Made by a program: the position numbers and the translations under genes
In this document: piece by piece, positions 1-49,880 of the stretch
Position numbering within the stretch: position 1 is the stretch's first letter
How the letters are laid out: each line of letters starts with the position of its first letter
From: Actinomycetes bacterium
Lineage (GTDB): Bacteria; Actinomycetota; Acidimicrobiia; Acidimicrobiales; Bog-793
Length of the DNA stretch: 49,880 bases
Direction of reading: 5' to 3'
Assembly: GCA_021796455.1 (NCBI GenBank)
Contig: JAKACA010000003.1
Coordinates: 1 to 49,880 of the forward strand
Notes under the pieces: generated by a model
Told to the model about the DNA's origin: nothing
What the model saw: the letters and a program-made list of their open reading frames with translations, nothing else
The model's database searches: none

Positions 1-48
1 GGCATCCGACATGACAAGATCAGTCTACGAGCGAGGTGTGACACTCAC

Positions 49-104
49 GGGGAAGGTCGGGGCTGCGCCCCGAGCCCCGATTCCCCTGACGGCTGAAGCC
101 GCCA
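49..104 (+). promoter_or_regulatory. Two adjacent stem-loops upstream of the MDMPI gene
   Basis: GGGGAA-(GG bulge)-TCGGGGCT (49-64) pairs with AGCCCCGA-TTCCCC (73-86), a 14-bp stem. A second imperfect hairpin TGACGGCT-GA-AGCCGCCA follows at 87-104. Function unknown. Confidence 0.35.
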
Positions 105-123
105 GTCCCCTCGGGGCGATCTG

Positions 124-924
124 ATGGAGCGCACGGATGCGATCGCCGTCATCAATCGAGAGGGAGAGCGCGTCCTCGAGCTTGCCAGGATGAGCAACGA
201 CGCTCTCGCCGCGCCGGTCCCGACCTGCCCAGGTTGGGATCTCGGGGACCTCGTCAAGCACCTTGGCAACGTCTACAACTGGGCCGGGACAGTCGTCGCC
301 GGCTGCCTCCAGGCACCTCCCGGCAAGGACATAGAGCGTAGGCCAGGGGGAATGAGCACCCCTGACTGGATGGCCGACAGGCTCGGCCGCCTGACAGCAA
401 CTCTGGCGGCGACACCAAGTGACGCGCTGATCTGGAACTTCGGGCCTGTCTCACCGTCACCGGTGGATTTCTGGTGCCGCCGGCAGCTCCACGAAACCGC
501 GATCCACCGCGTCGACGCCGAGCTCGCCGCCGGGGCCACCGTGACGGCACTCGAACCCGACCTGGCGGCCGACACAGTGGCCGAGCTGCTGATGCTCGCC
601 CGATACGCCGAGGTGCCTCCCGAGCGCGAGTTGGCGACCGAGCGCGAGTTGGCGGCCGAGCGCGCCGGCCGCACCAGCGCGGGCGCCAAAGAGCCTCTCC
701 CGGCGACTCTCCACCTCCATGCCGAAGATGTGGAGGGCGCCGAATGGACCATCGACACGGAGGCAAAGGCATACGCAAGATGCCACGCAAGAAGCGAGGT
801 CGCGATCAGAGGCAACGCCTGGGCGCTCGCTCGCTGGTGCTGGGGCCGCCCCGCCGATGGCGAGCTCGAGATCTTCGGAGACCCGGTCCAAGCTGATGCG
901 TGGCGGTCCAGCCTTGTGCAATGA
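124..924 (+). CDS. Maleylpyruvate isomerase family mycothiol-dependent enzyme (MDMPI/DinB-like fold)
   Basis: N-terminal APVPTCPGWDLGDLVKHLG and RRQLHETAIHRVDAE carry the metal-binding His pattern typical of MDMPI_N; C-terminal SCP2-like segment. Confidence 0.8.
   Translation: MERTDAIAVINREGERVLELARMSNDALAAPVPTCPGWDLGDLVKHLGNVYNWAGTVVAGCLQAPPGKDIERRPGGMSTPDWMADRLGRLTATLAATPSDALIWNFGPVSPSPVDFWCRRQLHETAIHRVDAELAAGATVTALEPDLAADTVAELLMLARYAEVPPERELATERELAAERAGRTSAGAKEPLPATLHLHAEDVEGAEWTIDTEAKAYARCHARSEVAIRGNAWALARWCWGRPADGELEIFGDPVQADAWRSSLVQ
620..664 (+). repeat. In-frame 18-bp tandem repeat x2.5 (ERELAT/ERELAA)
   Basis: ccgagcgcgagttggcga, ccgagcgcgagttggcgg, ccgagcgcg read directly. Confidence 0.85.
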
Positions 925-958
925 GCGATTGCGCGATCCAGGCTCCGAGGGAGGCTAG

Positions 959-3900
959 GTGGCCGACGGCACTCAGATCCAAGCCCGGCGCATAGAGCGG
1001 CTGCTCCGCGAGGTTCTGCCACCCCGGCTCTACCCGAAAACCGCGCCGCTCGAAATCGAAGCTCACTTCGTGCTCGGCGAGCCGATCGATGCCATCGAGG
1101 CCTACGAACGGAAATTCCACCCATTCCAGCTAGGTCAGCCGTGGGGAGGTGCCTGGTCGACTGCGTGGTTCCGCCTCACGGGCACAGTGCCAGAGGAGTG
1201 GGCCGGGGCCGAGGTCGTGGCCCGCATCGACCTCGGCTACAACGGCCAGGTCGGCTTCGGTGGCGAGGGACTCCTATGGGACGGGCAGCGCCCGCTGCAG
1301 GGCATCAACCCTCGGCACAACGAGGCAAAAGTCGCCTGCCCCGCTCGCGGCGGCGAGACGGTTCGGCTCCACCTCGAGGCGGCCGCCAACCCCTACGTCC
1401 CCTGGGGCGGCATGGCGTGGCCCCTCCTACTACCTGACTACGGCGGCACCCCCCTCTATACCCTGGACCGCGCCGAGCTCGCCGTGATCGACCGGGAGCT
1501 CGGGGCAGCGTGGACCGACCTTCGCCTCCTTTACGAGCTGGCCGACGCGCTCGGCCATGACGACCACAAGAGCGTCGAGATCCTGCGGACGCTCGACAAG
1601 GTGGCGCTCGCTATCGACCTGAGCGACCCGCGTAGCTCGCTCCTGTCCCAGCGTCACATCTGGGAGCCACTCCTCGCCAACCCCACGGCGCCGCGCTCTC
1701 ACCTCGTGACGGCCGTCGGCCACGCGCACATCGACTCGGCATGGCTCTGGCCAATTAGAGAAACCCGCCGCAAGTGCGCGCGCACGTTCTCCAGCGCGAT
1801 CCGCCTCATGGAGGAAGAGCCCGACTTCGTCTTCGTCTGCTCGCAGGCCCAGCAGCACGCGTGGATGAAGGACCACTACCCGACCCTGTTCGCGGAGATG
1901 AAGGAGAAAGTGGCCGCGGGACAGCTGGAGCCCGTCGGATCCATGTGGGTGGAGCCCGACACGAACCTGCCCTCCGGCGAGTCCCTCATCCGTCAGCTCG
2001 TCTTCGGCAAGCGGTTCTTCATCGAGAACTACGGGATCGAAACCGACGACTGCTGGCTCCCAGACGCCTTCGGCTACTCGGCGAACCTGCCACAGATACT
2101 GCGCGCAGCCGGGGTTCGTTTCTTCCTCACCCAGAAGCTCTCCTGGAACGAGATCGACCACTTCCCCCACCACAGCTTCTGGTGGGAGGGGATCGACGGC
2201 TCGCGGGTGCTCGCCCACTGCCCTCCGACAGATACCTACAACGGCGACTTCACTGTCGCCCAGCTGCTAGCGGGCCAGCGCGGCTTCGCGCAACACGGCA
2301 TCTCGAACCGGTCTCTTTATGCTTTCGGCTACGGAGACGGCGGGGGCGGGCCGACGCGCGCGATGCTCGACTCCTACCGGCGGCTCAGGGATCTCGATCC
2401 GCTACCGAGAGTGGAGCTCGGAACGGCGGGGGGTTTCTTTAGAGCTGTCGAGGCTAAAGCAGTCGAGGCGGACGCGGAGCTGGCAAGCTCACGACCCGGG
2501 ACGGTCGCGACCGCTCACGCCCCGGGACCAGGGGGGCTCCCCGTCTGGGTCGGCGAGCTCTACCTCGAGCGGCACAGGGCTGTGCAGACGACCCAGGCCC
2601 AGGTCAAGCTCGGCAATCGCCGGTGCGAGGCCCTCCTTCGAGAGGCCGAGATGTGGGCCGTTGCGGGCCTTCGCGAGGACTATCCCCATAGTGAGCTCGA
2701 CCACGCCTGGCGGCTGGTGCTTCTCCATCAGTTCCACGACATGCTCCCGGGCTCGAGCATCCACTGGGTACATGAGGAGTCGCGGGCCGCCTACGTCGCT
2801 GTCGCTGCCATGGCCCTCGACGTGATCGAGCGCGCCTGTGCGAACGTCGCCGCCGGTGTCGATGCCGGGGCAGGCGGGACCGGCGTCGTCGTGTTCAACG
2901 CCGCGTCACACGACCGTCGCGATCTCGTCGTCCTCGATCGCGCAGTTCTCGCCGCCACCGACCTCGAAGCGCGCGATCTCGTGTGCATGAAGCCACATGG
3001 GTCTGATCCGCTCGGCCCGGTGCAGGAGCTGGCCGACGGCAGCTTTGGTGTTGTCGCCTCTGTGCCAGGATGTGGTTGGGCGGGGTACGCCCTTGTGCCT
3101 GCCGGTGACCACGGGCACGCCCGCCGATACGCGACCGGATACGACGAGGCGTCAATCCTGGCGGAGCAGGACGGGTTTGTCCTCTCCAACGGGGTCATCA
3201 CGGCCCGGGTCGGGCTCGACGGCACCTTGTCCTCGCTCCTCGACCGCCGCACCGGTCGCCAGCTCATAGCGGAGGGCGCGACGGGCAACGTCTTCCAGTT
3301 GCACTACGACCTCCCCAACGACACAGATGCGTGGGATGTCGACCAGGGCAGCTTCGCACGGGCATCGGAGCTACGCGACGCCGAGTCGGCAGAGATCGTG
3401 GAATCCGGACCTGTCCGAGCGGCTCTGCGGGTGGTACACAGGTTCGGCTCGTCTCTCCTCACCCAGGAGATCAGGCTCGTCGCCGGATCGCAGAGGCTGG
3501 AGTTCGCCACCGAGGTGGAGTGGGCCGAGCGACACCGTTTCTTGAAAGTGGCCTTCCCGCTTGCCGTCCGCGCCCCTGCGGCGAGCTTCGAAGTCCAGTT
3601 CGGCTACGTCGCGCGACCGACCCACGCGAACACCTCTTGGGACGCGGCGCGCTTCGAGGTCCCCGCGCAGCGGTGGGCGGATCTGAGCGAGCCGGGATGC
3701 GGCATGGCGCTGATCAATGACTGCAAGTACGGCTACGACGTGCGCGGCTCGGTCATGCGCCTCTCGCTGCTGAGAGGGCCAACCTGGCCGGACCCCGAAG
3801 CCGACCAGGGCACTCACCGGTTCTCCTATGCCGTCATGCCGCACCTCGGCCTCACATCCTCGCTGCTGCAAGCCGGTTCGGTCACCGATGAGGCAGAGGC

Positions 3901-4258
3901 CTTCAACTTGCCACTTCGAGCCGTTCCGGTCACGCAACACCCCGCCCCGCATGGCAGTCCCTCGGAGGGCCGGCTCCTCGAGGTCAGGAGTGCCATGGTC
4001 TCTGCCCTCAAGCTCGCCGACGATGGCGGCGGAGTCGTCGTACGCGTCTTCGAGCCGGCAGGTGCCCACGCTCAGCTGTCGCTGCGCACCGGGAGCGCCC
4101 TCACGCCCTGCAGCGCGGCCGCGCTGACCGACGCCCTCGAGCGACCCAGCTCGGCGGTCGAGCTCGGCCCGGATGGGACTGTCGAGCGCGACCTTCGGCC
4201 GTTCGAGCTCCTGACAGTCGTGCTGCGAGGTGCCGCACCGCACCCCGAGCCCAGCTGA
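959..4258 (+). CDS. GH38 alpha-mannosidase, no signal peptide seen (probably cytoplasmic)
   Basis: HAHIDSAWLWP Zn-binding motif, WLPDAFGY nucleophile motif, QFHDMLPGSSI, RFEVPAQRWADLSE and DCKYG; GGAGG RBS before GTG. Confidence 0.93.
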   Translation: MADGTQIQARRIERLLREVLPPRLYPKTAPLEIEAHFVLGEPIDAIEAYERKFHPFQLGQPWGGAWSTAWFRLTGTVPEEWAGAEVVARIDLGYNGQVGFGGEGLLWDGQRPLQGINPRHNEAKVACPARGGETVRLHLEAAANPYVPWGGMAWPLLLPDYGGTPLYTLDRAELAVIDRELGAAWTDLRLLYELADALGHDDHKSVEILRTLDKVALAIDLSDPRSSLLSQRHIWEPLLANPTAPRSHLVTAVGHAHIDSAWLWPIRETRRKCARTFSSAIRLMEEEPDFVFVCSQAQQHAWMKDHYPTLFAEMKEKVAAGQLEPVGSMWVEPDTNLPSGESLIRQLVFGKRFFIENYGIETDDCWLPDAFGYSANLPQILRAAGVRFFLTQKLSWNEIDHFPHHSFWWEGIDGSRVLAHCPPTDTYNGDFTVAQLLAGQRGFAQHGISNRSLYAFGYGDGGGGPTRAMLDSYRRLRDLDPLPRVELGTAGGFFRAVEAKAVEADAELASSRPGTVATAHAPGPGGLPVWVGELYLERHRAVQTTQAQVKLGNRRCEALLREAEMWAVAGLREDYPHSELDHAWRLVLLHQFHDMLPGSSIHWVHEESRAAYVAVAAMALDVIERACANVAAGVDAGAGGTGVVVFNAASHDRRDLVVLDRAVLAATDLEARDLVCMKPHGSDPLGPVQELADGSFGVVASVPGCGWAGYALVPAGDHGHARRYATGYDEASILAEQDGFVLSNGVITARVGLDGTLSSLLDRRTGRQLIAEGATGNVFQLHYDLPNDTDAWDVDQGSFARASELRDAESAEIVESGPVRAALRVVHRFGSSLLTQEIRLVAGSQRLEFATEVEWAERHRFLKVAFPLAVRAPAASFEVQFGYVARPTHANTSWDAARFEVPAQRWADLSEPGCGMALINDCKYGYDVRGSVMRLSLLRGPTWPDPEADQGTHRFSYAVMPHLGLTSSLLQAGSVTDEAEAFNLPLRAVPVTQHPAPHGSPSEGRLLEVRSAMVSALKLADDGGGVVVRVFEPAGAHAQLSLRTGSALTPCSAAALTDALERPSSAVELGPDGTVERDLRPFELLTVVLRGAAPHPEPS

Positions 4259-4342
4259 TTGGTCGAGCCCAGCTGATTGGTCGAGCCCAGCTGATTGGTC
4301 GAGCCCAGCTGATTGGTCGAGCCCAGCTGATTGGTCGAGCCC
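4247..4342. repeat. Perfect 18-bp tandem array x5.3 (GAGCCCAGCTGATTGGTC) containing the GH38 stop codon
   Basis: Units at 4247, 4265, 4283, 4301 and 4319 plus GAGCCC at 4337; no spacers. Confidence 0.97.
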
Positions 4343-4360
4343 GGGCCGGGTGGCTCCGGA

Positions 4361-5629
4361 TCAGCCGCGAAGAGGACGTCGCTCAGACACACCGCCCGGC
4401 TCGACGACTACGAACGAGCTGTAGCCGGCGCTCTGCAGCGTCGCGAGCTGAACCTTGAGCTGGCCCCGACGGGAGACAAGTGTCGCCGAGTCTCCTTCGA
4501 GACGAACGCGCCTGGCCATCTCGAGGACCTCCCATCGTGGAACCTCGGCCGAGTGCAGGAGCGCCACGCCGAGATCGGGGGGCGCGAAACGGGCCATCTC
4601 GACCACGCGGTCGAAACCGATCGAGATCCCGCAGGCTGGCACCTTCTTCCCGAGCGACCGCCCGACGAGGTCGTCGTAGCGACCCCCGCCTGCTATCGCG
4701 CTCGGGGCGTCGGGGTGGGCGAGCTCGAAGATCTGCCCGGTGTAGTAGCCCATGCCACGAACGACAGTGGTGTCCAGGCAAGCCGTCAGAGCTCCAGGTG
4801 GTGCCGCCGCCCCGACTCGCGAGAGCGCGTCGAACGTCTCGCGCAGCTCTGTGAGCACGCTCTCGGCCATCCCCGGGAGGAGATCAGCTGCGCGCGCTAT
4901 GGCACCATCGGGCGAGCCGGCCCCGGAGATGAGCGAGACGATCTGCTCGCACCTGCCGCCGACGGCGCCGGAGTGGCCTTGCTCTACGAGCTCATCTCTC
5001 ACGCCGTTCCAGCCGATCTTGTCGAGCTTGTCGAGGATCACATAGAAGGCACGCAAGGCGCTCTCGCTCACCCCGACCTCTGCCGCGAGCGCCGCGAGAA
5101 GGCGCCGATCGTTGACGCGGACAGTCACGCCTTCGATCCCAATCGCGCCGAGCGCGGTGAGCGTGGCCTCGAGGAGCTCGGCCTCTGCCAGCACGCTCGG
5201 CTCGCCGACCGTGTCAATGTCGCACTGGGTGAACTGGCGGAACCGGCCCCGCTGGGGCCGCTCCGCCCGCCAGACTGGCCCTATCTGCATCGCACGAAAC
5301 GGCAGGGGGAGCTTGCCCGCGTTGTTCGCGTAAAAACGCGTCAGGGGGACCGTCAGGTCATAGCGAAGCCCGAGGTCGACCAGATCACCGAGAGCGATGC
5401 CGGCCGCGACAACAGGGTCGAGCCCCCTGCGCAGGATCTTGTAGATGAGCTTCTCGTTGTCGCCCCCCTCACCCCAGGAGAGGCGGCTTAGGTCCTCGAT
5501 GCAGGGCGTTTCGATGCGGCGGAAGCCGAAGCGGGCGTAGCTGCCCGCCAGCTCCGCCATTACCGCCTCCCTGCGCGCGACGGAGTCGGGAAGCAGGTCG
5601 CGGGTGCCGCGCGGCGGGCCGTTGTCCAT
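4361..5629 (-). CDS. hisS: Histidine--tRNA ligase
   Basis: PRGTRD, IETP, LRYDLTVP, motif 2 WRAERPQRGRFRQFTQCDID, RGMGYYTG, GGGRYD and motif 3 GISIGFDR. Confidence 0.9.
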   Translation of the reverse strand: MDNGPPRGTRDLLPDSVARREAVMAELAGSYARFGFRRIETPCIEDLSRLSWGEGGDNEKLIYKILRRGLDPVVAAGIALGDLVDLGLRYDLTVPLTRFYANNAGKLPLPFRAMQIGPVWRAERPQRGRFRQFTQCDIDTVGEPSVLAEAELLEATLTALGAIGIEGVTVRVNDRRLLAALAAEVGVSESALRAFYVILDKLDKIGWNGVRDELVEQGHSGAVGGRCEQIVSLISGAGSPDGAIARAADLLPGMAESVLTELRETFDALSRVGAAAPPGALTACLDTTVVRGMGYYTGQIFELAHPDAPSAIAGGGRYDDLVGRSLGKKVPACGISIGFDRVVEMARFAPPDLGVALLHSAEVPRWEVLEMARRVRLEGDSATLVSRRGQLKVQLATLQSAGYSSFVVVEPGGVSERRPLRG

Positions 5630-5674
5630 GAAAGCGTCGACTCCTGTTCGTGCTCGGGGACTTCGAAGCTAGCC

Positions 5675-6208
5675 TCAGGGAAGGGGCCATCCAGTCGGCG
5701 ACGGATCCCCGCTCGGCCAGCCCTTCGGGACGGCCGGCGTGGCCGCGAAGCTGGCAGCGTCACATGTCGAAGAAGCGCTCCGGGCTATCCAGAAGTAGTA
5801 GGTCCCCACCTGGGTCTGCCCCAGCACCGTCGTCCCTGGGCCTGTCACGTCGACAAGTCCGAGGCAGTCGCGCGACAGCTGGTTGTAGCCGGCGAGCACG
5901 GTGACCTGCCCCGCCGTGGAGCTCACGCTCAAGACGTTGTAGCTGGTCGAGGGCCCCACCGTCGTGGTGATCCCGGTGCCGGCCTGGTTCGCCGGTGCAC
6001 CGCTCTGCAGCGCTTGCTCGGCCGTCTGCAAGTTGGTCTCGACCACGGTGTCGCTGGCCTTGAGAGCGAGCAGCGGTCCGGTCGCAGCAGTGCTCAGGGC
6101 GTTGGACACACCGCAGGCAGCCGTGACCGCACAGAGTGTCGCCAGCAGCAGGCCGTTGCAGGTCGCACGGCCGAGCCACGTCTCTCGCGATCCTAAGAGA
6201 CCTGTCAT
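5675..6208 (-). CDS. Hypothetical lipoprotein
   Basis: Hydrophobic stretch ending in lipobox-like VTAAC; two further Cys in the mature part. ORF track starts at 6241, ATG at 6208 preferred. Confidence 0.6.
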   Translation of the reverse strand: MTGLLGSRETWLGRATCNGLLLATLCAVTAACGVSNALSTAATGPLLALKASDTVVETNLQTAEQALQSGAPANQAGTGITTTVGPSTSYNVLSVSSTAGQVTVLAGYNQLSRDCLGLVDVTGPGTTVLGQTQVGTYYFWIARSASSTCDAASFAATPAVPKGWPSGDPSPTGWPLP

Positions 6209-6246
6209 CTGCGCCCTCTTAGCCTTTCCCGTCGCTGCCACGAGTA

Positions 6247-6278
6247 GCCGGGGCCACCAGGACAGTGGTGGCCCCGGC
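6247..6278 (-). terminator. Perfect 13-bp hairpin directly downstream of tRNA-Gln
   Basis: GCCGGGGCCACCA-GGACAG-TGGTGGCCCCGGC; no U-tract, as is common for actinobacterial terminators. Confidence 0.7.
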
Positions 6279-6288
6279 GATCCGAGAG

Positions 6289-6360
6289 CTCGGGGGAGAG
6301 GACTCGAACCCCTAATGACAGGGCCAGAACCTGTTGTGTTGCCGATTACACCACCCCCGA
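6289..6360 (-). tRNA. tRNA-Gln (CTG), CCA not encoded
   Basis: Reverse complement folds as acceptor TCGGGGG/CCCCCGA (U1-A72), D-arm GTGT AATCGGCAACAC, anticodon arm ACAGG TT CTG GC CCTGT, T-arm AGGGG TTCGAGT CCTCT. Confidence 0.95.
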
Positions 6361-6427
6361 ATGGGCGTGCCGAATGCTAACAGTTGGACGACCGGCCCGG
6401 CGCGAGGCACCGCGTCGGATCGGGCGA

Positions 6428-7054
6428 TCAGGCGCCGATCCAACCGGTGTTCTTGTAGCCGATCACGTGTCCTAGAGCGATCGCCGCAGCCTGGTCCCAG
6501 ATGGTTGCGACATCCGCCCAGAAGCTGCCGCGTGGCGCCGGGACGGCCACCACCTGGGCGTTCAGGCCTTCGGAGCTCGCGACGTCCTCGAGCCACTTGG
6601 TCTGGAGCGGATCTGCGACAAGGATGACATGTCGGTTCCCCGCCGGACCGATGAGGCCGGCAACAAAGCCGAGCTGGGCCGGCACCTCTGACAGCGGAAC
6701 CCGTGTCACGTGCGTGATCCCGAAGGACCTGAGACACCTCTCCGATGCGGCAGCTTCGCTGGGGGCTCCCTGGGACGCGCTCGCTCCAGTCGTGATGACG
6801 GTACGGGCCCGGCCCGCCCGGTAGAGGGCGACGGCCTCCTCGCACCGTAGCTTCATGTCGCTCGAGAGCGGCCCGCGGCCGGTCGCACTGCCGATGACGA
6901 CTATGGCCGAGGCCTTGTCGGCCTGCGCCGGCGCGAGCGTGGACCGGGAGGCCACGACCACCTGCGCGGACGTGACCACTAGGTAGACGACGGCAGCAAA
7001 GACCGCGAGATACAGAAGACGCCGGAACCACCGGAACACCGTAAAGAAGAACAT
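6428..7054 (-). CDS. YdcF/DUF218 family membrane-anchored protein
   Basis: N-terminal TM helix; AIVVIGS, RCEEAVALY, VITTG and SEA motifs; GGAGG RBS 10 nt upstream. Confidence 0.75.
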   Translation of the reverse strand: MFFFTVFRWFRRLLYLAVFAAVVYLVVTSAQVVVASRSTLAPAQADKASAIVVIGSATGRGPLSSDMKLRCEEAVALYRAGRARTVITTGASASQGAPSEAAASERCLRSFGITHVTRVPLSEVPAQLGFVAGLIGPAGNRHVILVADPLQTKWLEDVASSEGLNAQVVAVPAPRGSFWADVATIWDQAAAIALGHVIGYKNTGWIGA

Positions 7055-7060
7055 CTGGAC

Positions 7061-8593
7061 TCATCCTCCTTTGCCGCTGCCAGATCCTGGTCCGCAAGCT
7101 TGTCCGGCGCCAGGCACCTGCATATTGGCTCGCAGCTGGTCCAGCGCGTGGGAAAGGCGTCGAAGCACCGCGTCGCGGCCCAGGACCTGGAGGGATTCAA
7201 AGAGAGGGAGGCCCACGGTGCTACCCATTGTTGCGACCCGGACAGGGGCCTGAGCCTTGCCAAGCTTGCGCCCGTGAGCAGCAGCCACCGCGGTGATCAC
7301 CTCTTTGATCTCCCCTGCCCGCCATCGGTCCCCCGGCAGCTCCTTTAGACCCGAAAGCGCCGCCGAAAGGATCGAGCCCGCTTCCTCGTCTTTCGCGACG
7401 GCCTTGTCCCACGAGCCACCGTCAATCGAGAGATCGCCGCCGCGGAGGAACTCGATATAGCCCGGCACCTCTCCAAGGACGCAGACGCGCTCGCGGACGA
7501 GCGGTGCGAGGGCAAGCCATTCCGGCGAGTCATAAACGGATGTACCCAGTTGGTCCTGAGCCTCATCGGCCCAGGTACGGCAACGGCTCGTGAACTCGGC
7601 ATCGCTCAGCTGGCGGATGTAGACGCCATTGAAATGCCTGAGCTTTTGCACGTCGAAGAAGGCCGGCGAGTGGTTCACGTCCTCGAGCCGGAAAGCCTCC
7701 ACGAGCTCGTCGCGCGTGAACAGCTCGCGGCCGTCGGGAAAGCTCCAGCCGAGCAGGGCGAGGTAGTTCCCGATCGCCTCCGGCAGGTAGCCCTCCGAGC
7801 GGTAATCCTCTATCGCGACCCGGTCGCGTCGCTTGGAGATCTTCTGTCGACGTTCGTTGACGAGCACTGGCAGGTGCGCGAACAGCGGGAGAGGCATCAC
7901 GACACCGTCGCGGTGCTCCTGCCCGAGAGAGTTCAGCGCTTCCCAGAGGAGCACCGCCTTGGGCGCAGTCGGAAGGTGCTCCTCTGCTCGGATGACGTGG
8001 CTTATGGCCATCTCTCGATCGTCGGTGACGACCGCGAGGACGAACAGGGCGTCCCCGTTGGACTTGGCTACGACGAAGTCCTCGATCGTGTGGTTCGCGA
8101 ACTCGACATCGCCCCGGATCACGTCGTGGACGACCGTGGTGCCGCCTTCAGGCACTGCGAAACGCAGCGCCCGTCCAGGCCCGCGACCCAAGCCCCGGTT
8201 GCGGCAGTGCCCGTCGTATCCGGGCGTTGCCTTGCCCTTGGTCCGCGCCTCCACGTGCTCCCTCGTGCAGTCGCAGGCATAGAGATACCCGCCGTCAAAG
8301 AGCAGGTCCAGGTTCGCCTGGTAAAAAGCGGACCGCTCCGATTGCCGGTAGGGACCTTCGTCCCAATTGATGCCCAGCCAGCTGAGAGCGTCGAGTATGC
8401 CCTGGTACTGCTCCTCTTGATGGCGCTCTCTATCGGTGTCCTCGATGCGCAGCACGAAGGTGCCATGCCCGCGGCGAGCGACACACCAGTTGTAGAGCGC
8501 CGTCCTCGCGGAGCCTACGTGGAAATATCCTGTCGGCGAGGGCGCCATGCGGACCCGAAGGGGCCGCGACGCGTGTGGATCTCCAGTGCTCAT
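7061..8593 (-). CDS. gltX: Glutamate--tRNA ligase (probably non-discriminating)
   Basis: RMAPSPTGYFHVG (HIGH), LRIEDTD, CDC...YDGHC Zn site, KISKR (KMSKS). ATG 8593 overlaps the ferredoxin stop (ATGA). Confidence 0.96.
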   Translation of the reverse strand: MSTGDPHASRPLRVRMAPSPTGYFHVGSARTALYNWCVARRGHGTFVLRIEDTDRERHQEEQYQGILDALSWLGINWDEGPYRQSERSAFYQANLDLLFDGGYLYACDCTREHVEARTKGKATPGYDGHCRNRGLGRGPGRALRFAVPEGGTTVVHDVIRGDVEFANHTIEDFVVAKSNGDALFVLAVVTDDREMAISHVIRAEEHLPTAPKAVLLWEALNSLGQEHRDGVVMPLPLFAHLPVLVNERRQKISKRRDRVAIEDYRSEGYLPEAIGNYLALLGWSFPDGRELFTRDELVEAFRLEDVNHSPAFFDVQKLRHFNGVYIRQLSDAEFTSRCRTWADEAQDQLGTSVYDSPEWLALAPLVRERVCVLGEVPGYIEFLRGGDLSIDGGSWDKAVAKDEEAGSILSAALSGLKELPGDRWRAGEIKEVITAVAAAHGRKLGKAQAPVRVATMGSTVGLPLFESLQVLGRDAVLRRLSHALDQLRANMQVPGAGQACGPGSGSGKGG

Positions 8594-8781
8594 CCCTCGA
8601 TCGAGATCGCTTGCTTCGGGCACGACCTCACGCACTCCATGACCTTGCCCCGCAGCTCCTCCGGTGGTTGATCGTTGAGCACGTAGAGGAAGTCGTCGTC
8701 GCGCACCTCGAACACCTCAGGGAGGATCCCCATGCATATAGCATTCGATTCGCACAGGTCGTAGTCGACCATTACTCGCAT
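8590..8781 (-). CDS. Small single-cluster ferredoxin ([3Fe-4S]-type)
   Basis: 63 aa; CESNAIC...PEVF...CPKQAI; AGGAGG RBS. Confidence 0.9.
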   Translation of the reverse strand: MRVMVDYDLCESNAICMGILPEVFEVRDDDFLYVLNDQPPEELRGKVMECVRSCPKQAISIEG

Positions 8782-8862
8782 GTAACGCCCTCCTGCTCAG
8801 GTGTGGGAGCACCGTGCCGGCTGCCGACCGGGCGCCGCTTCTGGTCTTCAGCCGGCACCATG

Positions 8863-9942
8863 CTAGGCGCCTGCTGCTTCGACCACGGACGGCTGGCCGC
8901 TCGCGCTCACCTCGCCCCCGTCGGAGATCACGATCGCCTGGAAGCTGACCTCGGCGGGGAGCGACCCCAAGTCCGGCGCGAAGTCGACCTTGTAGGTGTA
9001 GGTCCCTTTTGAGCACGGAATGTTCGCAGGGAGAGCGCCCTTCGCGATCGGGTCACTAGGGCCGCTCCAGGAATAGCCGAAGCTGCACTGAGAGGCATTC
9101 GTCACAGCGATCGAGAGGGTGACCGATCCACCCGTTGCCGGCAGGCTGGAAGGAGTCGCCGTAAAGCTCGCAGCCGTCGGCGCAAGGCCCCTCACATACA
9201 CGACCGCCTCGGCACTCGATGCGCCGCCGCCGAGCCCGGCCACCGAGAGAGCGAAGTACGTGGCCCTGCTTTGCCCACCGCTGACAGGGGGAAGTGCGAC
9301 GACTTTCGCCACCTTCCCGTCGGCACAGGGAAGCGAGACCGGGAGGCCGGCTATCTCGGGACTGGCGGAGATGACACAGCGAAGCGCCCTCAGCACTCTG
9401 GCGGTAAGTGTCACCGCTCCGCCCGATGGTGGCAGGGAGCTCGGGCTCGAGGAGAACGATGCGACGGCTGGGGGCCTCGGAAGCACGTGGACGTAAAGGA
9501 CCCGCTCGGCATAAGCGCCATGGCCACCGCTAGCCTTCAGCCGAAGGGGTATCGAGCGCACCCCTGCCCCGGCATCGCCTGGCACCCTTACCGTGATCGC
9601 GATATGACCTTGCCGGCAGGAGAGCCTCGACGGCACGCCCGCCATCTTGACGGTGGAGGTGACCTCGCACCTGGCTGCGCCCCGGGTTCGTGCCACAAGG
9701 CGAACCTTGCCGCCGCGATAATCGAGCTGGGACGGTGTCGCGCTGAACTTGGAGATGACCGGGCGCTCGGCACTCGAGGGGCGCTCGGCACTCGAGGGAC
9801 GCTCGGCACTCGAGCGGCCCTGGGCGCCGGCTCTCGCCGGTGCTCCCGGCACAGCGACCTGCACCATGATGGCGGCGCCTGCGAGAGCCGCGGCAAGACG
9901 GCTCCAGGCACGTGATCTTGACTTCGACAAGTTTTCCTCCAC
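8863..9942 (-). CDS. Secreted protein with three ~97-aa Cys-containing Ig-like repeats
   Basis: Signal-peptide-like N-terminus; repeats begin PVISKFSATPSQL, PAVASFSSSPSSL and PTAASFTATPSSL, each with GGxVxL and two aligned Cys. Confidence 0.7.
   Translation of the reverse strand: MEENLSKSRSRAWSRLAAALAGAAIMVQVAVPGAPARAGAQGRSSAERPSSAERPSSAERPVISKFSATPSQLDYRGGKVRLVARTRGAARCEVTSTVKMAGVPSRLSCRQGHIAITVRVPGDAGAGVRSIPLRLKASGGHGAYAERVLYVHVLPRPPAVASFSSSPSSLPPSGGAVTLTARVLRALRCVISASPEIAGLPVSLPCADGKVAKVVALPPVSGGQSRATYFALSVAGLGGGASSAEAVVYVRGLAPTAASFTATPSSLPATGGSVTLSIAVTNASQCSFGYSWSGPSDPIAKGALPANIPCSKGTYTYKVDFAPDLGSLPAEVSFQAIVISDGGEVSASGQPSVVEAAGA
9761..9814 (-). repeat. In-frame 18-bp tandem repeat x3 (SSAERP)
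   Basis: gggcgctcggcactcgag x2 plus ggacgctcggcactcgag. Confidence 0.9.
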
Positions 9943-10034
9943 CTAGCTCGGCAGGACAGCTCGCTCGACCAACCGTACATGCGGGGCGGGACAGCTTTGC
10001 TGCCCTGCGCCGCCGAGGGCTGCGCGTCTCGCGG

Positions 10035-11693
10035 TCACATGCTCGCCACCTCGCGCCAGCGCCCGAAAACGTCGGCCAGGGCGTCCATCACTTCTCCGAT
10101 CGTCGCGTAGGCGACGACAGCTTCATGAATTGCCGGCATCAGGTTGGCATCGCTTTGTTCCGCGGTCGCGCGGACCCCGGCGAGAGCCGCTTCGACCGCA
10201 TCAGCCGAACGGGACCCGCGAACGCCCGCGAGGCGCTTGTTCTGGAGCTCCTCGACCTCGTCTCCGATACGCAGGATCTGGGGCGGGTCCTCTTCGTTGC
10301 CCTCGAGGTAGCTGTTCACACCCACGACGATGCGACGCCGTGACGAGACCTTGCACTCATAAGCATAGGCCGCGTCGGCGATCTCGGACTGGAACCAACC
10401 GTCGTCGATCCCTGCGTACACGCCTTCGAGGATCGAGCCTTCGCCCAGCTCGTCTAGGTGGTCAAACACGGCTTCGGCCTGACGGTCCAGCTCGTCGGTG
10501 AGCGCCTCGAGAAAGTAGGAGCCGCCGAGCGGATCGGCGACCGCAGTGACGCCCATCTCGTGAGCCAACACCTGCTGGGTCCGAAGCGCGATGCGGGCCG
10601 CTTTCTCCGTCGGAAGCGCGAGGACCTCGTCCATCGAGTTCGTGTGCAGGCTCTGGGTACCACCGAGGACGCCGGCCAGGGCCTCTATCGCCGTGCGGAC
10701 GATGTTGACCTCCGGCTGCTGGGCGGTGAGCGAGCATCCGGCCGTCTGGGTGTGGAACCGTAGCTGGAGAGACCGCTCGTCGGTCGCGCCGTAGCGGTGT
10801 CTCATCCAGCGCGCCCAGATCCGGCGAGCAGCCCTGTACTTGGCGATCTCCTCGAAAAAGTCCAGATGGGCGTTGAAGAAGAAGCTCAGCCTCGGAGCGA
10901 ACTCGTCCACCGCAAGGCCCGCAGCTAGAGCTGCCTCCACATAGGCAAAGCCGTTGGCCAGAGTGAAAGCCAGCTCCTGGGCGGCCGTAGAGCCCGCTTC
11001 GCGAATGTGGTAGCCGGACACCGACACCGTGTGCCAGCGCGGCATCTCGGCAGTGCAGAAGCGGATCATGTCCGTGACGATCCGGACCGAGGGTCGCGGT
11101 GGGAAGACGTACTCCTTCTGGGCCTGGTACTCCTTCAAGATGTCGTTCTGGATCGTGCCTCCAAGGGCTCGCCTCGGCGTGCCGCCCTTCTCGGCGGCGG
11201 CGAAGTACATGGCCAGCAGCACCGCGGCGGGAGAGTTGATCGTCATCGACGTCGTCACCTTTGCGAGATCGACACCGGCAAAGAGATCCTCGACATCGGC
11301 CATCGTGTCGACAGCGACCCCGCAGCGGCCGACCTCCCCGCGGCTCTCGGGATCGGAGGAGTCACGACCCATGAGGGTGGGCAGGTCGAAGGCCGTCGAG
11401 AGCCCGTCGCCACCAGAGCGGAGAATCTCTTTGAACCTGGCGTTGGTGTCCTCCGCTGTGCCAAAGCCGGCGAACAGGCGCATTGTCCACAGCTTGGATC
11501 TGTACATGGAGGCATAGGGGCCACGCGTGTATGGGTAGAGCCCCGGAAGCTCATCGCCCGGCCCGTAGACCGGATCGACTGCCAGACCAGAGAGCGTCGC
11601 GAAATCGGCGTCCCTCAGAGGCGACGCTTCGTAGCCCTGCTGCCAGCGCTCCCAGTTGGTGGCGAGGTCATCGCCGTGAGCCTCATGTGACAC
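10035..11693 (-). CDS. icmA: B12-dependent acyl-CoA mutase large (substrate-binding) subunit, isobutyryl-CoA mutase type
   Basis: YPYTRG, WTMRLFAGFG, AFDLPTLMGRDS, SGYHIREAG, LRFHTQTAG; no DxHxxG B12-binding domain. Start GTG 11693 inferred from a -10 box 7 nt upstream (ORF track 11714). Confidence 0.8.
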   Translation of the reverse strand: MSHEAHGDDLATNWERWQQGYEASPLRDADFATLSGLAVDPVYGPGDELPGLYPYTRGPYASMYRSKLWTMRLFAGFGTAEDTNARFKEILRSGGDGLSTAFDLPTLMGRDSSDPESRGEVGRCGVAVDTMADVEDLFAGVDLAKVTTSMTINSPAAVLLAMYFAAAEKGGTPRRALGGTIQNDILKEYQAQKEYVFPPRPSVRIVTDMIRFCTAEMPRWHTVSVSGYHIREAGSTAAQELAFTLANGFAYVEAALAAGLAVDEFAPRLSFFFNAHLDFFEEIAKYRAARRIWARWMRHRYGATDERSLQLRFHTQTAGCSLTAQQPEVNIVRTAIEALAGVLGGTQSLHTNSMDEVLALPTEKAARIALRTQQVLAHEMGVTAVADPLGGSYFLEALTDELDRQAEAVFDHLDELGEGSILEGVYAGIDDGWFQSEIADAAYAYECKVSSRRRIVVGVNSYLEGNEEDPPQILRIGDEVEELQNKRLAGVRGSRSADAVEAALAGVRATAEQSDANLMPAIHEAVVAYATIGEVMDALADVFGRWREVASM

Positions 11694-11700
11694 GTCTACA

Positions 11701-11706
11701 AGTCTA
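11701..11706 (-). promoter_or_regulatory. -10 box TAGACT, leaderless-type spacing to the icmA GTG
   Basis: TAGACT, then 7 nt, then GTG at 11693. Confidence 0.55.
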
Positions 11707-11773
11707 CGGGTCAACTCCGAGCTCGTCCCGGTCGGCTCGGGCTCACCCCGATGGGGAGGCGGAGCGGCAATAA

Positions 11774-11807
11774 GCTAGACCGCTGCCTCGCCATTTGCTA
11801 GACCGCT
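11774..11807 (+). promoter_or_regulatory. 11-bp direct repeat GCTAGACCGCT x2, 23-bp period, directly upstream of pntAA
   Basis: Copies at 11774-11784 and 11797-11807; ATG at 11811. Confidence 0.5.
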
Positions 11808-11810
11808 TCC

Positions 11811-12947
11811 ATGGATGTGGCCGTGCCCCGTGAGACCACGCCCGGGGAGCGCCGTGTCGCTACCGTGCCCGAGGCCATCGCGAGGCTGGCGGCAAAGGAC
11901 ATAAAGGTCACGATCGAGTCGGGCGCGGGCCTTGGGGCCTTGTACGACGACGAGTCCTACCTGGCGGCCGGAGCGACGGTCGCGCCCGACGCTGATGTCC
12001 TCTACGGCACCGCCGACGTCGTCTGCAAGGTGCAACCACCGACACTGGGGGAGGCCGAGCGCCTCCGCGAGGACTCGGCGCTGCTCTGCATGCTGCAGCC
12101 AGCCTCCAACCTTGAGCTCGTCCAGGTGCTGGTGAGACGGCGGATCATGGCCTTCAGTCTCGACCTGTTGCCACGGATCAGCCGTGCCCAGGCAATGGAC
12201 GCTCTGTCGTCACAGGCGACCGTCACCGGCTACTGCGGCGCGCTCTTCGCCGCGTCACGGCTGCACCGGTTCTTCCCGATGTTCATGACTGCTGCAGGAA
12301 CAGTGCCGCCGGCCAAGGTGCTCGTGCTCGGCGCCGGGGTCGCCGGCCTGCAGGCTATCGCCACCGCGCGCCGGCTGGGGGCCGTCGTGCGCGCCTATGA
12401 CGTGCGACCAGCCGCGCGCGACGAGGTCCGCTCTCTCGGGGCCACATTCGTCGAGCTGCAGCTCGAAGCCCAGGAGGGACAGGGTGGTTATGCAGCAGAG
12501 CAGTCCGAGGAGTTCCTCGCCCGTCAGCGAGAGCTGATCGGAAACGAGGTCGCGGCGGCCGACGCCGTGATCACGACCGCGGCGATCCCCGGCCGCCGCG
12601 CCCCCCTCCTTGTCACCGGTGAGATGGTTCGCCGTATGCGGGCCGGCAGCGTTGTCGTCGATCTCGCGGCGGAGACCGGTGGCAACTGCGAGCTCTCGGA
12701 GCCAGGCGCCGAGACCGCCGTGAACGACGTGGTGGTCTACGGCGCGAGCAACCTGGCCAGCTCGCTTTCCACCCACGCGAGCTTTCTCTACGCACGCAAC
12801 ATCGCCGAGATGCTCGCTTTGTTGGTGTCCGACGGCGCGTTTCGCCCCGACTTCGAGGACGAGATCGTCTCGAGCACCTGTGTGACCTGCGCCGGCGAGA
12901 TCAGGCACGGCGCCACGAGGGCGCTCATAGAAGGGGGGAGCTCGTGA
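11811..12947 (+). CDS. pntAA: NAD(P) transhydrogenase subunit alpha, part 1 (domain I)
   Basis: VPRET..GERRVATVP, ESGAG, QAMDALSSQA, VLGAGVAGLQA, TTAAIPG, DLAAETGGNCE. Confidence 0.95.
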   Translation: MDVAVPRETTPGERRVATVPEAIARLAAKDIKVTIESGAGLGALYDDESYLAAGATVAPDADVLYGTADVVCKVQPPTLGEAERLREDSALLCMLQPASNLELVQVLVRRRIMAFSLDLLPRISRAQAMDALSSQATVTGYCGALFAASRLHRFFPMFMTAAGTVPPAKVLVLGAGVAGLQAIATARRLGAVVRAYDVRPAARDEVRSLGATFVELQLEAQEGQGGYAAEQSEEFLARQRELIGNEVAAADAVITTAAIPGRRAPLLVTGEMVRRMRAGSVVVDLAAETGGNCELSEPGAETAVNDVVVYGASNLASSLSTHASFLYARNIAEMLALLVSDGAFRPDFEDEIVSSTCVTCAGEIRHGATRALIEGGSS

Positions 12948-13333
12948 ACGGCTCCGACATACTCACGCTCGTCACCGTCTTCGTCCTCTCCGGTTTCGTC
13001 GGTTTCGAAGTCATCTCGAAGGTTCCAAGTGTCCTGCACACCCCCCTCATGTCGGGGACGAACGCCATCCACGGCGTAGTGCTCGTGGGCTCGATGATCG
13101 TCCTTGGATCAGCTCATGGTTCCGTGGAGATTGCTCTGGGTTTCTTGGCTGTGGTGCTCGCGACGGTCAACGTGGTCGGTGGCTTCGTCGTCACGGACCG
13201 CATGCTCGAGATGTTCAAGGGTCCGGCCAGGACCCGGGCCAAGTCGACTCCCGGTGACGGATCGGCTCCCGAGGAAGGGACCGGTCCCCAGCTGGGGACC
13301 GGCTCCCAGGGGGGGACCGGAGGGACGCTTTGA
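12944..13333 (+). CDS. pntAB: NAD(P) transhydrogenase subunit alpha, part 2 (membrane)
   Basis: KVPSVLHTPLMSGTNAIHG and NVVGGFVVTDRMLEMF; GTGA overlap with pntAA. Confidence 0.95.
   Translation: MNGSDILTLVTVFVLSGFVGFEVISKVPSVLHTPLMSGTNAIHGVVLVGSMIVLGSAHGSVEIALGFLAVVLATVNVVGGFVVTDRMLEMFKGPARTRAKSTPGDGSAPEEGTGPQLGTGSQGGTGGTL
13277..13330 (+). repeat. Degenerate 18-bp repeat x3 (GTGPQL/GTGSQG/GTGGTL) in the PntAB tail
   Basis: Each unit begins gggaccgg, at 13277, 13295 and 13313. Confidence 0.6.
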
Positions 13334-14715
13334 GCCTCGACACAGGCATACGCCTCGCTTATCTCGTAGCAGCCATCTGCTTCATCATTGCGCTGCGCGG
13401 TCTGTCCGGGCCGAAGACTGCGAGAGCCGGCAACCTCGTCGGTGCTGCCGGAATGCTGCTGGCGATCGGCATGACGTTCGCGACGCCGGGGCTGTCTCGT
13501 TTCGGCCTCATGGCCGCGGCGATGGCTATCGGCGCGGTCATCGGCTTCCCAGCCGCTCGCCTCGTAAAGATGACGGCCATACCCCAGATGGTGGCTGCCT
13601 TCAACGGGGTCGGAGGGGGGGCAGCCGCCCTCATCGCGCTCTCGACGTTCCTCAAGGCCACACCAGCAGACCTTGCCATCTACGAGGTCGTCGAGATCCT
13701 CCTCGGCGTGATAATCGGCTCGGTGTCCTTCGCCGGCTCGATCATCGCCTTTGCCAAGCTCCAGGAGCTGATGAGCGGTCGACCCATCACCTACCCGGGC
13801 CAGCAGGTGCTGAATGGCGCCGTCGGCGCCGGGATCCTCGCACTCGGCGTGGCCGCCTGCGTCTCTCCGCACACCTGGATCGTCGTCACCATCGCCGTGC
13901 TCGCGCTCGCGTTCGGGATTGCCTTCGTGCTCCCGATCGGGGGTGCGGACGTCCCGGTCCTCATATCGTTGCTCAACTCCTTCACTGGGCTCGCGGTCGC
14001 AGCGAGCGGTTTCGTCCTCCACGCGGTGGTCCTGGTCGTGGCAGGCACGCTCGTCGGAGCTTCGGGCACGCTGCTGACGAGGATGATGAGCGCGGCGATG
14101 GGTCGCTCCCTCCCCAATATCTTGTTCAGCGCCTTCGGCTCGGTTATCACCGCCAATGCCGAGGGCCAGGAAGGAGGTGACCGCTCTGTCCGCTCCGGTA
14201 GCCCTGACGACATCGCCGTGCTGCTCGCGTACTCGCGAAAGGTGATCATCGTGCCTGGATACGGGCTCGCGGTCGCGCAGGCACAGCACAGCGCACGCGA
14301 GCTGGCCGAACTGCTCGAGTCTCGCGGTGTCGAGGTCCTCTATGCCATCCACCCTGTTGCAGGCCGCATGCCGGGGCACATGAACGTCCTGCTCGCGGAG
14401 GCTGACGTGCCTTATGAGAAGCTGAAAGAGATGGACGACGCCAACCCGGAATTCCAGACGACTGATGTGGCCCTTGTCGTTGGCGCCAACGACGTCGTCA
14501 ACCCCGCGGCGAAGAACTCGCCTGGCAGCCCGATCTACGGCATGCCGATACTCCAGGTCGACCAGGCAAGAAACGTCGTCTTTCTCAAGCGCTCAATGCG
14601 GCCGGGGTTCGCGGGGATCGACAACGATCTTCTCTTCGATCAAAAGACGACGCTTCTGTTCGGCGACGCGAAGGACTCTCTCTCCAAGCTGGTCGCGGCT
14701 GTCAAACGCCTGTGA
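13330..14715 (+). CDS. pntB: NAD(P) transhydrogenase subunit beta
   Basis: MTAIPQMVAAFNGVGG, GGADVPVLISLLNS, PGYGLAVAQAQH, IHPVAGRMPGHMNVLLAEA, GANDVVNPAA. Confidence 0.96.
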   Translation: MSLDTGIRLAYLVAAICFIIALRGLSGPKTARAGNLVGAAGMLLAIGMTFATPGLSRFGLMAAAMAIGAVIGFPAARLVKMTAIPQMVAAFNGVGGGAAALIALSTFLKATPADLAIYEVVEILLGVIIGSVSFAGSIIAFAKLQELMSGRPITYPGQQVLNGAVGAGILALGVAACVSPHTWIVVTIAVLALAFGIAFVLPIGGADVPVLISLLNSFTGLAVAASGFVLHAVVLVVAGTLVGASGTLLTRMMSAAMGRSLPNILFSAFGSVITANAEGQEGGDRSVRSGSPDDIAVLLAYSRKVIIVPGYGLAVAQAQHSARELAELLESRGVEVLYAIHPVAGRMPGHMNVLLAEADVPYEKLKEMDDANPEFQTTDVALVVGANDVVNPAAKNSPGSPIYGMPILQVDQARNVVFLKRSMRPGFAGIDNDLLFDQKTTLLFGDAKDSLSKLVAAVKRL

Positions 14716-15808
14716 TCTCGTGACCTCGGCGCACGCCGAGATCGGCGCCACCCTCTTCGATCGCGTTGTTGCCCTCGGCGTCGATCGCCTGGCCGAAGAC
14801 GATCAGGCCCTGGCTCGTTGGACGCGTCGAGAGCACCGAGATCTCGACTCCTTCCTCGCCGATTCGGTGCGCCGCGTCGTTCACGACGACCATGTCACCG
14901 TCGGGTAGGTACCCGACCGCCTGGCGTGGCTGGGTTCCCGGCCTGACGAGGTCGACCCGGAGGCGCTCGCCCGGGACGTGATCGGGCGCCAGGTCGGCCA
15001 CGAGGGCCCGCACGTCGACGATTGGGACCCCGGACAGGCGCTGGTCGCGGGTGGGATCAGGAGCCGATGTGATCACTCGCGCCTGCAGCCGTTCGGCGAG
15101 CACGAGCACCTTCTCCCCGGTCGTAAGCGCCTCGGGAACATCACCTGTGACGAGGCTGACCGTCACACCCGACTGCCGGATCGCTTCGAGGGCCTCCAAG
15201 CCGCGGCGCGCCCGGCGAGATATAACCGGGTCCGGGGCGCCCGCCAAGGTCCGCAGCTCATCGACGACGAGCTCGGGCACGAGTATCTCGGCCCCGAGCA
15301 GACCCGAGCCACCAAGGGCGAGAAAGGCACGGTCCATCACCGCCGAGGTGTCCGCCATCACAGCCCCGAGATGGGCTTCGTCCTCACCGACCGCGAGACG
15401 TCGCGAGAGTCGGGCGGCATCGGCCAGCTGGCCTCCTTTGGCCGTCCCAACCTTGAGGCCGAGATAACCGATCACCCAGGCAAAGGCGGCCGCGATCGGG
15501 TAGTCGTAGTCCTGCTTCACGAAGACGAAAAGAGGTATGCAAGCCACGGCGCCGACGAGAAAGCCAATCCCGCCGAGCAGCGCACCCGCGAGTATCTCGG
15601 CAGCCGGCACGTCCCGCCATCGGCGGTTTGCCTTGCGCGATATGTGCTGGACACCACGCCCGAAGACACCGCCGATCACGTAAGCGACGAGCACGCCGAT
15701 GGTCGCCCCGAGCACGTGGGCGCCAGAAGATGAGCCTTCCGTCACCGACAGCCCGACGAGCGCGCCGATGACGACGACGATCAGACGGGATATCTCGATG
15801 AACACCAC
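14702..15808 (-). CDS. Membrane-anchored PIN/TRAM domain protein (YacL-like)
   Basis: About four N-terminal TM helices; PIN motifs ADTSAVMD, VPELVVDEL, RRARRGL; C-terminal TRAM PG....QAVGYLPDGDMVVV. Start GTG 15808 or 15805 inferred. Confidence 0.82.
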   Translation of the reverse strand: MVFIEISRLIVVVIGALVGLSVTEGSSSGAHVLGATIGVLVAYVIGGVFGRGVQHISRKANRRWRDVPAAEILAGALLGGIGFLVGAVACIPLFVFVKQDYDYPIAAAFAWVIGYLGLKVGTAKGGQLADAARLSRRLAVGEDEAHLGAVMADTSAVMDRAFLALGGSGLLGAEILVPELVVDELRTLAGAPDPVISRRARRGLEALEAIRQSGVTVSLVTGDVPEALTTGEKVLVLAERLQARVITSAPDPTRDQRLSGVPIVDVRALVADLAPDHVPGERLRVDLVRPGTQPRQAVGYLPDGDMVVVNDAAHRIGEEGVEISVLSTRPTSQGLIVFGQAIDAEGNNAIEEGGADLGVRRGHEITGV

Positions 15809-15933
15809 AGGACAAGAGCGTAATGAAGCCTCGGGGTCACCGACTGCAAGGAGGCAGTGCGACCAACCCGCGCGCCGGACGAACCGGCTGGTGCCCACTT
15901 ATCAGCAGTGGTGCGAAGTACGCTCGCCCGGCG

Positions 15934-17235
15934 ATGACATCTAGGCGCCGGCAGGGCATCGCTGTCGTCACCGCCGTAAGCCTCGTTGTTCTTCTTGTCG
16001 CCGGAGGAGCGTTCGCCCTTTCCCGACGTGGGGCACACGGCTCCGGTCCCGGCACGGCCTTCTCCAGTACTACGACGACAAACCCTTATGCCGCGCGAGA
16101 AGCCGCCGCCGTGCTCGCCGCCGAAGGAGCCGTGAACCTGCCGCTCGCCTCCGTAAGCGGAGCGACCGTCCCCCGACTAGCCAAGCGTCCCTACCGCCAT
16201 CCCCTCGGTTCGCACGAGGTGGTGGGCTTCGTGCCTTACTACGAGCTCGGCTCGCTTGCGGGGACGCACCTTGCAGCCTTCACGTACCTCGTCTACTTCG
16301 CCCTGCAAGTGCGCGCCGATGCAACCCTTGTCGAGAGCAGCACCTCCGGCGGCTGGAGGTCCCTACAAGACGGACGAGCTTCCGGTCTCTTGACAACCGC
16401 GCGTGCTGGAGGCGACCGTGTCCTTCTGAGCGTGTTCGCCGATCGCCAGTCAGTTCTCCAGGGCCTCTGCTCCCAACCGGTCACTGCTGCTCGACGCCTC
16501 GCAGACAGCCTTGCCCCGCTGCTCTCGCGCTACGGCTTCGCCGGAGTCGACCTCGACCTCGAGGGCAGGAACCCCTCGGACCGAAGTGGTTTCACCGCAT
16601 TCGTGACAGCGCTGTCCGGTCGCCTCCGTGCCATCGACCCTTCGTGGAACCTGATGCTGAACGTGTTCCCGCAGTCGGCTGAGTACCCCGGCGGCATCTT
16701 CGACCTGCAGGCACTGGCGCCGTCGGTGAACGAGCTGTTCGTCATGGCATACGACATGAACAGCACCGAGGTTCCCAGTCCGAGCGCCCCACTTTTTGGC
16801 AGTGGGCTGAGCGACGCAGCTGCGCTCGCCACCTACTCAGCCGAGGGACTGGCTGCAAAAGTGATCCTCGGAGTGCCCTTTTACGGCTACGACTTTCCCG
16901 CGCTCGGTCCCTTGGTCGGCGAGCCGGCCTACGGGCAGCCATATGCGGTCACCTACGACGACATCGTGGCCTCGATCACCGACAACGGCCACAAGCCACG
17001 ATGGGATCCCTACAGCGACACTCCGTTCATCTCGTTCAAACGAGCGGGAAGGTGGCACCAGACGTGGTACGACGATCCCGCCTCCGTCGCCCTCAAGGTC
17101 GCGCTGGCTGCCCAGTTTCATGTCGCGGGAGTGGGGGCCTGGGAGCTCGGGATGGTGGAAGGTCAGCCGAAGATGATCTCCGTTCTCGCCGGAGGCTCCC
17201 CGGTCGTAAAGCTCCCACTGCCCCACCAGCCCTGA
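15934..17235 (+). CDS. Membrane-anchored or secreted GH18 glycoside hydrolase
   Basis: N-terminal TM/signal; VVGFVPYY, GVDLDLE (DxDxE), VMAYD, LGVPFYGYD, GVGAWELG. ATG 15934 preferred over ORF start 15823. Confidence 0.85.
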   Translation: MTSRRRQGIAVVTAVSLVVLLVAGGAFALSRRGAHGSGPGTAFSSTTTTNPYAAREAAAVLAAEGAVNLPLASVSGATVPRLAKRPYRHPLGSHEVVGFVPYYELGSLAGTHLAAFTYLVYFALQVRADATLVESSTSGGWRSLQDGRASGLLTTARAGGDRVLLSVFADRQSVLQGLCSQPVTAARRLADSLAPLLSRYGFAGVDLDLEGRNPSDRSGFTAFVTALSGRLRAIDPSWNLMLNVFPQSAEYPGGIFDLQALAPSVNELFVMAYDMNSTEVPSPSAPLFGSGLSDAAALATYSAEGLAAKVILGVPFYGYDFPALGPLVGEPAYGQPYAVTYDDIVASITDNGHKPRWDPYSDTPFISFKRAGRWHQTWYDDPASVALKVALAAQFHVAGVGAWELGMVEGQPKMISVLAGGSPVVKLPLPHQP

Positions 17236-17236
17236 A

Positions 17237-17283
17237 CCCCCGGGGTCGGGCGCGACCCGGGCGGTCGAGCCCGATCCCGGGGG
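17237..17283 (+). terminator. 21-bp imperfect hairpin after the GH18 stop
   Basis: CCCCCGGGGTCGGGCGCGACC-CGGGC-GGTCGAGCCCGATCCCGGGGG; one mismatch and one G-U pair. Confidence 0.7.
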
Positions 17284-17321
17284 GCAGAATGCATTACAGA
17301 TGTCCGGCGGGCACCACCGAG

Positions 17322-17347
17322 TATGCTCACTGTGAGCCCAGAGTGGT
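17322..17347 (+). promoter_or_regulatory. Putative -10 (TATGCT), palindrome GCTCAC-T-GTGAGC and motif GCCCAGAGTGGT upstream of the giant cyclase
   Basis: TATGCT 17322-17327, palindrome 17325-17337, 12-mer 17336-17347; function inferred. Confidence 0.4.
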
Positions 17348-17353
17348 CGGGTC

Positions 17354-20300
17354 GTGGCCACTTTCCTACAACCTTGGATGGGTGAACAGGTGCCTACCGA
17401 GGCGTCAAGGATCGCGATACCGGGATTTGATGTCGTAGAGGAGCTCGGCCGCGGAGCGACGACGGCGGTGTACCGCGCGGTTCGCCAAGGTCAGGACTTC
17501 GCCGTCAAGATGCAGCAGCTGAAGGGACCCGACGACCCCGCCCGGCTCTACTTCCGCCGCGAGGCGGCCATCCTTGCCGCGATCCGCCACCCCTGCCTGG
17601 GCAAGGTCTTCGAGGTGGGCGACGACGGCAGGATCTGCTATCTCGTAATGGAGCTCATCGGCGGGCGGACCCTCGGGCAGGCAATCGCAGAAGAAGGCGC
17701 CCTTCCTGAGCTTCGAGTGCTGTCGATAGCTGCCGACGTAGCTGCCGCCCTGGACGTCGCTCACCGCGTAGGGCTCGTGCATAGGGACGTCAGCCCGCGC
17801 AACGTCGTGCTCAGAGACGACGGGCGGGCCGTTCTCATCGACTTCGGCCTCGCGACGCACACCGGCACCCGCCAGCCAGAAGATGCCGTAGTCGGCACGG
17901 TGCTCTACAGCGCTCCCGAGCAGACAGGAATGGCACGCCGCCCGGTCGACAGGCGGTCCGACCTGTACTCCCTCGGCGCCGTGCTCTTCGAGTCTGTGAC
18001 GGGCCGTCCGCCATTCAGGGCGTCCGACGCCGGCGAGGTCGTCCGTATGCACGCCATGCTCACCGCTCCCGACGCGCGCTCGGTCGAGCCGAACGTCTCT
18101 GTCCAGCTTTCCCGGATCATCGCGCGGCTCCTCGCGAAAGATCCAGACGACAGGTACCAGGACGCCAGCTCGCTCCACTCGGACCTGGAGGCGCTCCGGA
18201 GCGGGAACCTCTCCGAAGATGCCCCGCTCGGCAAGTCGGTTGTCGGGCGGGCGTCGACGAGCATGACCCTCGTCGGTCGCAATGCCGAACTGGCCGCGCT
18301 GCTCGAGGTGGCCAACGACACCCGGGCCTCGAGAACCGGCGCCTCGGTCATCATCGAGTCGGAGCCCGGCGGGGGCAAGACACGCCTCGTCTCCGAACTG
18401 GCTCTGATCGCGCGCGGCAACGGGATGACCGTCATCGAGACCAACATCGGCCTCGACCATCCCGGGCCACTTGGACCACTAGCTCTGGCGCTCGGGCGTC
18501 ACCTGGCGGAGCTCGAGACCCGCGATCCCGACATGCTCGCGCACCTGCGCCGAGAGATGGGCATTGACAGAGCTGGAGCGGCGGTCTCGCTCCTCGGCTT
18601 GTCGCGCGAGCTCGACCGATTCCTCTCCGCGCCGAGCGAGCGCGGATCGGACGGCGGCTTCCACGACTTCGCGGTGATCGAGGCCGCCCACCTGGTCATG
18701 TCCGTCGCGACAGCCTCACCGGGTGGGATGCTTCTCGTTGTCGACAACGCCCACTTGGCTGACGACGCCACCCATCGCGTGCTCGCGTACCTGGCACCCG
18801 AGCTGGACCGTCTACCCCTTGTGATCGTCCTCACCGCTCGCAGTGATCCCGCGCACGGGTTCGCGCTCGGGCGACTCCGCTCCGAGATGGGCGAAGCGGT
18901 GCGGCGTAGGATCGAGCTCCCACCCCTCAGCGACGCGCAGATCGAAACCGTCCTTTCATGGCAGCTGGGTGGCGACGCCCTCGATCCGAGCCTCGCGAAC
19001 GAGATAACTATTCGCGCCAACGGCAATCCGTCCGCGGCGGTTGAGTACCTCCGGGCCGCGCTCGAGGCCGGAGTGCTGCGGCCTTATTGGGGGACGTTCT
19101 CCGTCGATGCCGAGGCGCTCGCGGGCCTCGACCTGCCCACCGACGTCCGTGGCTTGGCATTGCGCCGCCTCGACAGCCTCCGCCCTGCGACCCGCTGGCT
19201 GCTCACCGAGGCCGCCCTCGTCGGATCAAGCTTCGGTGTCGGCCTGCTGGCGACGATCACGAACTGGTCGACAGCGGACCTCTACCTTGCCCTCGGAGAG
19301 GCGGCAGGCGCTCGGGTGATCGAGCAGCAGGACAGCGACCGCTACGTGTTCCTCCATGACGGCGTACGAGATGTCCTGCTGCGTTCAATCGACAAGAAGG
19401 CGGCGAGGCGTGCCCACGAGGTGCTCGCGCGGGCGTTGCAGGAGACGGGCGAGAGCCGGCCGGAGATCGTCTACGAGATCGCGCGTCACTACGCGCTCGG
19501 TGAGGTCGAATCCGACCCGGTCCGGTCTTTTCAGGCAAACCATCGTGCCGCCCGCCTGGCGCTCGCGGCACAAGCCGACGACGACGCGCTCGAGTTCCTG
19601 GCCGCAGCCGAGGCCATCACCGTCGAGCACCGGCTCCCCGCCACGAGTGCCTTCGAGACGGACTACGGCACAGCTCTGGCCCGCAGCGGCAGGGTCGATC
19701 TTGCCCTTGGGCACTACGAGAAGGCCCTGCGCCTGGAACGAGAGCCGATAGGCCGCTCACGAATCCGCGAGCACCTCGCACATGTCTACCTTGCCCAGTC
19801 AAACGGGACGGCGAGCCTCGAGCACGCCCGCGAAGGGCTCTCAGAGCTTGGAAGATCCCTGCCGCAAAGTGGAGCCCTCCTGGCCGTCTCCACGCTCTGG
19901 CGCAGCTTGCTCGGTCTCCTGGTCGGGGTGACACGAGTCGGATTCGGGCGGGCAAAGCGTGCCAAGAGAGAAAAGCTCCGCCTCGAGTGCCGCCTCCTCG
20001 AGGTGGCCGGCGACGCGGCGGACCTGGAGCACCGTGCGATTCTCGCCGTCGGGATCGCCCTAAGAGCACTGGCGCCGGCGAACCGTCTCGGGCACTCTCG
20101 TGAGTTCGTCGGCGTCTACGCCCACCTGGGCTCGATCCTTGCCCAGGTGAGGCTCGTGGGCTTCGCCCGTGTCGTCGCGCGGCACACGACGCGGGTCGCC
20201 CAAAAGACCAACGACCAGGGGACTATCGTCCATGCAAAGCTGCTCGAGGCAATCAGCCTCGAGCTGCAGGGGTGTTCCGTCGAATCCCAGCAGCTGCTGG

Positions 20301-22747
20301 CCGAGGTGCTCCGCCACGAGGCGCGCTGGTTGCAGCCGGGAGAGTACCTAAGTGGCGTGCTCGCCGCATGCGTCGGACTGGGCCTTCGAGGCAGGGTACT
20401 CGAGCAGGTAGCGTGGGTCGAGGAGGCGACCTGGCACTCCGGCAGGGCCACGCGCCTCGACAACGGAGCAGTCAACGGGCTCGACTTCGTCGGGATCGCC
20501 ATAGCTGGTCTCCTGGAACAGCCGACGCTCGGCCTCGAGCGGATAGCGCGCGTAAACGAGCGGTTCGCCGCCGCGGAGCCATCCCGGATAGCGGTTGCCG
20601 GCTATCAGGTCGCGCTTGCAACGTTTCATTTCGGCCTGAACGAGCTGGGCCAGCCGTTCGAGGAAGCTGTCGCGCGTTTTCGGGCTCAGCGCCTCAGGCC
20701 GTGGAACTGTCCCTACAACCTCTCGTCTTTTTGGATAGTGCAGGCCCTTGCTCGGCTGTCGCAGCTGCTGAGCTGCACTGAGGAGGACCGCAGAGCATGT
20801 ATCCGCTCGGCCCGAAGAGCAGCCCGTGAGCTTCGCCTGGCATCTCGCACCCCGCTCATGCGGGCGTACTACTTCGGTGCCCGTACCGGCCTTCTCGTGG
20901 CAAAGGGTCGCTTCAAAGCGGCGCTGCGCTCGAGCTCGAGGGGACAGGCACTGCTCGTCGGCCTCGATGCTCCGGGAGCCGAGATGGCAATCCAGATGGC
21001 CCGGAGTCGTGCCCTTGACGGCGCGGGCTTCCACGAGGAGGCAGAGCGAATGGCGGTGGCGGCCGCCCGACTGTCGGAAGACCTCGGCCTCACGGCATTC
21101 GTCCGCTGGACTCAGCCTCCGGTCTCGGAACGCTCGCGAAGAAACCCTTTCGGCCACTCCCTGCGCCAGTCGATGAGCGGGGTCCCCTTGCGGGCGTCGG
21201 GGTTCCATGGGGCCGGGGGCGTCCGAGTCGCGAGCCGCGCAGCTCGTCAGCTCGAGGCCCTCCTGCAAGTGGGAGCGGCCGCAGCGCGCGTGCTCGACCC
21301 CGATGAGCTCGCTCGGCTCGCCCTCGACGAGACGGTCCGGATCCTTAGTGCCGAGCGGGCGCTCCTGTTCTTGACGAACGAGAACTCTGGCCTCGTGCGC
21401 CCGCACCTCGGGCGCGACGCCGCCGGAAACGACCTCAAGGAGCTGACCGGCTTCTCCTCGACCGTCGTCGACCGTGTCGTAGCCACCCGCGAACCGGTCG
21501 TGCTCACCGGAACTGAGGAGGGCGCTGCGCTCGGCTCGGAAAGCGCGGTGACCCACGGGCTGCGGTCGATCCTCGTCGCGCCCCTTCAGATCGAGGATCG
21601 CCTGCTCGGGGTCGTCTACCTCGACAGCAGGCTCGCGAAGGGTATCTTCACGAGAGACGACGTCGAGATCCTGAGCGCAATCACCTCGAACGTGGCGTTT
21701 GCTCTCGAGACAGCCCGGCTGGCCGAGGTGGAGATGTCGGTGGCGAGCGAGCGCCGCCAGCGCGAGGTCGCAGAGCTGCTCCGCGACTCGATGAGCGAGA
21801 TCGGCCAGAGCCTCGAGCCCCGTGGCGTTCTGCGATCGATACTGCACAACTGCGTCTCGGCGCTCAGTGCCGATGCGGGCGCCATCCTGCTCGCCGACGG
21901 TGAGCGTCTCGAGATCGCCTCGGCGGTGGGCGGCGGCGTGTCGCTCCCACCCGAGGGCTATGACCTTGCCCGGACCGATCAGCCCGAGATCGCCGAGGCC
22001 CTCCGCTCCCGCAAGCCCCTCTCTGTCGCGAGCGTCATCAGCGAGCGGAACTCACCGCTGTTCGGGCTCCTCGGGCGGGCCGGGTCGTTCATCGTCGCGC
22101 CACTTGTCGTGCGCGACCAGGCAGTCGGTGCCCTCGCGATAATCTCGCGGCGGCCCAACGCCTTCGGTCAGACTCAGACCGAGGTGGCCGCGGCTCTTGC
22201 CAACCAAGGCGTCGTCGCATACGAGAATGCACAGCTCTTCGCCCGTGTCCAGACCCTCGCGCAACGAGACGAGCTTTCTGGCGTGGCCAACCGACGGTAC
22301 TTCTTCGAGATGGCAGGGCGGAGCTTCCGGGACGCCCGCCAGGCGGGCACGCCCCTGTCGGCGATGATGCTCGACATCGACCACTTCAAAGATGTCAACG
22401 ACCGCTACGGCCACGCGTCGGGAGACGACGTGATCCGCGTCGTGGCACAGCGCGTGGCAAAGGTCATCGGGTCAGGTGACACGGTGGGTCGCTACGGCGG
22501 CGAGGAGTTTGCCCTTGTCGTGCAAGCCCCACTCGAGCAGGCGCACGCGCTCGCCGAGCGCCTGCGCCAGGCCATCAGCGAAACCCCGATCTCTACCGCC
22601 TCTGGTCCGATAGAGGTCACCGCATCGGTGGGCGTGGCCGAGATGGACGGGCGCGATCTCGACCTGGGCCGCCTCCTGCAACGGACCGATGCCGCTCTTT
22701 ACGAGGCCAAGCGGGCGGGGCGGGACCAGGTGGTCACAGCGTTTTAG
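17354..22747 (+). CDS. Ser/Thr kinase - STAND (AAA_16-like) ATPase - TPR-like - GAF - GAF - GGDEF diguanylate cyclase
   Basis: Kinase: LGRG, AVK, HRDVSPRN, DFG, APE, DLYSLG. Walker A SEPGGGKT (18359-18382), Walker B LLVVD. Two GAF-like segments (~21290-21720, ~21800-22240). DELSGVANRR, DIDHFKDVNDRYGH and GGEEF (22496-22510). Alternative start ATG 17378. Confidence 0.88.
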   Translation: MATFLQPWMGEQVPTEASRIAIPGFDVVEELGRGATTAVYRAVRQGQDFAVKMQQLKGPDDPARLYFRREAAILAAIRHPCLGKVFEVGDDGRICYLVMELIGGRTLGQAIAEEGALPELRVLSIAADVAAALDVAHRVGLVHRDVSPRNVVLRDDGRAVLIDFGLATHTGTRQPEDAVVGTVLYSAPEQTGMARRPVDRRSDLYSLGAVLFESVTGRPPFRASDAGEVVRMHAMLTAPDARSVEPNVSVQLSRIIARLLAKDPDDRYQDASSLHSDLEALRSGNLSEDAPLGKSVVGRASTSMTLVGRNAELAALLEVANDTRASRTGASVIIESEPGGGKTRLVSELALIARGNGMTVIETNIGLDHPGPLGPLALALGRHLAELETRDPDMLAHLRREMGIDRAGAAVSLLGLSRELDRFLSAPSERGSDGGFHDFAVIEAAHLVMSVATASPGGMLLVVDNAHLADDATHRVLAYLAPELDRLPLVIVLTARSDPAHGFALGRLRSEMGEAVRRRIELPPLSDAQIETVLSWQLGGDALDPSLANEITIRANGNPSAAVEYLRAALEAGVLRPYWGTFSVDAEALAGLDLPTDVRGLALRRLDSLRPATRWLLTEAALVGSSFGVGLLATITNWSTADLYLALGEAAGARVIEQQDSDRYVFLHDGVRDVLLRSIDKKAARRAHEVLARALQETGESRPEIVYEIARHYALGEVESDPVRSFQANHRAARLALAAQADDDALEFLAAAEAITVEHRLPATSAFETDYGTALARSGRVDLALGHYEKALRLEREPIGRSRIREHLAHVYLAQSNGTASLEHAREGLSELGRSLPQSGALLAVSTLWRSLLGLLVGVTRVGFGRAKRAKREKLRLECRLLEVAGDAADLEHRAILAVGIALRALAPANRLGHSREFVGVYAHLGSILAQVRLVGFARVVARHTTRVAQKTNDQGTIVHAKLLEAISLELQGCSVESQQLLAEVLRHEARWLQPGEYLSGVLAACVGLGLRGRVLEQVAWVEEATWHSGRATRLDNGAVNGLDFVGIAIAGLLEQPTLGLERIARVNERFAAAEPSRIAVAGYQVALATFHFGLNELGQPFEEAVARFRAQRLRPWNCPYNLSSFWIVQALARLSQLLSCTEEDRRACIRSARRAARELRLASRTPLMRAYYFGARTGLLVAKGRFKAALRSSSRGQALLVGLDAPGAEMAIQMARSRALDGAGFHEEAERMAVAAARLSEDLGLTAFVRWTQPPVSERSRRNPFGHSLRQSMSGVPLRASGFHGAGGVRVASRAARQLEALLQVGAAAARVLDPDELARLALDETVRILSAERALLFLTNENSGLVRPHLGRDAAGNDLKELTGFSSTVVDRVVATREPVVLTGTEEGAALGSESAVTHGLRSILVAPLQIEDRLLGVVYLDSRLAKGIFTRDDVEILSAITSNVAFALETARLAEVEMSVASERRQREVAELLRDSMSEIGQSLEPRGVLRSILHNCVSALSADAGAILLADGERLEIASAVGGGVSLPPEGYDLARTDQPEIAEALRSRKPLSVASVISERNSPLFGLLGRAGSFIVAPLVVRDQAVGALAIISRRPNAFGQTQTEVAAALANQGVVAYENAQLFARVQTLAQRDELSGVANRRYFFEMAGRSFRDARQAGTPLSAMMLDIDHFKDVNDRYGHASGDDVIRVVAQRVAKVIGSGDTVGRYGGEEFALVVQAPLEQAHALAERLRQAISETPISTASGPIEVTASVGVAEMDGRDLDLGRLLQRTDAALYEAKRAGRDQVVTAF

Positions 22748-22795
22748 AGCTGCGCGGCCGGGTATTTCGGCCACCTCCTCCTGGAATCGAGAAGA

Positions 22796-22805
22796 ATTAG
22801 CTAAT
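22796..22805. promoter_or_regulatory. AT-rich perfect palindrome ATTAGCTAAT between the two cyclase genes
   Basis: Read directly; lies 14 nt upstream of the GTG at 22820. Confidence 0.3.
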
Positions 22806-22819
22806 CTCCGCGCGCTGCT

Positions 22820-23626
22820 GTGCCGATAGTTGGAAACGTGCAACCAGGCATCGATGTCGGTGGCGTCGTGGACAGCCTCTCAGATGCAGCCAACTGCGAA
22901 GATCCCCGAGCCGAGCCGCTCCATGTCGTGGTGCCCGGATGGAGCACCGGCGAGAGCTCGAGCGATCACACGGCCCGGCTGCTCGGACTATCGGCCGATG
23001 AGGTCACGCGGCTCTCACAGGTCGATCTGCATCGAGCAGGCTGGGCCGAGGTAGTCCGCATTGCCGTCACCGACCCGCTCACCCGCCTTCCCAACCGCGC
23101 TCTTCTCCATGACCGTTTGAGACAGGCGATCGCTCGCCTTGCTCACGAGCCGACCGAGCTGGCCGTCTTGTTCATCGACGTGGACCGTTTCAAGCTCGTG
23201 AACGACACGCTCGGACACGGCGCCGGAGACGACCTCCTCGTCGCCATAGCCAACCGGCTCTCGCAGACGCTGCGGATGACGGACACGATCGCCCGCTTCG
23301 GAGGAGACGAGTTCGTCGTGCTGGCAGAGGACGTAAGCGACGCGGCAACGGTCCTAGCTCTCGGTCAACGCCTCATCGAAGCTGTCGCGGAGCCGCTCGA
23401 GATCGCAAGTCACACCATGACCCCGAGTATCAGTGTGGGCATCACGATCGCCTTCCGGTCCTATGAGGAGCCCGCCGAGCTGATCCACCTCGCCGACCTG
23501 GCGATGTACCAAGCCAAGGATGCCGGCGGCGGTCGCTGCATGCTGGCCGAGCCGCGGGCCGACTCTCCTCATCGAAGCCAAGATGCCGCCCTTCGGCAGT
23601 GCGATCCCTGGAGCGCCGCAGGATGA
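22820..23626 (+). CDS. GGDEF diguanylate cyclase with a short unrecognised N-terminus
   Basis: TDPLTRLPNR, LFIDVDRFKLVNDTLGHGAGD, I-site RMTD (23273-23284), GGDEF (23300-23314), ADLAMYQAK. Confidence 0.88.
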   Translation: MPIVGNVQPGIDVGGVVDSLSDAANCEDPRAEPLHVVVPGWSTGESSSDHTARLLGLSADEVTRLSQVDLHRAGWAEVVRIAVTDPLTRLPNRALLHDRLRQAIARLAHEPTELAVLFIDVDRFKLVNDTLGHGAGDDLLVAIANRLSQTLRMTDTIARFGGDEFVVLAEDVSDAATVLALGQRLIEAVAEPLEIASHTMTPSISVGITIAFRSYEEPAELIHLADLAMYQAKDAGGGRCMLAEPRADSPHRSQDAALRQCDPWSAAG

Positions 23627-23700
23627 CCCCTGCGCGGTGGTGATCGGGTGCTTTTCGAGCTACGACTCCGCGGACCGGCTAAAGCGCGCCACCGACCCGT

Positions 23701-23979
23701 CTACTCGCCGGAGCTCTCCTCGACGATGTCGGCGAAGTGACGGACGAGACGTGACTTACGCCGGGCGGCCTGGTTCGAGTGGATGACACCCTTGGCGGCA
23801 GCCTTGTCGATGCGTTTGACAGCGAGGCGGAGTCGCTCTCCCATGTCCTCGGCACCGGTCTCGGCCGCCCGTAGCGCCCCCTTCGTCCGCGTCTTCAGCT
23901 CGGAGCGAACAGCCTTGTTGCGCTCGTGGCGCAGCTTGTTCTGGCGGTCTCGTTTTATCTGACTCTTTATGTTGGCCAT
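23701..23979 (-). CDS. rpsT: 30S ribosomal protein S20
   Basis: [14 protein letters not shown]...[11 protein letters not shown]...[22 protein letters not shown]. Confidence 0.98.
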
Positions 23980-24048
23980 GTCTTCCTCAGGCGCGACTAT
24001 CTACCGGCTCAGAACCTAGGTGTGCAGGGTCAAGATACTAGCAGCGGC

Positions 24049-24060
24049 GTAGGTACCTAC
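24049..24060. promoter_or_regulatory. Perfect 12-bp palindrome GTAGGTACCTAC in the divergent rpsT/lepA region
   Basis: Read directly; function unknown. Confidence 0.3.
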
Positions 24061-24119
24061 CCGTCACGCCCGGACCCGACCCGGCAGGCATGCCCGAGGT
24101 GGCACGATGGACTCCCGCC

Positions 24120-25907
24120 ATGATCCCCATAGACCAGATTCGCAACTTCTCGATCATCAGCCACGTCGACCATGGCAAGTCGACGCTCTCCGACCGCATC
24201 CTCGAGCTCACCGGGGCCGTAGATGCCCGCGAGATGCGCGAGCAGTACCTAGATTCGATGGACATCGAGAGAGAGCGGGGCATCACGATCAAGGCCCAGA
24301 ACGTGCGCGTGCATTGGCAAGGCCACACCCTCCACCTCATCGATACGCCGGGTCACGTCGACTTCGGCTACGAGGTGAGCCGGTCTCTCGCGGCATGCGA
24401 AGGGGTGGTTCTGCTGATAGACGCGTCACAGGGGATCGAGGCCCAGACCCTGGCCAACTGCTATCTCGCCATAGAAAGTGACCTCGAGATCGTCGCCGCG
24501 CTCAACAAGATCGACCTTCCCGCGGCAGATCCCGAGCGCTACGCAAGCGAGATCGAAGCTGTGCTCGGGCTGCCGGCAGAATCCATCTTGCGCATCTCGG
24601 CCAAGACCGGCGAGGGAGTGGCGGCTCTCCTCGATGCCGTGATCGAGCGGATCCCGGCACCGAAAGGTGACCAGGACGCAGCGCTTCGCTCCCTCGTCTT
24701 TGACTCGCTCTACGACCAGTACCGGGGCGTCGTGAGTGCTGTGCGCGTCTTCGACGGCGTGCTCCGCTCCGGGTCGAAGATCCGGCTCTTCCACGCCGCG
24801 ACGACCCACGACGTCGAAGAGGTCGGGTTCCGGGCGCCTCACAACACTGCGGCCACCGAGCTCGGCCCGGGCGAGGTCGGCTACCTCATAGCGGGGATCA
24901 AGGCGGTATCGGAGGCTCGCGTCGGCGAAACGGTCACAGATGCCGCCAACCCGGCCGCTTCACCTCTCGATGGCTACCGTGACCCGAAACCGATGGTCTT
25001 CTGCGGCCTGTACCCCGTGGAGGGAGACGACCTTCCCGGTCTGCGCGACGCTCTCGAGAAGCTCAAGCTCTCTGACGGTTCCATCACTTTCGAGCCTGAG
25101 ACCTCGGCGGCCCTCGGGTTCGGCTTCCGGTGCGGGTTCCTCGGCTTGTTGCACATGGAGATCGCTCGCGAGCGCCTCGAGCGCGAGTTCAACCTGTCGC
25201 TCATCGCGACGGCTCCCTCTGTCGCTTATCTCGCGCAGCTCACGAACGGCCAGACGATCGAGGTCGACAACCCTTCGGTCATGCCTGCGGCCCAGAGCGT
25301 CGACTCGATCTCCGAGCCGATGCTTCGCCTCACGATCATCACGCCCTCCGACTACACCGGAACGATCATGGACCTTTGTCAGAGCCGTCGCGGAACGCTC
25401 GTGAAGATGCAGTACCTCTCACCCGAGCGGCTGGAGCTCATGTACCGCGTTCCCCTCGCCGAGGTGGTCATCGATCTCTTCGACCAGCTGAAGAGCCGGA
25501 CCAAAGGGTACGCGAGCCTCGACTACGAGACCGACGGGTACGAGGTCGAGGATCTCGTGAAAGTCGACATCCTCTTGAACGGGGCTCCTGTGGACGCATT
25601 CAGCTCGATCGTTCACCGGGCCCGCGCGCAGGACTACGGGCGCAAGATGGTCGCCAAGCTCCGCGAGCTCATCCCCCGCCAGCTCTTCGACGTTCCCATC
25701 CAGGCCGCGATCGGCGGACGCATTATCGCCCGTGAGACAGTGAAAGCCAAGAGGAAGGACGTCCTCGCGAAGTGCTACGGGGGTGACATCACTCGCAAGC
25801 GCAAGCTCCTCGAGAAACAGCGGGAAGGCAAGAAGCGGATGAAAACGATCGGGCGCGTCGAGATACCCCAGGAGGCGTTCATCTCGGCGCTGAGGCTCGA
25901 AGAGTGA
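24120..25907 (+). CDS. lepA: Translation elongation factor 4
   Basis: [65 protein letters not shown] 24120 preferred. Confidence 0.98.
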
Positions 25908-25984
25908 TCTCTTGGCTCCTTTTGGGCTCGTTTTCCCGGCTCTGGCCCTGCTCGGGACGGATCGACCGATAAAATCAATTTCCT

Positions 25985-27037
25985 GTGAGCAGCACCGGGG
26001 AGACGAAGGAGCTTGACGAGCGCAAGGCCGCCATCTTGAACACAGTCGTAACCGACTACGTCGAGAGAGCCCAGCCTGTCGGCTCGTCCCAGGTCGCCCG
26101 CGATCCGAGCATCGAGGTGTCGACCGCAACCATCAGGGCTGACATGGCGGCGCTCGAGCGGGAGGGCTACCTCATGCACCCTCACACGAGCGCGGGCCGG
26201 GTTCCGACCGACAAGGGATACCGCTTCTTCGTGGACCACCTTGCCCAACCGCTGCCCCTCGGAGAGGCCAAGCAGGAGCAGATCCAGGAATTCTTCTCAC
26301 GCGCCCATGGCGAGCTCGAGAGGATGCTCGCCGACACGAGCCGACTGCTCGCGCACCTGACCGACAGCACTGCAATTGTGGTCGGCCCGGAGTCCCCCGG
26401 CCACGAGCGCCTTGTCGTCCGCTCCGCGCTGCTTGCCCGCATCTCCACGCGAGTCGCCCTCCTCGTTGTCGTGCTCTCGAACGGGGTCGTCGAGAAGCAT
26501 CCGATCGCCCTTGACGCCGAGGTAGCTGACAGCGACATCGACACCGCCAGCAGCTATCTGCAGCAGCACGCCGTCGGTCTCTCGATAAGTCAGCTGGCAG
26601 CCGGTGGAGTGCACCTGCCTGCGACCGGTCTCACCGAAGTGGACGCGCTCCTGACTGCAAGCCGGAACGCCCTCGGCGGGGTGGAGGACGCGGATTTTGC
26701 GAACGACCATGTCTTCGTCGGTGGCGCCGCGAGGATGGCTGACCGTTTCGCCGAAGTGGACCAGGTGAGGGCAATCCTCGGCATTCTCGAGCAGTCCTTC
26801 GTAGTGGTGTCATTGCTCCGTGACGTGCTCGCTCAGGGCCAGTCCGTCGCCATCGGCTCCGAGCACGGGCTAGCTCCCCTCGCCGAATGCTCGCTCGTTG
26901 TCGCGCCGTTCGCAGGCGAGGACGACAACACGGGCACGATCGGTATCCTCGGGCCCACGCGTATGGACTACCCGCAAGCTCTCGCCACAGTCGCCGTAGT
27001 CGGCCAACGACTGTCGCGAGAGCTGAGACGCGGTTGA
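25985..27037 (+). CDS. hrcA: Heat-inducible transcription repressor
   Basis: AQPVGS, SxATIRADMAALE, HPHTSAGRVPTDKGYRFFVD, GILGPTRMDY. Confidence 0.96.
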   Translation: MSSTGETKELDERKAAILNTVVTDYVERAQPVGSSQVARDPSIEVSTATIRADMAALEREGYLMHPHTSAGRVPTDKGYRFFVDHLAQPLPLGEAKQEQIQEFFSRAHGELERMLADTSRLLAHLTDSTAIVVGPESPGHERLVVRSALLARISTRVALLVVVLSNGVVEKHPIALDAEVADSDIDTASSYLQQHAVGLSISQLAAGGVHLPATGLTEVDALLTASRNALGGVEDADFANDHVFVGGAARMADRFAEVDQVRAILGILEQSFVVVSLLRDVLAQGQSVAIGSEHGLAPLAECSLVVAPFAGEDDNTGTIGILGPTRMDYPQALATVAVVGQRLSRELRRG

Positions 27038-27049
27038 GCGAGACCGAGA

Positions 27050-28225
27050 TTGGCCGACAGCACCATCAAGCCACCGATCCCGGATACAGACACCTTGCCC
27101 ACTGACTACTACGACCTCCTCGGCGTCGACAAGAGCGCGAGCGAAGACGAACTGAAAAAGGCCTACAGGGCGCTTGCTCGCGAGCTCCATCCCGACGCGA
27201 CCGGGGGCAATGCCGAGACAGAGGCCCGGTTCAAGGAGGTCACGCTTGCCTACGAGACTCTCCGCGACCCAGAGCGGCGCCGCCGCTATGACATGTTCGG
27301 CCCCGAGGGCGCCCGCGGCTCGGGCGCGGGCGGCGGAGCCGGGGAGCCGTTCGGTTTCGGCGGCAACCTCGGGGACATATTCGACGCCTTCTTCGGCGGC
27401 GGAGGGGGGGGTTTCGCGTCCCAACCCCGACCCGGCGCCCGGCGTGGGGCCGACGCCGAGGTAGTCCTCGACCTCTCGCTCGAGGACGCCGCGTTCGGTG
27501 GGACCAAGGAGCTCTCGGTGACCGGTCTCGTCGCCTGCGCGACCTGCTCGGGCAGCGGTGCGAGGCAGGGGACGACACCTACGACGTGCCCGGACTGCCG
27601 TGGCACCGGACAGGTGCAACGGGTCCGCCAATCGCTGCTCGGGCAGATGGTGACGGCCACACCGTGCACTCGATGCCAAGGTGCCGGCGAGACGGTTGCG
27701 TCCCCATGTCCAGACTGCCGCGGTCAAGGAAGGCGTAGCGAGGAGCGGACGCTCACCATCAACGTGCCACCCGGTGTCGACAACGGCGCCACGCTACGGG
27801 TCGCCGGCGCAGGTGCAGCCGCGCTCCGGGGCGGGGTGGCCGGAGACCTGTATGTCCATCTGCGAGTGGCCGCCGATCCGCGTTTCGACCGGTCCGGCGA
27901 CGATCTCATCGCGACAGTTCACATCCCTTTCACCCAGGCCGCCCTCGGTACCTCCTTGGACGTCGCGACCTTGGACGGCTCGTCGCATATCGAGATCCAA
28001 CCCGGGACACAGTCGGGAAAGATCATCCGCCTGAGTGGCCTGGGCGTGCCGAGGCTACGGGCACGAGGACGGGGAGACCTGCTTGTGCACATAGTCGTCG
28101 ACACTCCCACCAAGCTGTCGAAGGAAGAAGAGGAGTTGCTTCGCCACCTCGCCGAGATACGCGGCGAGGTGGTCGCGCCACCTGAGCACGGCCTGCTGTC
28201 CCGCTTGCGGTCGCGGATCAACTGA
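27050..28225 (+). CDS. dnaJ: Chaperone DnaJ
   Basis: DYYDLLGV, HPD, G/F-rich region, four CxxCxGxG motifs. Confidence 0.97.
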   Translation: MADSTIKPPIPDTDTLPTDYYDLLGVDKSASEDELKKAYRALARELHPDATGGNAETEARFKEVTLAYETLRDPERRRRYDMFGPEGARGSGAGGGAGEPFGFGGNLGDIFDAFFGGGGGGFASQPRPGARRGADAEVVLDLSLEDAAFGGTKELSVTGLVACATCSGSGARQGTTPTTCPDCRGTGQVQRVRQSLLGQMVTATPCTRCQGAGETVASPCPDCRGQGRRSEERTLTINVPPGVDNGATLRVAGAGAAALRGGVAGDLYVHLRVAADPRFDRSGDDLIATVHIPFTQAALGTSLDVATLDGSSHIEIQPGTQSGKIIRLSGLGVPRLRARGRGDLLVHIVVDTPTKLSKEEEELLRHLAEIRGEVVAPPEHGLLSRLRSRIN

Positions 28226-28256
28226 GACCGCTCCGAGGATCGGAGCCGGCCAGCGG

Positions 28257-29168
28257 GTGAATGACTACATCTCGATACCACCGCTGCTACGCGACGCATC
28301 TGCTCTCATATACGTCGACGACCTGGAGACGCCGGAAGTGCGTGCCGAGGACTCTCGACACCTGTGGACGGTGCTTCGTCTGCGGCCAGGAGAGACCGTC
28401 GTCGTGTCCGACGGGCAGGGGCGCTTCCGCGGCTGCACTGTGGCCGCCACGTCCATCGGCAAGGCCCCGGAAAAGCCCGTAGCACCCGCGCAGACCGCGC
28501 AGCGCGCGCGGCGTAGGGGACAAGGCGGCGCTCTCGTCCTCCTGCCCGCCACCGAGGTGATGGAGGGAAGGAGAGCCGTGCCGGCTCTGACAGTGGGTTT
28601 CTCTCTCGCCAAGGGAGACAGGAATGACTGGGCTGTCGCCAAGCTTTCCGAGCTCGGGGTGGACCGCATCGTTCCGCTCATGTGCGAGCGCACGGCCGTC
28701 CGCTTGAGCCCTGAGCAGGCGCTCCACCAGCATGAGCGTCTTCGACGGATCGCGCGGGAAGCCTCAATGCAGGCTCGCCGCATCTGGCTCCCCGAGGTGC
28801 TGGACGTGGTCGCCCTCGCGCACGCGCCGTCAAGGCTGGGTAGTGACGCGCGAGCAGGGGTCGGGGGCGGCGGTGTCGGGGAGGTCGGGGGCGGCGGCAT
28901 CGGGGGGGTCGGGGGCGGCGGCATCGCCTTGGCCGAGCCGGGCGGGCCCGGTCTGTCGCTCGCCACCCCGACGGTGCTGGTCGGCCCGGAGGGTGGCTTT
29001 GCCCCCGGCGAGCTCGCCATGGGCTTGCCCGTAGTTGGCCTCGGTGCCACAGTCCTTCGGATCGAAACGGCCGCCATCGCCGCTGGCACGATCCTGTCGG
29101 CCCTGAGGTCCGGCTTGCTGTCGGCGACCTCAGCGGTCGACGACCCGCGGCGGTGCCGCCCGCGGTGA
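28257..29168 (+). CDS. rsmE: 16S rRNA m3U1498 methyltransferase
   Basis: HLWTVLRL, KLSELGVDRIVP, EASMQARR, VGPEGGF, LGATVLRIETAA. Confidence 0.92.
   Translation: MNDYISIPPLLRDASALIYVDDLETPEVRAEDSRHLWTVLRLRPGETVVVSDGQGRFRGCTVAATSIGKAPEKPVAPAQTAQRARRRGQGGALVLLPATEVMEGRRAVPALTVGFSLAKGDRNDWAVAKLSELGVDRIVPLMCERTAVRLSPEQALHQHERLRRIAREASMQARRIWLPEVLDVVALAHAPSRLGSDARAGVGGGGVGEVGGGGIGGVGGGGIALAEPGGPGLSLATPTVLVGPEGGFAPGELAMGLPVVGLGATVLRIETAAIAAGTILSALRSGLLSATSAVDDPRRCRPR
28857..28928 (+). repeat. In-frame 24-bp repeat x3 (GVGGGGVG/EVGGGGIG/GVGGGGIA) inside rsmE
   Basis: Units at 28857, 28881 and 28905. Confidence 0.85.
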
Positions 29169-29177
29169 CGCTCGACC

Positions 29178-29208
29178 GCTCAGAGTAGTAACCTCGAACG
29201 CGTAAAGT
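29178..29208 (+). promoter_or_regulatory. Putative bldD promoter with motif GCTCAGAGTAGT and -10 TAAAGT
   Basis: 12-mer at 29178-29189; TAACCT at 29189-29194; TAAAGT at 29203-29208. Confidence 0.4.
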
Positions 29209-29268
29209 GGTAATAGGAACGCGGGCGGCGGTCAGGAGCTACAGCGGGCGCCGAGCGTCACCCAGCCC

Positions 29269-29296
29269 GTGCGCCGGGCCGTGTGCGCCGGGCCGT
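29269..29296 (+). repeat. 14-bp tandem duplication GTGCGCCGGGCCGT x2 in the bldD leader
   Basis: Units at 29269 and 29283. Confidence 0.85.
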
Positions 29297-29310
29297 CAAC
29301 AAGGGGACAC

Positions 29311-29895
29311 ATGCGCAGTGCTGTAGTTAGGATCGCAAACAACGAGCTGACCGACGAGGACGTGGCAGGCTACGCACAAGCCGTCGGCCTCCGCCTGCGC
29401 GCGGTCCGCCGGCAGAAGCGGCTCTCCTTGCAGGCAGTCGAGCGCGCGTCCGCAGAGGAGTTCAAAGCCTCGGTGCTCGGCGCCTACGAGAGAGGCGAGA
29501 GGACCATCTCCGTGCCGAGGCTGCAGCGCCTGGCGCAGATCTACTCCGTGCCGGTCGACCAGCTCCTACCTGCTGACATGTCGCAGCCGCTCGGCAGGGC
29601 TGGTACCGCCTCGGGCCCGTCGCGCTCTGGTGCTGCCGGAGAACGACCGGTGAGGAAGATCACTATCGACCTCGTTCGCCTCAACGAAGTCACAGGCCCA
29701 GAACGCGATCTGCTTCGCCATTTCCTTGCCTCTGTACAGGTGCAGCGCCAGGACTTCAATGGCAAGGTGATCACTATAAGAGAAGCCGACCTTCGCGTGA
29801 TGGCGTCGATGTTCGGCCGTAGCGTCGAGGCGCTCGTCAACCGCCTCGAGGAGCTCAGCCTGATCCACCACGCCACCAGGAACGGGCAGAGCTGA
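29311..29895 (+). CDS. bldD: BldD-family XRE transcriptional regulator with c-di-GMP-binding C-terminal domain
   Basis: YAQAVGLRLRAVRRQKRLSLQAVE...GAYERGERTISVPRLQRLAQIYSVPVDQLLP and KITIDL...QRQDFNGKVITIREADLR align with Streptomyces BldD as I recall it (KLVLDL...QRGDYNGKVLSIRQDDLR); AAGGGG RBS before ATG 29311. Confidence 0.88.
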   Translation: MRSAVVRIANNELTDEDVAGYAQAVGLRLRAVRRQKRLSLQAVERASAEEFKASVLGAYERGERTISVPRLQRLAQIYSVPVDQLLPADMSQPLGRAGTASGPSRSGAAGERPVRKITIDLVRLNEVTGPERDLLRHFLASVQVQRQDFNGKVITIREADLRVMASMFGRSVEALVNRLEELSLIHHATRNGQS

Positions 29896-31091
29896 CAAGC
29901 TCCCTCGCTGGAGCCGACGATCTCGGTCCCAGCACCGCCGAGCTCGCCCAAGCAGGCCTGCCGCCGATATCGCCCGGCGTCTACGTCCACGTTCCATTCT
30001 GTGCGAGCCGGTGCGACTACTGCGCGTTCACTACCTTCACCGACCGCCACCACCTGGCATCGAGCTACGTCGATGCATGCCTGAGAGACTACGAGGCCCA
30101 TCGAGAGGCCTGGCCGGCACGCCCTGGCACCATCTTCATCGGCGGGGGCACTCCGAGCCAGCTCTCCGGACGAGACTTGAGACGACTCGTCTCGGCTCTG
30201 GATGCTTTCCCGGACGCCGAGGTCACCGTCGAGGCCAACCCCGAGGATGTGACGCCTGCATGGGTCGCAACATGTCGCGCAGCGGGCGTCAACCGGATCT
30301 CGCTCGGCGTGCAGTCGCTTGATCCGGCTGTGCTCAAAGGCCTGGGACGGCAGCACGACCCGGCGGCTGTGGCTGTGGCCGTCAGGAACATCGCAGCCGC
30401 CGGCATCGCGAGCTACAGCGTTGATCTCATCTACGGAGGCGCGGGCGAGACCAACGAGAGCTGGACGAGGACCCTCGAGGGAGTGCAACAACTCGATCCC
30501 CGTCCTGGTCACGTCAGCGCTTACGGGCTCACTGTCGAAGCCGGTACGCCGCTTGCCCTTGACCAGAGTCGTCACCCCGACGACGACACCCAGGCCGCGC
30601 GCTACGAGATTGCCGAGCAGATGCTCTCGGAACACGGATACAGCTGGTACGAGATCTCGAACTGGTCGCTTCCCGGCCAGGAATCACGCCACAACCTCAA
30701 CTACTGGATGGAGGGCGACTACCTGGGACTCGGCTGTGCTGCCCATAGCCACCGGGCCGGACGGCGCTGGTGGAACGTGCGCACCCCCGAGCGCTATATC
30801 GATCTGATCACAAGGAAAAGCTCCCCGGAGTCAGTCTCCGAAACCCTCTCAGTGTCCCAACGCCGCCTCGAATCCCTGGAGCTGGCGGTGCGAACCCGCC
30901 TCGGCGTTCCTCGCTCTGCGCTCGCATCGGCTCTCGGGTCGGAGCCTGCTGTCACCGACCTGGTCGCGATCGACCCGAGATCGGGACGGTTGGTGCTCAC
31001 AGTGCGCGGCAGGCTGCTCGCCAACGAGGTCGCGTGCCGCTTACGCCCAGATGCTCCAGAAGTGGCCGAGATGACCTCCCCTGCCCGCTAG
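29892..31091 (+). CDS. hemW: Radical SAM heme chaperone HemW, probable CTG start
   Basis: VYVHVPFCASRCDYC (CxxxCxxC at 30000-30023), FIGGGTPS, TVEANP, NRISLGVQS, YEISN and HNLNYW are all in frame with the ORF-track ORF at 30177; no ATG/GTG/TTG upstream of the Cys motif. Confidence 0.85.
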   Translation: MTSSLAGADDLGPSTAELAQAGLPPISPGVYVHVPFCASRCDYCAFTTFTDRHHLASSYVDACLRDYEAHREAWPARPGTIFIGGGTPSQLSGRDLRRLVSALDAFPDAEVTVEANPEDVTPAWVATCRAAGVNRISLGVQSLDPAVLKGLGRQHDPAAVAVAVRNIAAAGIASYSVDLIYGGAGETNESWTRTLEGVQQLDPRPGHVSAYGLTVEAGTPLALDQSRHPDDDTQAARYEIAEQMLSEHGYSWYEISNWSLPGQESRHNLNYWMEGDYLGLGCAAHSHRAGRRWWNVRTPERYIDLITRKSSPESVSETLSVSQRRLESLELAVRTRLGVPRSALASALGSEPAVTDLVAIDPRSGRLVLTVRGRLLANEVACRLRPDAPEVAEMTSPAR

Positions 31092-31092
31092 G

Positions 31093-31329
31093 ATGGCCGG
31101 CATGGCCGAGCCGATCACCTGGATGAGCACGCCTGCGGTTGCTGAGTACCTCGGCGTGAACACGCGCACCGTGTACCGCCTGATCGACGAGGGTGAGCTG
31201 CCGGCATACAAGTTCGGCAGGGTTATACGCCTCCAAGAGTGCGACGTCATCGCGTTCGTCGAGCGGAGCCGCATAGCCCCCGGGAGCCTGGAGCACCTCT
31301 ATCCCGAGCCCGTGCGCTCCGAGGGCTGA
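31093..31329 (+). CDS. Small excisionase-like/MerR-type HTH DNA-binding protein (HTH_17, the family that includes BldC)
   Basis: MSTPAVAEYLGVNTRTVYRLIDEGELPAYKFGRVIRL. Confidence 0.85.
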   Translation: MAGMAEPITWMSTPAVAEYLGVNTRTVYRLIDEGELPAYKFGRVIRLQECDVIAFVERSRIAPGSLEHLYPEPVRSEG

Positions 31330-31342
31330 GGGCTGAGGGCTG
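31321..31342 (+). repeat. 7-bp tandem repeat GAGGGCT x3 spanning the HTH gene stop
   Basis: gagggct gagggct gagggct g; TGA stop at 31327-31329. Confidence 0.85.
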
Positions 31343-31344
31343 TT

Positions 31345-31686
31345 ATGGAGTGCCTTTTCTGCGCGATCGCCGCCGGTGACATCCCATCCACCGAGGTGCT
31401 CTCGACCGAGCTGTCCTACGCTTTCCGCGACCTCCATCCGGCAGCTCCGACCCATGTGCTGGTAGTGCCGCGCGAGCACGTCGCGGACGCGGCTGCCCTC
31501 GACTCCTCCGACGGGGACATGATCGCGGATCTCTTCTCGACCGCGCGGGCTGTGGCGCAGGTGGAGGGGCTGGAGGAACGCGGATACCGCCTGGTGTTCA
31601 ATGTCGGCGAAGATGCAGGCAACAGCGTGCCCCATCTCCATCTCCATGTCCTAGGTGGCAGGCATATGGCCTGGCCGCCAGGGTGA
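31345..31686 (+). CDS. hinT: Histidine triad nucleotide-binding protein
   Basis: CLFCAI, AFRDLHPAAPTHVLVVP, VPHLHLHVLGGR. Confidence 0.93.
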   Translation: MECLFCAIAAGDIPSTEVLSTELSYAFRDLHPAAPTHVLVVPREHVADAAALDSSDGDMIADLFSTARAVAQVEGLEERGYRLVFNVGEDAGNSVPHLHLHVLGGRHMAWPPG

Positions 31687-31709
31687 GTGGGCCGCCAGGG
31701 TGAGTGGGC
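31673..31709 (+). repeat. 17-bp tandem duplication spanning the hinT stop
   Basis: ggccgccagggtgagtg at 31673 and 31690, then ggc. Confidence 0.88.
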
Positions 31710-31782
31710 TACGGTACCGACAGGGTGGCAGACCGTCGTTCTCCGGCGCGAAGTCGGCTGGTAACCTCGTATTGATCACACG

Positions 31783-32814
31783 GTGACCCCTTCCCAAGCC
31801 AAGATCCTCGTTCCCGGCAACCACCTCATGGTGGGGCTGCTCGGGCAGAAGGACGAACTGCTGCGGACGGTCGAGCGGGCCTTCCAAGGCAACACGATCC
31901 ACGTCCGTGGCAACGAGATAACTGTCGAGGGCCCCGATGCTGGACGCGTCGCCCACCTTTTCGAGGAGCTCGTCGCGCTCCTCGAGCGCGGACACTTCGT
32001 CGACGAGGCGAACATCGGACGCTCGATCGAAATGCTCCAGGAGGACATGAGGCCCTCTGAGGTGCTGACCACGGAGGTGGCTCGATCCCCAAAGGGCAGG
32101 AGAGTCCACCCAAAGACAGCGGGCCAGAAGCGTTACGCCGAGGCGATCACCGAGAATGTGATCACGTTCGGCATTGGGCCGGCAGGTACCGGGAAGTCCT
32201 ACCTGGCCGTCGCCCTTGCCGTGCAGGCGCTCCAGGCCAAAGAAGTCAACAGGATCATCCTCACGAGACCGGCGGTCGAGGCCGGCGAGCGGCTCGGCTT
32301 CCTTCCCGGAGATCTCCTAGCCAAGGTGGACCCGTACCTAAGGCCCCTGTATGACGCCCTCTACGACATGCTCGAGCCGGAGGGAACCCAGCGGCTCATG
32401 GAGCGGGGCACGATCGAAGTCGCGCCTCTCGCCTATATGCGAGGCCGCACTCTCAACTCGAGCTTTGTGATCCTCGACGAGGCACAGAACACCACACCTG
32501 AACAGATGAAGATGTTTCTCACGCGAGTGGGTTTCGGGACGAGGGTCGTCGTGAACGGCGATGCTACCCAGATCGACATCCCCGGAGGCCGGTCAGGCCT
32601 CATAGGACTCGAACCCGTGCTCGGAGACATTGAAGGGGTGGCGTTCGTCCACCTGACGCAAGCGGACGTAGTTCGCCACCGTATAGTCCGCGAGATCGTG
32701 AACGCGTACGATCGCTTCGCGGCATCGCAGGCGGGGATCACCATCCCCGAACCAAGAGTGACGGACTCCGGTCACGGTGCCGGCCAGGCGGGCCCGATCG
32801 CGCACGTGAGCTGA
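31783..32814 (+). CDS. phoH: PhoH family ATPase (YbeZ-like)
   Basis: GPAGTGKSYLA, ILTRPAVEAGERLGFLPG, MRGRT, LDEAQNTT, GDATQID, VVRH. Confidence 0.95.
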   Translation: MTPSQAKILVPGNHLMVGLLGQKDELLRTVERAFQGNTIHVRGNEITVEGPDAGRVAHLFEELVALLERGHFVDEANIGRSIEMLQEDMRPSEVLTTEVARSPKGRRVHPKTAGQKRYAEAITENVITFGIGPAGTGKSYLAVALAVQALQAKEVNRIILTRPAVEAGERLGFLPGDLLAKVDPYLRPLYDALYDMLEPEGTQRLMERGTIEVAPLAYMRGRTLNSSFVILDEAQNTTPEQMKMFLTRVGFGTRVVVNGDATQIDIPGGRSGLIGLEPVLGDIEGVAFVHLTQADVVRHRIVREIVNAYDRFAASQAGITIPEPRVTDSGHGAGQAGPIAHVS

Positions 32815-32821
32815 GAGCCCC

Positions 32822-33361
32822 GTGCCTATCGAGGTATTCGTGGCAGACGAGCAGTCGGACCGGCCGATCGACGCGACGCGCTGGAGCAGGCTCGCCCAGC
32901 ACATCGTCGCCGACCGCAGAGTCGGCTCCGACGTCGAGCTCAGCATCTTGTTCGTCGACGAGGCTGCGATATCGTCCCTCAACGAGCGCTTCTTGGACCA
33001 AGACGGTCCGACGGACGTGCTCTCGTTCCCGATCGAGGACGACCTCATTCTGCCGATCGGACCGCCCGGGCCGATCGCGCCGCGTGGCAGCGGGCCAGGG
33101 CGCCAGGACGACGACTACGAGGACGAGTCAACCGGGCCAGGAATCCCGCTGCTGCTTGGCGATGTCGTGATCTGTCCCGAGGTTGCGGCGCGCAACGCGC
33201 CGGGCCACGCCGGCACCTACGAGGACGAGCTTGCTCTCCTTGTTGTACACGGCATCTTGCACCTGCTCGGCATGGACCACGAGGACGAGCAGGAGGCCGC
33301 CGTCATGGAGGCGCTCGAGCAAGAGCTGCTGGACCGCCACTACCGCGGTGCCCCGCCATGA
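32822..33361 (+). CDS. ybeY: rRNA maturation endoribonuclease YbeY
   Basis: PTDVLSFP, LGDVVIC, HGILHLLGMDH. Confidence 0.95.
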   Translation: MPIEVFVADEQSDRPIDATRWSRLAQHIVADRRVGSDVELSILFVDEAAISSLNERFLDQDGPTDVLSFPIEDDLILPIGPPGPIAPRGSGPGRQDDDYEDESTGPGIPLLLGDVVICPEVAARNAPGHAGTYEDELALLVVHGILHLLGMDHEDEQEAAVMEALEQELLDRHYRGAPP

Positions 33362-34713
33362 CCCCCGAGATCGGCGACATCAGCTGGAACTCAGCTGACA
33401 GCTGGATACTCGTAGCAGTCGTGGCTCTCATCATCGTATCTTCCGTGCTCGCCCTCGCCGAAACCGGGCTGACGCGGACCTCCCGGGCGCGAGCAAAAGC
33501 GCTCGACGACTCGGGCGCGCGCGGAGCGAGGTCACTCAGGCGACTGGTTGAGCAACCGGAGCGGTTTCTCGCCCCTGTGCTCCTGCTTGTCCTGCTCTGT
33601 CAACTGGTGGCCGCCACCCTCGTCGGAGTGGTCGCCGCCCGCCTGTTTGGTCCACTCGGCGTCGCGGTTGCCACCGTGTTCGAGGTCGTGGTCATCTTCG
33701 TCTTCGGCGAGGCAGTGCCAAAGCAGTGGGCTGTGCGTAACCCGGATCGTGCCGCTCTCATGGCCGCGCCGCTCGTCACGGGTTTCGTTCGGTTCCCGCC
33801 TGTACGAGTGCTGTCATCTCTCCTCATCGGCATCGCCCGTCTCCTCACTCCGGGCGGACGCCGGCCCCATAGCGGAAGTGAGGTGACCGAGTCCGAGCTG
33901 CTTGCCTTCACCGACGTCGCGGTCGAAGAAGAGGCGATCGAAAGCGACGAGCGCGAGCTGATCCATTCGATCATCGAGTTCGGTGACACGATCGTTCGTG
34001 AGGTAATGGTCCCGCGCCCGGACATAGTCGCTTTCGACGCGACCACCCTCGCCGAGCCGGTTCTCGAAGGGGCAATCGCCGCAGGCTTCAGCCGCCTCCC
34101 CGTCTACGCGGGCAACATTGACCATGTCGTCGGCATAGCCTTCACAAAAGACCTCGTCCTTGCTATCAGGCGCGGCCAGAGCATGAGACCCGTCGCCGAG
34201 ATCGCCAGACATCCGCATTTCGTGCCCGAGACGAAACGGGTCGCGCCCCTGCTGCGTGAGATGCAGCACGAGCGCTTTCACTTGGCCGTCGTGGTCGACG
34301 AGTACGGGGGGACTGCGGGCATCGTGACTCTCGAGGATCTGATCGAGGAGCTTGTCGGTGAGATCTCAGACGAGTACGACAGAGTCGAACCCAGCATCGA
34401 GCCACTGGAAAACGGACGCTTCCGCGTCCCAAGCATCATGGCAGTCGACGAGGTGAACGATCTCCTCGGCGCCGAGCTTCCGGTCGGAGACGACTGGGAC
34501 ACGATAGGTGGACTCGTCATGGCTCAGGCGGGGCACATACCGACCGACGGCGAATCGATAGAGGTCGAAGGATACAGGCTGGTCGCCGAGAACGTCACCG
34601 GCCAGCGGATCGGATCGGTCGCGGTTGAGGCCCTGTTGGACCGCCCTCCGCTGCACCACGAGGAGCCGGATCCCACCTCCGAGGTACCGGTCGAGATGCC
34701 TGGCGATGACTGA
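33358..34713 (+). CDS. Hemolysin family protein (DUF21-CBS-CBS-CorC/HlyC)
   Basis: N-terminal TM region, FGEAVPK, VREVMVPR, FSRLPV, VVDEYGGTAGIVTLEDLIEELVGEI, TIGGLV. Confidence 0.92.
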   Translation: MTPEIGDISWNSADSWILVAVVALIIVSSVLALAETGLTRTSRARAKALDDSGARGARSLRRLVEQPERFLAPVLLLVLLCQLVAATLVGVVAARLFGPLGVAVATVFEVVVIFVFGEAVPKQWAVRNPDRAALMAAPLVTGFVRFPPVRVLSSLLIGIARLLTPGGRRPHSGSEVTESELLAFTDVAVEEEAIESDERELIHSIIEFGDTIVREVMVPRPDIVAFDATTLAEPVLEGAIAAGFSRLPVYAGNIDHVVGIAFTKDLVLAIRRGQSMRPVAEIARHPHFVPETKRVAPLLREMQHERFHLAVVVDEYGGTAGIVTLEDLIEELVGEISDEYDRVEPSIEPLENGRFRVPSIMAVDEVNDLLGAELPVGDDWDTIGGLVMAQAGHIPTDGESIEVEGYRLVAENVTGQRIGSVAVEALLDRPPLHHEEPDPTSEVPVEMPGDD

Positions 34714-35578
34714 CAGCCCCGAGCCGCGCGGTTTCCGCTCGGGCTTCGTCGCCCTCATCGGCAGACCCAACGTCGGAAAGTCGACGCTGCTGAACAAGAT
34801 CATCGGGGCCAAGGTCACAATCACCGCGTCCGTCCCCCACACGACCCGCACGAGGGTACGCGCCGTGCTCGATCGCCCTGACGCCCAGGTGGTGTTCCTC
34901 GACACACCGGGAATCCACAAACCCAAGACTGCCCTCGGGACGCGGCTCAACGCCACTGCCTCGCACACAGTCTCCGACGTCGATCTTTGTGTTCTCATGG
35001 TCGAGGCGAACACTCTCATCGGTTCCGGCGACCACTTCATCGCGCACCGGCTGCCCGCGGGAACGATCGTGGCAATCAACAAGACCGACAAGGCCAGCAG
35101 GTCCCAGGTTCTCGAGCACTTGGCCGAAGCCGCATCGGCCCTTGGCATCGCGGACGCCGAGTACTTCCCCATCTCGGCGCGCACGGGTGACGGCGTGCCT
35201 GAGCTGGTGGAGCATCTCGTCAGCCGATTGCCACAAGGTCCCCGCTACTTCCCACCCGGGACCGTGAGCGACGTTCCGGAGGCCTTCTTCGTGGCTGAGC
35301 TCGTGCGCGAGCAACTGATCCGCCACGCCGAGGAGGAGCTCCCGCATTCGATTGCCTGCCGGGTGACAGAGTGGGAGTGGCCGCGTATTCGCTGCGAGAT
35401 CATCGTCGAGCGCGAGTCACAAAAGGGAATCGTCATCGGCAGGGGTGGTGCGGTGCTCAAGGCGACCGGCATTGCCGTGAGAGAGCAGCTCCAGCCCGGC
35501 GCGTATCTGGAGCTATTCGTAAAGGTCGAGAAGTCATGGCAGCGTCGGCCAGAGCTCATCGAGCGGCTGGGCTACTGA
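34706..35578 (+). CDS. era: GTPase Era
   Basis: GRPNVGKSTL, HTTR, DTPG, NKTD, ISA, KH-domain SQKGIVIG; ATG 34706 overlaps the upstream gene end. Confidence 0.96.
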   Translation: MTDSPEPRGFRSGFVALIGRPNVGKSTLLNKIIGAKVTITASVPHTTRTRVRAVLDRPDAQVVFLDTPGIHKPKTALGTRLNATASHTVSDVDLCVLMVEANTLIGSGDHFIAHRLPAGTIVAINKTDKASRSQVLEHLAEAASALGIADAEYFPISARTGDGVPELVEHLVSRLPQGPRYFPPGTVSDVPEAFFVAELVREQLIRHAEEELPHSIACRVTEWEWPRIRCEIIVERESQKGIVIGRGGAVLKATGIAVREQLQPGAYLELFVKVEKSWQRRPELIERLGY

Positions 35579-35583
35579 GGCAG

Positions 35584-37785
35584 TCAGGCAGTTGCTCGGC
35601 CTCGGGACCGTTTGCCGGGAGGCTGGGCGATGGGAGGCTGGGCGATGGGAGGCTGGGCGATGGGAGGCTGGGCGATGGGAGGCTGGGCGATGGGAGGCTG
35701 GGCGATGGGAGGCTGGGCGCCATCGAGGCGTATCGCATCGAGGAAAGCCAGCGCCTCTGCTCGGTCTCTCGTCCGCCGCATCGGCGGGAGCGCCTTTACG
35801 AAGTAGCCGGAATAGCCTGCCGTGGCGAGCCTTCGGTCGAGGACTGCAACGACCCCCCGATCTGTCTCGGTGCGGATAAGCCGCCCGGCACCCTGGGCGA
35901 GCAAGGTGGCTGCTCGCGGCAGATCGACTACGCGAAAGCCCATGGCCCCAGCTGCCTCCCGCCTCGCCGCGAGCAGCGGCTCGTCGGGTCTCGGAAACGG
36001 TAGACGGTCGATGACCACGAGCGAGAGGGTCGGGCCAGGCACGTCCACCCCCTGCCAGAAACCCATGGTCGCGAAGAGACAGGCGGAGTCCTCGGAGCTG
36101 AACGCGCGCAGCAACGCCGGCTTGGGAAGGTCACCCTGCACGTGAACGGGCCAAGGCACGCGATCTTTGAGCTCCGCGGCGGCGGCCTCCATTGCCCGGT
36201 AGCTTGTGAACAGCGCGAGCGTGCGGCCGCCCGCGGCAACGATGAGCGCTTCGAGCTCGTCGTGGACTGCATCCTCCCACCCGGCTTGGCGCCGATCCGG
36301 CAGCTGCACGGCGCAGTACAAAAGGCCATGGTTGGCGTAGTCGAACGGGCTTCCCACATCCAGCTCGGTGACGCGGTCGGGGCTCGCTCCCAGTCGCCTT
36401 GCAAGACCGGGAGCAAGCGTCGCGCTCGTAAGGACGACGGGCATCTCGGCGAACAGCTGCCGGGACAGCAGGGAGCTGACATCGAGCGGAGCGGACCGGA
36501 GCGACTGATGCTCCCCACCGGTCACCCAGACCACCTCGTCGAAGCTCGAGCGGCCGGCCGAGACGCACGACTCCAGTTCCTCCCGGCACCGCTCGACAGC
36601 CAGGAGTGCTCTGAGCGCCCGTTGCGAGGCGTCCACTGACGCTGACGATCCCGGCGGATCCGCGGACGATGAGCTCCGCCGGAGCTCTCGCTCCAGCTGC
36701 GCGAGGCACGACACGACGAGTGCGACAGCTCCACCGATGTCGTCGCCCAGACCAGGTGGAAGGCGCCGATCCGGAGAGGTTGCCAGCACGGCCTCGAAAC
36801 GCGCCGCCGCTTTGAGGAGAGCCTCGACTGGCCCCGCTGGGGAGTCGGGCTGGTCAGGCACGGTACCTCGTGCTGCTCGGCGCGGCGCATTCGACCCTGC
36901 GCCGCCGGCCACATCCAAAGCTTGGCGCGCGGCCGAGGCAAGCCTGCGGATACGGCCGGGGCTGACATCGGCTCCGACGCACTCAGCTACGACGTCCTCG
37001 AGCTGGTGCGCTTCGTCGACTATGAGCGCCCCGTGCGGGGGAAGCACTGCGCCACCGCTGCGCAGGTCAGCACCGAGCAGATGAAGGTTGACTACTACGA
37101 CATCTGCCTCCTCTGCTTTGGTCCGGGCGCGCTCGGCGAGGCAGTCGGAACCTGAAGGGCAACGATGAGCGCCCGGACACTCGTCGGAGCCAACACTTAC
37201 GGCTGACCAAGCGGTCCTATGAGGCTCGAAGTCGAGCTCGGCACGATCGCCTGACTCCGTCTTCTGTGACCATCGCACGAGACGGGCGACCTCGTCGGCC
37301 AGAGACGCCCGTGCGCCTCCTCGTGCGCCCGTCTCGTCGAGACCCTCGAGGTGCGCCTGCCGACCGGCTTGCTCGATCTCGGCAAGCCGCTGGCGACAAA
37401 CGTAGTTACCGCGGCCCTTGAGCACTGCCCAGCGGAGCGGTCTGCCGAGCTTCATGGCCCTGGCCAGAAGGGGCAGATCCTTCGTCGCGAGTTGGTCCTG
37501 AAGGGCTTTTGTCGCCGTCGCCACCACGACACACTTGCGGGAGAGAACGGCAGGGACGAGGTAAGCAAACGACTTGCCCGTACCTGTCCCTGCGGCCACG
37601 GCGGCCACGGCGACATGACAAGGATCGACGCGCTGAACTGCGCCTGGCGCGTCCTGCTCCAGCTTCAGGGCAGACAGGCACTGGGCCACCGCTTCGGCCA
37701 TCGCCTGCTGGCCGGGACGGACCTGACCGCCCGGAAGCTCGGCGACTACCCGTGCCAGCTGGTCGGTAACGGTCATTGCGGACAC
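35584..37785 (-). CDS. dinG: DinG/YoaA-family Fe-S DNA helicase
   Basis: RPGQQAM, AGTGTGKS, four Cys (YVC, ECP, RCP, DCL), DEAH, TSATL, LFTSY, WQGVDV, QGAGRLIR. Start GTG 37785 (TAGCGT 7 nt upstream) or ATG 37776. Confidence 0.9.
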   Translation of the reverse strand: MSAMTVTDQLARVVAELPGGQVRPGQQAMAEAVAQCLSALKLEQDAPGAVQRVDPCHVAVAAVAAGTGTGKSFAYLVPAVLSRKCVVVATATKALQDQLATKDLPLLARAMKLGRPLRWAVLKGRGNYVCRQRLAEIEQAGRQAHLEGLDETGARGGARASLADEVARLVRWSQKTESGDRAELDFEPHRTAWSAVSVGSDECPGAHRCPSGSDCLAERARTKAEEADVVVVNLHLLGADLRSGGAVLPPHGALIVDEAHQLEDVVAECVGADVSPGRIRRLASAARQALDVAGGAGSNAPRRAARGTVPDQPDSPAGPVEALLKAAARFEAVLATSPDRRLPPGLGDDIGGAVALVVSCLAQLERELRRSSSSADPPGSSASVDASQRALRALLAVERCREELESCVSAGRSSFDEVVWVTGGEHQSLRSAPLDVSSLLSRQLFAEMPVVLTSATLAPGLARRLGASPDRVTELDVGSPFDYANHGLLYCAVQLPDRRQAGWEDAVHDELEALIVAAGGRTLALFTSYRAMEAAAAELKDRVPWPVHVQGDLPKPALLRAFSSEDSACLFATMGFWQGVDVPGPTLSLVVIDRLPFPRPDEPLLAARREAAGAMGFRVVDLPRAATLLAQGAGRLIRTETDRGVVAVLDRRLATAGYSGYFVKALPPMRRTRDRAEALAFLDAIRLDGAQPPIAQPPIAQPPIAQPPIAQPPIAQPPIAQPPGKRSRGRATA
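35617..35719 (-). repeat. Perfect 15-bp tandem array x6.9 encoding (AQPPI)n at the DinG C-terminus
   Basis: gggaggctgggcgat units starting 35617, 35632, 35647, 35662, 35677, 35692, plus 13 nt from 35707. Confidence 0.97.
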
Positions 37786-37993
37786 GGCAGAGACGCTAGT
37801 GAGCATCGGGTGCTACGGGCGACAACGCGCCTTGGTCAGCGAACCTCGTGCCCAAAGCGCGCCAGGACGGCCTGTTGGGTCACTGTGCGCACAAGGTTGG
37901 CCTATGCGGCACTCCCCTTCCCGTGGGAACGTCGGTGGCTGTAACCACCGTCGCACACAATGCGGCCGGTCGTAGTCGCGCCCAGACGGATCG

Positions 37994-38032
37994 AGGCACG
38001 AGCCGCCGCTTCGAGCCCAGGTACTTGATCAC
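37994..38032 (-). pseudogene. 5' remnant of a Dam/FokI-like (D12 class) N6-adenine DNA methyltransferase
   Basis: GTG ATC AAG TAC CTG GGC TCG AAG CGG CGG CTC GTG CCT = MIKYLGSKRRLVP, overlapping the addA stop (GTGA); the frame loses similarity and stops at 37880. Confidence 0.6.
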
Positions 38033-41000
38033 AGCGCTGCCCCCACCACCGCTCGAACCCTCTCGATCACAGCCGCCAGATCCGGCACCTCGAACTCCAC
38101 CGGCCGGCCGGGCGGGGCGAGAAACACGAGGACGCACCGCCGGATCGGCAGACCAGTGGCGTCATGCAGCGCCAGGGCGTACGCCGCGGCTTGCAATGAG
38201 TATCTCTCGCTCGACTCCTCGACTTCGACCAGGTCGCGCACCGCGTCCGTCTTGTAGTCGACAACGGTGAGGCCGTCTCCATCCTCGAAACAGAGATCCA
38301 CATAGCCGTCCAGCACTTTGCCCCCTACCGGAGCAGCTACGTAGATCTCGCGGCGAAGTCGCTCGCCGGCAAAGGCGGCTTTGACTGTCGGGCTCCGCAG
38401 AGCTGCCGCAACCAGCGCCTCGACTTCCACAGCGCGGGTGGCGATGTGCTCGACACGAGCCTGAGCCGCGGCGATCTCGCTCAGCTCAGTGCCTGCGGCA
38501 AGTCCGAGACCGATACGCCGCGCGGTCTCCCTTCCTATGCGCTGGAGGGTTCCGTGGACGGCGCGACCCAGCTGTGTGCCACCCTTGCCACGGGGCTGCG
38601 CTCTGTCCGGTGCATCAGTCCCGTCTCCAATCTCGACCGCGGAGCTGGGCAACTCCCCATCGGACAAGGACAAGTGAGCAGACCACCGGAGCCCTGCTAG
38701 CTGCGCAACCTCAGTCGCCCTCACGCTCTGTCTCCGACCTATCTGATTCAGCAGCTCGGCACGCTCGCTGCGCCAGCTGTTCCAGTTCTCTACGGATGGC
38801 GGTGCGACGGGGTCGCCTTGGCCAGCGTGTCCTCTCTCGGGTTGGGCTGAACCGGCCAGCTCGTCTTCTGGCCAAGTTGGGAGTTGCGCTCCCCGGTCTG
38901 GCCGTCCGGAGGGGTCTGGCCGTCCGGAGGGGTCTGGCCGTCCGGAGGGGTCCCACTGCATCCAGAGGTCCGGATGCCGCTGCAGAGCTCTGGTCGCTTC
39001 GGAGACCAGCTGTCCACCAACACTTCCGCGGCGACTCCCGGCGTCCGCGCCCGTGGAAGCGACAGGAGCTGAGGGGGCTAGGTGATGCGCGCACACAATC
39101 AGGTAGTCGCGCGCCCGTGTGGCCGCGACGTAGAGCAACCGGAGCTCCTCGGCCTCCTCGAGGGCAGTCTCAGATTCCTTCAGCAAGCCATAGCCTGACG
39201 TCTGCAGATCTGCCCTCAGGTACACCTCGGACCCGCCACTGCTAGTTCTCATGACCTTGCGCCCGCCGGCGCGTCGCGCGACACCTGTGGTACCGAAACC
39301 GGCGAGCACGGTAATCGGAAACTCAAGCCCCTTGGCAGCATGCACGGTGAGGATGTGCACCACGTCCTCGTCTGGCTCGGGCAGGATCGACTCGACAACG
39401 CGGAGTCCCTCTGACAGCTGCTCTTCCACCCAATCGGCAAACTCCAGCAAACCGCCTCCACCGCCCGCGACAAAGGCACGGGCCCTCTCGACAAGGAAAC
39501 GAACCCTCCTCCAGGACTCGCGCGCCCCCGGGGATCCGGCCGCCAGCTGAAGCAAACGGCGGTCACGGATCGCTTCCTCGAGCACGGCTACGGGGCCGAG
39601 CTCGAAGCGCCGAGATCGGTAGCGCGCCAGCGTCGCAAGAGCCTCGCGGACAACGGTGCCAGAGATCGCACTGGTGCAGCCATCTCCGCTCGTGGCAGCT
39701 TCGACGCCCTCTGCCGCGTCGTCGTCTCCGGTCACCCGCCGAGGGGCTAGGTCCAAGGACCACTGCCCGCCGCCGGCAACGAACTCGTAGAGCTCGTCAT
39801 CGCGGCACGCGAAAGCGGGCGAGCGCAGGACCGCGAGAAGTGCCACGGTATCGGATGGGTCGCCGAGAACTCGGCAGAGGGCGAGAAGATCTCGGACCTG
39901 CTGGCTGCGAAAGACAAGGGAGGCGCTCTCGACCCGATAGCCGATGCCAGCCGAGTCGAGGGCCGCCTCAAGCTCCTCGAGGCCAGTTCGTCTCGGCACG
40001 AGAATTGCGACGTCGGACATCCGAGCAGGTCGGCGATCAGCTCCGTCTCCGACGAGCCAGCCTTCCACCCTTACGGCACGATCGATGGCAGCCGCGCACG
40101 CGTCCGACTCGATCATGCGCTGCTCACTCCGCCTGAACGAGCCGTCGAGAGCGCCACCAAGGAGCCGCACGGGCGGCTCCTTGGCTCCACGCGCCCTCAC
40201 GGCCCGCAAAGGACTATAAGCACCTCCGAGGAGCGGGGCGAGGCACTCGTTGATGAAGTCACAGATGCCCGGAACCGACCGGAAATTGGACGTCAGTGCG
40301 ATCGGCCCGTTCTCTGCAAAGCGGTCGCGCGCGAGCTCGTAGGCAGCCAGATCGGCACCACGGAAGTGGTAGATCGACTGCTTCGGATCTCCGACGAAGA
40401 ACAACCGTCCGTGTCCCTCCCGCGCCGGCCGGGGGCCCTCTTCCAGGTGGGCACTCTGCCCGTAGGAGCCATCGGCGCCGATCATCGCGGCAATCTCGAG
40501 CTGCAGTGGATCGGTATCCTGGAACTCGTCGATGAGAAGGTAGCGGATCCGTCGCCTGACTCTTGCGAGAACCTCCGGATCCTGCCGGAGCAGATCTCTC
40601 GCGAGGACGATGAGGTCATGGAACACAAGCGTTCCGGCTTCTTGGCGCGAGCGGGCCCATCGGCGAGCAGCGCCGTCAAAGATCGCCAGCAGCGCCCGTA
40701 GCACTAGATCGGTGACTGCGGACATGGCCTGCGCCTGCGCGTCCTCGGCGGCTTTGAGGCAGCTCCGCACGAGGGCGATATCACATGCCCATGCACCCTT
40801 TTGCCCAAGCCGGCTCGCCTTTAGGGACTGCCGGCTCGAAGCAAGCGCCGCCAGTCTCCGATCCCAGCCACCCTGGTGCCCGGGCGCGCCTGGCGACGAC
40901 AAGACACGCGAGAGACCGTCCAGCTCTCCCAGCCTCGCGAGCAGCCTGTCAGAAGGATCCAGGCAGTACCCTTGCATTGCCAGTGCTTGCTCGAGCCCTG

Positions 41001-41658
41001 AGGCGACGGCACCGCACCCCTCTTCGACCAACCGTGCGATGTCAAGGAGAATCGAGGGGGCGTCGACCTCCGTCTCCGCGCAGCGATCCCACGCCTCTGC
41101 CGCCTCTCGGGCCAGGAGATGCAGGTGCGCTGGGGTGATGCCGATCGTCGCGGCCGCGCCGAACAGGCCGCGCATGGCCTCGTCGTCTCCGAGCCGGTCG
41201 AGAAGGCTCGACCACTCGGCACGCCAGAATAGGCCCTGGCGCACCTCATCGAGCACTTCGATCCGAGGTGGCAGGCCCGCCTCGATAGGGTGCTCAGCCA
41301 GCAGACGCTGACAAAAGCCGTGGATTGTCGTGATCATCGCCTCGTCGAGGTGATCGAGAGCATCCTGGAGACGGCGCGACGCCGACTCATCGGACTCCAT
41401 CAAAGCCATTTCCGCGCCGAGCGCACCTCGCAGGCGGAGCTTCAGCTCCATCGATGACGCCTCGGTGAAAGTGATCGCAGCGATCCCATCGAGGTCACAG
41501 GCACCGGTCCTGATTATCTCGACGATGCGCGCAATGAGAGAGGACGTCTTGCCCGACCCGGCTCCCGCCTCTACGAAGAGAGTCGTGTCAAGCTTGCGGG
41601 CGATCATCTCGCGAGCTGCCTCCTCGCTAAGCGCTGCGTGTCGCCGGGGGACCGTCAT
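38029..41658 (-). CDS. addA: AddA/RecB-like UvrD helicase with C-terminal PD-(D/E)xK nuclease
   Basis: AGAGSGKT, IDEFQDT, VGDPKQSIYHFRGAD, NFRS, TVHAAKGLEF, LYVAATRAR, GYVD...VVDYKT, QAAAY; ATG 41658 overlaps the upstream stop (ATGA). Confidence 0.88.
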   Translation of the reverse strand: MTVPRRHAALSEEAAREMIARKLDTTLFVEAGAGSGKTSSLIARIVEIIRTGACDLDGIAAITFTEASSMELKLRLRGALGAEMALMESDESASRRLQDALDHLDEAMITTIHGFCQRLLAEHPIEAGLPPRIEVLDEVRQGLFWRAEWSSLLDRLGDDEAMRGLFGAAATIGITPAHLHLLAREAAEAWDRCAETEVDAPSILLDIARLVEEGCGAVASGLEQALAMQGYCLDPSDRLLARLGELDGLSRVLSSPGAPGHQGGWDRRLAALASSRQSLKASRLGQKGAWACDIALVRSCLKAAEDAQAQAMSAVTDLVLRALLAIFDGAARRWARSRQEAGTLVFHDLIVLARDLLRQDPEVLARVRRRIRYLLIDEFQDTDPLQLEIAAMIGADGSYGQSAHLEEGPRPAREGHGRLFFVGDPKQSIYHFRGADLAAYELARDRFAENGPIALTSNFRSVPGICDFINECLAPLLGGAYSPLRAVRARGAKEPPVRLLGGALDGSFRRSEQRMIESDACAAAIDRAVRVEGWLVGDGADRRPARMSDVAILVPRRTGLEELEAALDSAGIGYRVESASLVFRSQQVRDLLALCRVLGDPSDTVALLAVLRSPAFACRDDELYEFVAGGGQWSLDLAPRRVTGDDDAAEGVEAATSGDGCTSAISGTVVREALATLARYRSRRFELGPVAVLEEAIRDRRLLQLAAGSPGARESWRRVRFLVERARAFVAGGGGGLLEFADWVEEQLSEGLRVVESILPEPDEDVVHILTVHAAKGLEFPITVLAGFGTTGVARRAGGRKVMRTSSGGSEVYLRADLQTSGYGLLKESETALEEAEELRLLYVAATRARDYLIVCAHHLAPSAPVASTGADAGSRRGSVGGQLVSEATRALQRHPDLWMQWDPSGRPDPSGRPDPSGRPDRGAQLPTWPEDELAGSAQPERGHAGQGDPVAPPSVENWNSWRSERAELLNQIGRRQSVRATEVAQLAGLRWSAHLSLSDGELPSSAVEIGDGTDAPDRAQPRGKGGTQLGRAVHGTLQRIGRETARRIGLGLAAGTELSEIAAAQARVEHIATRAVEVEALVAAALRSPTVKAAFAGERLRREIYVAAPVGGKVLDGYVDLCFEDGDGLTVVDYKTDAVRDLVEVEESSERYSLQAAAYALALHDATGLPIRRCVLVFLAPPGRPVEFEVPDLAAVIERVRAVVGAAL
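38895..38952 (-). repeat. In-frame 18-bp tandem repeat x3.2 (PDPSGR) in the AddA helicase-nuclease linker
   Basis: ggtctggccgtccggagg at 38895, 38913 and 38931. Confidence 0.93.
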
Positions 41659-44600
41659 CGGACCTGCTCCGTGACGAGCTTGGTGTAATCGGCCATCCGA
41701 GTGTCGGTGCGTGCTCGTTCCCACAGATCCGCCCGATCCGTAGTGCACAGGGAGTCGAAGTCGCAGTAGCGACAGTTCCGATACGTTGAACCATGTTCCG
41801 CAGCGCCGGGCCGGGGCGGGAAGCAGCCCGCCTCGATCGTCGAGACCAGGGTGGTCAGCACACCCCCAAGAGCGCTCTCCAGCTCCTCGTCGAGCTCGAC
41901 TTGTATCACGGCATAGTCGGCGTCCGACTGCATGAATCGGTACTCGGCCCGTACCGGCTCACGACCCGTGACCTCTGCCGAGAGAACCTCTCTAGCCACT
42001 TTTGCATAGAGCGGAAGCTGCAAGTGACTACCACGCCCCAGGGGCTCTCTCGAGATATCGCTGTAACCCTCTTTGCCCCCGCTCTTGTAGTCGACGACTA
42101 CGAGCCTGCCGCTATCGGTCAGGTCGACGCGGTCTATTCGGCCGCGAAACCTCACTGATCGGCCCGCAATTTGTTCAACTGCCGGTCGACCTTCTCGGCC
42201 AAAGTCAAGCTCGAGACGCAGTGGCATACGCCCCGCCGTGATGCAGTGCGAGACGTCGCTCTCGACGTACCGCTCCAGATCCGCGAGTATGCGACCGCGC
42301 TCGCCGGCCCAGAAGAGGGCCTTGCCTGTGCGGCCTAGCTGCTCGAGCTGCTCGAACTGCACCATCGCGAGCTTTCCGAGGCGTTCCCGGGAGCTGTCGT
42401 CGAATGGCACCAGCGAGCCGTGCTCGATCGCGAGAGCAAAGAAACCCTCGAGCACGCGGTGCATGAGCGTGCCGCGCTCTCGAGGATCGAGCGTGATCAG
42501 TAGCTCGGGCGCTTCGAGCTTGCTCGCGCCGAGCCTGTCGTCTAGGAAGAAACGGAACGGACAGGCTGCAAAGCTCTCGAGTCCGCTGACAGAGAACACC
42601 TGGTCGCGGACCTCGCCAGCGACGTCGGTGGACCCGCCGGCTCCAGAGGGCCGGACCGCTCCAGAGGCTCCAGGTGGCCCGGCCGCCGGCACATAGCCGG
42701 CAAACGGGTTGAGACCGTTCGCGAGGCGCCCAGCCACTGACGAGCGCCGGCGCCGGTAGTCGGCATCTACTGTCTCCAACCAGCCGGGCTTCTGCTGTCT
42801 GCCAGCTGCCAGAAGCCACGCGAGCTCGAGGTCGCTTTGATCGCTTGCGGGGCTGGAGCCTTCCACCACACGCTGGATCGAGGCGGTGAACGAGGGCACC
42901 TCGACTTCCTCGCCCGGGCAGAGATCGGCATTCCAACGAGACGGGTACGCTGCCCTCCCGGCCTGCACGTCGATGCGGGCGAACGATGCCCGTGTCCTGG
43001 CAGCAGCCGAAACGGCCCAGGCCAGATGGCGCCTCGCCAGCTCATCTGCGCTCTCGCGGACGGCGAGTCCGGCTATACCGAGTCGCTCGGCCGGGGAGAG
43101 AAGAGGGTCGTCGACGCTTCGCGACGGCAGCTCGCCCTCCCTGCATCCAAGTATCAGCAGAAGGTCGCAGCTGGCTCCGGCCACTGACCTGAGCGTCCCG
43201 ATCACTGGTCCGACGCCGTAGCGACCGTGGTCCCCGGACGGTCGCTCCAGAGCGACCCCTACTGCGAGGGAGAATCGGCGCAGACGCTCAGCCTGTGCCA
43301 GACCATCCAGCGGATCCACGCTGTCGAGCTGCTCGAGGTCGCCCAAAGCCTCGGTGAGCACCCGCCGGTCATCGTCAGGTTCCAGAACCTCCTCGAGGGC
43401 CTCAGCTGCCCAGGCGCAAAGCTCACGCCATGTCCGTGCCGCAGCAGCCGCGGAGGTCAAATGATGTAGACGCTCCACCAGCTCGAGCAGGTCGCCGGCT
43501 ACGAGCGAGCTCTCGTTCGCCGGCTGGGCCTCGGCATGGGTCGTGCGGGCCATGTAGGAGCGCAGCCTGCCACGCCACTGCTCGATGCCACTCACCACAC
43601 CGGAAAGCCGCGAGCACCGATCCCAGGCCGCAACGGGTAGCGCTCCAAGGGCCTCCACAGAAGCTAGAGCCCGCGTCAAGCCATGACCGCAGCGGACAGG
43701 CCCGCTCGACAACCAGGCAAAGACCTGCCTACGGTCGAGCTCGAGCCCTGCCGGCACCGGGCTCGAGAGAGCCACCAGCCCGAGGAGAAGCCGCCCGTGA
43801 GGAGCACCACCCAGTGGTCGCGTAGGACCACCGCTGTAGGGAATCCCCGCCACTCTCAGTTGCTCGGTGACGCGGAGCCCATAGCTCGCGGAGCGCTCTC
43901 CATCGGGGTAGGTGACTATGCAGCGCCCGAGATCTCCCCCTGCCTGCGCGTGAGCGACAAGCCGACGAACGGCCTCTCGCACCTCGACATCCGCGTCCGG
44001 TGCGGAGAGCAAGGCCTCAAGGACCGCAGGTGCGAAAGTGCCACCCGCCACCGGCTCCGACAACTCGGTGCCGTCGATAGCCAGATCCGAGCTCCCCGTC
44101 TCGCTCTCGCCAAAGCAGTCCTCCAGCTGTCGCAGGAACCGAACCGAGGACCGATCCGCCAGCTCGTCGCGTGTCCTTCCCACAAGGGCAACGACGTCGA
44201 GTCGGCGGGCGAGATGCCCGAGCAGATCGATCTCCATCGGGCGCAGAGGATCTGGAAGGTAGGCAATCACGCTCCCAAGCTCGCCGAGGTCCCCTGCCGC
44301 CTCGGGGTTGCCAAGCCACGTGCAAGCGGCCTCCACCAGTCGGGCATCGTCATAGAACCCAGGCTCGAGCAGCTCTCGCATGCGAAGCGTCAGCGCTACC
44401 ACGGCGGCGGCGCGCGCGCTCGACGCGCGAAGGTGACCCAGCTCGGTCTCGCCAACCCAGCGCAGATCGGTGTAGGTGGCAGCCAGGCTCGCTTCTGTGG
44501 TCGGATGGCTCGCGACCGGCGCAAAGGGACCGGGGATCTCGCTCAGGGCCACGCGCGCCGCCGCGCGCAGGGCGACCTGGCTGAGCGGCCGGCGCCCGCC

Positions 44601-44837
44601 GGCGGCGGCATCCCTGCCACCGAGCTGGCCGACGAGGACCTGCAGTGAAGCGATCCTCACGGCCGCGTACGCTCGCTCCTCGGCCAGTCGGCGCCTCAGC
44701 CGGAGCCCGACGATGGAGCTGCGCACCACCACGAAGACGGGAGCCAGGCGATCGCCGGCTTGGATGGCGCGAATCTCGGCGGCCAGCAGGTCTTCGGAGC
44801 GAGCACCTGGCCCAACCCGCTCGATCCGCCCTGCCAC
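41655..44837 (-). CDS. addB: AddB/RexB-like subunit with Fe-S-stapled PD-(D/E)xK nuclease
   Basis: No Walker A; SVSGLESFAACPFRFF, RGTLMHRVLE, GRIDRVD, VVDYKSG, QLPLY, CRYCDFDSLC. Start GTG 44837 inferred from TACGAT 7 nt upstream. Confidence 0.8.
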   Translation of the reverse strand: MAGRIERVGPGARSEDLLAAEIRAIQAGDRLAPVFVVVRSSIVGLRLRRRLAEERAYAAVRIASLQVLVGQLGGRDAAAGGRRPLSQVALRAAARVALSEIPGPFAPVASHPTTEASLAATYTDLRWVGETELGHLRASSARAAAVVALTLRMRELLEPGFYDDARLVEAACTWLGNPEAAGDLGELGSVIAYLPDPLRPMEIDLLGHLARRLDVVALVGRTRDELADRSSVRFLRQLEDCFGESETGSSDLAIDGTELSEPVAGGTFAPAVLEALLSAPDADVEVREAVRRLVAHAQAGGDLGRCIVTYPDGERSASYGLRVTEQLRVAGIPYSGGPTRPLGGAPHGRLLLGLVALSSPVPAGLELDRRQVFAWLSSGPVRCGHGLTRALASVEALGALPVAAWDRCSRLSGVVSGIEQWRGRLRSYMARTTHAEAQPANESSLVAGDLLELVERLHHLTSAAAAARTWRELCAWAAEALEEVLEPDDDRRVLTEALGDLEQLDSVDPLDGLAQAERLRRFSLAVGVALERPSGDHGRYGVGPVIGTLRSVAGASCDLLLILGCREGELPSRSVDDPLLSPAERLGIAGLAVRESADELARRHLAWAVSAAARTRASFARIDVQAGRAAYPSRWNADLCPGEEVEVPSFTASIQRVVEGSSPASDQSDLELAWLLAAGRQQKPGWLETVDADYRRRRSSVAGRLANGLNPFAGYVPAAGPPGASGAVRPSGAGGSTDVAGEVRDQVFSVSGLESFAACPFRFFLDDRLGASKLEAPELLITLDPRERGTLMHRVLEGFFALAIEHGSLVPFDDSSRERLGKLAMVQFEQLEQLGRTGKALFWAGERGRILADLERYVESDVSHCITAGRMPLRLELDFGREGRPAVEQIAGRSVRFRGRIDRVDLTDSGRLVVVDYKSGGKEGYSDISREPLGRGSHLQLPLYAKVAREVLSAEVTGREPVRAEYRFMQSDADYAVIQVELDEELESALGGVLTTLVSTIEAGCFPPRPGAAEHGSTYRNCRYCDFDSLCTTDRADLWERARTDTRMADYTKLVTEQVR

Positions 44838-44915
44838 GGAAGTGATCGTAGAGGAACGCTGTGTCAAGACCGGGTCGCAGCAGATGGCTCGCGTCCCAGC
44901 TGACATACTCCGGAG
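44838..44915. promoter_or_regulatory. Back-to-back leaderless-type promoters for addB and hutH
   Basis: Minus strand: TACGAT (44845-44850), 7 nt, GTG 44837. Plus strand: CATACT (44904-44909), 6 nt, ATG 44916. Confidence 0.5.
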
Positions 44916-46490
44916 ATGAGCGACGCGGCCGTGCACGGAGACGACACGACACTTGAGGGCGACGATGCGATCTGCCTCGGCGAGACGCTCACCATCTCAG
45001 ATGTCGTCGCGATCGCCAACGGTGCTCCCGCAAAGCTGAGCGAGGGAGCTCACTTGCGCATCGAGGCCTCGCGCGCGACCGTCGAACGCGCCGTGGCCTC
45101 GGGGGCAGTCGTCTACGGGGTGACCACCGGCTTTGGCAGCCTTGCCGAAGTCCGCCTCGACCCCACCGATGCAGACCGCCTTCAGCACTCCTTGCTCCGT
45201 ACCCATGCCGTCGCCGTCGGTCCGGAGCTGAGTGCCATGGAGGTGCGGGCCATGCTCGTACTGCGAGCCCACGTGCTCGGACTCGGCTACTCGGGGGTCC
45301 GAAGGGAGCTGGCAGAGCGGTTCGTCGACATGCTTCGCCTGGGGATACTTCCGGTCGTGCCCGAGCAGGGCTCGCTCGGGGCGTCGGGCGACCTGGCACC
45401 TCTCGCGCACCTGGCTCTCGGCGCGCTAGGAGAGGGACGGGTGCATTATTCCGGTTCCGAGATGACCTCGGCGGAAGCACTCGCGAGGTGCGGCTTGGCG
45501 CCCATCAAGCTGAAGGCAAAGGAGGGGCTGGCACTCATAAACGGCACCCAGGGCATGACCGCGATCGGCGCCCTTGCCGCGGACCGAGCTCGGACCCTTT
45601 CAAAGACCGCCGACGTCGCGGCGGCACTTACGATCGAGGGCATCCTCGGGACCGACCGCGCCTTCGATCTACGTGTCATATCTCTGCGCCCTCATCCCGG
45701 CCAGCAGGCCGCGGCGGACAACCTCCTACGCCTCCTTAGCGGCTCGGAGATCCTTGCCTCGCATCTCCACAGCCGCCACATCGTCCAGGACGCCTACTCG
45801 ATCCGGTGCACGCCGCAGGTGCACGGCGCCTTTCGCGACGTGCTCGCCAACACCGTCGAGACACTCGAGTACGAGCTGGCGGCGGTATCGGACAATCCCA
45901 TCGTGCTCAGTGAGGACGACGAGATCATCTCGTGCGGCAACTTCCACGGCCAGCCTGTCGCCCACGCGTGCGATTCCCTCGCGGCGGCAAGCGTCAGCCT
46001 TGCCTCGATCTCCGAGCGGCGCCTCTACCGGCTTCTCGATCCGAAGACGTCCAACGGCCTGCCGCCCTTCCTCGTCGAGGACGCCGGTGTCAACTCTGGC
46101 TTCATGGTATGCCAGTACACCGCAGCGTCGCTCGTATCGGAGTCGAAGAGCCTCGCCCATCCCGCTGCGGTCGACTCGATAACCTCTTCGGCCGGACAGG
46201 AGGACCACGTGAGCATGGGGATGATCGCCGCTCGGCACGCCCGGCAGTGCATCGGCAATGCGGAGGCCGTAGTGGCAATGGAGGTCCTGGCCGCAACCCA
46301 GGCGTGCGACTTGCGCTCCCCGTTGCGACCATCGCCCGCCTCGGCCGCGGTCGTTGGCACCGTGCGACGAGCTATCGCGCACTTACGCGAAGACCGACTG
46401 CTCAAGCCAGATGTCGACGCAGCTATCGAGCTCGTATCGAGCGGTGCCCTCGTCGACGCGGTGGAGCAAGAGATCGGGCCGCTCAGATGA
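44916..46490 (+). CDS. hutH: Histidine ammonia-lyase
   Basis: [29 protein letters not shown] (MIO-forming ASG), [31 protein letters not shown]. Confidence 0.95.
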
Positions 46491-48178
46491 CCGGGATGCT
46501 CGAAAGCCATGGCCCGCGAGTCGTGCGCGCCGCGCGCGGAGCAACTCTGAGCTGTCGCGGCTGGCCGCAGGAGGCTGCCCTGAGGATGCTCATGAACAAC
46601 CTCGACCCCGCAGTCGCCGAGCGACCAGACGACCTCGTCGTCTACGGCGGCAGCGGGCGCGCCGCTCGCTCGTGGCGGGCCTTCGACACGATCGTGGCAA
46701 CACTTCGTCAGCTTGCGGGCGACGAGACTCTCCTCGTCCAGTCCGGCAAGCCAGTAGGGGTGTTCCGGACCCACGAGTGGGCCCCGCGCGTGCTCATCGC
46801 GAACTCCCTCCTCGTGCCCGACTGGGCCACACCCGAAGAGTTCCGGCGCCTCGATGCCGCCGGCCTCACGATGTATGGACAGATGACAGCCGGTAGTTGG
46901 ATCTACATCGGCACCCAGGGCATCTTGCAGGGGACATACGAGACCTTTGCCGCCGTCGCGGCAGCCCGCTTCGGTGGGACCCTCGCCGGTCGGATCGTTC
47001 TCACGGCTGGTCTCGGAGGGATGGGAGGCGCGCAGCCTCTGGCCGTGACGATGAACGGGGGCGTGGCCCTGTGTGTGGAGGTCGACCGCGGGCGGGCGCA
47101 GCGGCGCCTCGAGACCCGCTACGTGGATGTCGTCTCCGACTCGACCGCAAAGGCCACGGCCCTGGCCCTCGAGGCCGCCCGCGACCGGCGGCCCCTGTCC
47201 ATAGCCCTGATCGGCAATGCCGCCGAGGTGCTGCCACAGCTTCTCTCGTCCGACTTCCCGGCCGACGTGGTGACAGATCAGACCTCCGCGCACGACACCA
47301 CCTCATATGTTCCTGCGGGTCTATCCCTTGACGACGCCGGGTCCCTCCGCGAGGCAGACCCTGCCGAGTACATCCGGCGCGCGAAGGCCAGCATGGCGGT
47401 CCACGTCGAAGCGATGGTGGGTTTCCTGGACAGGGGCGCAGAGGTCTTCGACTACGGCAACGGCATCCGCGCGGAAGCACTCGGGGAAGGTTTCGAGCGG
47501 GCTTTCGCCTTCCCCGGGTTCGTACCTGCCTATATTCGGCCGCTCTTTTGCGAAGGAAAGGGCCCCTTCCGCTGGGCCGCGCTCTCGGGAGACGCATCCG
47601 ATATCGGGGCGACCGACCAAGCGGTCATCGCCGAGTTCCCCGAAGCCGAGGATCTCTTGCGCTGGTTGAGACTCGCCGAGGACAAAGTTGCTTACCAGGG
47701 GCTGCCGGCGCGCATCTGCTGGCTCGGCTATGGAGAGCGGCACCGGGCGGGACTGGCTTTCAACGATCTTGTCGCCTCGGGAGCGGTCGCGGCCCCGATC
47801 GTGATTGGCCGCGACCATCTCGACTCGGGCTCGGTTGCCTCGCCTTACCGGGAGACCGAAGCCATGGCCGACGGCAGCGACGCGATCGCCGACTGGCCGA
47901 TCCTCAACGCTCTGCTCAACACCGCGAGTGGCGCAACATGGGTGAGCGTTCACCACGGCGGCGGGGTCGGCATAGGACGTTCCATCCACTCCGGCACCGT
48001 CGCCGTCGCCGACGGCACTGCGCTAGCGGCTGAGAAGCTCACCCGCATGCTCACAAATGACCCCGGAACTGGCGTCATGCGACATGCCGATGCCGGCTAC
48101 GCGACCGCTCGCGAGGTGGCCCGCGAGCGCGGCCTGTGGCTGCCGTCCGAGGAGATCGGCGGTCCGGAGCACTCGTGA
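46487..48178 (+). CDS. hutU: Urocanate hydratase
   Basis: [66 protein letters not shown]; ATG 46487 overlaps the hutH stop. Confidence 0.97.
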
Positions 48179-49680
48179 CAACTGAACGCTCGCCGGCACC
48201 ACCGGCTGCTGAGGGCGGAATGCTGTGGGCAGAGCGGGCCTGGCTCGGGGACGAGACGGGTTTCGCTTCCTTTGTGCTCATATCCCACGACTCCTCGGGG
48301 CTGATCACCGATGTGCAGACCGGTCGTGAGCTTGGGTCGTGCCCCGGGGCCGTCCGCCTTGGCGGCGACTTGTGCATACCCGGTTTCGTGAACGCCCACT
48401 CGCACGCCTTTCACCGAGCGCTCCGAGGGGTGAGCGAGACGGCTTCCGGATCCTTTTGGACATGGCGGGATCTCATGTACAAGGTCGCCGGCGTGCTCGA
48501 CCCCGACTCCTACCGGGAGCTGGCGACGCTCGTCTATGTGGAGATGCTGCTCGCCGGCTACACCGCCGTAGGCGAGTTCCATTATCTGCACCATGGCCCC
48601 AACGGGGCTCCATACGACGATCGAAACGAGATGGGGCGCTCCGTCACCTCCGCAGCTCGTGCCGCGGGCATAAGATTGACCCTGCTCGACGCGTGCTACC
48701 TGCAGGCCGGTGTCGACGGCACGCCGCTTTCGGGCGTACAGCTGCGTTTTGGCGACGGCTCAGGTGGGGCCTGGTCTGAGCGCGTTTCGAGCTTGCTCGA
48801 GTCCGACCTCGCGACCGGACCGGGCAACCTCGCCCGCTTCGGCGTCGCCGCCCACAGCGTCCGCGCCACTCCACCGCAGGCGATCAAGACCGTGGCCGCC
48901 CTGGCCGCATCGGAGGATCTGCCGCTCCATGTCCACCTGTCGGAGCAGAGGCAGGAGAACGAGGAGTGCCTCAAAGTGCTCGGCCTCACTCCCGCAGACC
49001 TGCTGCACGACTGCGGTGCCCTTACGAGTCGCACGACTGCCGTGCACGCCACCCACCTGACGACCAGGGATCTCGGACGGCTCGGGCTCGCATCCTGTGG
49101 AGTGTGTGCCTGCCCCACTACCGAGCGTGACCTGGGCGATGGAATCAGCCCTTACCTGGAGCTTTCGGACGCAGGAGCGGTGCTGTCCATCGGCAGCGAC
49201 AGTCATGCCGTCATCGATCCGTTCGAGGAGACGCGCGCGATCGAGCTCGACGAGCGGCTCTCGAGCGAGCGCCGCGGGATGTGGAAAGTGGTCCCCCTCC
49301 TCGCGGCCGGCACCTCGGGCGGCTCGAGAGCGCTCGGATGGCCCGCCGGGGGGATCCAAGTGGGAGCGGCGGCAGACATCGTGGGCATCAGCTTTGAGTC
49401 GCTGCGTATGGCGGGCCGGCTGGCAGCAGGTGAGCCGCGCGGAGGAGCCGGCGCCTCCATCTCCGGCGGCGGGGATGCCGCGCAAGCTCCTCGCCGCGCC
49501 GGAGGCGAGGAGCTTCTCGCCCGCATCCTCTTCGCCGCGTCGCCGTCTGAGGTCGACACGGTGGCAGTCGCGGGCCGCGTCCTCGTAGAGGGCGGCGAGC
49601 ATGTGACGCTCGGCCCGTCACGAGCTCTCGCGCAGCGTCTCAGCCGCTCGATCCACGCTGCTCTGGACGCTACGAGCTAA
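48175..49680 (+). CDS. hutF: Formimidoylglutamate deiminase
   Basis: [49 protein letters not shown]; GTG 48175 overlaps the hutU stop. Confidence 0.93.
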
Positions 49681-49880
49681 TGGGCGAGCTCACCATCATC
49701 TCCTCGATAGGACGCCTCTTCACGGCCGGCGCAGCCGGGGTCGTGGAGAACGCTGCTGTCGTGATTCGAGACGGCACCATCTCCTTCGCCGGTCCCGAAG
49801 CGTTGCTGGCCGAGCATCTCGTTGGCATAAGGAGCGACGGGACCGAGGTAGATCTGAAGGGCGCGCTCGTAACCCCGGGG
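49680..49880 (+). CDS. hutI: Imidazolonepropionase, 5' fragment truncated by the window end
   Basis: TAATG overlap with hutF; [15 protein letters not shown]...AVVIRDGTISFAG...VDLKGALVTPG is an amidohydrolase N-terminus; hut context. Confidence 0.75.
   Translation, partial: MGELTIISSIGRLFTAGAAGVVENAAVVIRDGTISFAGPEALLAEHLVGIRSDGTEVDLKGALVTPG

Follow-up and report, generated by a model that had tools for sequence, protein, structure and literature searches.

Comparative analysis of a bldD locus and its neighbouring diguanylate cyclase genes in Acidimicrobiales

Organization of the locus

The window, by which we mean the whole stretch of 49,880 nucleotides analysed here, belongs to a MAG of the order Acidimicrobiales with mine drainage and sediment as source, in line with a sequence-only reading that had placed it probably in the Acidimicrobiia. 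Two GGDEF genes, a BldD homologue, hemW and the gene of an HTH_17 protein, all listed by that reading, were found at their coordinates (Table 1). The cyclase genes are separated from bldD by the divergent rpsT and by lepA, hrcA, dnaJ and rsmE. The gene rpsT forms the outer edge of a conserved housekeeping block, and the genes from the HIT-family gene to corC/CNNM are a further stretch of it. A domain search of the window detected neither EAL nor HD-GYP domains, as had been noted before, and a search with Rfam detected no riboswitch. The scan for sigma-70 promoters and terminators was uninformative. In public runs the locus was present solely as low-depth contigs, and metatranscriptome contigs carried nothing.

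Table 1. Features of the locus, with positions in the window
Feature	Position	Strand	Evidence
GH18 (chitinase-like) gene	15823-17235	+	Pfam Glyco_hydro_18, 6.6e-28
Pkinase-AAA_16(STAND)-helical region-2xGAF-GGDEF cyclase, 1797 aa	17354-22747	+	Pfam, translation
GGDEF protein, 268 aa	22820-23626	+	Pfam GGDEF (PF00990), 1.2e-47
rpsT	23701-23979	-	Ribosomal_S20p, 1e-24
lepA	24090-25907	+	Pfam, NCBIfam
hrcA	25985-27037	+	Pfam, NCBIfam
dnaJ	27050-28225	+	Pfam, NCBIfam
rsmE	28257-29168	+	Pfam, NCBIfam
Genus-conserved element 5' of bldD	29175-29211		Alignment of 10 congeners
bldD orthologue, 194 aa from ATG 29311	29311-29895	+	HTH_31 + BldD-like_C (PF21179, 8e-17)
hemW (radical-SAM haem chaperone)	29892-31091	+	TIGR00539, 263 bits
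HTH_17 protein, excisionase-type, 75-78 aa	31093-31329	+	PF12728, TIGR01764
HIT-family gene	31345-31686	+	NCBIfam, synteny
phoH	31783-32814	+	NCBIfam, synteny
ybeY	32822-33361	+	NCBIfam, synteny
corC/CNNM	33358-34713	+	NCBIfam, synteny

The two diguanylate cyclase genes

The 1797-aa protein carries a Pkinase domain (residues 26-270), an AAA_16 domain (306-492, 3.2e-13), two GAF domains and a GGDEF domain (1636-1792; PF00990, 4e-42). The active-site motif GGEEF is intact in the translation, and GSGD stands at the position of the RxxD I-site, which is thus missing. Walker A (GGGKT), HRD, DFG and DxDxFKxxND motifs were read by eye, and an hhhhD Walker B is present in the translation. The region of about 800 residues following AAA_16 had no Pfam match, and TPR families were found in some homologues. 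From the P-loop NTPase domain of the AAA_16 type and the long helical or repeat region, the protein is predicted to be a STAND (NLR-like) NTPase. It can be compared with STAND/AAA_16 signalling proteins that carry an N-terminal Ser/Thr kinase (PknK of M. tuberculosis; MalT/AfsR-type regulators). The order of kinase, P-loop NTPase (AAA_16), long helical region and output domain is shared with these proteins, whereas the output consists of two GAF domains and GGDEF in place of an HTH. Full-length homologues with 38-40% identity occur in Micromonosporaceae and Solirubrobacteraceae. This uncharacterised family, whose sole annotation is 'diguanylate cyclase', is widespread in Acidimicrobiales and Micromonosporaceae.

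The 268-aa protein has an intact GGDEF motif, an RMTD I-site and DxDxFKxxND. Both translations therefore contain the intact GG(D/E)EF motifs that had been reported for the tandem genes, and diguanylate cyclase activity is predicted for both products. The orthologue in a congener (G007) has 585 residues with three PAS domains and GGDEF, and the shorter protein is the remnant of such a gene from which the PAS domains have gone. In two genomes (G001 and G009) the 268-aa gene is absent and a GNAT gene occupies its slot.

The STAND cyclase was present in 15/25 genomes of the window's family and in none of the other families (0/16). A GH18 gene adjoined it in every genome that has it, and its position was always between GH18 and rpsT. 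In six other genera the GH18 gene is joined directly to rpsT, and the cyclase is lacking. The STAND cyclase is an indel polymorphism of the GH18-rpsT junction and lies outside the conserved block.

Distribution and context of bldD

BldD_C was found in 38/41 relatives, and once in the window's genome. GGDEF domains occurred in all 41, including each of those that carry BldD. The block hrcA-dnaJ-rsmE-bldD is conserved in synteny across the order, is kept in 62/72 further loci and is also found in other orders and classes; the order lepA-hrcA-dnaJ-rsmE is kept across the Acidimicrobiales and beyond. With its presence in 38/41 relatives, bldD is a core gene, and judged by this synteny it is a long-standing resident of an ancient housekeeping block. 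A 'convincing' bldD orthologue was described for Acidimicrobium ferrooxidans, and the gene was stated to be ancient and to govern, possibly, the entry into stationary phase in simple actinobacteria (Chandra and Chater 2014, PMC4255298). That orthologue is of the same class as the bldD studied here. This review appeared before c-di-GMP binding was discovered and gives no account of the signature; the order-wide distribution and the context of hrcA-dnaJ-rsmE come from the present comparison and are absent from it.

The hemW assignment was confirmed. Upstream of its CxxxCxxC motif there is no ATG, GTG or TTG; the probable start codon is a CTG, shared by five species of the genus, which overlaps the stop codon of bldD (CTGA).

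The BldD protein and its c-di-GMP signature

The N-terminal HTH of the BldD homologue was recognised by Pfam HTH_3 as well as HTH_31, and residues 34-101 matched the DNA-binding domain of S. coelicolor BldD, an XRE HTH, in phmmer (PDB 2ewt/4ob4, E 9.6e-16). The C-terminal domain (CTD) scored 61.2 bits with PF21179 against a gathering score of 27, and the PDB search matched the BldD CTD chains 4oaz, 5khd and 4oay at ~1e-9. Nucleotides 29746-29790 encode R146-Q-D148, eight residues and R157-E-A-D160; this stretch, RQD-FNGKVITI-READ, aligns column by column to RGD-YNGKVLSI-RQDD. When compared with the c-di-GMP contacts listed for Streptomyces BldD (Tschowri et al. 2014, PMC4151990), the residues K84, R114, D116, N118, R125, D128 and R130 are retained, and I110 and S123 are conservatively exchanged for V and T. 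The presence of both binding motifs, pointed out in the sequence-only reading, thus extends to the whole tetramer signature, which is under strong conservation. The motif was kept in 32/34 relatives and in 17/18 members of a phylum-wide sample; across 19 families of the phylum no CTD residues other than R146, R157 and D160 are invariant, D148 being almost so. Since the domains match the solved Streptomyces BldD, the contacts are kept or conservatively exchanged and the signature is strongly conserved, the protein probably binds c-di-GMP.

The likeness to Streptomyces BldD-(c-di-GMP)4 (PMC4151990; PDB 4OAZ, 4OAY, 2EWT) comprises the architecture of XRE HTH and BldD CTD, the RxD-x8-RxxD signature with its accessory contacts, and the single copy per genome alongside GGDEF enzymes. 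In contrast, the identity to the Streptomyces-type sequence is ~40%, while identities among sporulating actinomycetes range from 77 to 99% (PMC4151990). The motifs read RQD/READ instead of RGD/RQDD, with a longer Gly/Ser/Ala linker, and the neighbours of the gene differ, with dnaJ-rsmE-bldD-hemW here and a NusB-like motif beside bldD in the sampled Streptomyces-like genome. The Acidimicrobiales, in contrast to Streptomyces, are not known to sporulate. With the NCBIfam equivalog model TransRegBldD (NF050110) the protein scored 133.7 bits, below the 250-bit cut-off. The match spans profile positions 4-158 of 162, which is the full length, with a divergent sequence; apparently the model is geared to proteins closely related to that of Streptomyces.

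This divergence would also suit an XRE-type regulator that acts independently of c-di-GMP on the housekeeping genes around it (hemW, heat-shock or ribosome-maturation genes), and in which RxD-x8-RxxD serves another ligand or a protein contact. The fixed position of bldD in a stress and ribosome block, where it overlaps hemW, points in the same direction, as does the loss of the motif-1 Asp in two relatives that retain the gene (G028, RSG; G032, RQS). Such a role is unlikely, given that GGDEF genes accompany BldD in every genome and that BldD-box-like palindromes recur 5' of bldD in Acidimicrobiales.

The probable bldD promoter region

The conserved element upstream of bldD contains two degenerate palindromes of 15 bp each, ACCGCTCAGAGTAGT at 29175 and, 22 nt further on, AACGCGTAAAGTGGT at 29197; the two overlap a TAnnnT -10-like box (TAACCT). 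The element is likely to be the promoter and operator of bldD. Two sites with at most two mismatches to AYCAC-N5-GTGRT were found in just 2.4% of the intergenic regions of this genome, one site with two mismatches in 21%. The exact box TNAC-N5-GTNA is absent from the window's own bldD upstream region, where only the two palindromes, at two mismatches each, are present; among the genomes compared it stands 5' of bldD in 6/35, against 6/246 control regions (p=0.0013). A search for exact palindromes 5' of bldD in the 35 genomes gave nothing order-wide, and GTAAC-N9-GTTAC was confined to four congeners.

Several motif searches were discarded. A PWM iterated from the bldD upstream regions mainly reflected nine near-identical congeners, and the published consensus was used instead. 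The genome-wide intergenic enrichment of TNAC-N5-GTNA was equally strong with an N6 spacer and is a composition effect. The spacer specificity of YCAC-N5-GTGR was largely a codon-phase artefact, as absolute intergenic counts do not differ; in the YCAC/GTGR totals N5 and N8 were lower than N3, N4, N6 and N7. Only AYCAC-N5-GTGRT kept an absolute intergenic excess (10 sites versus 1, 1, 1, 1 and 4 for other spacers). Its neighbours are mixed (purN, a Phd antitoxin, an IS-type HTH, gpsA, an SbcD-like gene and others) and form no definable regulon.

Proximity of the cyclase genes to bldD

The sequence-only reading had proposed a BldD-centred switch driven by the NLR-like cyclase, and had conceded that the proximity could be incidental. 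A search for phosphodiesterases in the rest of the genome, recommended at the same time, yielded ten EAL domains and no HD-GYP domain; the complete inventory amounts to 19 GGDEF and 10 EAL domains in 3.57 Mb. By our arithmetic, this GGDEF density places a GGDEF cluster within ~7 kb of a given gene with a chance of ~7%. In other genomes, no enrichment of GGDEF genes near bldD was observed (1 versus 1.76 expected in 358 kb), nor in a larger set (8 in 1.22 Mb versus ~6.6 expected from the mean density of the 41 relatives). The suggested check of synteny and co-occurrence went against a link: bldD is found order-wide and the kinase-STAND-GGDEF gene in part of one family.

In a dedicated local circuit the kinase-STAND cyclase would be the main input of BldD and itself under BldD control, and joint function would preserve the linkage. 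The linkage is indeed kept within the genus (8/8 informative contigs) and in four further genomes (G013, G018, G021 and G023), and an enzyme devoid of an I-site could give high output. A conserved element 5' of the giant cyclase holds one two-mismatch palindrome site overlapping a TATGCT box, and the GGDEF-EAL gene C212, located elsewhere in the genome, has two conserved BldD-box-like palindromes upstream, so that BldD may feed back on enzymes of c-di-GMP metabolism in this genus. On the other hand, BldD is present and the giant cyclase absent in 23 relatives, both are present and unlinked in G017, and rpsT with four further housekeeping genes lies between them. A single two-mismatch site is as common as stated above, no exact BldD box was found upstream of either cyclase of the window, and the genome offers 18 further GGDEF domains. 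The 12-mer GCYCAGAGTRGT, common to the cyclase and bldD upstream regions and found only at these two genome sites, was rejected as evidence for a link because 49% of intergenic pairs drawn at random also show a 10-of-12 match. The BldD-regulated cyclases CdgA and CdgB of Streptomyces are likewise GGDEF enzymes of a BldD-containing actinobacterium, with architectures that differ from those of the window's cyclases.

The restricted distribution, the GH18-rpsT polymorphism, the intervening genes, the lack of enrichment and the lack of an exact box speak against the neighbouring cyclase as driver, and we regard the dedicated circuit as decidedly unlikely. The comparative analysis does not bear out the idea of an NLR-like enzyme gating a co-localised circuit of cyclase and effector. 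What stands of the proposal is the switch itself, as the signature and the rich set of c-di-GMP enzymes make BldD-(c-di-GMP) control plausible. Incidental proximity is the better reading: because bldD is ancient in the housekeeping block and the cyclases are a later insertion beside it in one sub-lineage, the short distance appears to be a legacy of gene order and no sign of a dedicated signalling circuit.

The HTH_17 protein

The 78-aa protein was assigned to HTH_17 (3e-14) and TIGR01764 (6.6e-15), has an invariant PGSLEHLYP tail and is encoded by an order-wide single-copy gene (37/41 genomes). As a small single-domain MerR/Xis-like HTH it shares the superfamily with Streptomyces BldC (PDB 6AMA, 6AMK), a property at superfamily level only. 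Its best PDB match was the phage Xis Gp37 (1.4e-3 with the protein, 2e-5 with the family profile); the search returned phage excisionase and RdfS, and neither query retrieved BldC (6AMA) at E<=1. BLASTP against BldC gave 35% identity over 54 aa (E 6e-4), and hhalign a probability of 35% at 27% identity. BldC, as a query sequence identical to 6AMA, gave six matches in the genome, the HTH_17 ORF not among them; none was convincing, the best (E 0.004) being another ORF. The PGSLEHLYP tail further distinguishes the protein from BldC. The earlier label 'BldC-family HTH' can be kept as to HTH_17, whereas identity with BldC was rejected, as no method gave specific similarity.

That the protein acts as a BldC analogue, a small architectural partner co-expressed with BldD so that bldD and HTH_17 instead of bldD and cyclase form the true pair, is very unlikely: its gene follows bldD directly in 14/70 further Acidimicrobiia loci and in G031, comes after hemW in the window's family, and shows order-wide single copy number, a strongly conserved tail and the fold class of BldC, but in several families it lies apart from bldD (at a distance of 200 kb in G033, on separate contigs in G034, G037 and G038), it has no specific BldC similarity, and may adjoin bldD merely through the shared conserved block.

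Discussion

We consider it probable that two unrelated units stand side by side by descent. The first (15.8-23.6 kb) would be an accessory c-di-GMP-synthesis island of the GH18 gene, the giant kinase-STAND-GAF-GGDEF cyclase and the truncated GGDEF gene, found only in some members of a single Acidimicrobiales family and always wedged between GH18 and rpsT. The second (23.7-34.7 kb) would be an ancient actinobacterial supercluster of rpsT and lepA-hrcA-dnaJ-rsmE-bldD-hemW-HTH_17-hit-phoH-ybeY-corC. BldD would act like its Streptomyces counterpart: a c-di-GMP tetramer bridges two CTDs via RxD-x8-RxxD, and DNA binding by the XRE domains is switched on. It would respond to the overall cellular level of c-di-GMP, as determined by all GGDEF and EAL domains of the genome, with no private link to the neighbouring cyclases, and would probably repress its own promoter. 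Co-transcription with hemW is suggested, in this genus with translational coupling.

Some observations run counter to this explanation. In Streptomyces, cyclase genes are among the targets of BldD. Upstream of bldD in the window an exact box is lacking, and the protein scores below the equivalog cut-off. The island adjoins the block in at least five genera, which leaves some room for selection for cyclase-bldD linkage.

More tentatively, and with considerable doubt, the set lepA-hemW-hrcA-dnaJ-rsmE-bldD-hit-phoH-ybeY-corC might be the ancestral home of BldD-(c-di-GMP) in early-branching Actinomycetota, here coupled to HemW and often followed by a domesticated excisionase-like HTH. The original task of BldD might then have been to connect c-di-GMP with growth arrest and proteostasis rather than sporulation, the link to the cyclases being incidental.

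The genes of the window are ordinary orthologues, and an ancient role of BldD had already been suggested for Acidimicrobium in 2014 (PMC4255298). The locus adds detail, namely motif conservation, housekeeping context and hemW coupling, and no new principle. If its BldD does bind c-di-GMP, the tetramer-bridged switch of the sporulating Streptomyces would be an ancient, phylum-wide device that is also at work in lineages from acid mine drainage and sediments that have small genomes and do not sporulate, and it would be wrong to regard BldD as a regulator specific to sporulation.

Gene content of the window

A gene inventory was compiled from the ORF listing, Pfam and NCBIfam. It bore out the gene list of the sequence-only reading, and the original observation on the window is correct. 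The names of homologues assign the organism to Acidimicrobiales. The locus is also contained in mine-drainage, sediment and tailings metagenomes.

Features of the bldD region and of a further c-di-GMP gene in the same genome (G000)
Feature	Position	Strand	Description
Giant cyclase	17354-22747	+	1797 aa; Pkinase aa 26-270, AAA_16 306-492, two GAF, GGDEF 1636-1792
Small cyclase	22820-23626	+	268 aa; GGDEF protein with GGDEF and RMTD I-site
rpsT	between small cyclase and lepA	-	
lepA, hrcA, dnaJ, rsmE	after rpsT, upstream of bldD		
bldD	29311-29895	+	194 aa
hemW	between bldD and HTH_17 gene	+	
HTH_17 gene	31093-31329	+	78 aa; excisionase-family HTH (TIGR01764)
HIT-family gene, phoH, ybeY, corC-like gene	downstream of HTH_17 gene		
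GGDEF-EAL gene	contig C212, 61829-65269		1146 aa

The BldD homologue

The most likely start of bldD is ATG 29311, which matches the closest database relatives. The N-terminal domain of the protein matched the structure of the S. coelicolor BldD DNA-binding domain (2ewt, E 1e-15), and the C-terminal domain (CTD) matched c-di-GMP-bound CTD structures (4oaz and others) at about 1e-9. In the structure alignment QVQRQDFNGKVITIREADLR sits on QSQRGDYNGKVLSIRQDDLR, so that RxD-x8-RxxD is retained and both c-di-GMP motifs are present as first read. Compared with the ligand contacts of Streptomyces BldD (K84, I110, R114, D116, N118, S123, R125, D128 and R130; Tschowri et al., PMC4151990), the window protein is identical at all positions except for I to V and S to T. 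The NCBI BldD equivalog model was matched end to end at 133.7 bits, under its 250-bit cut-off. Judged by sequence, this single BldD copy of the genome is a divergent orthologue.

A BldD domain was found in 38 of 41 relatives of the order and in 92 of 251 genomes drawn evenly from the phylum, many of them only 2-4 Mb in size. RxD-x8-RxxD was retained in 32/34 relatives, and the signature in 17 of the 18 loci sampled phylum-wide. In a 19-family alignment R146, R157 and D160 were the sole invariant CTD residues, with D148 nearly invariant. This conservation argues strongly but indirectly for ligand binding, short of proof. The motif-1 Asp is gone in two relatives, G028 (RSG, locus L054) and G032 (RQS, L057), both of which retain RxxD; G032 encodes only four GGDEF domains. 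These two proteins may be natural ligand-blind variants.

A conserved housekeeping block around bldD

Up to 20 kb around bldD were collected from 34 relatives, and the window proteins were mapped onto them. The order hrcA-dnaJ-rsmE-bldD followed by hemW was kept throughout the order, and the run from rpsT to corC was kept whole across the family. Among 80 further named Acidimicrobiia loci, rsmE directly preceded bldD in 62 of the 72 that were informative. The arrangement lepA-hemW-hrcA-dnaJ-rsmE-bldD-(hit)-phoH-ybeY-corC was seen in other orders of the class and in two other phylum-level families; bldD is therefore an old resident of the housekeeping block. In the Streptomyces-like genome sampled, by contrast, bldD sits outside the lepA-corC block, next to a NusB-like motif. 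A more novel but rather unlikely reading places both the ancestral home and the ancestral role of BldD in a heat-shock and ribosome-maturation supercluster.

In Acidimicrobiales (window 24090-31091) hemW follows bldD, but other Acidimicrobiia orders and other classes (L069-L077) place it between lepA and hrcA; it was thus relocated to the 3' end of bldD in the ancestor of the order. From the upstream stop to CxxxCxxC (window 29892-30023) hemW contains no ATG, GTG or TTG. A CTG overlapping the bldD TGA (CTGA) is kept in the window and in four relatives (G003, G005, G007 and G009), which points to CTG initiation of hemW, or to its translational coupling to bldD, within this genus.

The cyclases and their proximity to bldD

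Both GGDEF genes carry intact GG(D/E)EF motifs, as originally noted, with GGEEF in the giant cyclase, where GSGD occupies the RxxD I-site position. Its translation has an intact kinase core (Gly-rich loop, FAVK lysine, HRD, DFG) and a Walker A motif, GGGKT. The usual kinase catalytic loop is HRDxKxxN, that of tyrosine kinases HRDLAARN. The loop of the giant cyclase (window 17354-18250) reads HRDVSPRN, with Ser for the usual Lys, and resembles tyrosine-kinase loops in its Arg two residues past the Lys position. Acidimicrobiales have numerous full-length homologues that share this Pfam architecture, and those of Micromonosporaceae and Solirubrobacteraceae (full-length, 38-40% identity) are annotated simply as diguanylate cyclase; the protein belongs to a widespread, unstudied architecture.

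The slot between the giant cyclase and rpsT varies. Some congeners carry a 585-aa 3xPAS-GGDEF gene and a two-domain GNAT gene, others the GNAT gene alone, and the window just a GGDEF remnant that lacks PAS domains. The small cyclase (window 22820-23700) is a truncated derivative; in the window its PAS domains have been lost, and so has the GNAT gene. In locus L037 the 585-aa counterpart spans 5359-7113, and the two-domain GNAT gene follows on the opposite strand.

Each of the ten genomes of the window's genus has an orthologue of the giant cyclase, as do five other genera of the family; ten further family genomes and all 16 other families have none. Where present, the gene always lies between a GH18 gene and rpsT; in six genera the GH18 gene directly adjoins rpsT. 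In G017 a separate contig carries the cyclase-GH18 pair, and rpsT has a different flank. The proximity of bldD to the kinase-STAND-GGDEF gene thus does not point to a circuit, as the bldD block is order-wide and the cyclase confined to part of one family. Nor are GGDEF genes enriched near bldD: one was found against 1.76 expected in 358 kb from 21 genomes without the adjacent cyclase, and 1.22 Mb from 80 further loci contained eight, where the mean GGDEF density of relatives predicts about 6.6. The giant cyclase is not co-transcribable with bldD because rpsT, which is divergent, and four further genes separate the two. The suggestion of a co-localised circuit driven by an NLR-like cyclase is not supported by these comparisons.

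In some lineages (L056 of G031, L146, L161) an oppositely oriented small GGDEF gene separates lepA from hrcA, without statistical enrichment; the G031 genome has only four GGDEF domains, this one included. A genome-wide search of G000 for phosphodiesterases, as the sequence-only reading had advised, revealed 10 EAL domains but no HD_5. Together with its 19 GGDEF domains (2-38 in each relative), these offer many possible inputs for BldD.

The HTH_17 protein

The HTH_17 protein had been regarded as a BldC-family partner. Its closest solved structures were mycobacteriophage Xis Gp37 and RdfS, and BldC was not retrieved among solved structures. The BldC query, verified as identical to PDB 6AMA, matched it at 35% over 54 residues, and the family profile reached an hhalign probability of 35% against BldC; the assignment was dropped. 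BldC gave only weak hits in G000, in other ORFs, in agreement with the view that the two genes seldom occur together in simple actinobacteria (PMC4255298). The HTH_17 gene is single-copy and order-wide (37/41 genomes), and a C-terminal PGSLEHLYP tail is invariant in the family. It lay directly 3' of bldD in 14 of 70 further Acidimicrobiia loci (among L089-L128) and was unlinked to bldD in several families. These features suggest a domesticated Xis-like protein.

Candidate BldD sites

An exact BldD box, TNAC-N5-GTNA (PMC4151990), occurred within 300 bp upstream of bldD in 6/35 genomes (six genera) versus 6/246 control regions (Fisher p=0.0013), which makes bldD autoregulation through a Streptomyces-like box plausible in the order. 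In the window no exact box was present upstream of bldD or of either cyclase. A genus-conserved element just past the rsmE stop holds two two-mismatch sites to AYCAC-N5-GTGRT, 22 nt apart and overlapping a TAnnnT box; two such sites occur together in just 2.4% of intergenic regions. Upstream of the giant cyclase there is a single one, and at least one occurs in 21% of intergenic regions. A 12-mer common to the cyclase and bldD upstream regions was rejected as evidence, since 49% of random intergenic pairs match as well or better.

The AYCAC-N5-GTGRT palindrome occurs 14 times in G000, 10 of them intergenic and beside heterogeneous genes; N3, N4, N6 and N7 spacers gave one intergenic site each and N8 four. 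Perfect copies also lie upstream of bldD in G012, G017 and G031. In coding DNA, palindromes with half-site starts 10 or 13 nt apart (N5, N8) were about half as frequent as those with N3/N4/N6/N7, presumably due to codon phase. Intergenic fractions therefore overstate N5 box enrichment, and N5 boxes are better compared by absolute intergenic counts. Genome-wide palindrome searches of G000 defined no BldD regulon.

Among the c-di-GMP enzymes of the lineage, the one encoded by the GGDEF-EAL gene on contig C212 is the best candidate for control by BldD. The gene is preceded by a pair of BldD-box-like palindromes spaced 21 nt apart, TCAC-N5-GTRR at about 80 nt and RCAC-N5-GTGY at about 58 nt upstream (C212:61700-61830), and the pair is kept in eight species of the genus (L167-L176). 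BldD may thus feed back on c-di-GMP enzymes, though not demonstrably on the cyclases of the window.

A 2014 review (PMC4255298) had already described a 'convincing' bldD orthologue in Acidimicrobium and raised the idea that, in simple actinobacteria, bldD controls entry into stationary phase; no publication in the literature searched mentions BldD together with Acidimicrobiia. One part of the sequence-only reading of BldD endures once the cyclase as driver is set aside: a BldD that responds to c-di-GMP is probable in this lineage, a trait foreseeable from the literature and one that would apply to the whole order and beyond.

Follow-up and report, generated by a model that had tools for sequence, protein, structure and literature searches.

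A giant kinase-STAND-GAF-GGDEF protein of Acidimicrobiales from a lineage with three altered control motifs

What could a bacterium gain from combining Ser/Thr phosphorylation, a nucleotide-driven oligomerization switch and c-di-GMP synthesis in one polypeptide? This question is raised by a giant gene in a 49,880-nucleotide stretch of Acidimicrobiales DNA (hereafter, the window; contig JAKACA010000003.1 of assembly GCA_021796455.1), which encodes a kinase-STAND-cyclase protein of this kind. With a probability of roughly 0.6, we consider the product to be a cytoplasmic multi-input sensor diguanylate cyclase, in which a GAF/coiled-coil module would gate the cyclase, a STAND module would act above it, and the controls would have been rewired. 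A protein combining kinase, TPR and GGDEF modules was already catalogued in 2005 (PMC1262709). The first-pass annotation of this DNA knew of no experimental characterization of the kinase-STAND-GAF-GGDEF architecture, and our literature searches likewise turned up no experimental study of it.

The open reading frame at 17354..22747 on the forward strand is uninterrupted and translates into 1797 aa, as the first-pass annotation had it, but the protein probably starts further downstream. We favor the GTG at 17390 as the most likely real start, giving a protein of 1785 aa (coding sequence 17390..22747, +), because four orthologues from the same genus have, in a nucleotide alignment, an in-frame stop (TAG) at codon 12, where the window has CAG (17387-17389). 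This GTG is kept in all same-genus and three sister-genus orthologues aligned, and the most divergent aligned orthologue (G174/L018) starts further downstream than this position. Residue numbers for the giant kinase-cyclase are counted from 17354 throughout (1797-aa version). A start at 17390 would make 17354-17389 a conserved 5' leader, and the same-genus upstream alignment delimits a conserved promoter-proximal region plus leader at 17322..17389 (+), comprising, in this order, a TATGCT -10-like box (17322-17327), GCCCAnnGTGGTC, a predicted hairpin and CTTTCCTACAACCTTGGATGGGTGAA with an SD-like GGGTGA. RNAalifold predicted two hairpins in the leader, with no compensatory changes in the orthologue alignment; a riboswitch or other known RNA was rejected, with no Rfam match and hairpins lacking such changes. 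Sampled words had zero matches in the metatranscriptomes of the source study, and no transcription start could be mapped from them.

Profile searches and structural models confirmed that the product is an intact giant signaling protein in which a predicted kinase and an ATP switch are joined to helical repeats, a pair of GAF domains and a c-di-GMP synthase. From the N-terminus, it consists of a Hanks kinase (Pfam Pkinase, residues 26-270, E 1.9e-41), an AAA_16/STAND NOD (AAA_16, residues 306-492, E 3.2e-13), a TPR-like solenoid, two GAF domains (two Pfam stretches, the best at 1314-1452, E 5e-26) and a GGDEF domain (residues 1636-1792, E 4.2e-42). This order had been read from the translation before and was borne out by Pfam, AlphaFold2 and Foldseek; the previously quoted motifs are likewise all present in their places, namely, FAVKM (with the beta3 Lys) at residue 49, HRDVSPRN at 143, DFG at 163 and APE at 187 in the front part, SEPGGGKT at 336 and LLVVD at 460 in the NOD, and GSGD at 1706 and GGEEF at 1715 near the C-terminus. 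No signal peptide or transmembrane segment was apparent on reading of the sequence. The AlphaFold2 models of the NOD-TPR and C-terminal regions are monomers, with oligomeric state outside their reach.

Comparison of sequences indicates that this architecture is not unique but common in a populous actinobacterial family. We aligned 118 full-length homologues, found in one Acidimicrobiales family and in Micromonosporaceae. The window protein belongs to a clade of 36 sequences (support 1.0), made up of 34 derived sequences and two intermediates. A giant cyclase of this type is present in 20 of the 92 genomes of the family and in each of the 10 species sampled from the genus, where the tree fits vertical descent. 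Three changes fall on one branch: loss of the I-site Arg, loss of the kinase catalytic-loop Lys with an Arg fixed at +4, and conversion of Walker B from DD to DN. The two living intermediates read HRD[IV]KPRN, with both Lys and Arg, and keep RxxD, revealing the order of the kinase-loop changes. The lineage is a derived one in which three control motifs were rewired together. The catalytic domains are all under purifying selection, as seen in within-clade identities of 0.78 (kinase and GGDEF) and 0.88 (GAF1). Among the folded parts, the NBD and the TPR region are conserved least; a disordered Ser/Arg-rich linker (residues about 1251-1300; 21104..21253, +; pLDDT below 50) is the most variable segment of all, with identities of 0.44 within the clade and 0.18 between clades.

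The Hanks-type, PknB-like kinase domain (residues 26-285; 17429..18208, +) scores 142.7 bits against PF00069 (cut-off 31.7), and its best profile and PDB matches are Ser/Thr kinases, with PknB among the PDB matches (E 5e-42). Conservation across the family extends to the G-loop (LGRGATTAV), FAVK52, the alphaC Glu (E70), HRD145, N150, DFG163 and SAPE; the sole replaced catalytic residue is the Lys of the catalytic loop (HRDxKxxN), which reads HRDVSPRN in the window (17780-17803). The first-pass annotation correctly saw Ser at the position of the usual Lys but overlooked the compensating Arg at +4. The Lys is absent from all 34 derived members (Ala in 21, Ser in 10, Gly in 3), and the Arg is fixed in 36/36 clade members, which argues for compensation, not decay; we propose that the +4 Arg functionally replaces the catalytic-loop Lys. 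The resulting HRDV[A/S/G]PRN matches the A-x-R pattern, a small residue at +2 and Arg at +4, of the tyrosine-kinase loop HRDLAARN, in which the Arg takes on the catalytic-loop role (PMC4771162). The PTK-type P+1 motif (PxxWxAPE) and PTK core residues were not found in the domain, where the P+1 segment reads GTVLYSAPE, of the Ser/Thr type with conserved GT. The genome encodes five Hanks kinases, and of the other four, three read HRDxKPxN and one reads HRDVTLDN. Against the TOMM kinase/cyclase fusion model (TIGR03903), the protein scores 194.6 bits, short of the equivalog cut-off of 705.75.

The STAND NOD, composed of NBD, HD and WHD (residues about 306-668; 18269..19357, +), matches AAA_16 at 50.9 bits (cut-off 32.6). 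When the NOD-TPR region was compared with PDB entries by sequence, nothing matched, and a fold search was therefore required. The AlphaFold2 model of this region (pLDDT 83.7, pTM 0.77) retrieved 6mfv (PH0952) as the top Foldseek match (E 1.9e-9), followed by MalT (8bob, E 6e-6), and also Cdc6/ORC, in agreement with the earlier description of the middle region as STAND plus TPR. The solenoid that follows (residues about 669-1250; 19358..21103, +), the presumed sensor arm, is all-helical in the model, with about 30 helices over about 580 aa, and resembles the TPR proteins TTC7B, APC/C and IFT-A in Foldseek; Pfam TPR models stay below their cut-offs (TPR_1 15.7 vs 27.8 bits, TPR_7 14.5 vs 27.9), with a faint signal at residues 772-798.

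Several residues of the nucleotide switch are retained. The P-loop glycines and the first Walker B Asp are conserved. So are, at 90% or above, TAR496 (sensor-1 Arg), GNP558-560 (GxP) and FLH668D (the WHD His, which would contact ADP), whose presumed roles follow those of the equivalent residues in MalT and Apaf-1. Walker A, SEPGGGKT (18359-18382), departs from GxxxxGK[ST] by a Ser in place of the first Gly, with Lys and Thr present; 9/36 clade members carry Arg instead of this Lys, a change spread over four or more separate lineages. Walker B reads LLVVD-N in the window (18731-18748). Its second acidic position, which we take to be the catalytic residue, is occupied as DN in 33 of the 34 derived sequences and as DS in the remaining one; the two intermediates have DG, and nearly all Micromonosporaceae-type homologues have DD. 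STAND proteins are reset through ATP hydrolysis (PMC4381067), and because the second Walker B acidic residue is missing, this step is probably slow or absent, such that the STAND ATPase of the derived clade looks hydrolysis-impaired. The recurrent Walker A Lys-to-Arg change further suggests that the nucleotide cycle may be dispensable, so that the NOD could be a mere scaffold. Of the ATPase-driven switch postulated previously, the STAND fold is present, but the driving role of the ATPase becomes less certain, given the DN in Walker B and the Walker A Arg in a quarter of the clade.

The C-terminal model (pLDDT 86.9) runs GAF, long helix, GAF, long helix, GGDEF. GAF1 (residues about 1314-1452; 21293..21709, +) is the most conserved domain of the protein (identity 0.88 within the clade, 0.63 between clades), which points to a direct sensory role. 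GAF2, the second Pfam GAF stretch (residues about 1489-1605; 21818..22168, +), is flanked in the model by helices of about 50 residues (1434-1483) and about 32 residues (1606-1637). No solved GAF relative was detectable by sequence; with the C-terminal 502 residues, the top Foldseek matches were IsPadC (5llw, E 1.8e-25), Dcsbis (4zmu) and the tandem GAF of PDE2A. A ligand could not be deduced from these fold matches (phytochrome, PDE2A/5), which point to no particular one. The earlier proposal that the STAND module drives GGDEF dimerization is not needed, as the tandem GAF/coiled-coil arrangement resembles the constitutively dimeric IsPadC and Dcsbis.

The GGDEF domain itself (22259..22729, +) scores 144.1 bits against PF00990 (cut-off 23.8) and 158.8 against TIGR00254 (cut-off 37.4). 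Its active site is RYGGEEF (residues 1713-1719), and the GGEEF (22496-22510), already noted in the first-pass annotation, is intact and identical in 118/118 homologues. The metal- and GTP-binding columns (DxD...FK..ND..GH..GD), whose roles we presume from PleD, read MMLDIDHFKDVNDRYGHASGDD and are invariant or nearly so, and the guanine-reading position is Asp, not the Ser of Hypr enzymes. Residues and modeled fold together establish a predicted PleD-type domain with an intact active site and GTP-specific residues. Five residues upstream of GGEEF, in the exact register of the RxxD I-site, the protein has GSGD (residues 1706-1709; 22469-22480). The missing Arg noted before is thus real, but it is not a family trait: 34/34 derived sequences are without the Arg, whereas both intermediates and most Micromonosporaceae homologues have it. 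By this distribution, I-site loss, which is not unusual among cyclases generally, is a derived trait specific to this clade, and, with the Arg missing, allosteric product inhibition has probably been lost.

How does this assembly compare with characterized systems? The front part is organized as in PknK of Mycobacterium tuberculosis, also soluble, in which an N-terminal PknB-like kinase precedes an AAA_16 NOD and helical repeats. PknK has, to our knowledge, no GAF or GGDEF output, whereas the window protein adds a full tandem-GAF diguanylate cyclase, and its clade has an altered catalytic loop and Walker B. PknK is treated in the literature as the archetype of STAND kinases (PMC4381067, PMC6468293). 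In PH0952 of Pyrococcus horikoshii (6mfv) and MalT of E. coli (8bob), the best structural matches of the middle region, an NBD-HD-WHD core is likewise followed by helical repeats, and their double-autoinhibition model, with an ADP-closed resting state, inducer-driven opening and multimerization, would apply here as well. However, these proteins with TPR/SUPR sensors have DNA-binding domains as effectors, are only 11-15% identical, and differ from the window protein, which is without the second Walker B acidic residue. The C-terminal part follows the plan of IsPadC (5llw) and Dcsbis/PA2771 (4zmu), diguanylate cyclases whose sensors act by way of a coiled-coil linker, namely, GAF (or PAS-GAF-PHY), long helix, GGDEF, and resembles the tandem GAFs of PDE2A/PDE5, but the sensors of IsPadC and Dcsbis are a bilin photoreceptor or a single GAF, with no kinase or STAND module upstream. 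PleD and WspR, whose GGEEF active site and substrate-binding residues are the same and whose domain is 33-35% identical, carry an RxxD I-site in place of GSGD.

The same modular scaffold recurs in a kinase plus six TPR plus GGDEF protein of Clostridium thermocellum (1826 aa; PMC1262709) and, with exchangeable output, in the cyanobacterial HstK-type PK...GAF-HisK "dual kinases" (PMC2176072) and Leptospira LIC12324 (PK-AAA_16-GAF-SpoIIE; PMC5100919). These catalogued fusions lie outside the orthologous group of the window protein and are known only from domain listings or from expression/transposon data. Among Acidimicrobiales relatives, the kinase-AAA_16-TPR scaffold carries GGDEF-EAL-REC, HisKA-HATPase-REC(-Hpt) or class III cyclase outputs; together with SpoIIE on a kinase-AAA_16 scaffold (PMC5100919), this makes the earlier statement that such proteins usually end in a histidine kinase too narrow.

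On the reading that we prefer, a gated multi-input cyclase, the tandem GAF module would form a parallel dimer and set the register of the helix that positions both GGDEF half-sites, such that a ligand or partner at the highly conserved GAF1 could gate c-di-GMP synthesis directly. The NOD-TPR region would act above this module: an inducer binding to the repeats would open the NOD and allow nucleotide-dependent self-association, which, in turn, would juxtapose the kinase domains for trans-autophosphorylation and either cluster or release the cyclase dimers. In the derived lineage, with the I-site and the Walker B acidic residue gone and the Arg at +4, the sensor, once on, would be predicted to stay on longer, unthrottled by its product. 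The c-di-GMP made would feed a pool supplied by about 19 GGDEF proteins, with the homologue of BldD encoded in synteny as a likely reader. Two counterpoints to this explanation deserve mention: without its catalytic-loop Lys, the kinase domain may be a pseudokinase, and the link to BldD is positional only.

The pseudokinase possibility leads to a reading that we regard as rather doubtful, in which the kinase and the STAND ATPase are dead throughout the clade and the protein is a GAF-regulated cyclase whose N-terminal part serves only for docking or localization. The free variation among Ala, Ser and Gly at the Lys position, the DN (33/34) or DS (1/34) in Walker B, the recurrent Walker A change (9/36), the low conservation of the NBD and TPR region and the match of the tandem GAF-GGDEF part alone to complete functional sensor cyclases are all compatible with such a relic. 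Yet the kinase is as conserved as the GGDEF domain (0.78 within the clade) and keeps its other catalytic residues (G-loop, beta3 Lys, alphaC Glu, HRD Asp, Asn, DFG, APE) together with the invariant +4 Arg (36/36), and the NOD retains the P-loop glycines, first Walker B Asp, sensor-1 Arg, GxP and WHD His. At the opposite extreme, the kinase could be the main STAND output, as in PknK, with a subordinate cyclase that responds not to GAF ligands but to autophosphorylation, in cis or in trans, at sites such as the Ser-rich linker 1251-1300. The kinase does occupy the canonical N-terminal position of a STAND effector (PMC6468293, PMC4381067), a disordered Ser/Arg-rich linker does separate the TPR region from GAF1, and with just five Hanks kinases in the genome, each probably has a distinct role. 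Nevertheless, we consider this arrangement unlikely: no segment is less conserved than this linker (0.44 within and 0.18 between clades), the most conserved domain is GAF1, indicating a direct sensory role, and no FHA, PP2C or obvious substrate gene occurs among the conserved neighbors. It appears quite improbable, too, that the derived kinase phosphorylates Tyr or is dual-specific, the charge having moved from Lys(+2) to Arg(+4), and that a resettable, product-inhibited STAND cyclase became a latch once the catalytic residue of Walker B and the Arg of the I-site were lost. Animal tyrosine kinases differ from Ser/Thr kinases by this very shift of the positive charge in the catalytic loop.

A stress or anti-phage role had been raised for this protein, and an Avs- or NLR-like STAND sensor that floods the cell with c-di-GMP or phosphorylates a target on infection is conceivable insofar as STAND NTPases with repeat sensors are frequent in defense systems, and PADLOC and NCBIfam searches matched the kinase domain to PD-T4-6, MADS6 and PglW models. 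However, the PADLOC matches are confined to the generic kinase domain (residues about 20-320), the NCBIfam matches are far below cut-offs, and the flanks contain no mobile-element or defense genes. The gene has a fixed place in a housekeeping block across six genera, and 10/10 species sampled from the genus have it, with a tree that fits vertical inheritance. Comparison of neighborhoods at five loci showed housekeeping or unrelated surroundings, and we found nothing in favor of a defense role, which we reject as extremely improbable.

The housekeeping block comprises pntAB, GH18, rpsT, lepA, hrcA, dnaJ and rsmE. We found no conserved operon partners in Micromonosporaceae and only positional synteny in Acidimicrobiales; at the loci compared, FHA, PP2C or obvious substrate genes were absent as conserved neighbors. 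In the window, a gene for a BldD-like regulator with HTH and BldD-like_C domains (29311..29895, +; PF21179, E 8.3e-17) lies 6.6 kb downstream of the cyclase gene on the same strand, a synteny observed in 10/10 orthologue genomes with both genes on one contig. The protein carries RQD-x8-READ (RxD-x8-RxxD), which makes it a candidate c-di-GMP receptor. A specific co-dependence of cyclase and BldD was rejected, with BldD-like_C present in 85 of the 92 family genomes vs the patchy cyclase in 20/92. In mine-drainage Acidimicrobiales, a BldD-type regulator is probably supplied with c-di-GMP by about 19 proteins, this giant one among them.

Beyond this genus, the family amounts to a natural experiment, with one clade of canonical motifs, two intermediates and a derived clade in which three control motifs are altered. 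As such, it bears on how c-di-GMP output depends on STAND reset and I-site feedback, on whether a +4 Arg can stand in for the catalytic-loop Lys of a bacterial kinase, and on the evolution of the kinase loop.

Two smaller observations concern the neighborhood. Within the genus, conserved elements occur upstream of the cyclase gene (GCCCAnnGTGGTC) and of bldD (GACCGCTsAGAGTAGTAAC...GCGTTACGTGGT); a shared BldD-type operator was unsupported, as the elements differ and have only approximately AGTrGT in common. Adjacent to the giant gene lies a second GGDEF gene (22820..23626, +; 268 aa), which has both RxxD (RMTD) and GGDEF and is a shortened form of a PAS-GGDEF gene of ~580 aa found at the same spot in other species of the genus.

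The focal gene is a single long open reading frame on the plus strand (17354..22747), as the first-pass annotation had recorded. Counting residues from 17354, Pfam places a Pkinase domain at residues 26-270, AAA_16 at 306-492, two GAF stretches (best 1314-1452) and GGDEF at 1636-1792, all far above cut-off, with only faint scores for TPR models. NCBIfam agrees, matching a PknB-type kinase and a GGDEF domain, and none of its equivalogs reached the cut-off against the focal protein. The motifs quoted from sequence alone are all in place (HRDVSPRN at 143, SEPGGGKT at 336, LLVVD at 460, GSGD at 1706 and GGEEF at 1715), and GSGD lies five residues ahead of GGEEF, exactly where an RxxD I-site, the allosteric product-inhibition site of GGDEF cyclases, would fall.

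The originally proposed start requires a correction of 12 codons. When the sequences upstream of orthologues in the same genus and in sister genera are aligned, codon 12 of that frame (CAG, 17387-17389) is TAG in four same-genus orthologues, and the GTG at 17390 is kept in all same-genus and three sister-genus sequences, so that translation most likely starts at 17390 (VPTEAS..., 1785 aa); the most divergent aligned orthologue (G174/L018) starts further downstream. The stretch 17354-17389 is probably part of a conserved non-coding 5' leader, whose conserved nucleotides within 17322-17389 comprise, in order, a TATGCT box at 17322, GCCCAnnGTGGTC and CTTTCCTACAACCTTGGATGGGTGAA. RNAalifold predicts hairpins in this leader, one of them spanning the SD-like GGGTGA together with the GTG start, but none with compensatory changes, and the leader has no match in Rfam.

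Residues 296-1300, modelled with AlphaFold2 from 49 homologues (pLDDT 83.7, pTM 0.77), comprise an alpha/beta NBD, a helical domain, a winged helix, about 30 helices and finally a disordered linker. In a Foldseek search of the PDB the top match was the STAND-TPR protein PH0952 (6mfv, E 1.9e-9), followed by the MalT NOD (NBD-HD-WHD core; 8bob), Cdc6/ORC and numerous TPR solenoids; searched by sequence alone, the NOD-TPR region had no PDB match. These results bear out the earlier assignment of the middle region as STAND plus TPR. The C-terminal 502 residues (pLDDT 86.9) form a GAF domain, a 50-residue helix, a second GAF domain, a 32-residue helix and GGDEF, and this model matches IsPadC (5llw, E 1.8e-25) and Dcsbis (4zmu), both cyclases gated through a coiled coil, as well as the tandem GAFs of PDE2A/PDE5. 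The protein is a variant that combines known kinds, a STAND kinase and a probably GAF-gated cyclase, and it belongs to a populous family.

Over 100 full-length proteins sharing this Pfam set were recovered by homology search: 34 homologues from Acidimicrobiales MAGs at 62-82% identity, two at about 50%, and about 80 at 36-40%, mostly from Micromonosporaceae (Actinoplanes, Planosporangium, Spirilliplanes and others) and one from Solirubrobacteraceae. Where annotated, they are called just 'diguanylate cyclase'. All 10 species sampled from the window's genus have an orthologue, as do 20/92 genomes (8/29 genera) of its family; of 151 genomes sampled evenly across the order, only the window's own has one. 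The remaining order-wide matches, about 30% identical, carry other outputs on the Pkinase-AAA_16-TPR scaffold, namely GAF-PAS-GGDEF-EAL-REC, PAS-HisKA-HATPase-REC-Hpt, GAF-GAF-PAS-HisKA-HATPase-REC and a class III cyclase; giant kinase-STAND proteins on this scaffold form a modular signalling family. Four alternative-output proteins from other Acidimicrobiales genomes (L034, L035, L036, L037) measure 1493-2167 aa. The focal sequence is also present in mine-drainage and sediment metagenomes.

Published catalogues include a 1826-aa 'kinase + 6 TPR + GGDEF' protein of Clostridium thermocellum, listed in 2005 (PMC1262709), a PK-AAA_16-GAF-SpoIIE protein of Leptospira (PMC5100919) and cyanobacterial PK...GAF-HisK 'dual kinases' (HstK) (PMC2176072), and STAND reviews recognise a bacterial subfamily of Ser/Thr kinases, PknK among them (PMC4381067, PMC6468293). 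The kinase-STAND-GGDEF architecture is therefore already catalogued and common; our literature search found no experimental work on such proteins.

Across an alignment of 118 full-length homologues, three control motifs vary by clade. In the 82 Micromonosporaceae-type sequences, the kinase loop is HRDVKPDN, Walker A GxxGxGK[ST], Walker B hhhhDD and the I-site mostly RxxD. Two intermediates from the same Acidimicrobiales family, P0038 and P0039, the latter also sharing synteny, have HRD[IV]KPRN, SEPGGGRT or SEAGGGKS, hhhhDG and RAGD. The derived clade, 34 sequences including the window protein, has HRDV[A/S/G]PRN, mostly S[E/D]PGGG[K/R]T, hhhhDN (33/34; DS in 1/34) and GxxD. In a FastTree phylogeny the derived clade has the two intermediates as its sister, with support of 1.0 at both nodes. 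The absence of the I-site, which the first-pass annotation had singled out in its proposal of a feedback-free sensor cyclase, is by itself unremarkable, and this proposal is partly supported; the interest lies in three motifs having been rewired in concert and in a phylogenetic order.

HRDLAARN versus HRDLKPEN is the classical signature separating tyrosine from Ser/Thr kinases, the arginine of AAR touching the substrate hydroxyl (PMC4771162). The derived loop contains the A-x-R pattern, but the P+1 loop is still GTxxYSAPE, of Ser/Thr type; we therefore read the change as a catalytic charge relocated within a still Ser/Thr-like kinase, tyrosine specificity being only a possibility. The four other Hanks kinases of the window's genome have HRDxKPxN (3/4) or HRDVTLDN (1/4), the latter a degenerate loop in kinase C110 (314-aa frame).

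The Walker A lysine is replaced by arginine in 9/36 members of the derived clade plus intermediates, in at least four separate lineages (the sequences include P0025, P0027-P0031, P0033 and P0038; equivalent window site 18359-18382). As this is the standard experimental change to kill P-loop function, the nucleotide cycle may be dispensable in these lineages. The usual catalytic residue is the second acidic residue of Walker B; since DN replaces DD and K to R is tolerated, STAND ATP hydrolysis is predicted to be slow or absent in the derived clade. ATP hydrolysis brings STAND proteins back to rest (PMC4381067). With hydrolysis predicted to be slow or absent and the I-site arginine gone, two off-switches, STAND reset and I-site feedback, seem to have been lost in this lineage.

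We favour, at a probability of about 0.6, a soluble multi-input sensor diguanylate cyclase in which the tandem GAF/coiled-coil dimer would gate GGDEF directly, the NOD-TPR module and kinase would act upstream of it, and reset and feedback would be weakened in the window's clade. Of the domains, GAF1 shows the highest conservation (0.88 within the clade and 0.63 between clades); among folded parts it is lowest in the NBD (0.62) and TPR region (0.59). The latter values, like the arginine substitutions, would suit a protein whose kinase and NOD are dead scaffolds, a reading we consider unlikely; across the 118 aligned homologues, GGEEF, DFG, HRD, the beta3 Lys and the alphaC Glu show practically no variation. 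Within the derived clade the kinase and GGDEF domains are equally conserved (0.78 each), and the window's 3.6-Mb genome has 19 GGDEF-domain matches and only 5 Hanks-type kinases. That the kinase is the main output, with the cyclase under its autophosphorylation control, seems to us improbable. An anti-phage STAND sensor is very hard to credit, PADLOC matches being confined to the generic kinase domain.

In Acidimicrobiales the gene has a fixed position (pntAB, GH18, the focal gene, rpsT, lepA, hrcA, dnaJ, rsmE, BldD-like, hemW); the neighbours of Micromonosporaceae homologues are unrelated from genome to genome. The BldD-like regulator (29311-29895; HTH plus BldD-like_C, intact RQD-x8-READ) is encoded on the cyclase's strand, 6.6-9.3 kb further downstream, in all 10 orthologue genomes with both genes on one contig. 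Since BldD-like_C occurs in 85/92 family genomes versus 20/92 for the cyclase, the link is positional, not specific; these organisms are not known to form spores. A 12-bp similarity, GCYCAGAGTRGT (17336-17347 versus 29178-29189), fails across orthologues as a shared operator: what is conserved upstream differs between the two genes, leaving roughly AGTrGT in common. Conservation throughout the genus is strong for the bldD upstream element, GACCGCTsAGAGTAGTAAC...GCGTTACGTGGT, which contains the inverted repeat GTAAC-N9-GTTAC.

Directly downstream of the focal gene, a second GGDEF gene (22820-23626, 268 aa) has RMTD (RxxD) and GGDEF without a sensor domain; other species of the genus have a PAS-PAS-PAS-GGDEF gene of about 580 aa at this spot, shortened in the window and its closest relative. 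A 359-aa predicted secreted protein (8863-9942, minus strand), without a Pfam match, contains three copies of an internal repeat some 100 residues long, and close to the N-terminus SAERPS is repeated in tandem; near its place, related genomes instead have a GAF-GGDEF gene beside pntA.

What the first reader, a model, noticed from the sequence alone, without database searches (positions are those of the whole stretch)
29311..29895. BldD homolog with intact RxD-X8-RxxD signature inserted in the lepA-hrcA-dnaJ-rsmE-phoH-era locus
Seen: RQD (29746-29754), exactly 8 residues (FNGKVITI), then READ (29779-29790), plus the upstream Lys of KITIDL. This matches the Streptomyces RGD-X8-RQDD motif as I recall it. 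An extended Gly/Ser/Ala linker separates the domains. Established: BldD is a master developmental repressor in filamentous actinobacteria and sits in a different neighbourhood in Streptomyces. Inference: a functional c-di-GMP effector in a lineage where its regulon is unknown, here coupled to hemW.
Basis: partly seen in the sequence, partly recalled or inferred. Interest (0 to 1): 0.72.

Follow-up and report, generated by a model that had tools for sequence, protein, structure and literature searches.

The report
BldD-family c-di-GMP regulator, ancient locus resident
The gene is a real relative of the Streptomyces regulator BldD that keeps every residue known to grip the signalling molecule c-di-GMP. 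It is not a recent insertion: it is the normal, ancient occupant of this locus across the class Acidimicrobiia, so it is a new member of a known kind.

Summary
Window 29311-29895 (+) encodes a 194-aa protein with an XRE helix-turn-helix domain, a disordered linker of about 25 residues, and a BldD-like C-terminal domain. All nine published c-di-GMP contact residues are identical or conservatively replaced. The genome, an Acidimicrobiales MAG from mine drainage, has 19 GGDEF and 10 EAL domain matches.

The interpretation needs correcting on three points:
- **Not an insertion.** The gene sits between hrcA-dnaJ-rsmE and hemW or phoH-ybeY in most Acidimicrobiia genomes that carry it, in Nitriliruptoria, and in other deep actinobacterial lineages.
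- **Not canonical BldD.** The locus-resident copies form their own clan, separate from Streptomyces/Micromonospora BldD (pyrR-bldD-nusB locus). The window protein scores 133.9 against the 250-bit NCBIfam BldD cut-off.
- **hemW linkage is local.** It is specific to the order Acidimicrobiales.

A BldD-box-like palindrome (yCAC-N5-GTGr) lies upstream of 72 of 124 relatives. The window itself has only degenerate copies.

A bldD orthologue in Acidimicrobium was already published (Chandra & Chater 2014). Binding of c-di-GMP, dimerisation and the regulon remain untested.

The parts
29311..29895 (+). BldD-family regulator gene (194 aa; P0001)
   Evidence: Open frame. PF21179 plus HTH_31/HTH_3. NF050110 at 133.9 bits, below the 250 cut-off. 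PDB BldD N- and C-terminal domains. 42% identical to Streptomyces BldD, E = 3e-37. Single copy in the genome.
29383..29565 (+). XRE-type helix-turn-helix DNA-binding domain (residues 25-85)
   Evidence: HTH_31 and HTH_3 matches. Residues 20-87 align to 2EWT, the BldD DNA-binding domain, at E = 8e-16.
29575..29646 (+). Disordered Gly/Ser/Ala-rich linker (residues 89-112)
   Evidence: AF2 pLDDT below 50 for residues 89-112. 16-residue gap relative to Streptomyces BldD. Variable in length among homologues.
29656..29856 (+). BldD-like C-terminal domain (residues 116-182), the presumed c-di-GMP-binding module
   Evidence: PF21179 at E = 7.8e-17. The AF2 C-terminal domain has block-mean pLDDT of 67-92. 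The top 15 Foldseek PDB hits are all BldD C-terminal domain structures, target-normalised TM 0.73-0.82.
29656..29658 (+). K116, equivalent to Lys84 of S. venezuelae BldD (phosphate contact)
   Evidence: Aligned. The role of Lys84 is from PMC4151990. At least 90% conserved among close homologues but variable across the class.
29746..29754 (+). Motif 1, RQD (R146, D148), equivalent to RGD 114-116
   Evidence: R146 and D148 are invariant.
29779..29790 (+). Motif 2, READ (R157, D160), equivalent to RQDD 125-128
   Evidence: R157 and D160 are invariant. R162 (nt 29794-29796) is equivalent to Arg130.
29165..29214 (+). Conserved non-coding block between rsmE and the BldD-like gene. It holds two degenerate BldD-box-like elements: 29175-29189 (ACCGCTCAGAGTAGT) and 29197-29211 (AACGCGTAAAGTGGT)
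   Evidence: The block is nearly invariant in the window, L198, L201 and L202, while the sequence downstream of it diverges. PWM scores are only 3.2 and 6.0 bits because the left half reads CGC instead of CAC. Relatives carry perfect CAC-N5-GTG cores at similar distances.
29301..29307 (+). Shine-Dalgarno-like AAGGGGA, 3 nt before the ATG at 29311
   Evidence: Conserved in all four aligned relatives.
29892..31091 (+). hemW (radical-SAM haem chaperone), probably starting at a CTG that overlaps the BldD-like TGA (cTGA)
   Evidence: TIGR00539 at 263 bits against a cut-off of 205. The frame is open from 29823 with no ATG, GTG or TTG before 30177, which lies after the CxxxCxxC motif. PGAP calls the equivalent overlapping start in L198. 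The start codon is inferred.
28257..29168 (+). rsmE, the conserved upstream neighbour
   Evidence: RsmE family TIGR00046. Upstream neighbour in 67 of 80 named loci.
17354..23626 (+). Two GGDEF genes (1797-aa kinase-AAA_16-GAF-GGDEF and a 268-aa GGDEF): candidate local sources of c-di-GMP. This is context only, not shown to be linked

Best explanation
The gene encodes a BldD-family transcription factor belonging to a distinct, ancient subfamily. This subfamily resides between hrcA-dnaJ-rsmE and hemW or phoH-ybeY in Acidimicrobiia and other deep-branching Actinomycetota.

The most likely mechanism follows Streptomyces BldD. At high c-di-GMP, two C-terminal domains are bridged by a c-di-GMP tetramer held by R146/D148 (motif 1) and R157/D160 (motif 2), helped by K116, N150, T155 and R162. 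This brings the two XRE helix-turn-helix domains together on a palindrome of the type yCAC-N5-GTGr. When c-di-GMP falls, the dimer falls apart and repression ends. In most relatives such a palindrome lies upstream of the gene itself, so autoregulation is likely. In this genome the gene probably heads a transcript that runs into hemW.

Shown: domain architecture, residue conservation, fold, synteny, phylogenetic position, presence of diguanylate cyclase (GGDEF) and phosphodiesterase (EAL) domain genes, and enrichment of the palindrome upstream of relatives.

Inferred: c-di-GMP binding, 4:2 stoichiometry, ligand-dependent dimerisation, repression, co-transcription with hemW, and the regulon.
For: - Architecture and fold: PF21179 plus an XRE HTH domain. 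PDB BldD N-terminal domain at E = 8e-16 and C-terminal domain at E = 1e-9. The AF2 C-terminal domain matches only BldD C-terminal domain structures, TM 0.73-0.82.
- Ligand contacts: the published contacts are Lys84, Ile110, Arg114, Asp116, Asn118, Ser123, Arg125, Asp128 and Arg130 (PMC4151990). They correspond to K116, V142, R146, D148, N150, T155, R157, D160 and R162.
- Purifying selection: R146, D148, N150, R157 and D160 are invariant from this protein to Streptomyces and in 63 close homologues. RxD-X8-RxxD is present in 80 of 80 named loci.
- Signal available: 19 GGDEF and 10 EAL matches in the genome.
- DNA site: CAC-N5-GTG lies within 250 nt upstream in 72 of 124 loci. Dinucleotide shuffles give 11.5 +/- 2.9, and 7.1% of genes in this genome with a non-coding upstream region have it. 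The consensus yCACGCwssGTGr resembles the boxes found upstream of Streptomyces-type bldD in the same analysis, for example TCACGCTGCGTAA.
- Ancient, retained gene: class-wide presence in 91 of 151 genomes and 67 of 82 genera, with conserved synteny.
Against: - No binding, dimerisation or expression data exist. Metatranscriptomes from the same study have no contig on the locus.
- The window's own upstream region lacks a perfect core palindrome. Its two candidate sites read CGC instead of CAC and score only 3.2 and 6.0 bits.
- Motif 1 has Gln where the Streptomyces protein has Gly. The linker is about twice as long, which could alter how the DNA-binding domains pair.
- The protein is only 42% identical to Streptomyces BldD and falls below the NCBIfam equivalog cut-off.
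- A PWM scan of this genome gave no coherent regulon. Of the 19 GGDEF matches, 16 had an upstream region that could be scanned, and only one of these has a good site.
Confidence: 0.7

Rival explanations
1. It is a BldD-like repressor whose C-terminal domain binds c-di-GMP in a different way. For example, it might bind only one intercalated dimer at motif 2, bind another purine nucleotide, or be a constitutive dimer. In that case the switch logic would differ from Streptomyces BldD.
For: Motif 1 is RQD rather than RGD throughout Acidimicrobiia. In Streptomyces, motif 1 is the weaker, second-filled site, and its loop (residues 115-120) is flexible (PMC5499655). The linker is 16 residues longer. 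The subfamily is phylogenetically separate from canonical BldD.
Against: R and D of motif 1 are invariant, as are N150 and R162, which serve the tetramer in Streptomyces. The published signature is RXD with X free. The predicted C-terminal fold superposes on the ligand-bound structures at 2.2-3.6 A.
Confidence: 0.17
2. It is an ordinary local XRE regulator of the hemW/phoH operon. Its C-terminal domain would serve only as a protein-protein or dimerisation module, and the Arg/Asp pattern would be kept for structural reasons, with no second-messenger input.
For: Conserved linkage to housekeeping genes rather than developmental genes. No developmental theme among predicted sites in the genome.
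Against: Every ligand-contacting side chain is conserved while the rest of the C-terminal domain is only about 33-35% identical to Streptomyces. In the solved structures the two C-terminal domains do not touch each other without the ligand (PMC4151990). The genome carries a large c-di-GMP toolkit.
Confidence: 0.08
3. The gene is decaying or not expressed, a relic of an ancestral regulator.
For: No RNA evidence is available. The autoregulatory box is degenerate in this genome.
Against: The frame is intact. The Shine-Dalgarno-like sequence and start codon are conserved. Close homologues are 59-94% identical with the signature residues invariant. The gene is single-copy and widely retained.
Confidence: 0.03

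Closest known systems
Streptomyces BldD (S. coelicolor SCO1489 / S. venezuelae; PDB 2EWT, 4OAZ, 4OAY, 5KHD, 5TZD)
   Same: Same two-domain architecture and same C-terminal fold. RxD-X8-RxxD and all accessory c-di-GMP contacts are kept. The N-terminal domain aligns to 2EWT at E = 8e-16. Relatives carry a similar palindromic box upstream of the gene. The genome encodes GGDEF and EAL proteins.
   Different: Only 42% identical and below the NCBIfam equivalog cut-off (133.9 versus 250). Motif 1 is RQD rather than RGD. The linker is 16 residues longer and there is an N-terminal extension of about 19 residues. The locus differs: rsmE and hemW here, against pyrR and nusB in Streptomyces. The two lie on opposite sides of a supported tree branch. 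The host is an uncultured Acidimicrobiales MAG whose morphology and life cycle are unknown, so any developmental role is unknown.
bldD orthologue of Acidimicrobium ferrooxidans noted by Chandra & Chater 2014 (PMC4255298)
   Same: Same class. That paper already concluded that bldD was present in very early actinobacteria. The window gene is very probably a member of the same lineage of genes.
   Different: In the passages I read, that paper does not mention the class-wide position in the hrcA-dnaJ-rsmE/phoH locus, the separate clan, the motif conservation or the upstream palindrome. It says bldD orthologues 'always show local synteny', which does not hold between this subfamily and the pyrR-nusB location.
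Extra BldD-like copies in Nitriliruptoria (Egicoccus halophilus type)
   Same: Same family and same signature. These genomes also carry one copy in the dnaJ-phoH locus that groups with the window protein.
   Different: The additional copies lie elsewhere in the genome and group with the canonical BldD side of the tree. This shows that the two kinds can coexist in one genome.
RsiG-(c-di-GMP)-WhiG switch
   Same: It is another Streptomyces-type c-di-GMP effector reported in Acidimicrobiales (3 of 4 species; PMC8325347). Streptomyces-style c-di-GMP signalling in this order therefore has precedent.
   Different: It is an unrelated protein family with a different mechanism (an anti-sigma factor armed by a c-di-GMP dimer). 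I did not look for it in this genome.

Membership tests
BldD-like family (XRE HTH + BldD_C c-di-GMP effector) | N-terminal XRE-type HTH domain related to the BldD DNA-binding domain | tested here: met
   HTH_31 at 29.8 bits and HTH_3 at 26.6 bits, both above their cut-offs. 2EWT at E = 8e-16 over residues 20-87.
BldD-like family (XRE HTH + BldD_C c-di-GMP effector) | C-terminal BldD-like domain (Pfam PF21179) above the gathering score | tested here: met
   61.3 bits against a cut-off of 27. Also recovered by six-frame search of the genome.
BldD-like family (XRE HTH + BldD_C c-di-GMP effector) | Bipartite RXD-X8-RXXD signature at the homologous position | tested here: met
   R146-Q-D148, then eight residues, then R157-E-A-D160, aligned to RGD...RQDD. 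The signature is defined in PMC4151990.
BldD-like family (XRE HTH + BldD_C c-di-GMP effector) | Accessory c-di-GMP contacts (Lys84, Ile110, Asn118, Ser123, Arg130) | tested here: met
   K116, V142, N150, T155 and R162: identical or conservative.
BldD-like family (XRE HTH + BldD_C c-di-GMP effector) | C-terminal domain fold as in the solved structures | tested here: met
   AF2 model, C-terminal domain block-mean pLDDT 67-92. Foldseek top 15 hits are all BldD C-terminal domains, target-normalised TM 0.73-0.82, rmsd 2.2-3.6 A. The N-terminal domain was poorly modelled.
BldD-like family (XRE HTH + BldD_C c-di-GMP effector) | Binds tetrameric c-di-GMP (4 per dimer) and dimerises only with the ligand | not testable with these tools
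   Needs DRaCALA or ITC, SEC-MALS, or a co-crystal structure.
BldD-like family (XRE HTH + BldD_C c-di-GMP effector) | Host genome encodes diguanylate cyclases and phosphodiesterases | tested here: met
   19 GGDEF and 10 EAL matches, two of the GGDEF genes in the window.
BldD-like family (XRE HTH + BldD_C c-di-GMP effector) | Palindromic BldD box (TNAC-N5-GTNA) upstream of its own gene (autoregulation) | tested here: inconclusive
   The strict box is absent from the window's upstream region, and the window has one match in total, fewer than chance. The relaxed core CAC-N5-GTG is present upstream in 72 of 124 relatives against about 11.5 expected. The window has only one- and two-mismatch versions in a conserved block.
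Canonical BldD (NCBIfam NF050110 equivalog; developmental master repressor of sporulating actinomycetes) | Score at or above the curated equivalog cut-off of 250 bits | tested here: not met
   133.9 bits. Only 13 of 401 genomes sampled across the phylum pass. Streptomyces scores 307.5.
Canonical BldD (NCBIfam NF050110 equivalog; developmental master repressor of sporulating actinomycetes) | Conserved pyrR-bldD-nusB neighbourhood | tested here: not met
   The four above-cut-off loci examined (L098-L101, including Streptomyces and Micromonospora) have pyrC-pyrB-pyrR and nusB beside bldD. In the window's genome, nusB and pepQ are on contig C249 without a bldD-like gene.
Canonical BldD (NCBIfam NF050110 equivalog; developmental master repressor of sporulating actinomycetes) | Groups with Streptomyces and Micromonospora BldD in a family tree | tested here: not met
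   The window groups with all the dnaJ-phoH-locus copies (support 99/96) and apart from the canonical side. The root is unknown, so pro-orthology to canonical BldD is not excluded.
Canonical BldD (NCBIfam NF050110 equivalog; developmental master repressor of sporulating actinomycetes) | Represses sporulation or developmental genes (bld, whi, cdg genes) | not testable with these tools
   The organism is uncultured. A single-genome site scan gave no such theme.

The most novel reading that the evidence does not exclude
The copy in the hrcA-dnaJ-rsmE/phoH-ybeY locus may be the ancestral form of BldD, with the canonical developmental BldD of Streptomyces descending from a relocated duplicate. The coexistence of both kinds in Nitriliruptoria fits this. 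In its ancestral role, the BldD-(c-di-GMP) switch would autoregulate and gate transcription of the downstream housekeeping genes (hemW, HIT, phoH, ybeY, era). That would tie c-di-GMP level to ribosome maturation and growth state rather than to sporulation.
Probability: 0.2. Interest if true: 0.6.

Novelty: new member of a known kind. Interest (0 to 1): 0.38.

Why it matters
BldD bound to tetrameric c-di-GMP is usually described as a device of sporulating, filamentous actinomycetes. Here the complete ligand-binding signature and a BldD-box-like site are conserved across Acidimicrobiia and other deep lineages, in a fixed position beside chaperone and ribosome-maturation genes. If binding is confirmed, the switch is much older than Streptomyces development. 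Its original targets could then be found by comparing the many available genomes or by testing a cultured relative. For the window itself, the result is a correct annotation rather than a surprise.

Tried and rejected
- **Strict Streptomyces BldD box (TNAC-N5-GTNA).** None upstream of the window gene. There is one in the whole window, at 41959, against 3.8 expected. It is useful only as a positive control in Streptomyces-type loci.
- **Blind search for gapped palindromes** shared by 8 or more class loci. It found nothing. The signal appeared only with the relaxed core.
- **Regulon prediction.** A PWM scan of the MAG showed that strong sites are 2-3 times enriched in intergenic DNA. The downstream genes (transposases, membrane proteins, metabolic enzymes) show no theme, and GGDEF genes mostly lack sites. 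I rejected this as uninformative without cross-species filtering.
- **Shared 12-bp motif.** It overlaps my degenerate box 1.
- **Is the 78-aa HTH gene (31093-31329) BldC?** It is HTH_17/excisionase family and has no PDB match to BldC at E up to 1. I do not call it BldC.
- **RNA evidence.** Three metatranscriptomes of the same study have no contig on the locus.
- **Naming the other syntenic families.** Exact look-ups gave only 'Actinomycetota' or 'Actinomycetes bacterium' for the f42, f46 and f79 families. They gave Egicoccus halophilus for one Nitriliruptoria copy and confirmed Streptomyces and Micromonospora BldD.
- **AF2 model.** The N-terminal domain was poorly modelled (overall pLDDT 66), so only the C-terminal domain was used.

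Full report
**1.

Window 29311-29895 (+) is an open frame of 194 codons.
- Pfam finds an XRE helix-turn-helix domain (HTH_31 and HTH_3, residues 25-85).
- Pfam also finds the BldD-like C-terminal domain PF21179 (residues 116-182, 61.3 bits, cut-off 27).
- Against PDB sequences, residues 20-87 match the BldD DNA-binding domain 2EWT (E = 8e-16).
- Residues 112-181 match the BldD C-terminal domain in 4OAZ, 5KHD, 4OAY, 5TZD and 2MC4 (E about 1e-9).
- QRQDFNGKVITIREADLR lies over QRGDYNGKVLSIRQDDLR, and RKITIDL lies over PKLVLDL.

Identity to a Streptomyces BldD is 42% over 159 residues (E = 3e-37), with a 16-residue longer linker.

**2. The ligand-binding site is fully conserved**

Tschowri et al. 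2014 (PMC4151990) list the c-di-GMP contacts of S. venezuelae BldD:
- Arg114 and Asp116 (motif 1);
- Arg125 and Asp128 (motif 2);
- Lys84 and Arg130 (phosphate contacts);
- Ile110, Asn118 and Ser123.

The window protein has R146, D148, R157, D160, K116, R162, V142, N150 and T155 at these positions.

R146, D148, N150, R157 and D160 are invariant in a 13-sequence alignment spanning Acidimicrobiia to Streptomyces and Micromonospora. They are also invariant in 63 close homologues. All 80 named Acidimicrobiales homologues keep RxD-X8-RxxD, nearly always as RQD.

An AF2 model built on the homologue alignment is poor for the N-terminal domain. Its C-terminal domain is confident (block-mean pLDDT 67-92). 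The 15 best Foldseek PDB matches are all BldD C-terminal domain structures (target-normalised TM 0.73-0.82).

**3. The organism and its c-di-GMP toolkit**

Source names of the closest proteins and loci say Acidimicrobiales or Acidimicrobiaceae MAGs. The DNA is found in mine-drainage and sediment metagenomes.

The 3.57-Mb assembly has one BldD-like gene, 19 GGDEF matches and 10 EAL matches. Two GGDEF genes are in the window: a 1797-aa kinase-AAA_16-GAF-GGDEF protein and a 268-aa protein.

**4. It is not an insertion but a conserved resident of the locus**

PF21179 occurs in 91 of 151 sampled genomes of the class and in 67 of 82 genera.

Among 40 class-level loci, 37 place the gene directly after hrcA-dnaJ(-rsmE).
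- Within the window's order, the downstream neighbour is mostly hemW.
- In other orders, hemW sits between lepA and hrcA, and the downstream neighbour is phoH-ybeY.

In 80 named loci from the species-representative collection, rsmE is the upstream neighbour in 67. The downstream neighbour is hemW in 28, the small HTH_17 gene in 14 and phoH in 9. In most of the remaining loci no query gene was found downstream.

The same position is used outside the class, in unnamed MAG families and in Nitriliruptoria.

Streptomyces-type bldD lies between pyrC-pyrB-pyrR and nusB. I verified this with NCBIfam on a Streptomyces locus and found the same arrangement in all four above-cut-off loci examined. It is not a local event in this genome.

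**5. Relationship to canonical BldD**

NCBIfam's BldD equivalog model scores the window protein 133.9 bits against a cut-off of 250. Across 401 genomes of the phylum, 173 have a match but only 13 pass the cut-off.

Maximum-likelihood trees put all locus-resident copies (Acidimicrobiia, MAG families, Nitriliruptoria) in one clan with 99/96 support. Streptomyces BldD, Micromonospora BldD and the extra Nitriliruptoria copies fall on the other side. Names were confirmed by exact look-up.

Nitriliruptoria genomes carry one syntenic copy plus two to four others, so the two kinds coexist in one genome. The tree is unrooted. The duplication may have come before or after the Acidimicrobiia split, and I cannot decide which.

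Chandra & Chater 2014 already reported a convincing bldD orthologue in Acidimicrobium and inferred an early actinobacterial origin (PMC4255298). I found no paper describing the locus or the subfamily.

**6. DNA site**

The published box TNAC-N5-GTNA is found upstream of bldD in the Streptomyces-type loci, for example TCACGCTGCGTAA and TCACGGTGCGTGA. It is found in almost none of the Acidimicrobiia loci.

Relaxing the outer positions reveals a core CAC-N5-GTG within 250 nt upstream in 72 of 124 loci. Three controls give far lower rates:
- dinucleotide shuffles give 11.5 +/- 2.9, maximum 21;
- 6.7% of control segments from the same loci have it;
- 7.1% of genes in this genome with a non-coding upstream region have it.

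The instances give the consensus yCACGCwssGTGr, for example CCACGCTGAGTGA. This is close to the Streptomyces boxes, so DNA specificity and autoregulation appear to be conserved. The loci are related to each other, so the counts are not fully independent.

In the window itself there is no perfect core. A 50-nt block (29165-29214) is nearly invariant in the window and three relatives whose proteins are 83-94% identical. It contains CCGCTCAGAGTAG and ACGCGTAAAGTGG, each with CGC in place of CAC (PWM 3.2 and 6.0 bits). Autoregulation in this particular genome is therefore uncertain.

**7. Link to hemW**

The hemW frame is open from 29823. It has no ATG, GTG or TTG until 30177, which lies beyond the CxxxCxxC motif. 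In a relative whose BldD-like protein is 94% identical, PGAP calls a CTG that overlaps the BldD-like stop codon (cTGA); this corresponds to window 29892. No terminator-like site lies between the genes. Co-transcription and coupling are plausible but inferred. In a relative with 83% protein identity, the called hemW start lies 57 nt after the end of the BldD-like gene.

**8. Verdict**

The gene is a BldD-family regulator that very probably senses c-di-GMP in the Streptomyces manner (confidence 0.7). It belongs to an old, syntenic subfamily that is not canonical BldD. As a finding about this window it is a new member of a known kind. The wider pattern is of moderate interest to people who study actinobacterial signalling: a class-wide signature, a conserved box, a fixed locus and two clans. 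Binding, dimerisation, expression and targets are all untested.

Noticed in passing
window 29823-30177: hemW has no canonical start codon before its essential CxxxCxxC motif. The likely start is a CTG at 29892 that overlaps the BldD-like TGA, as PGAP annotates in a relative whose BldD-like protein is 94% identical (L198).
   Followed up: partly
window 17354-22747 and 22820-23626: A 1797-aa Ser/Thr kinase-AAA_16-GAF-GAF-GGDEF protein and a 268-aa GGDEF protein lie 6-12 kb upstream of the BldD-like gene. GGDEF genes also lie within a few kb of the BldD-like gene in several relatives (L043, L066, L137, L146, L166, L177, L184, L192, L194), but not consistently.
   Followed up: partly
window 31093-31329: A 78-aa HTH_17/excisionase-family gene follows hemW here. 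It directly follows the BldD-like gene in 14 of 80 Acidimicrobiales loci. It has no detectable PDB match to BldC.
   Followed up: partly
L204-L213, L105-L107, L111 (Nitriliruptoria genomes G199, G213, G503, G239, G157): Three of these genomes (G199, G213, G503) were shown to carry one BldD-like copy in the dnaJ-phoH locus. All carry two to four further copies elsewhere, some in tandem, and those examined have RxD-X8-RxxD. This is an expanded family of putative c-di-GMP-dependent regulators.
   Followed up: partly
L062, L063 (genome G012): The two BldD-like copies of this Acidimicrobiia genome have lost motif 1 (RGS and RRE in place of RxD). They sit on very long branches and are possible ligand-independent derivatives.
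   Followed up: no
genome contigs C302:4641-5675 and C166:17702-18736: Two paralogous membrane proteins of about 344 aa each have a strong yCAC-N5-GTGr palindrome upstream (16.0 and 12.8 bits).
   Followed up: no
window 17336-17347 and 29178-29189: The 12-bp motif GCYCAGAGTRGT occurs upstream of both the giant cyclase and the BldD-like gene. Two or more matches arise in 30 of 100 shuffles, so on its own this is not significant.
   Followed up: yes
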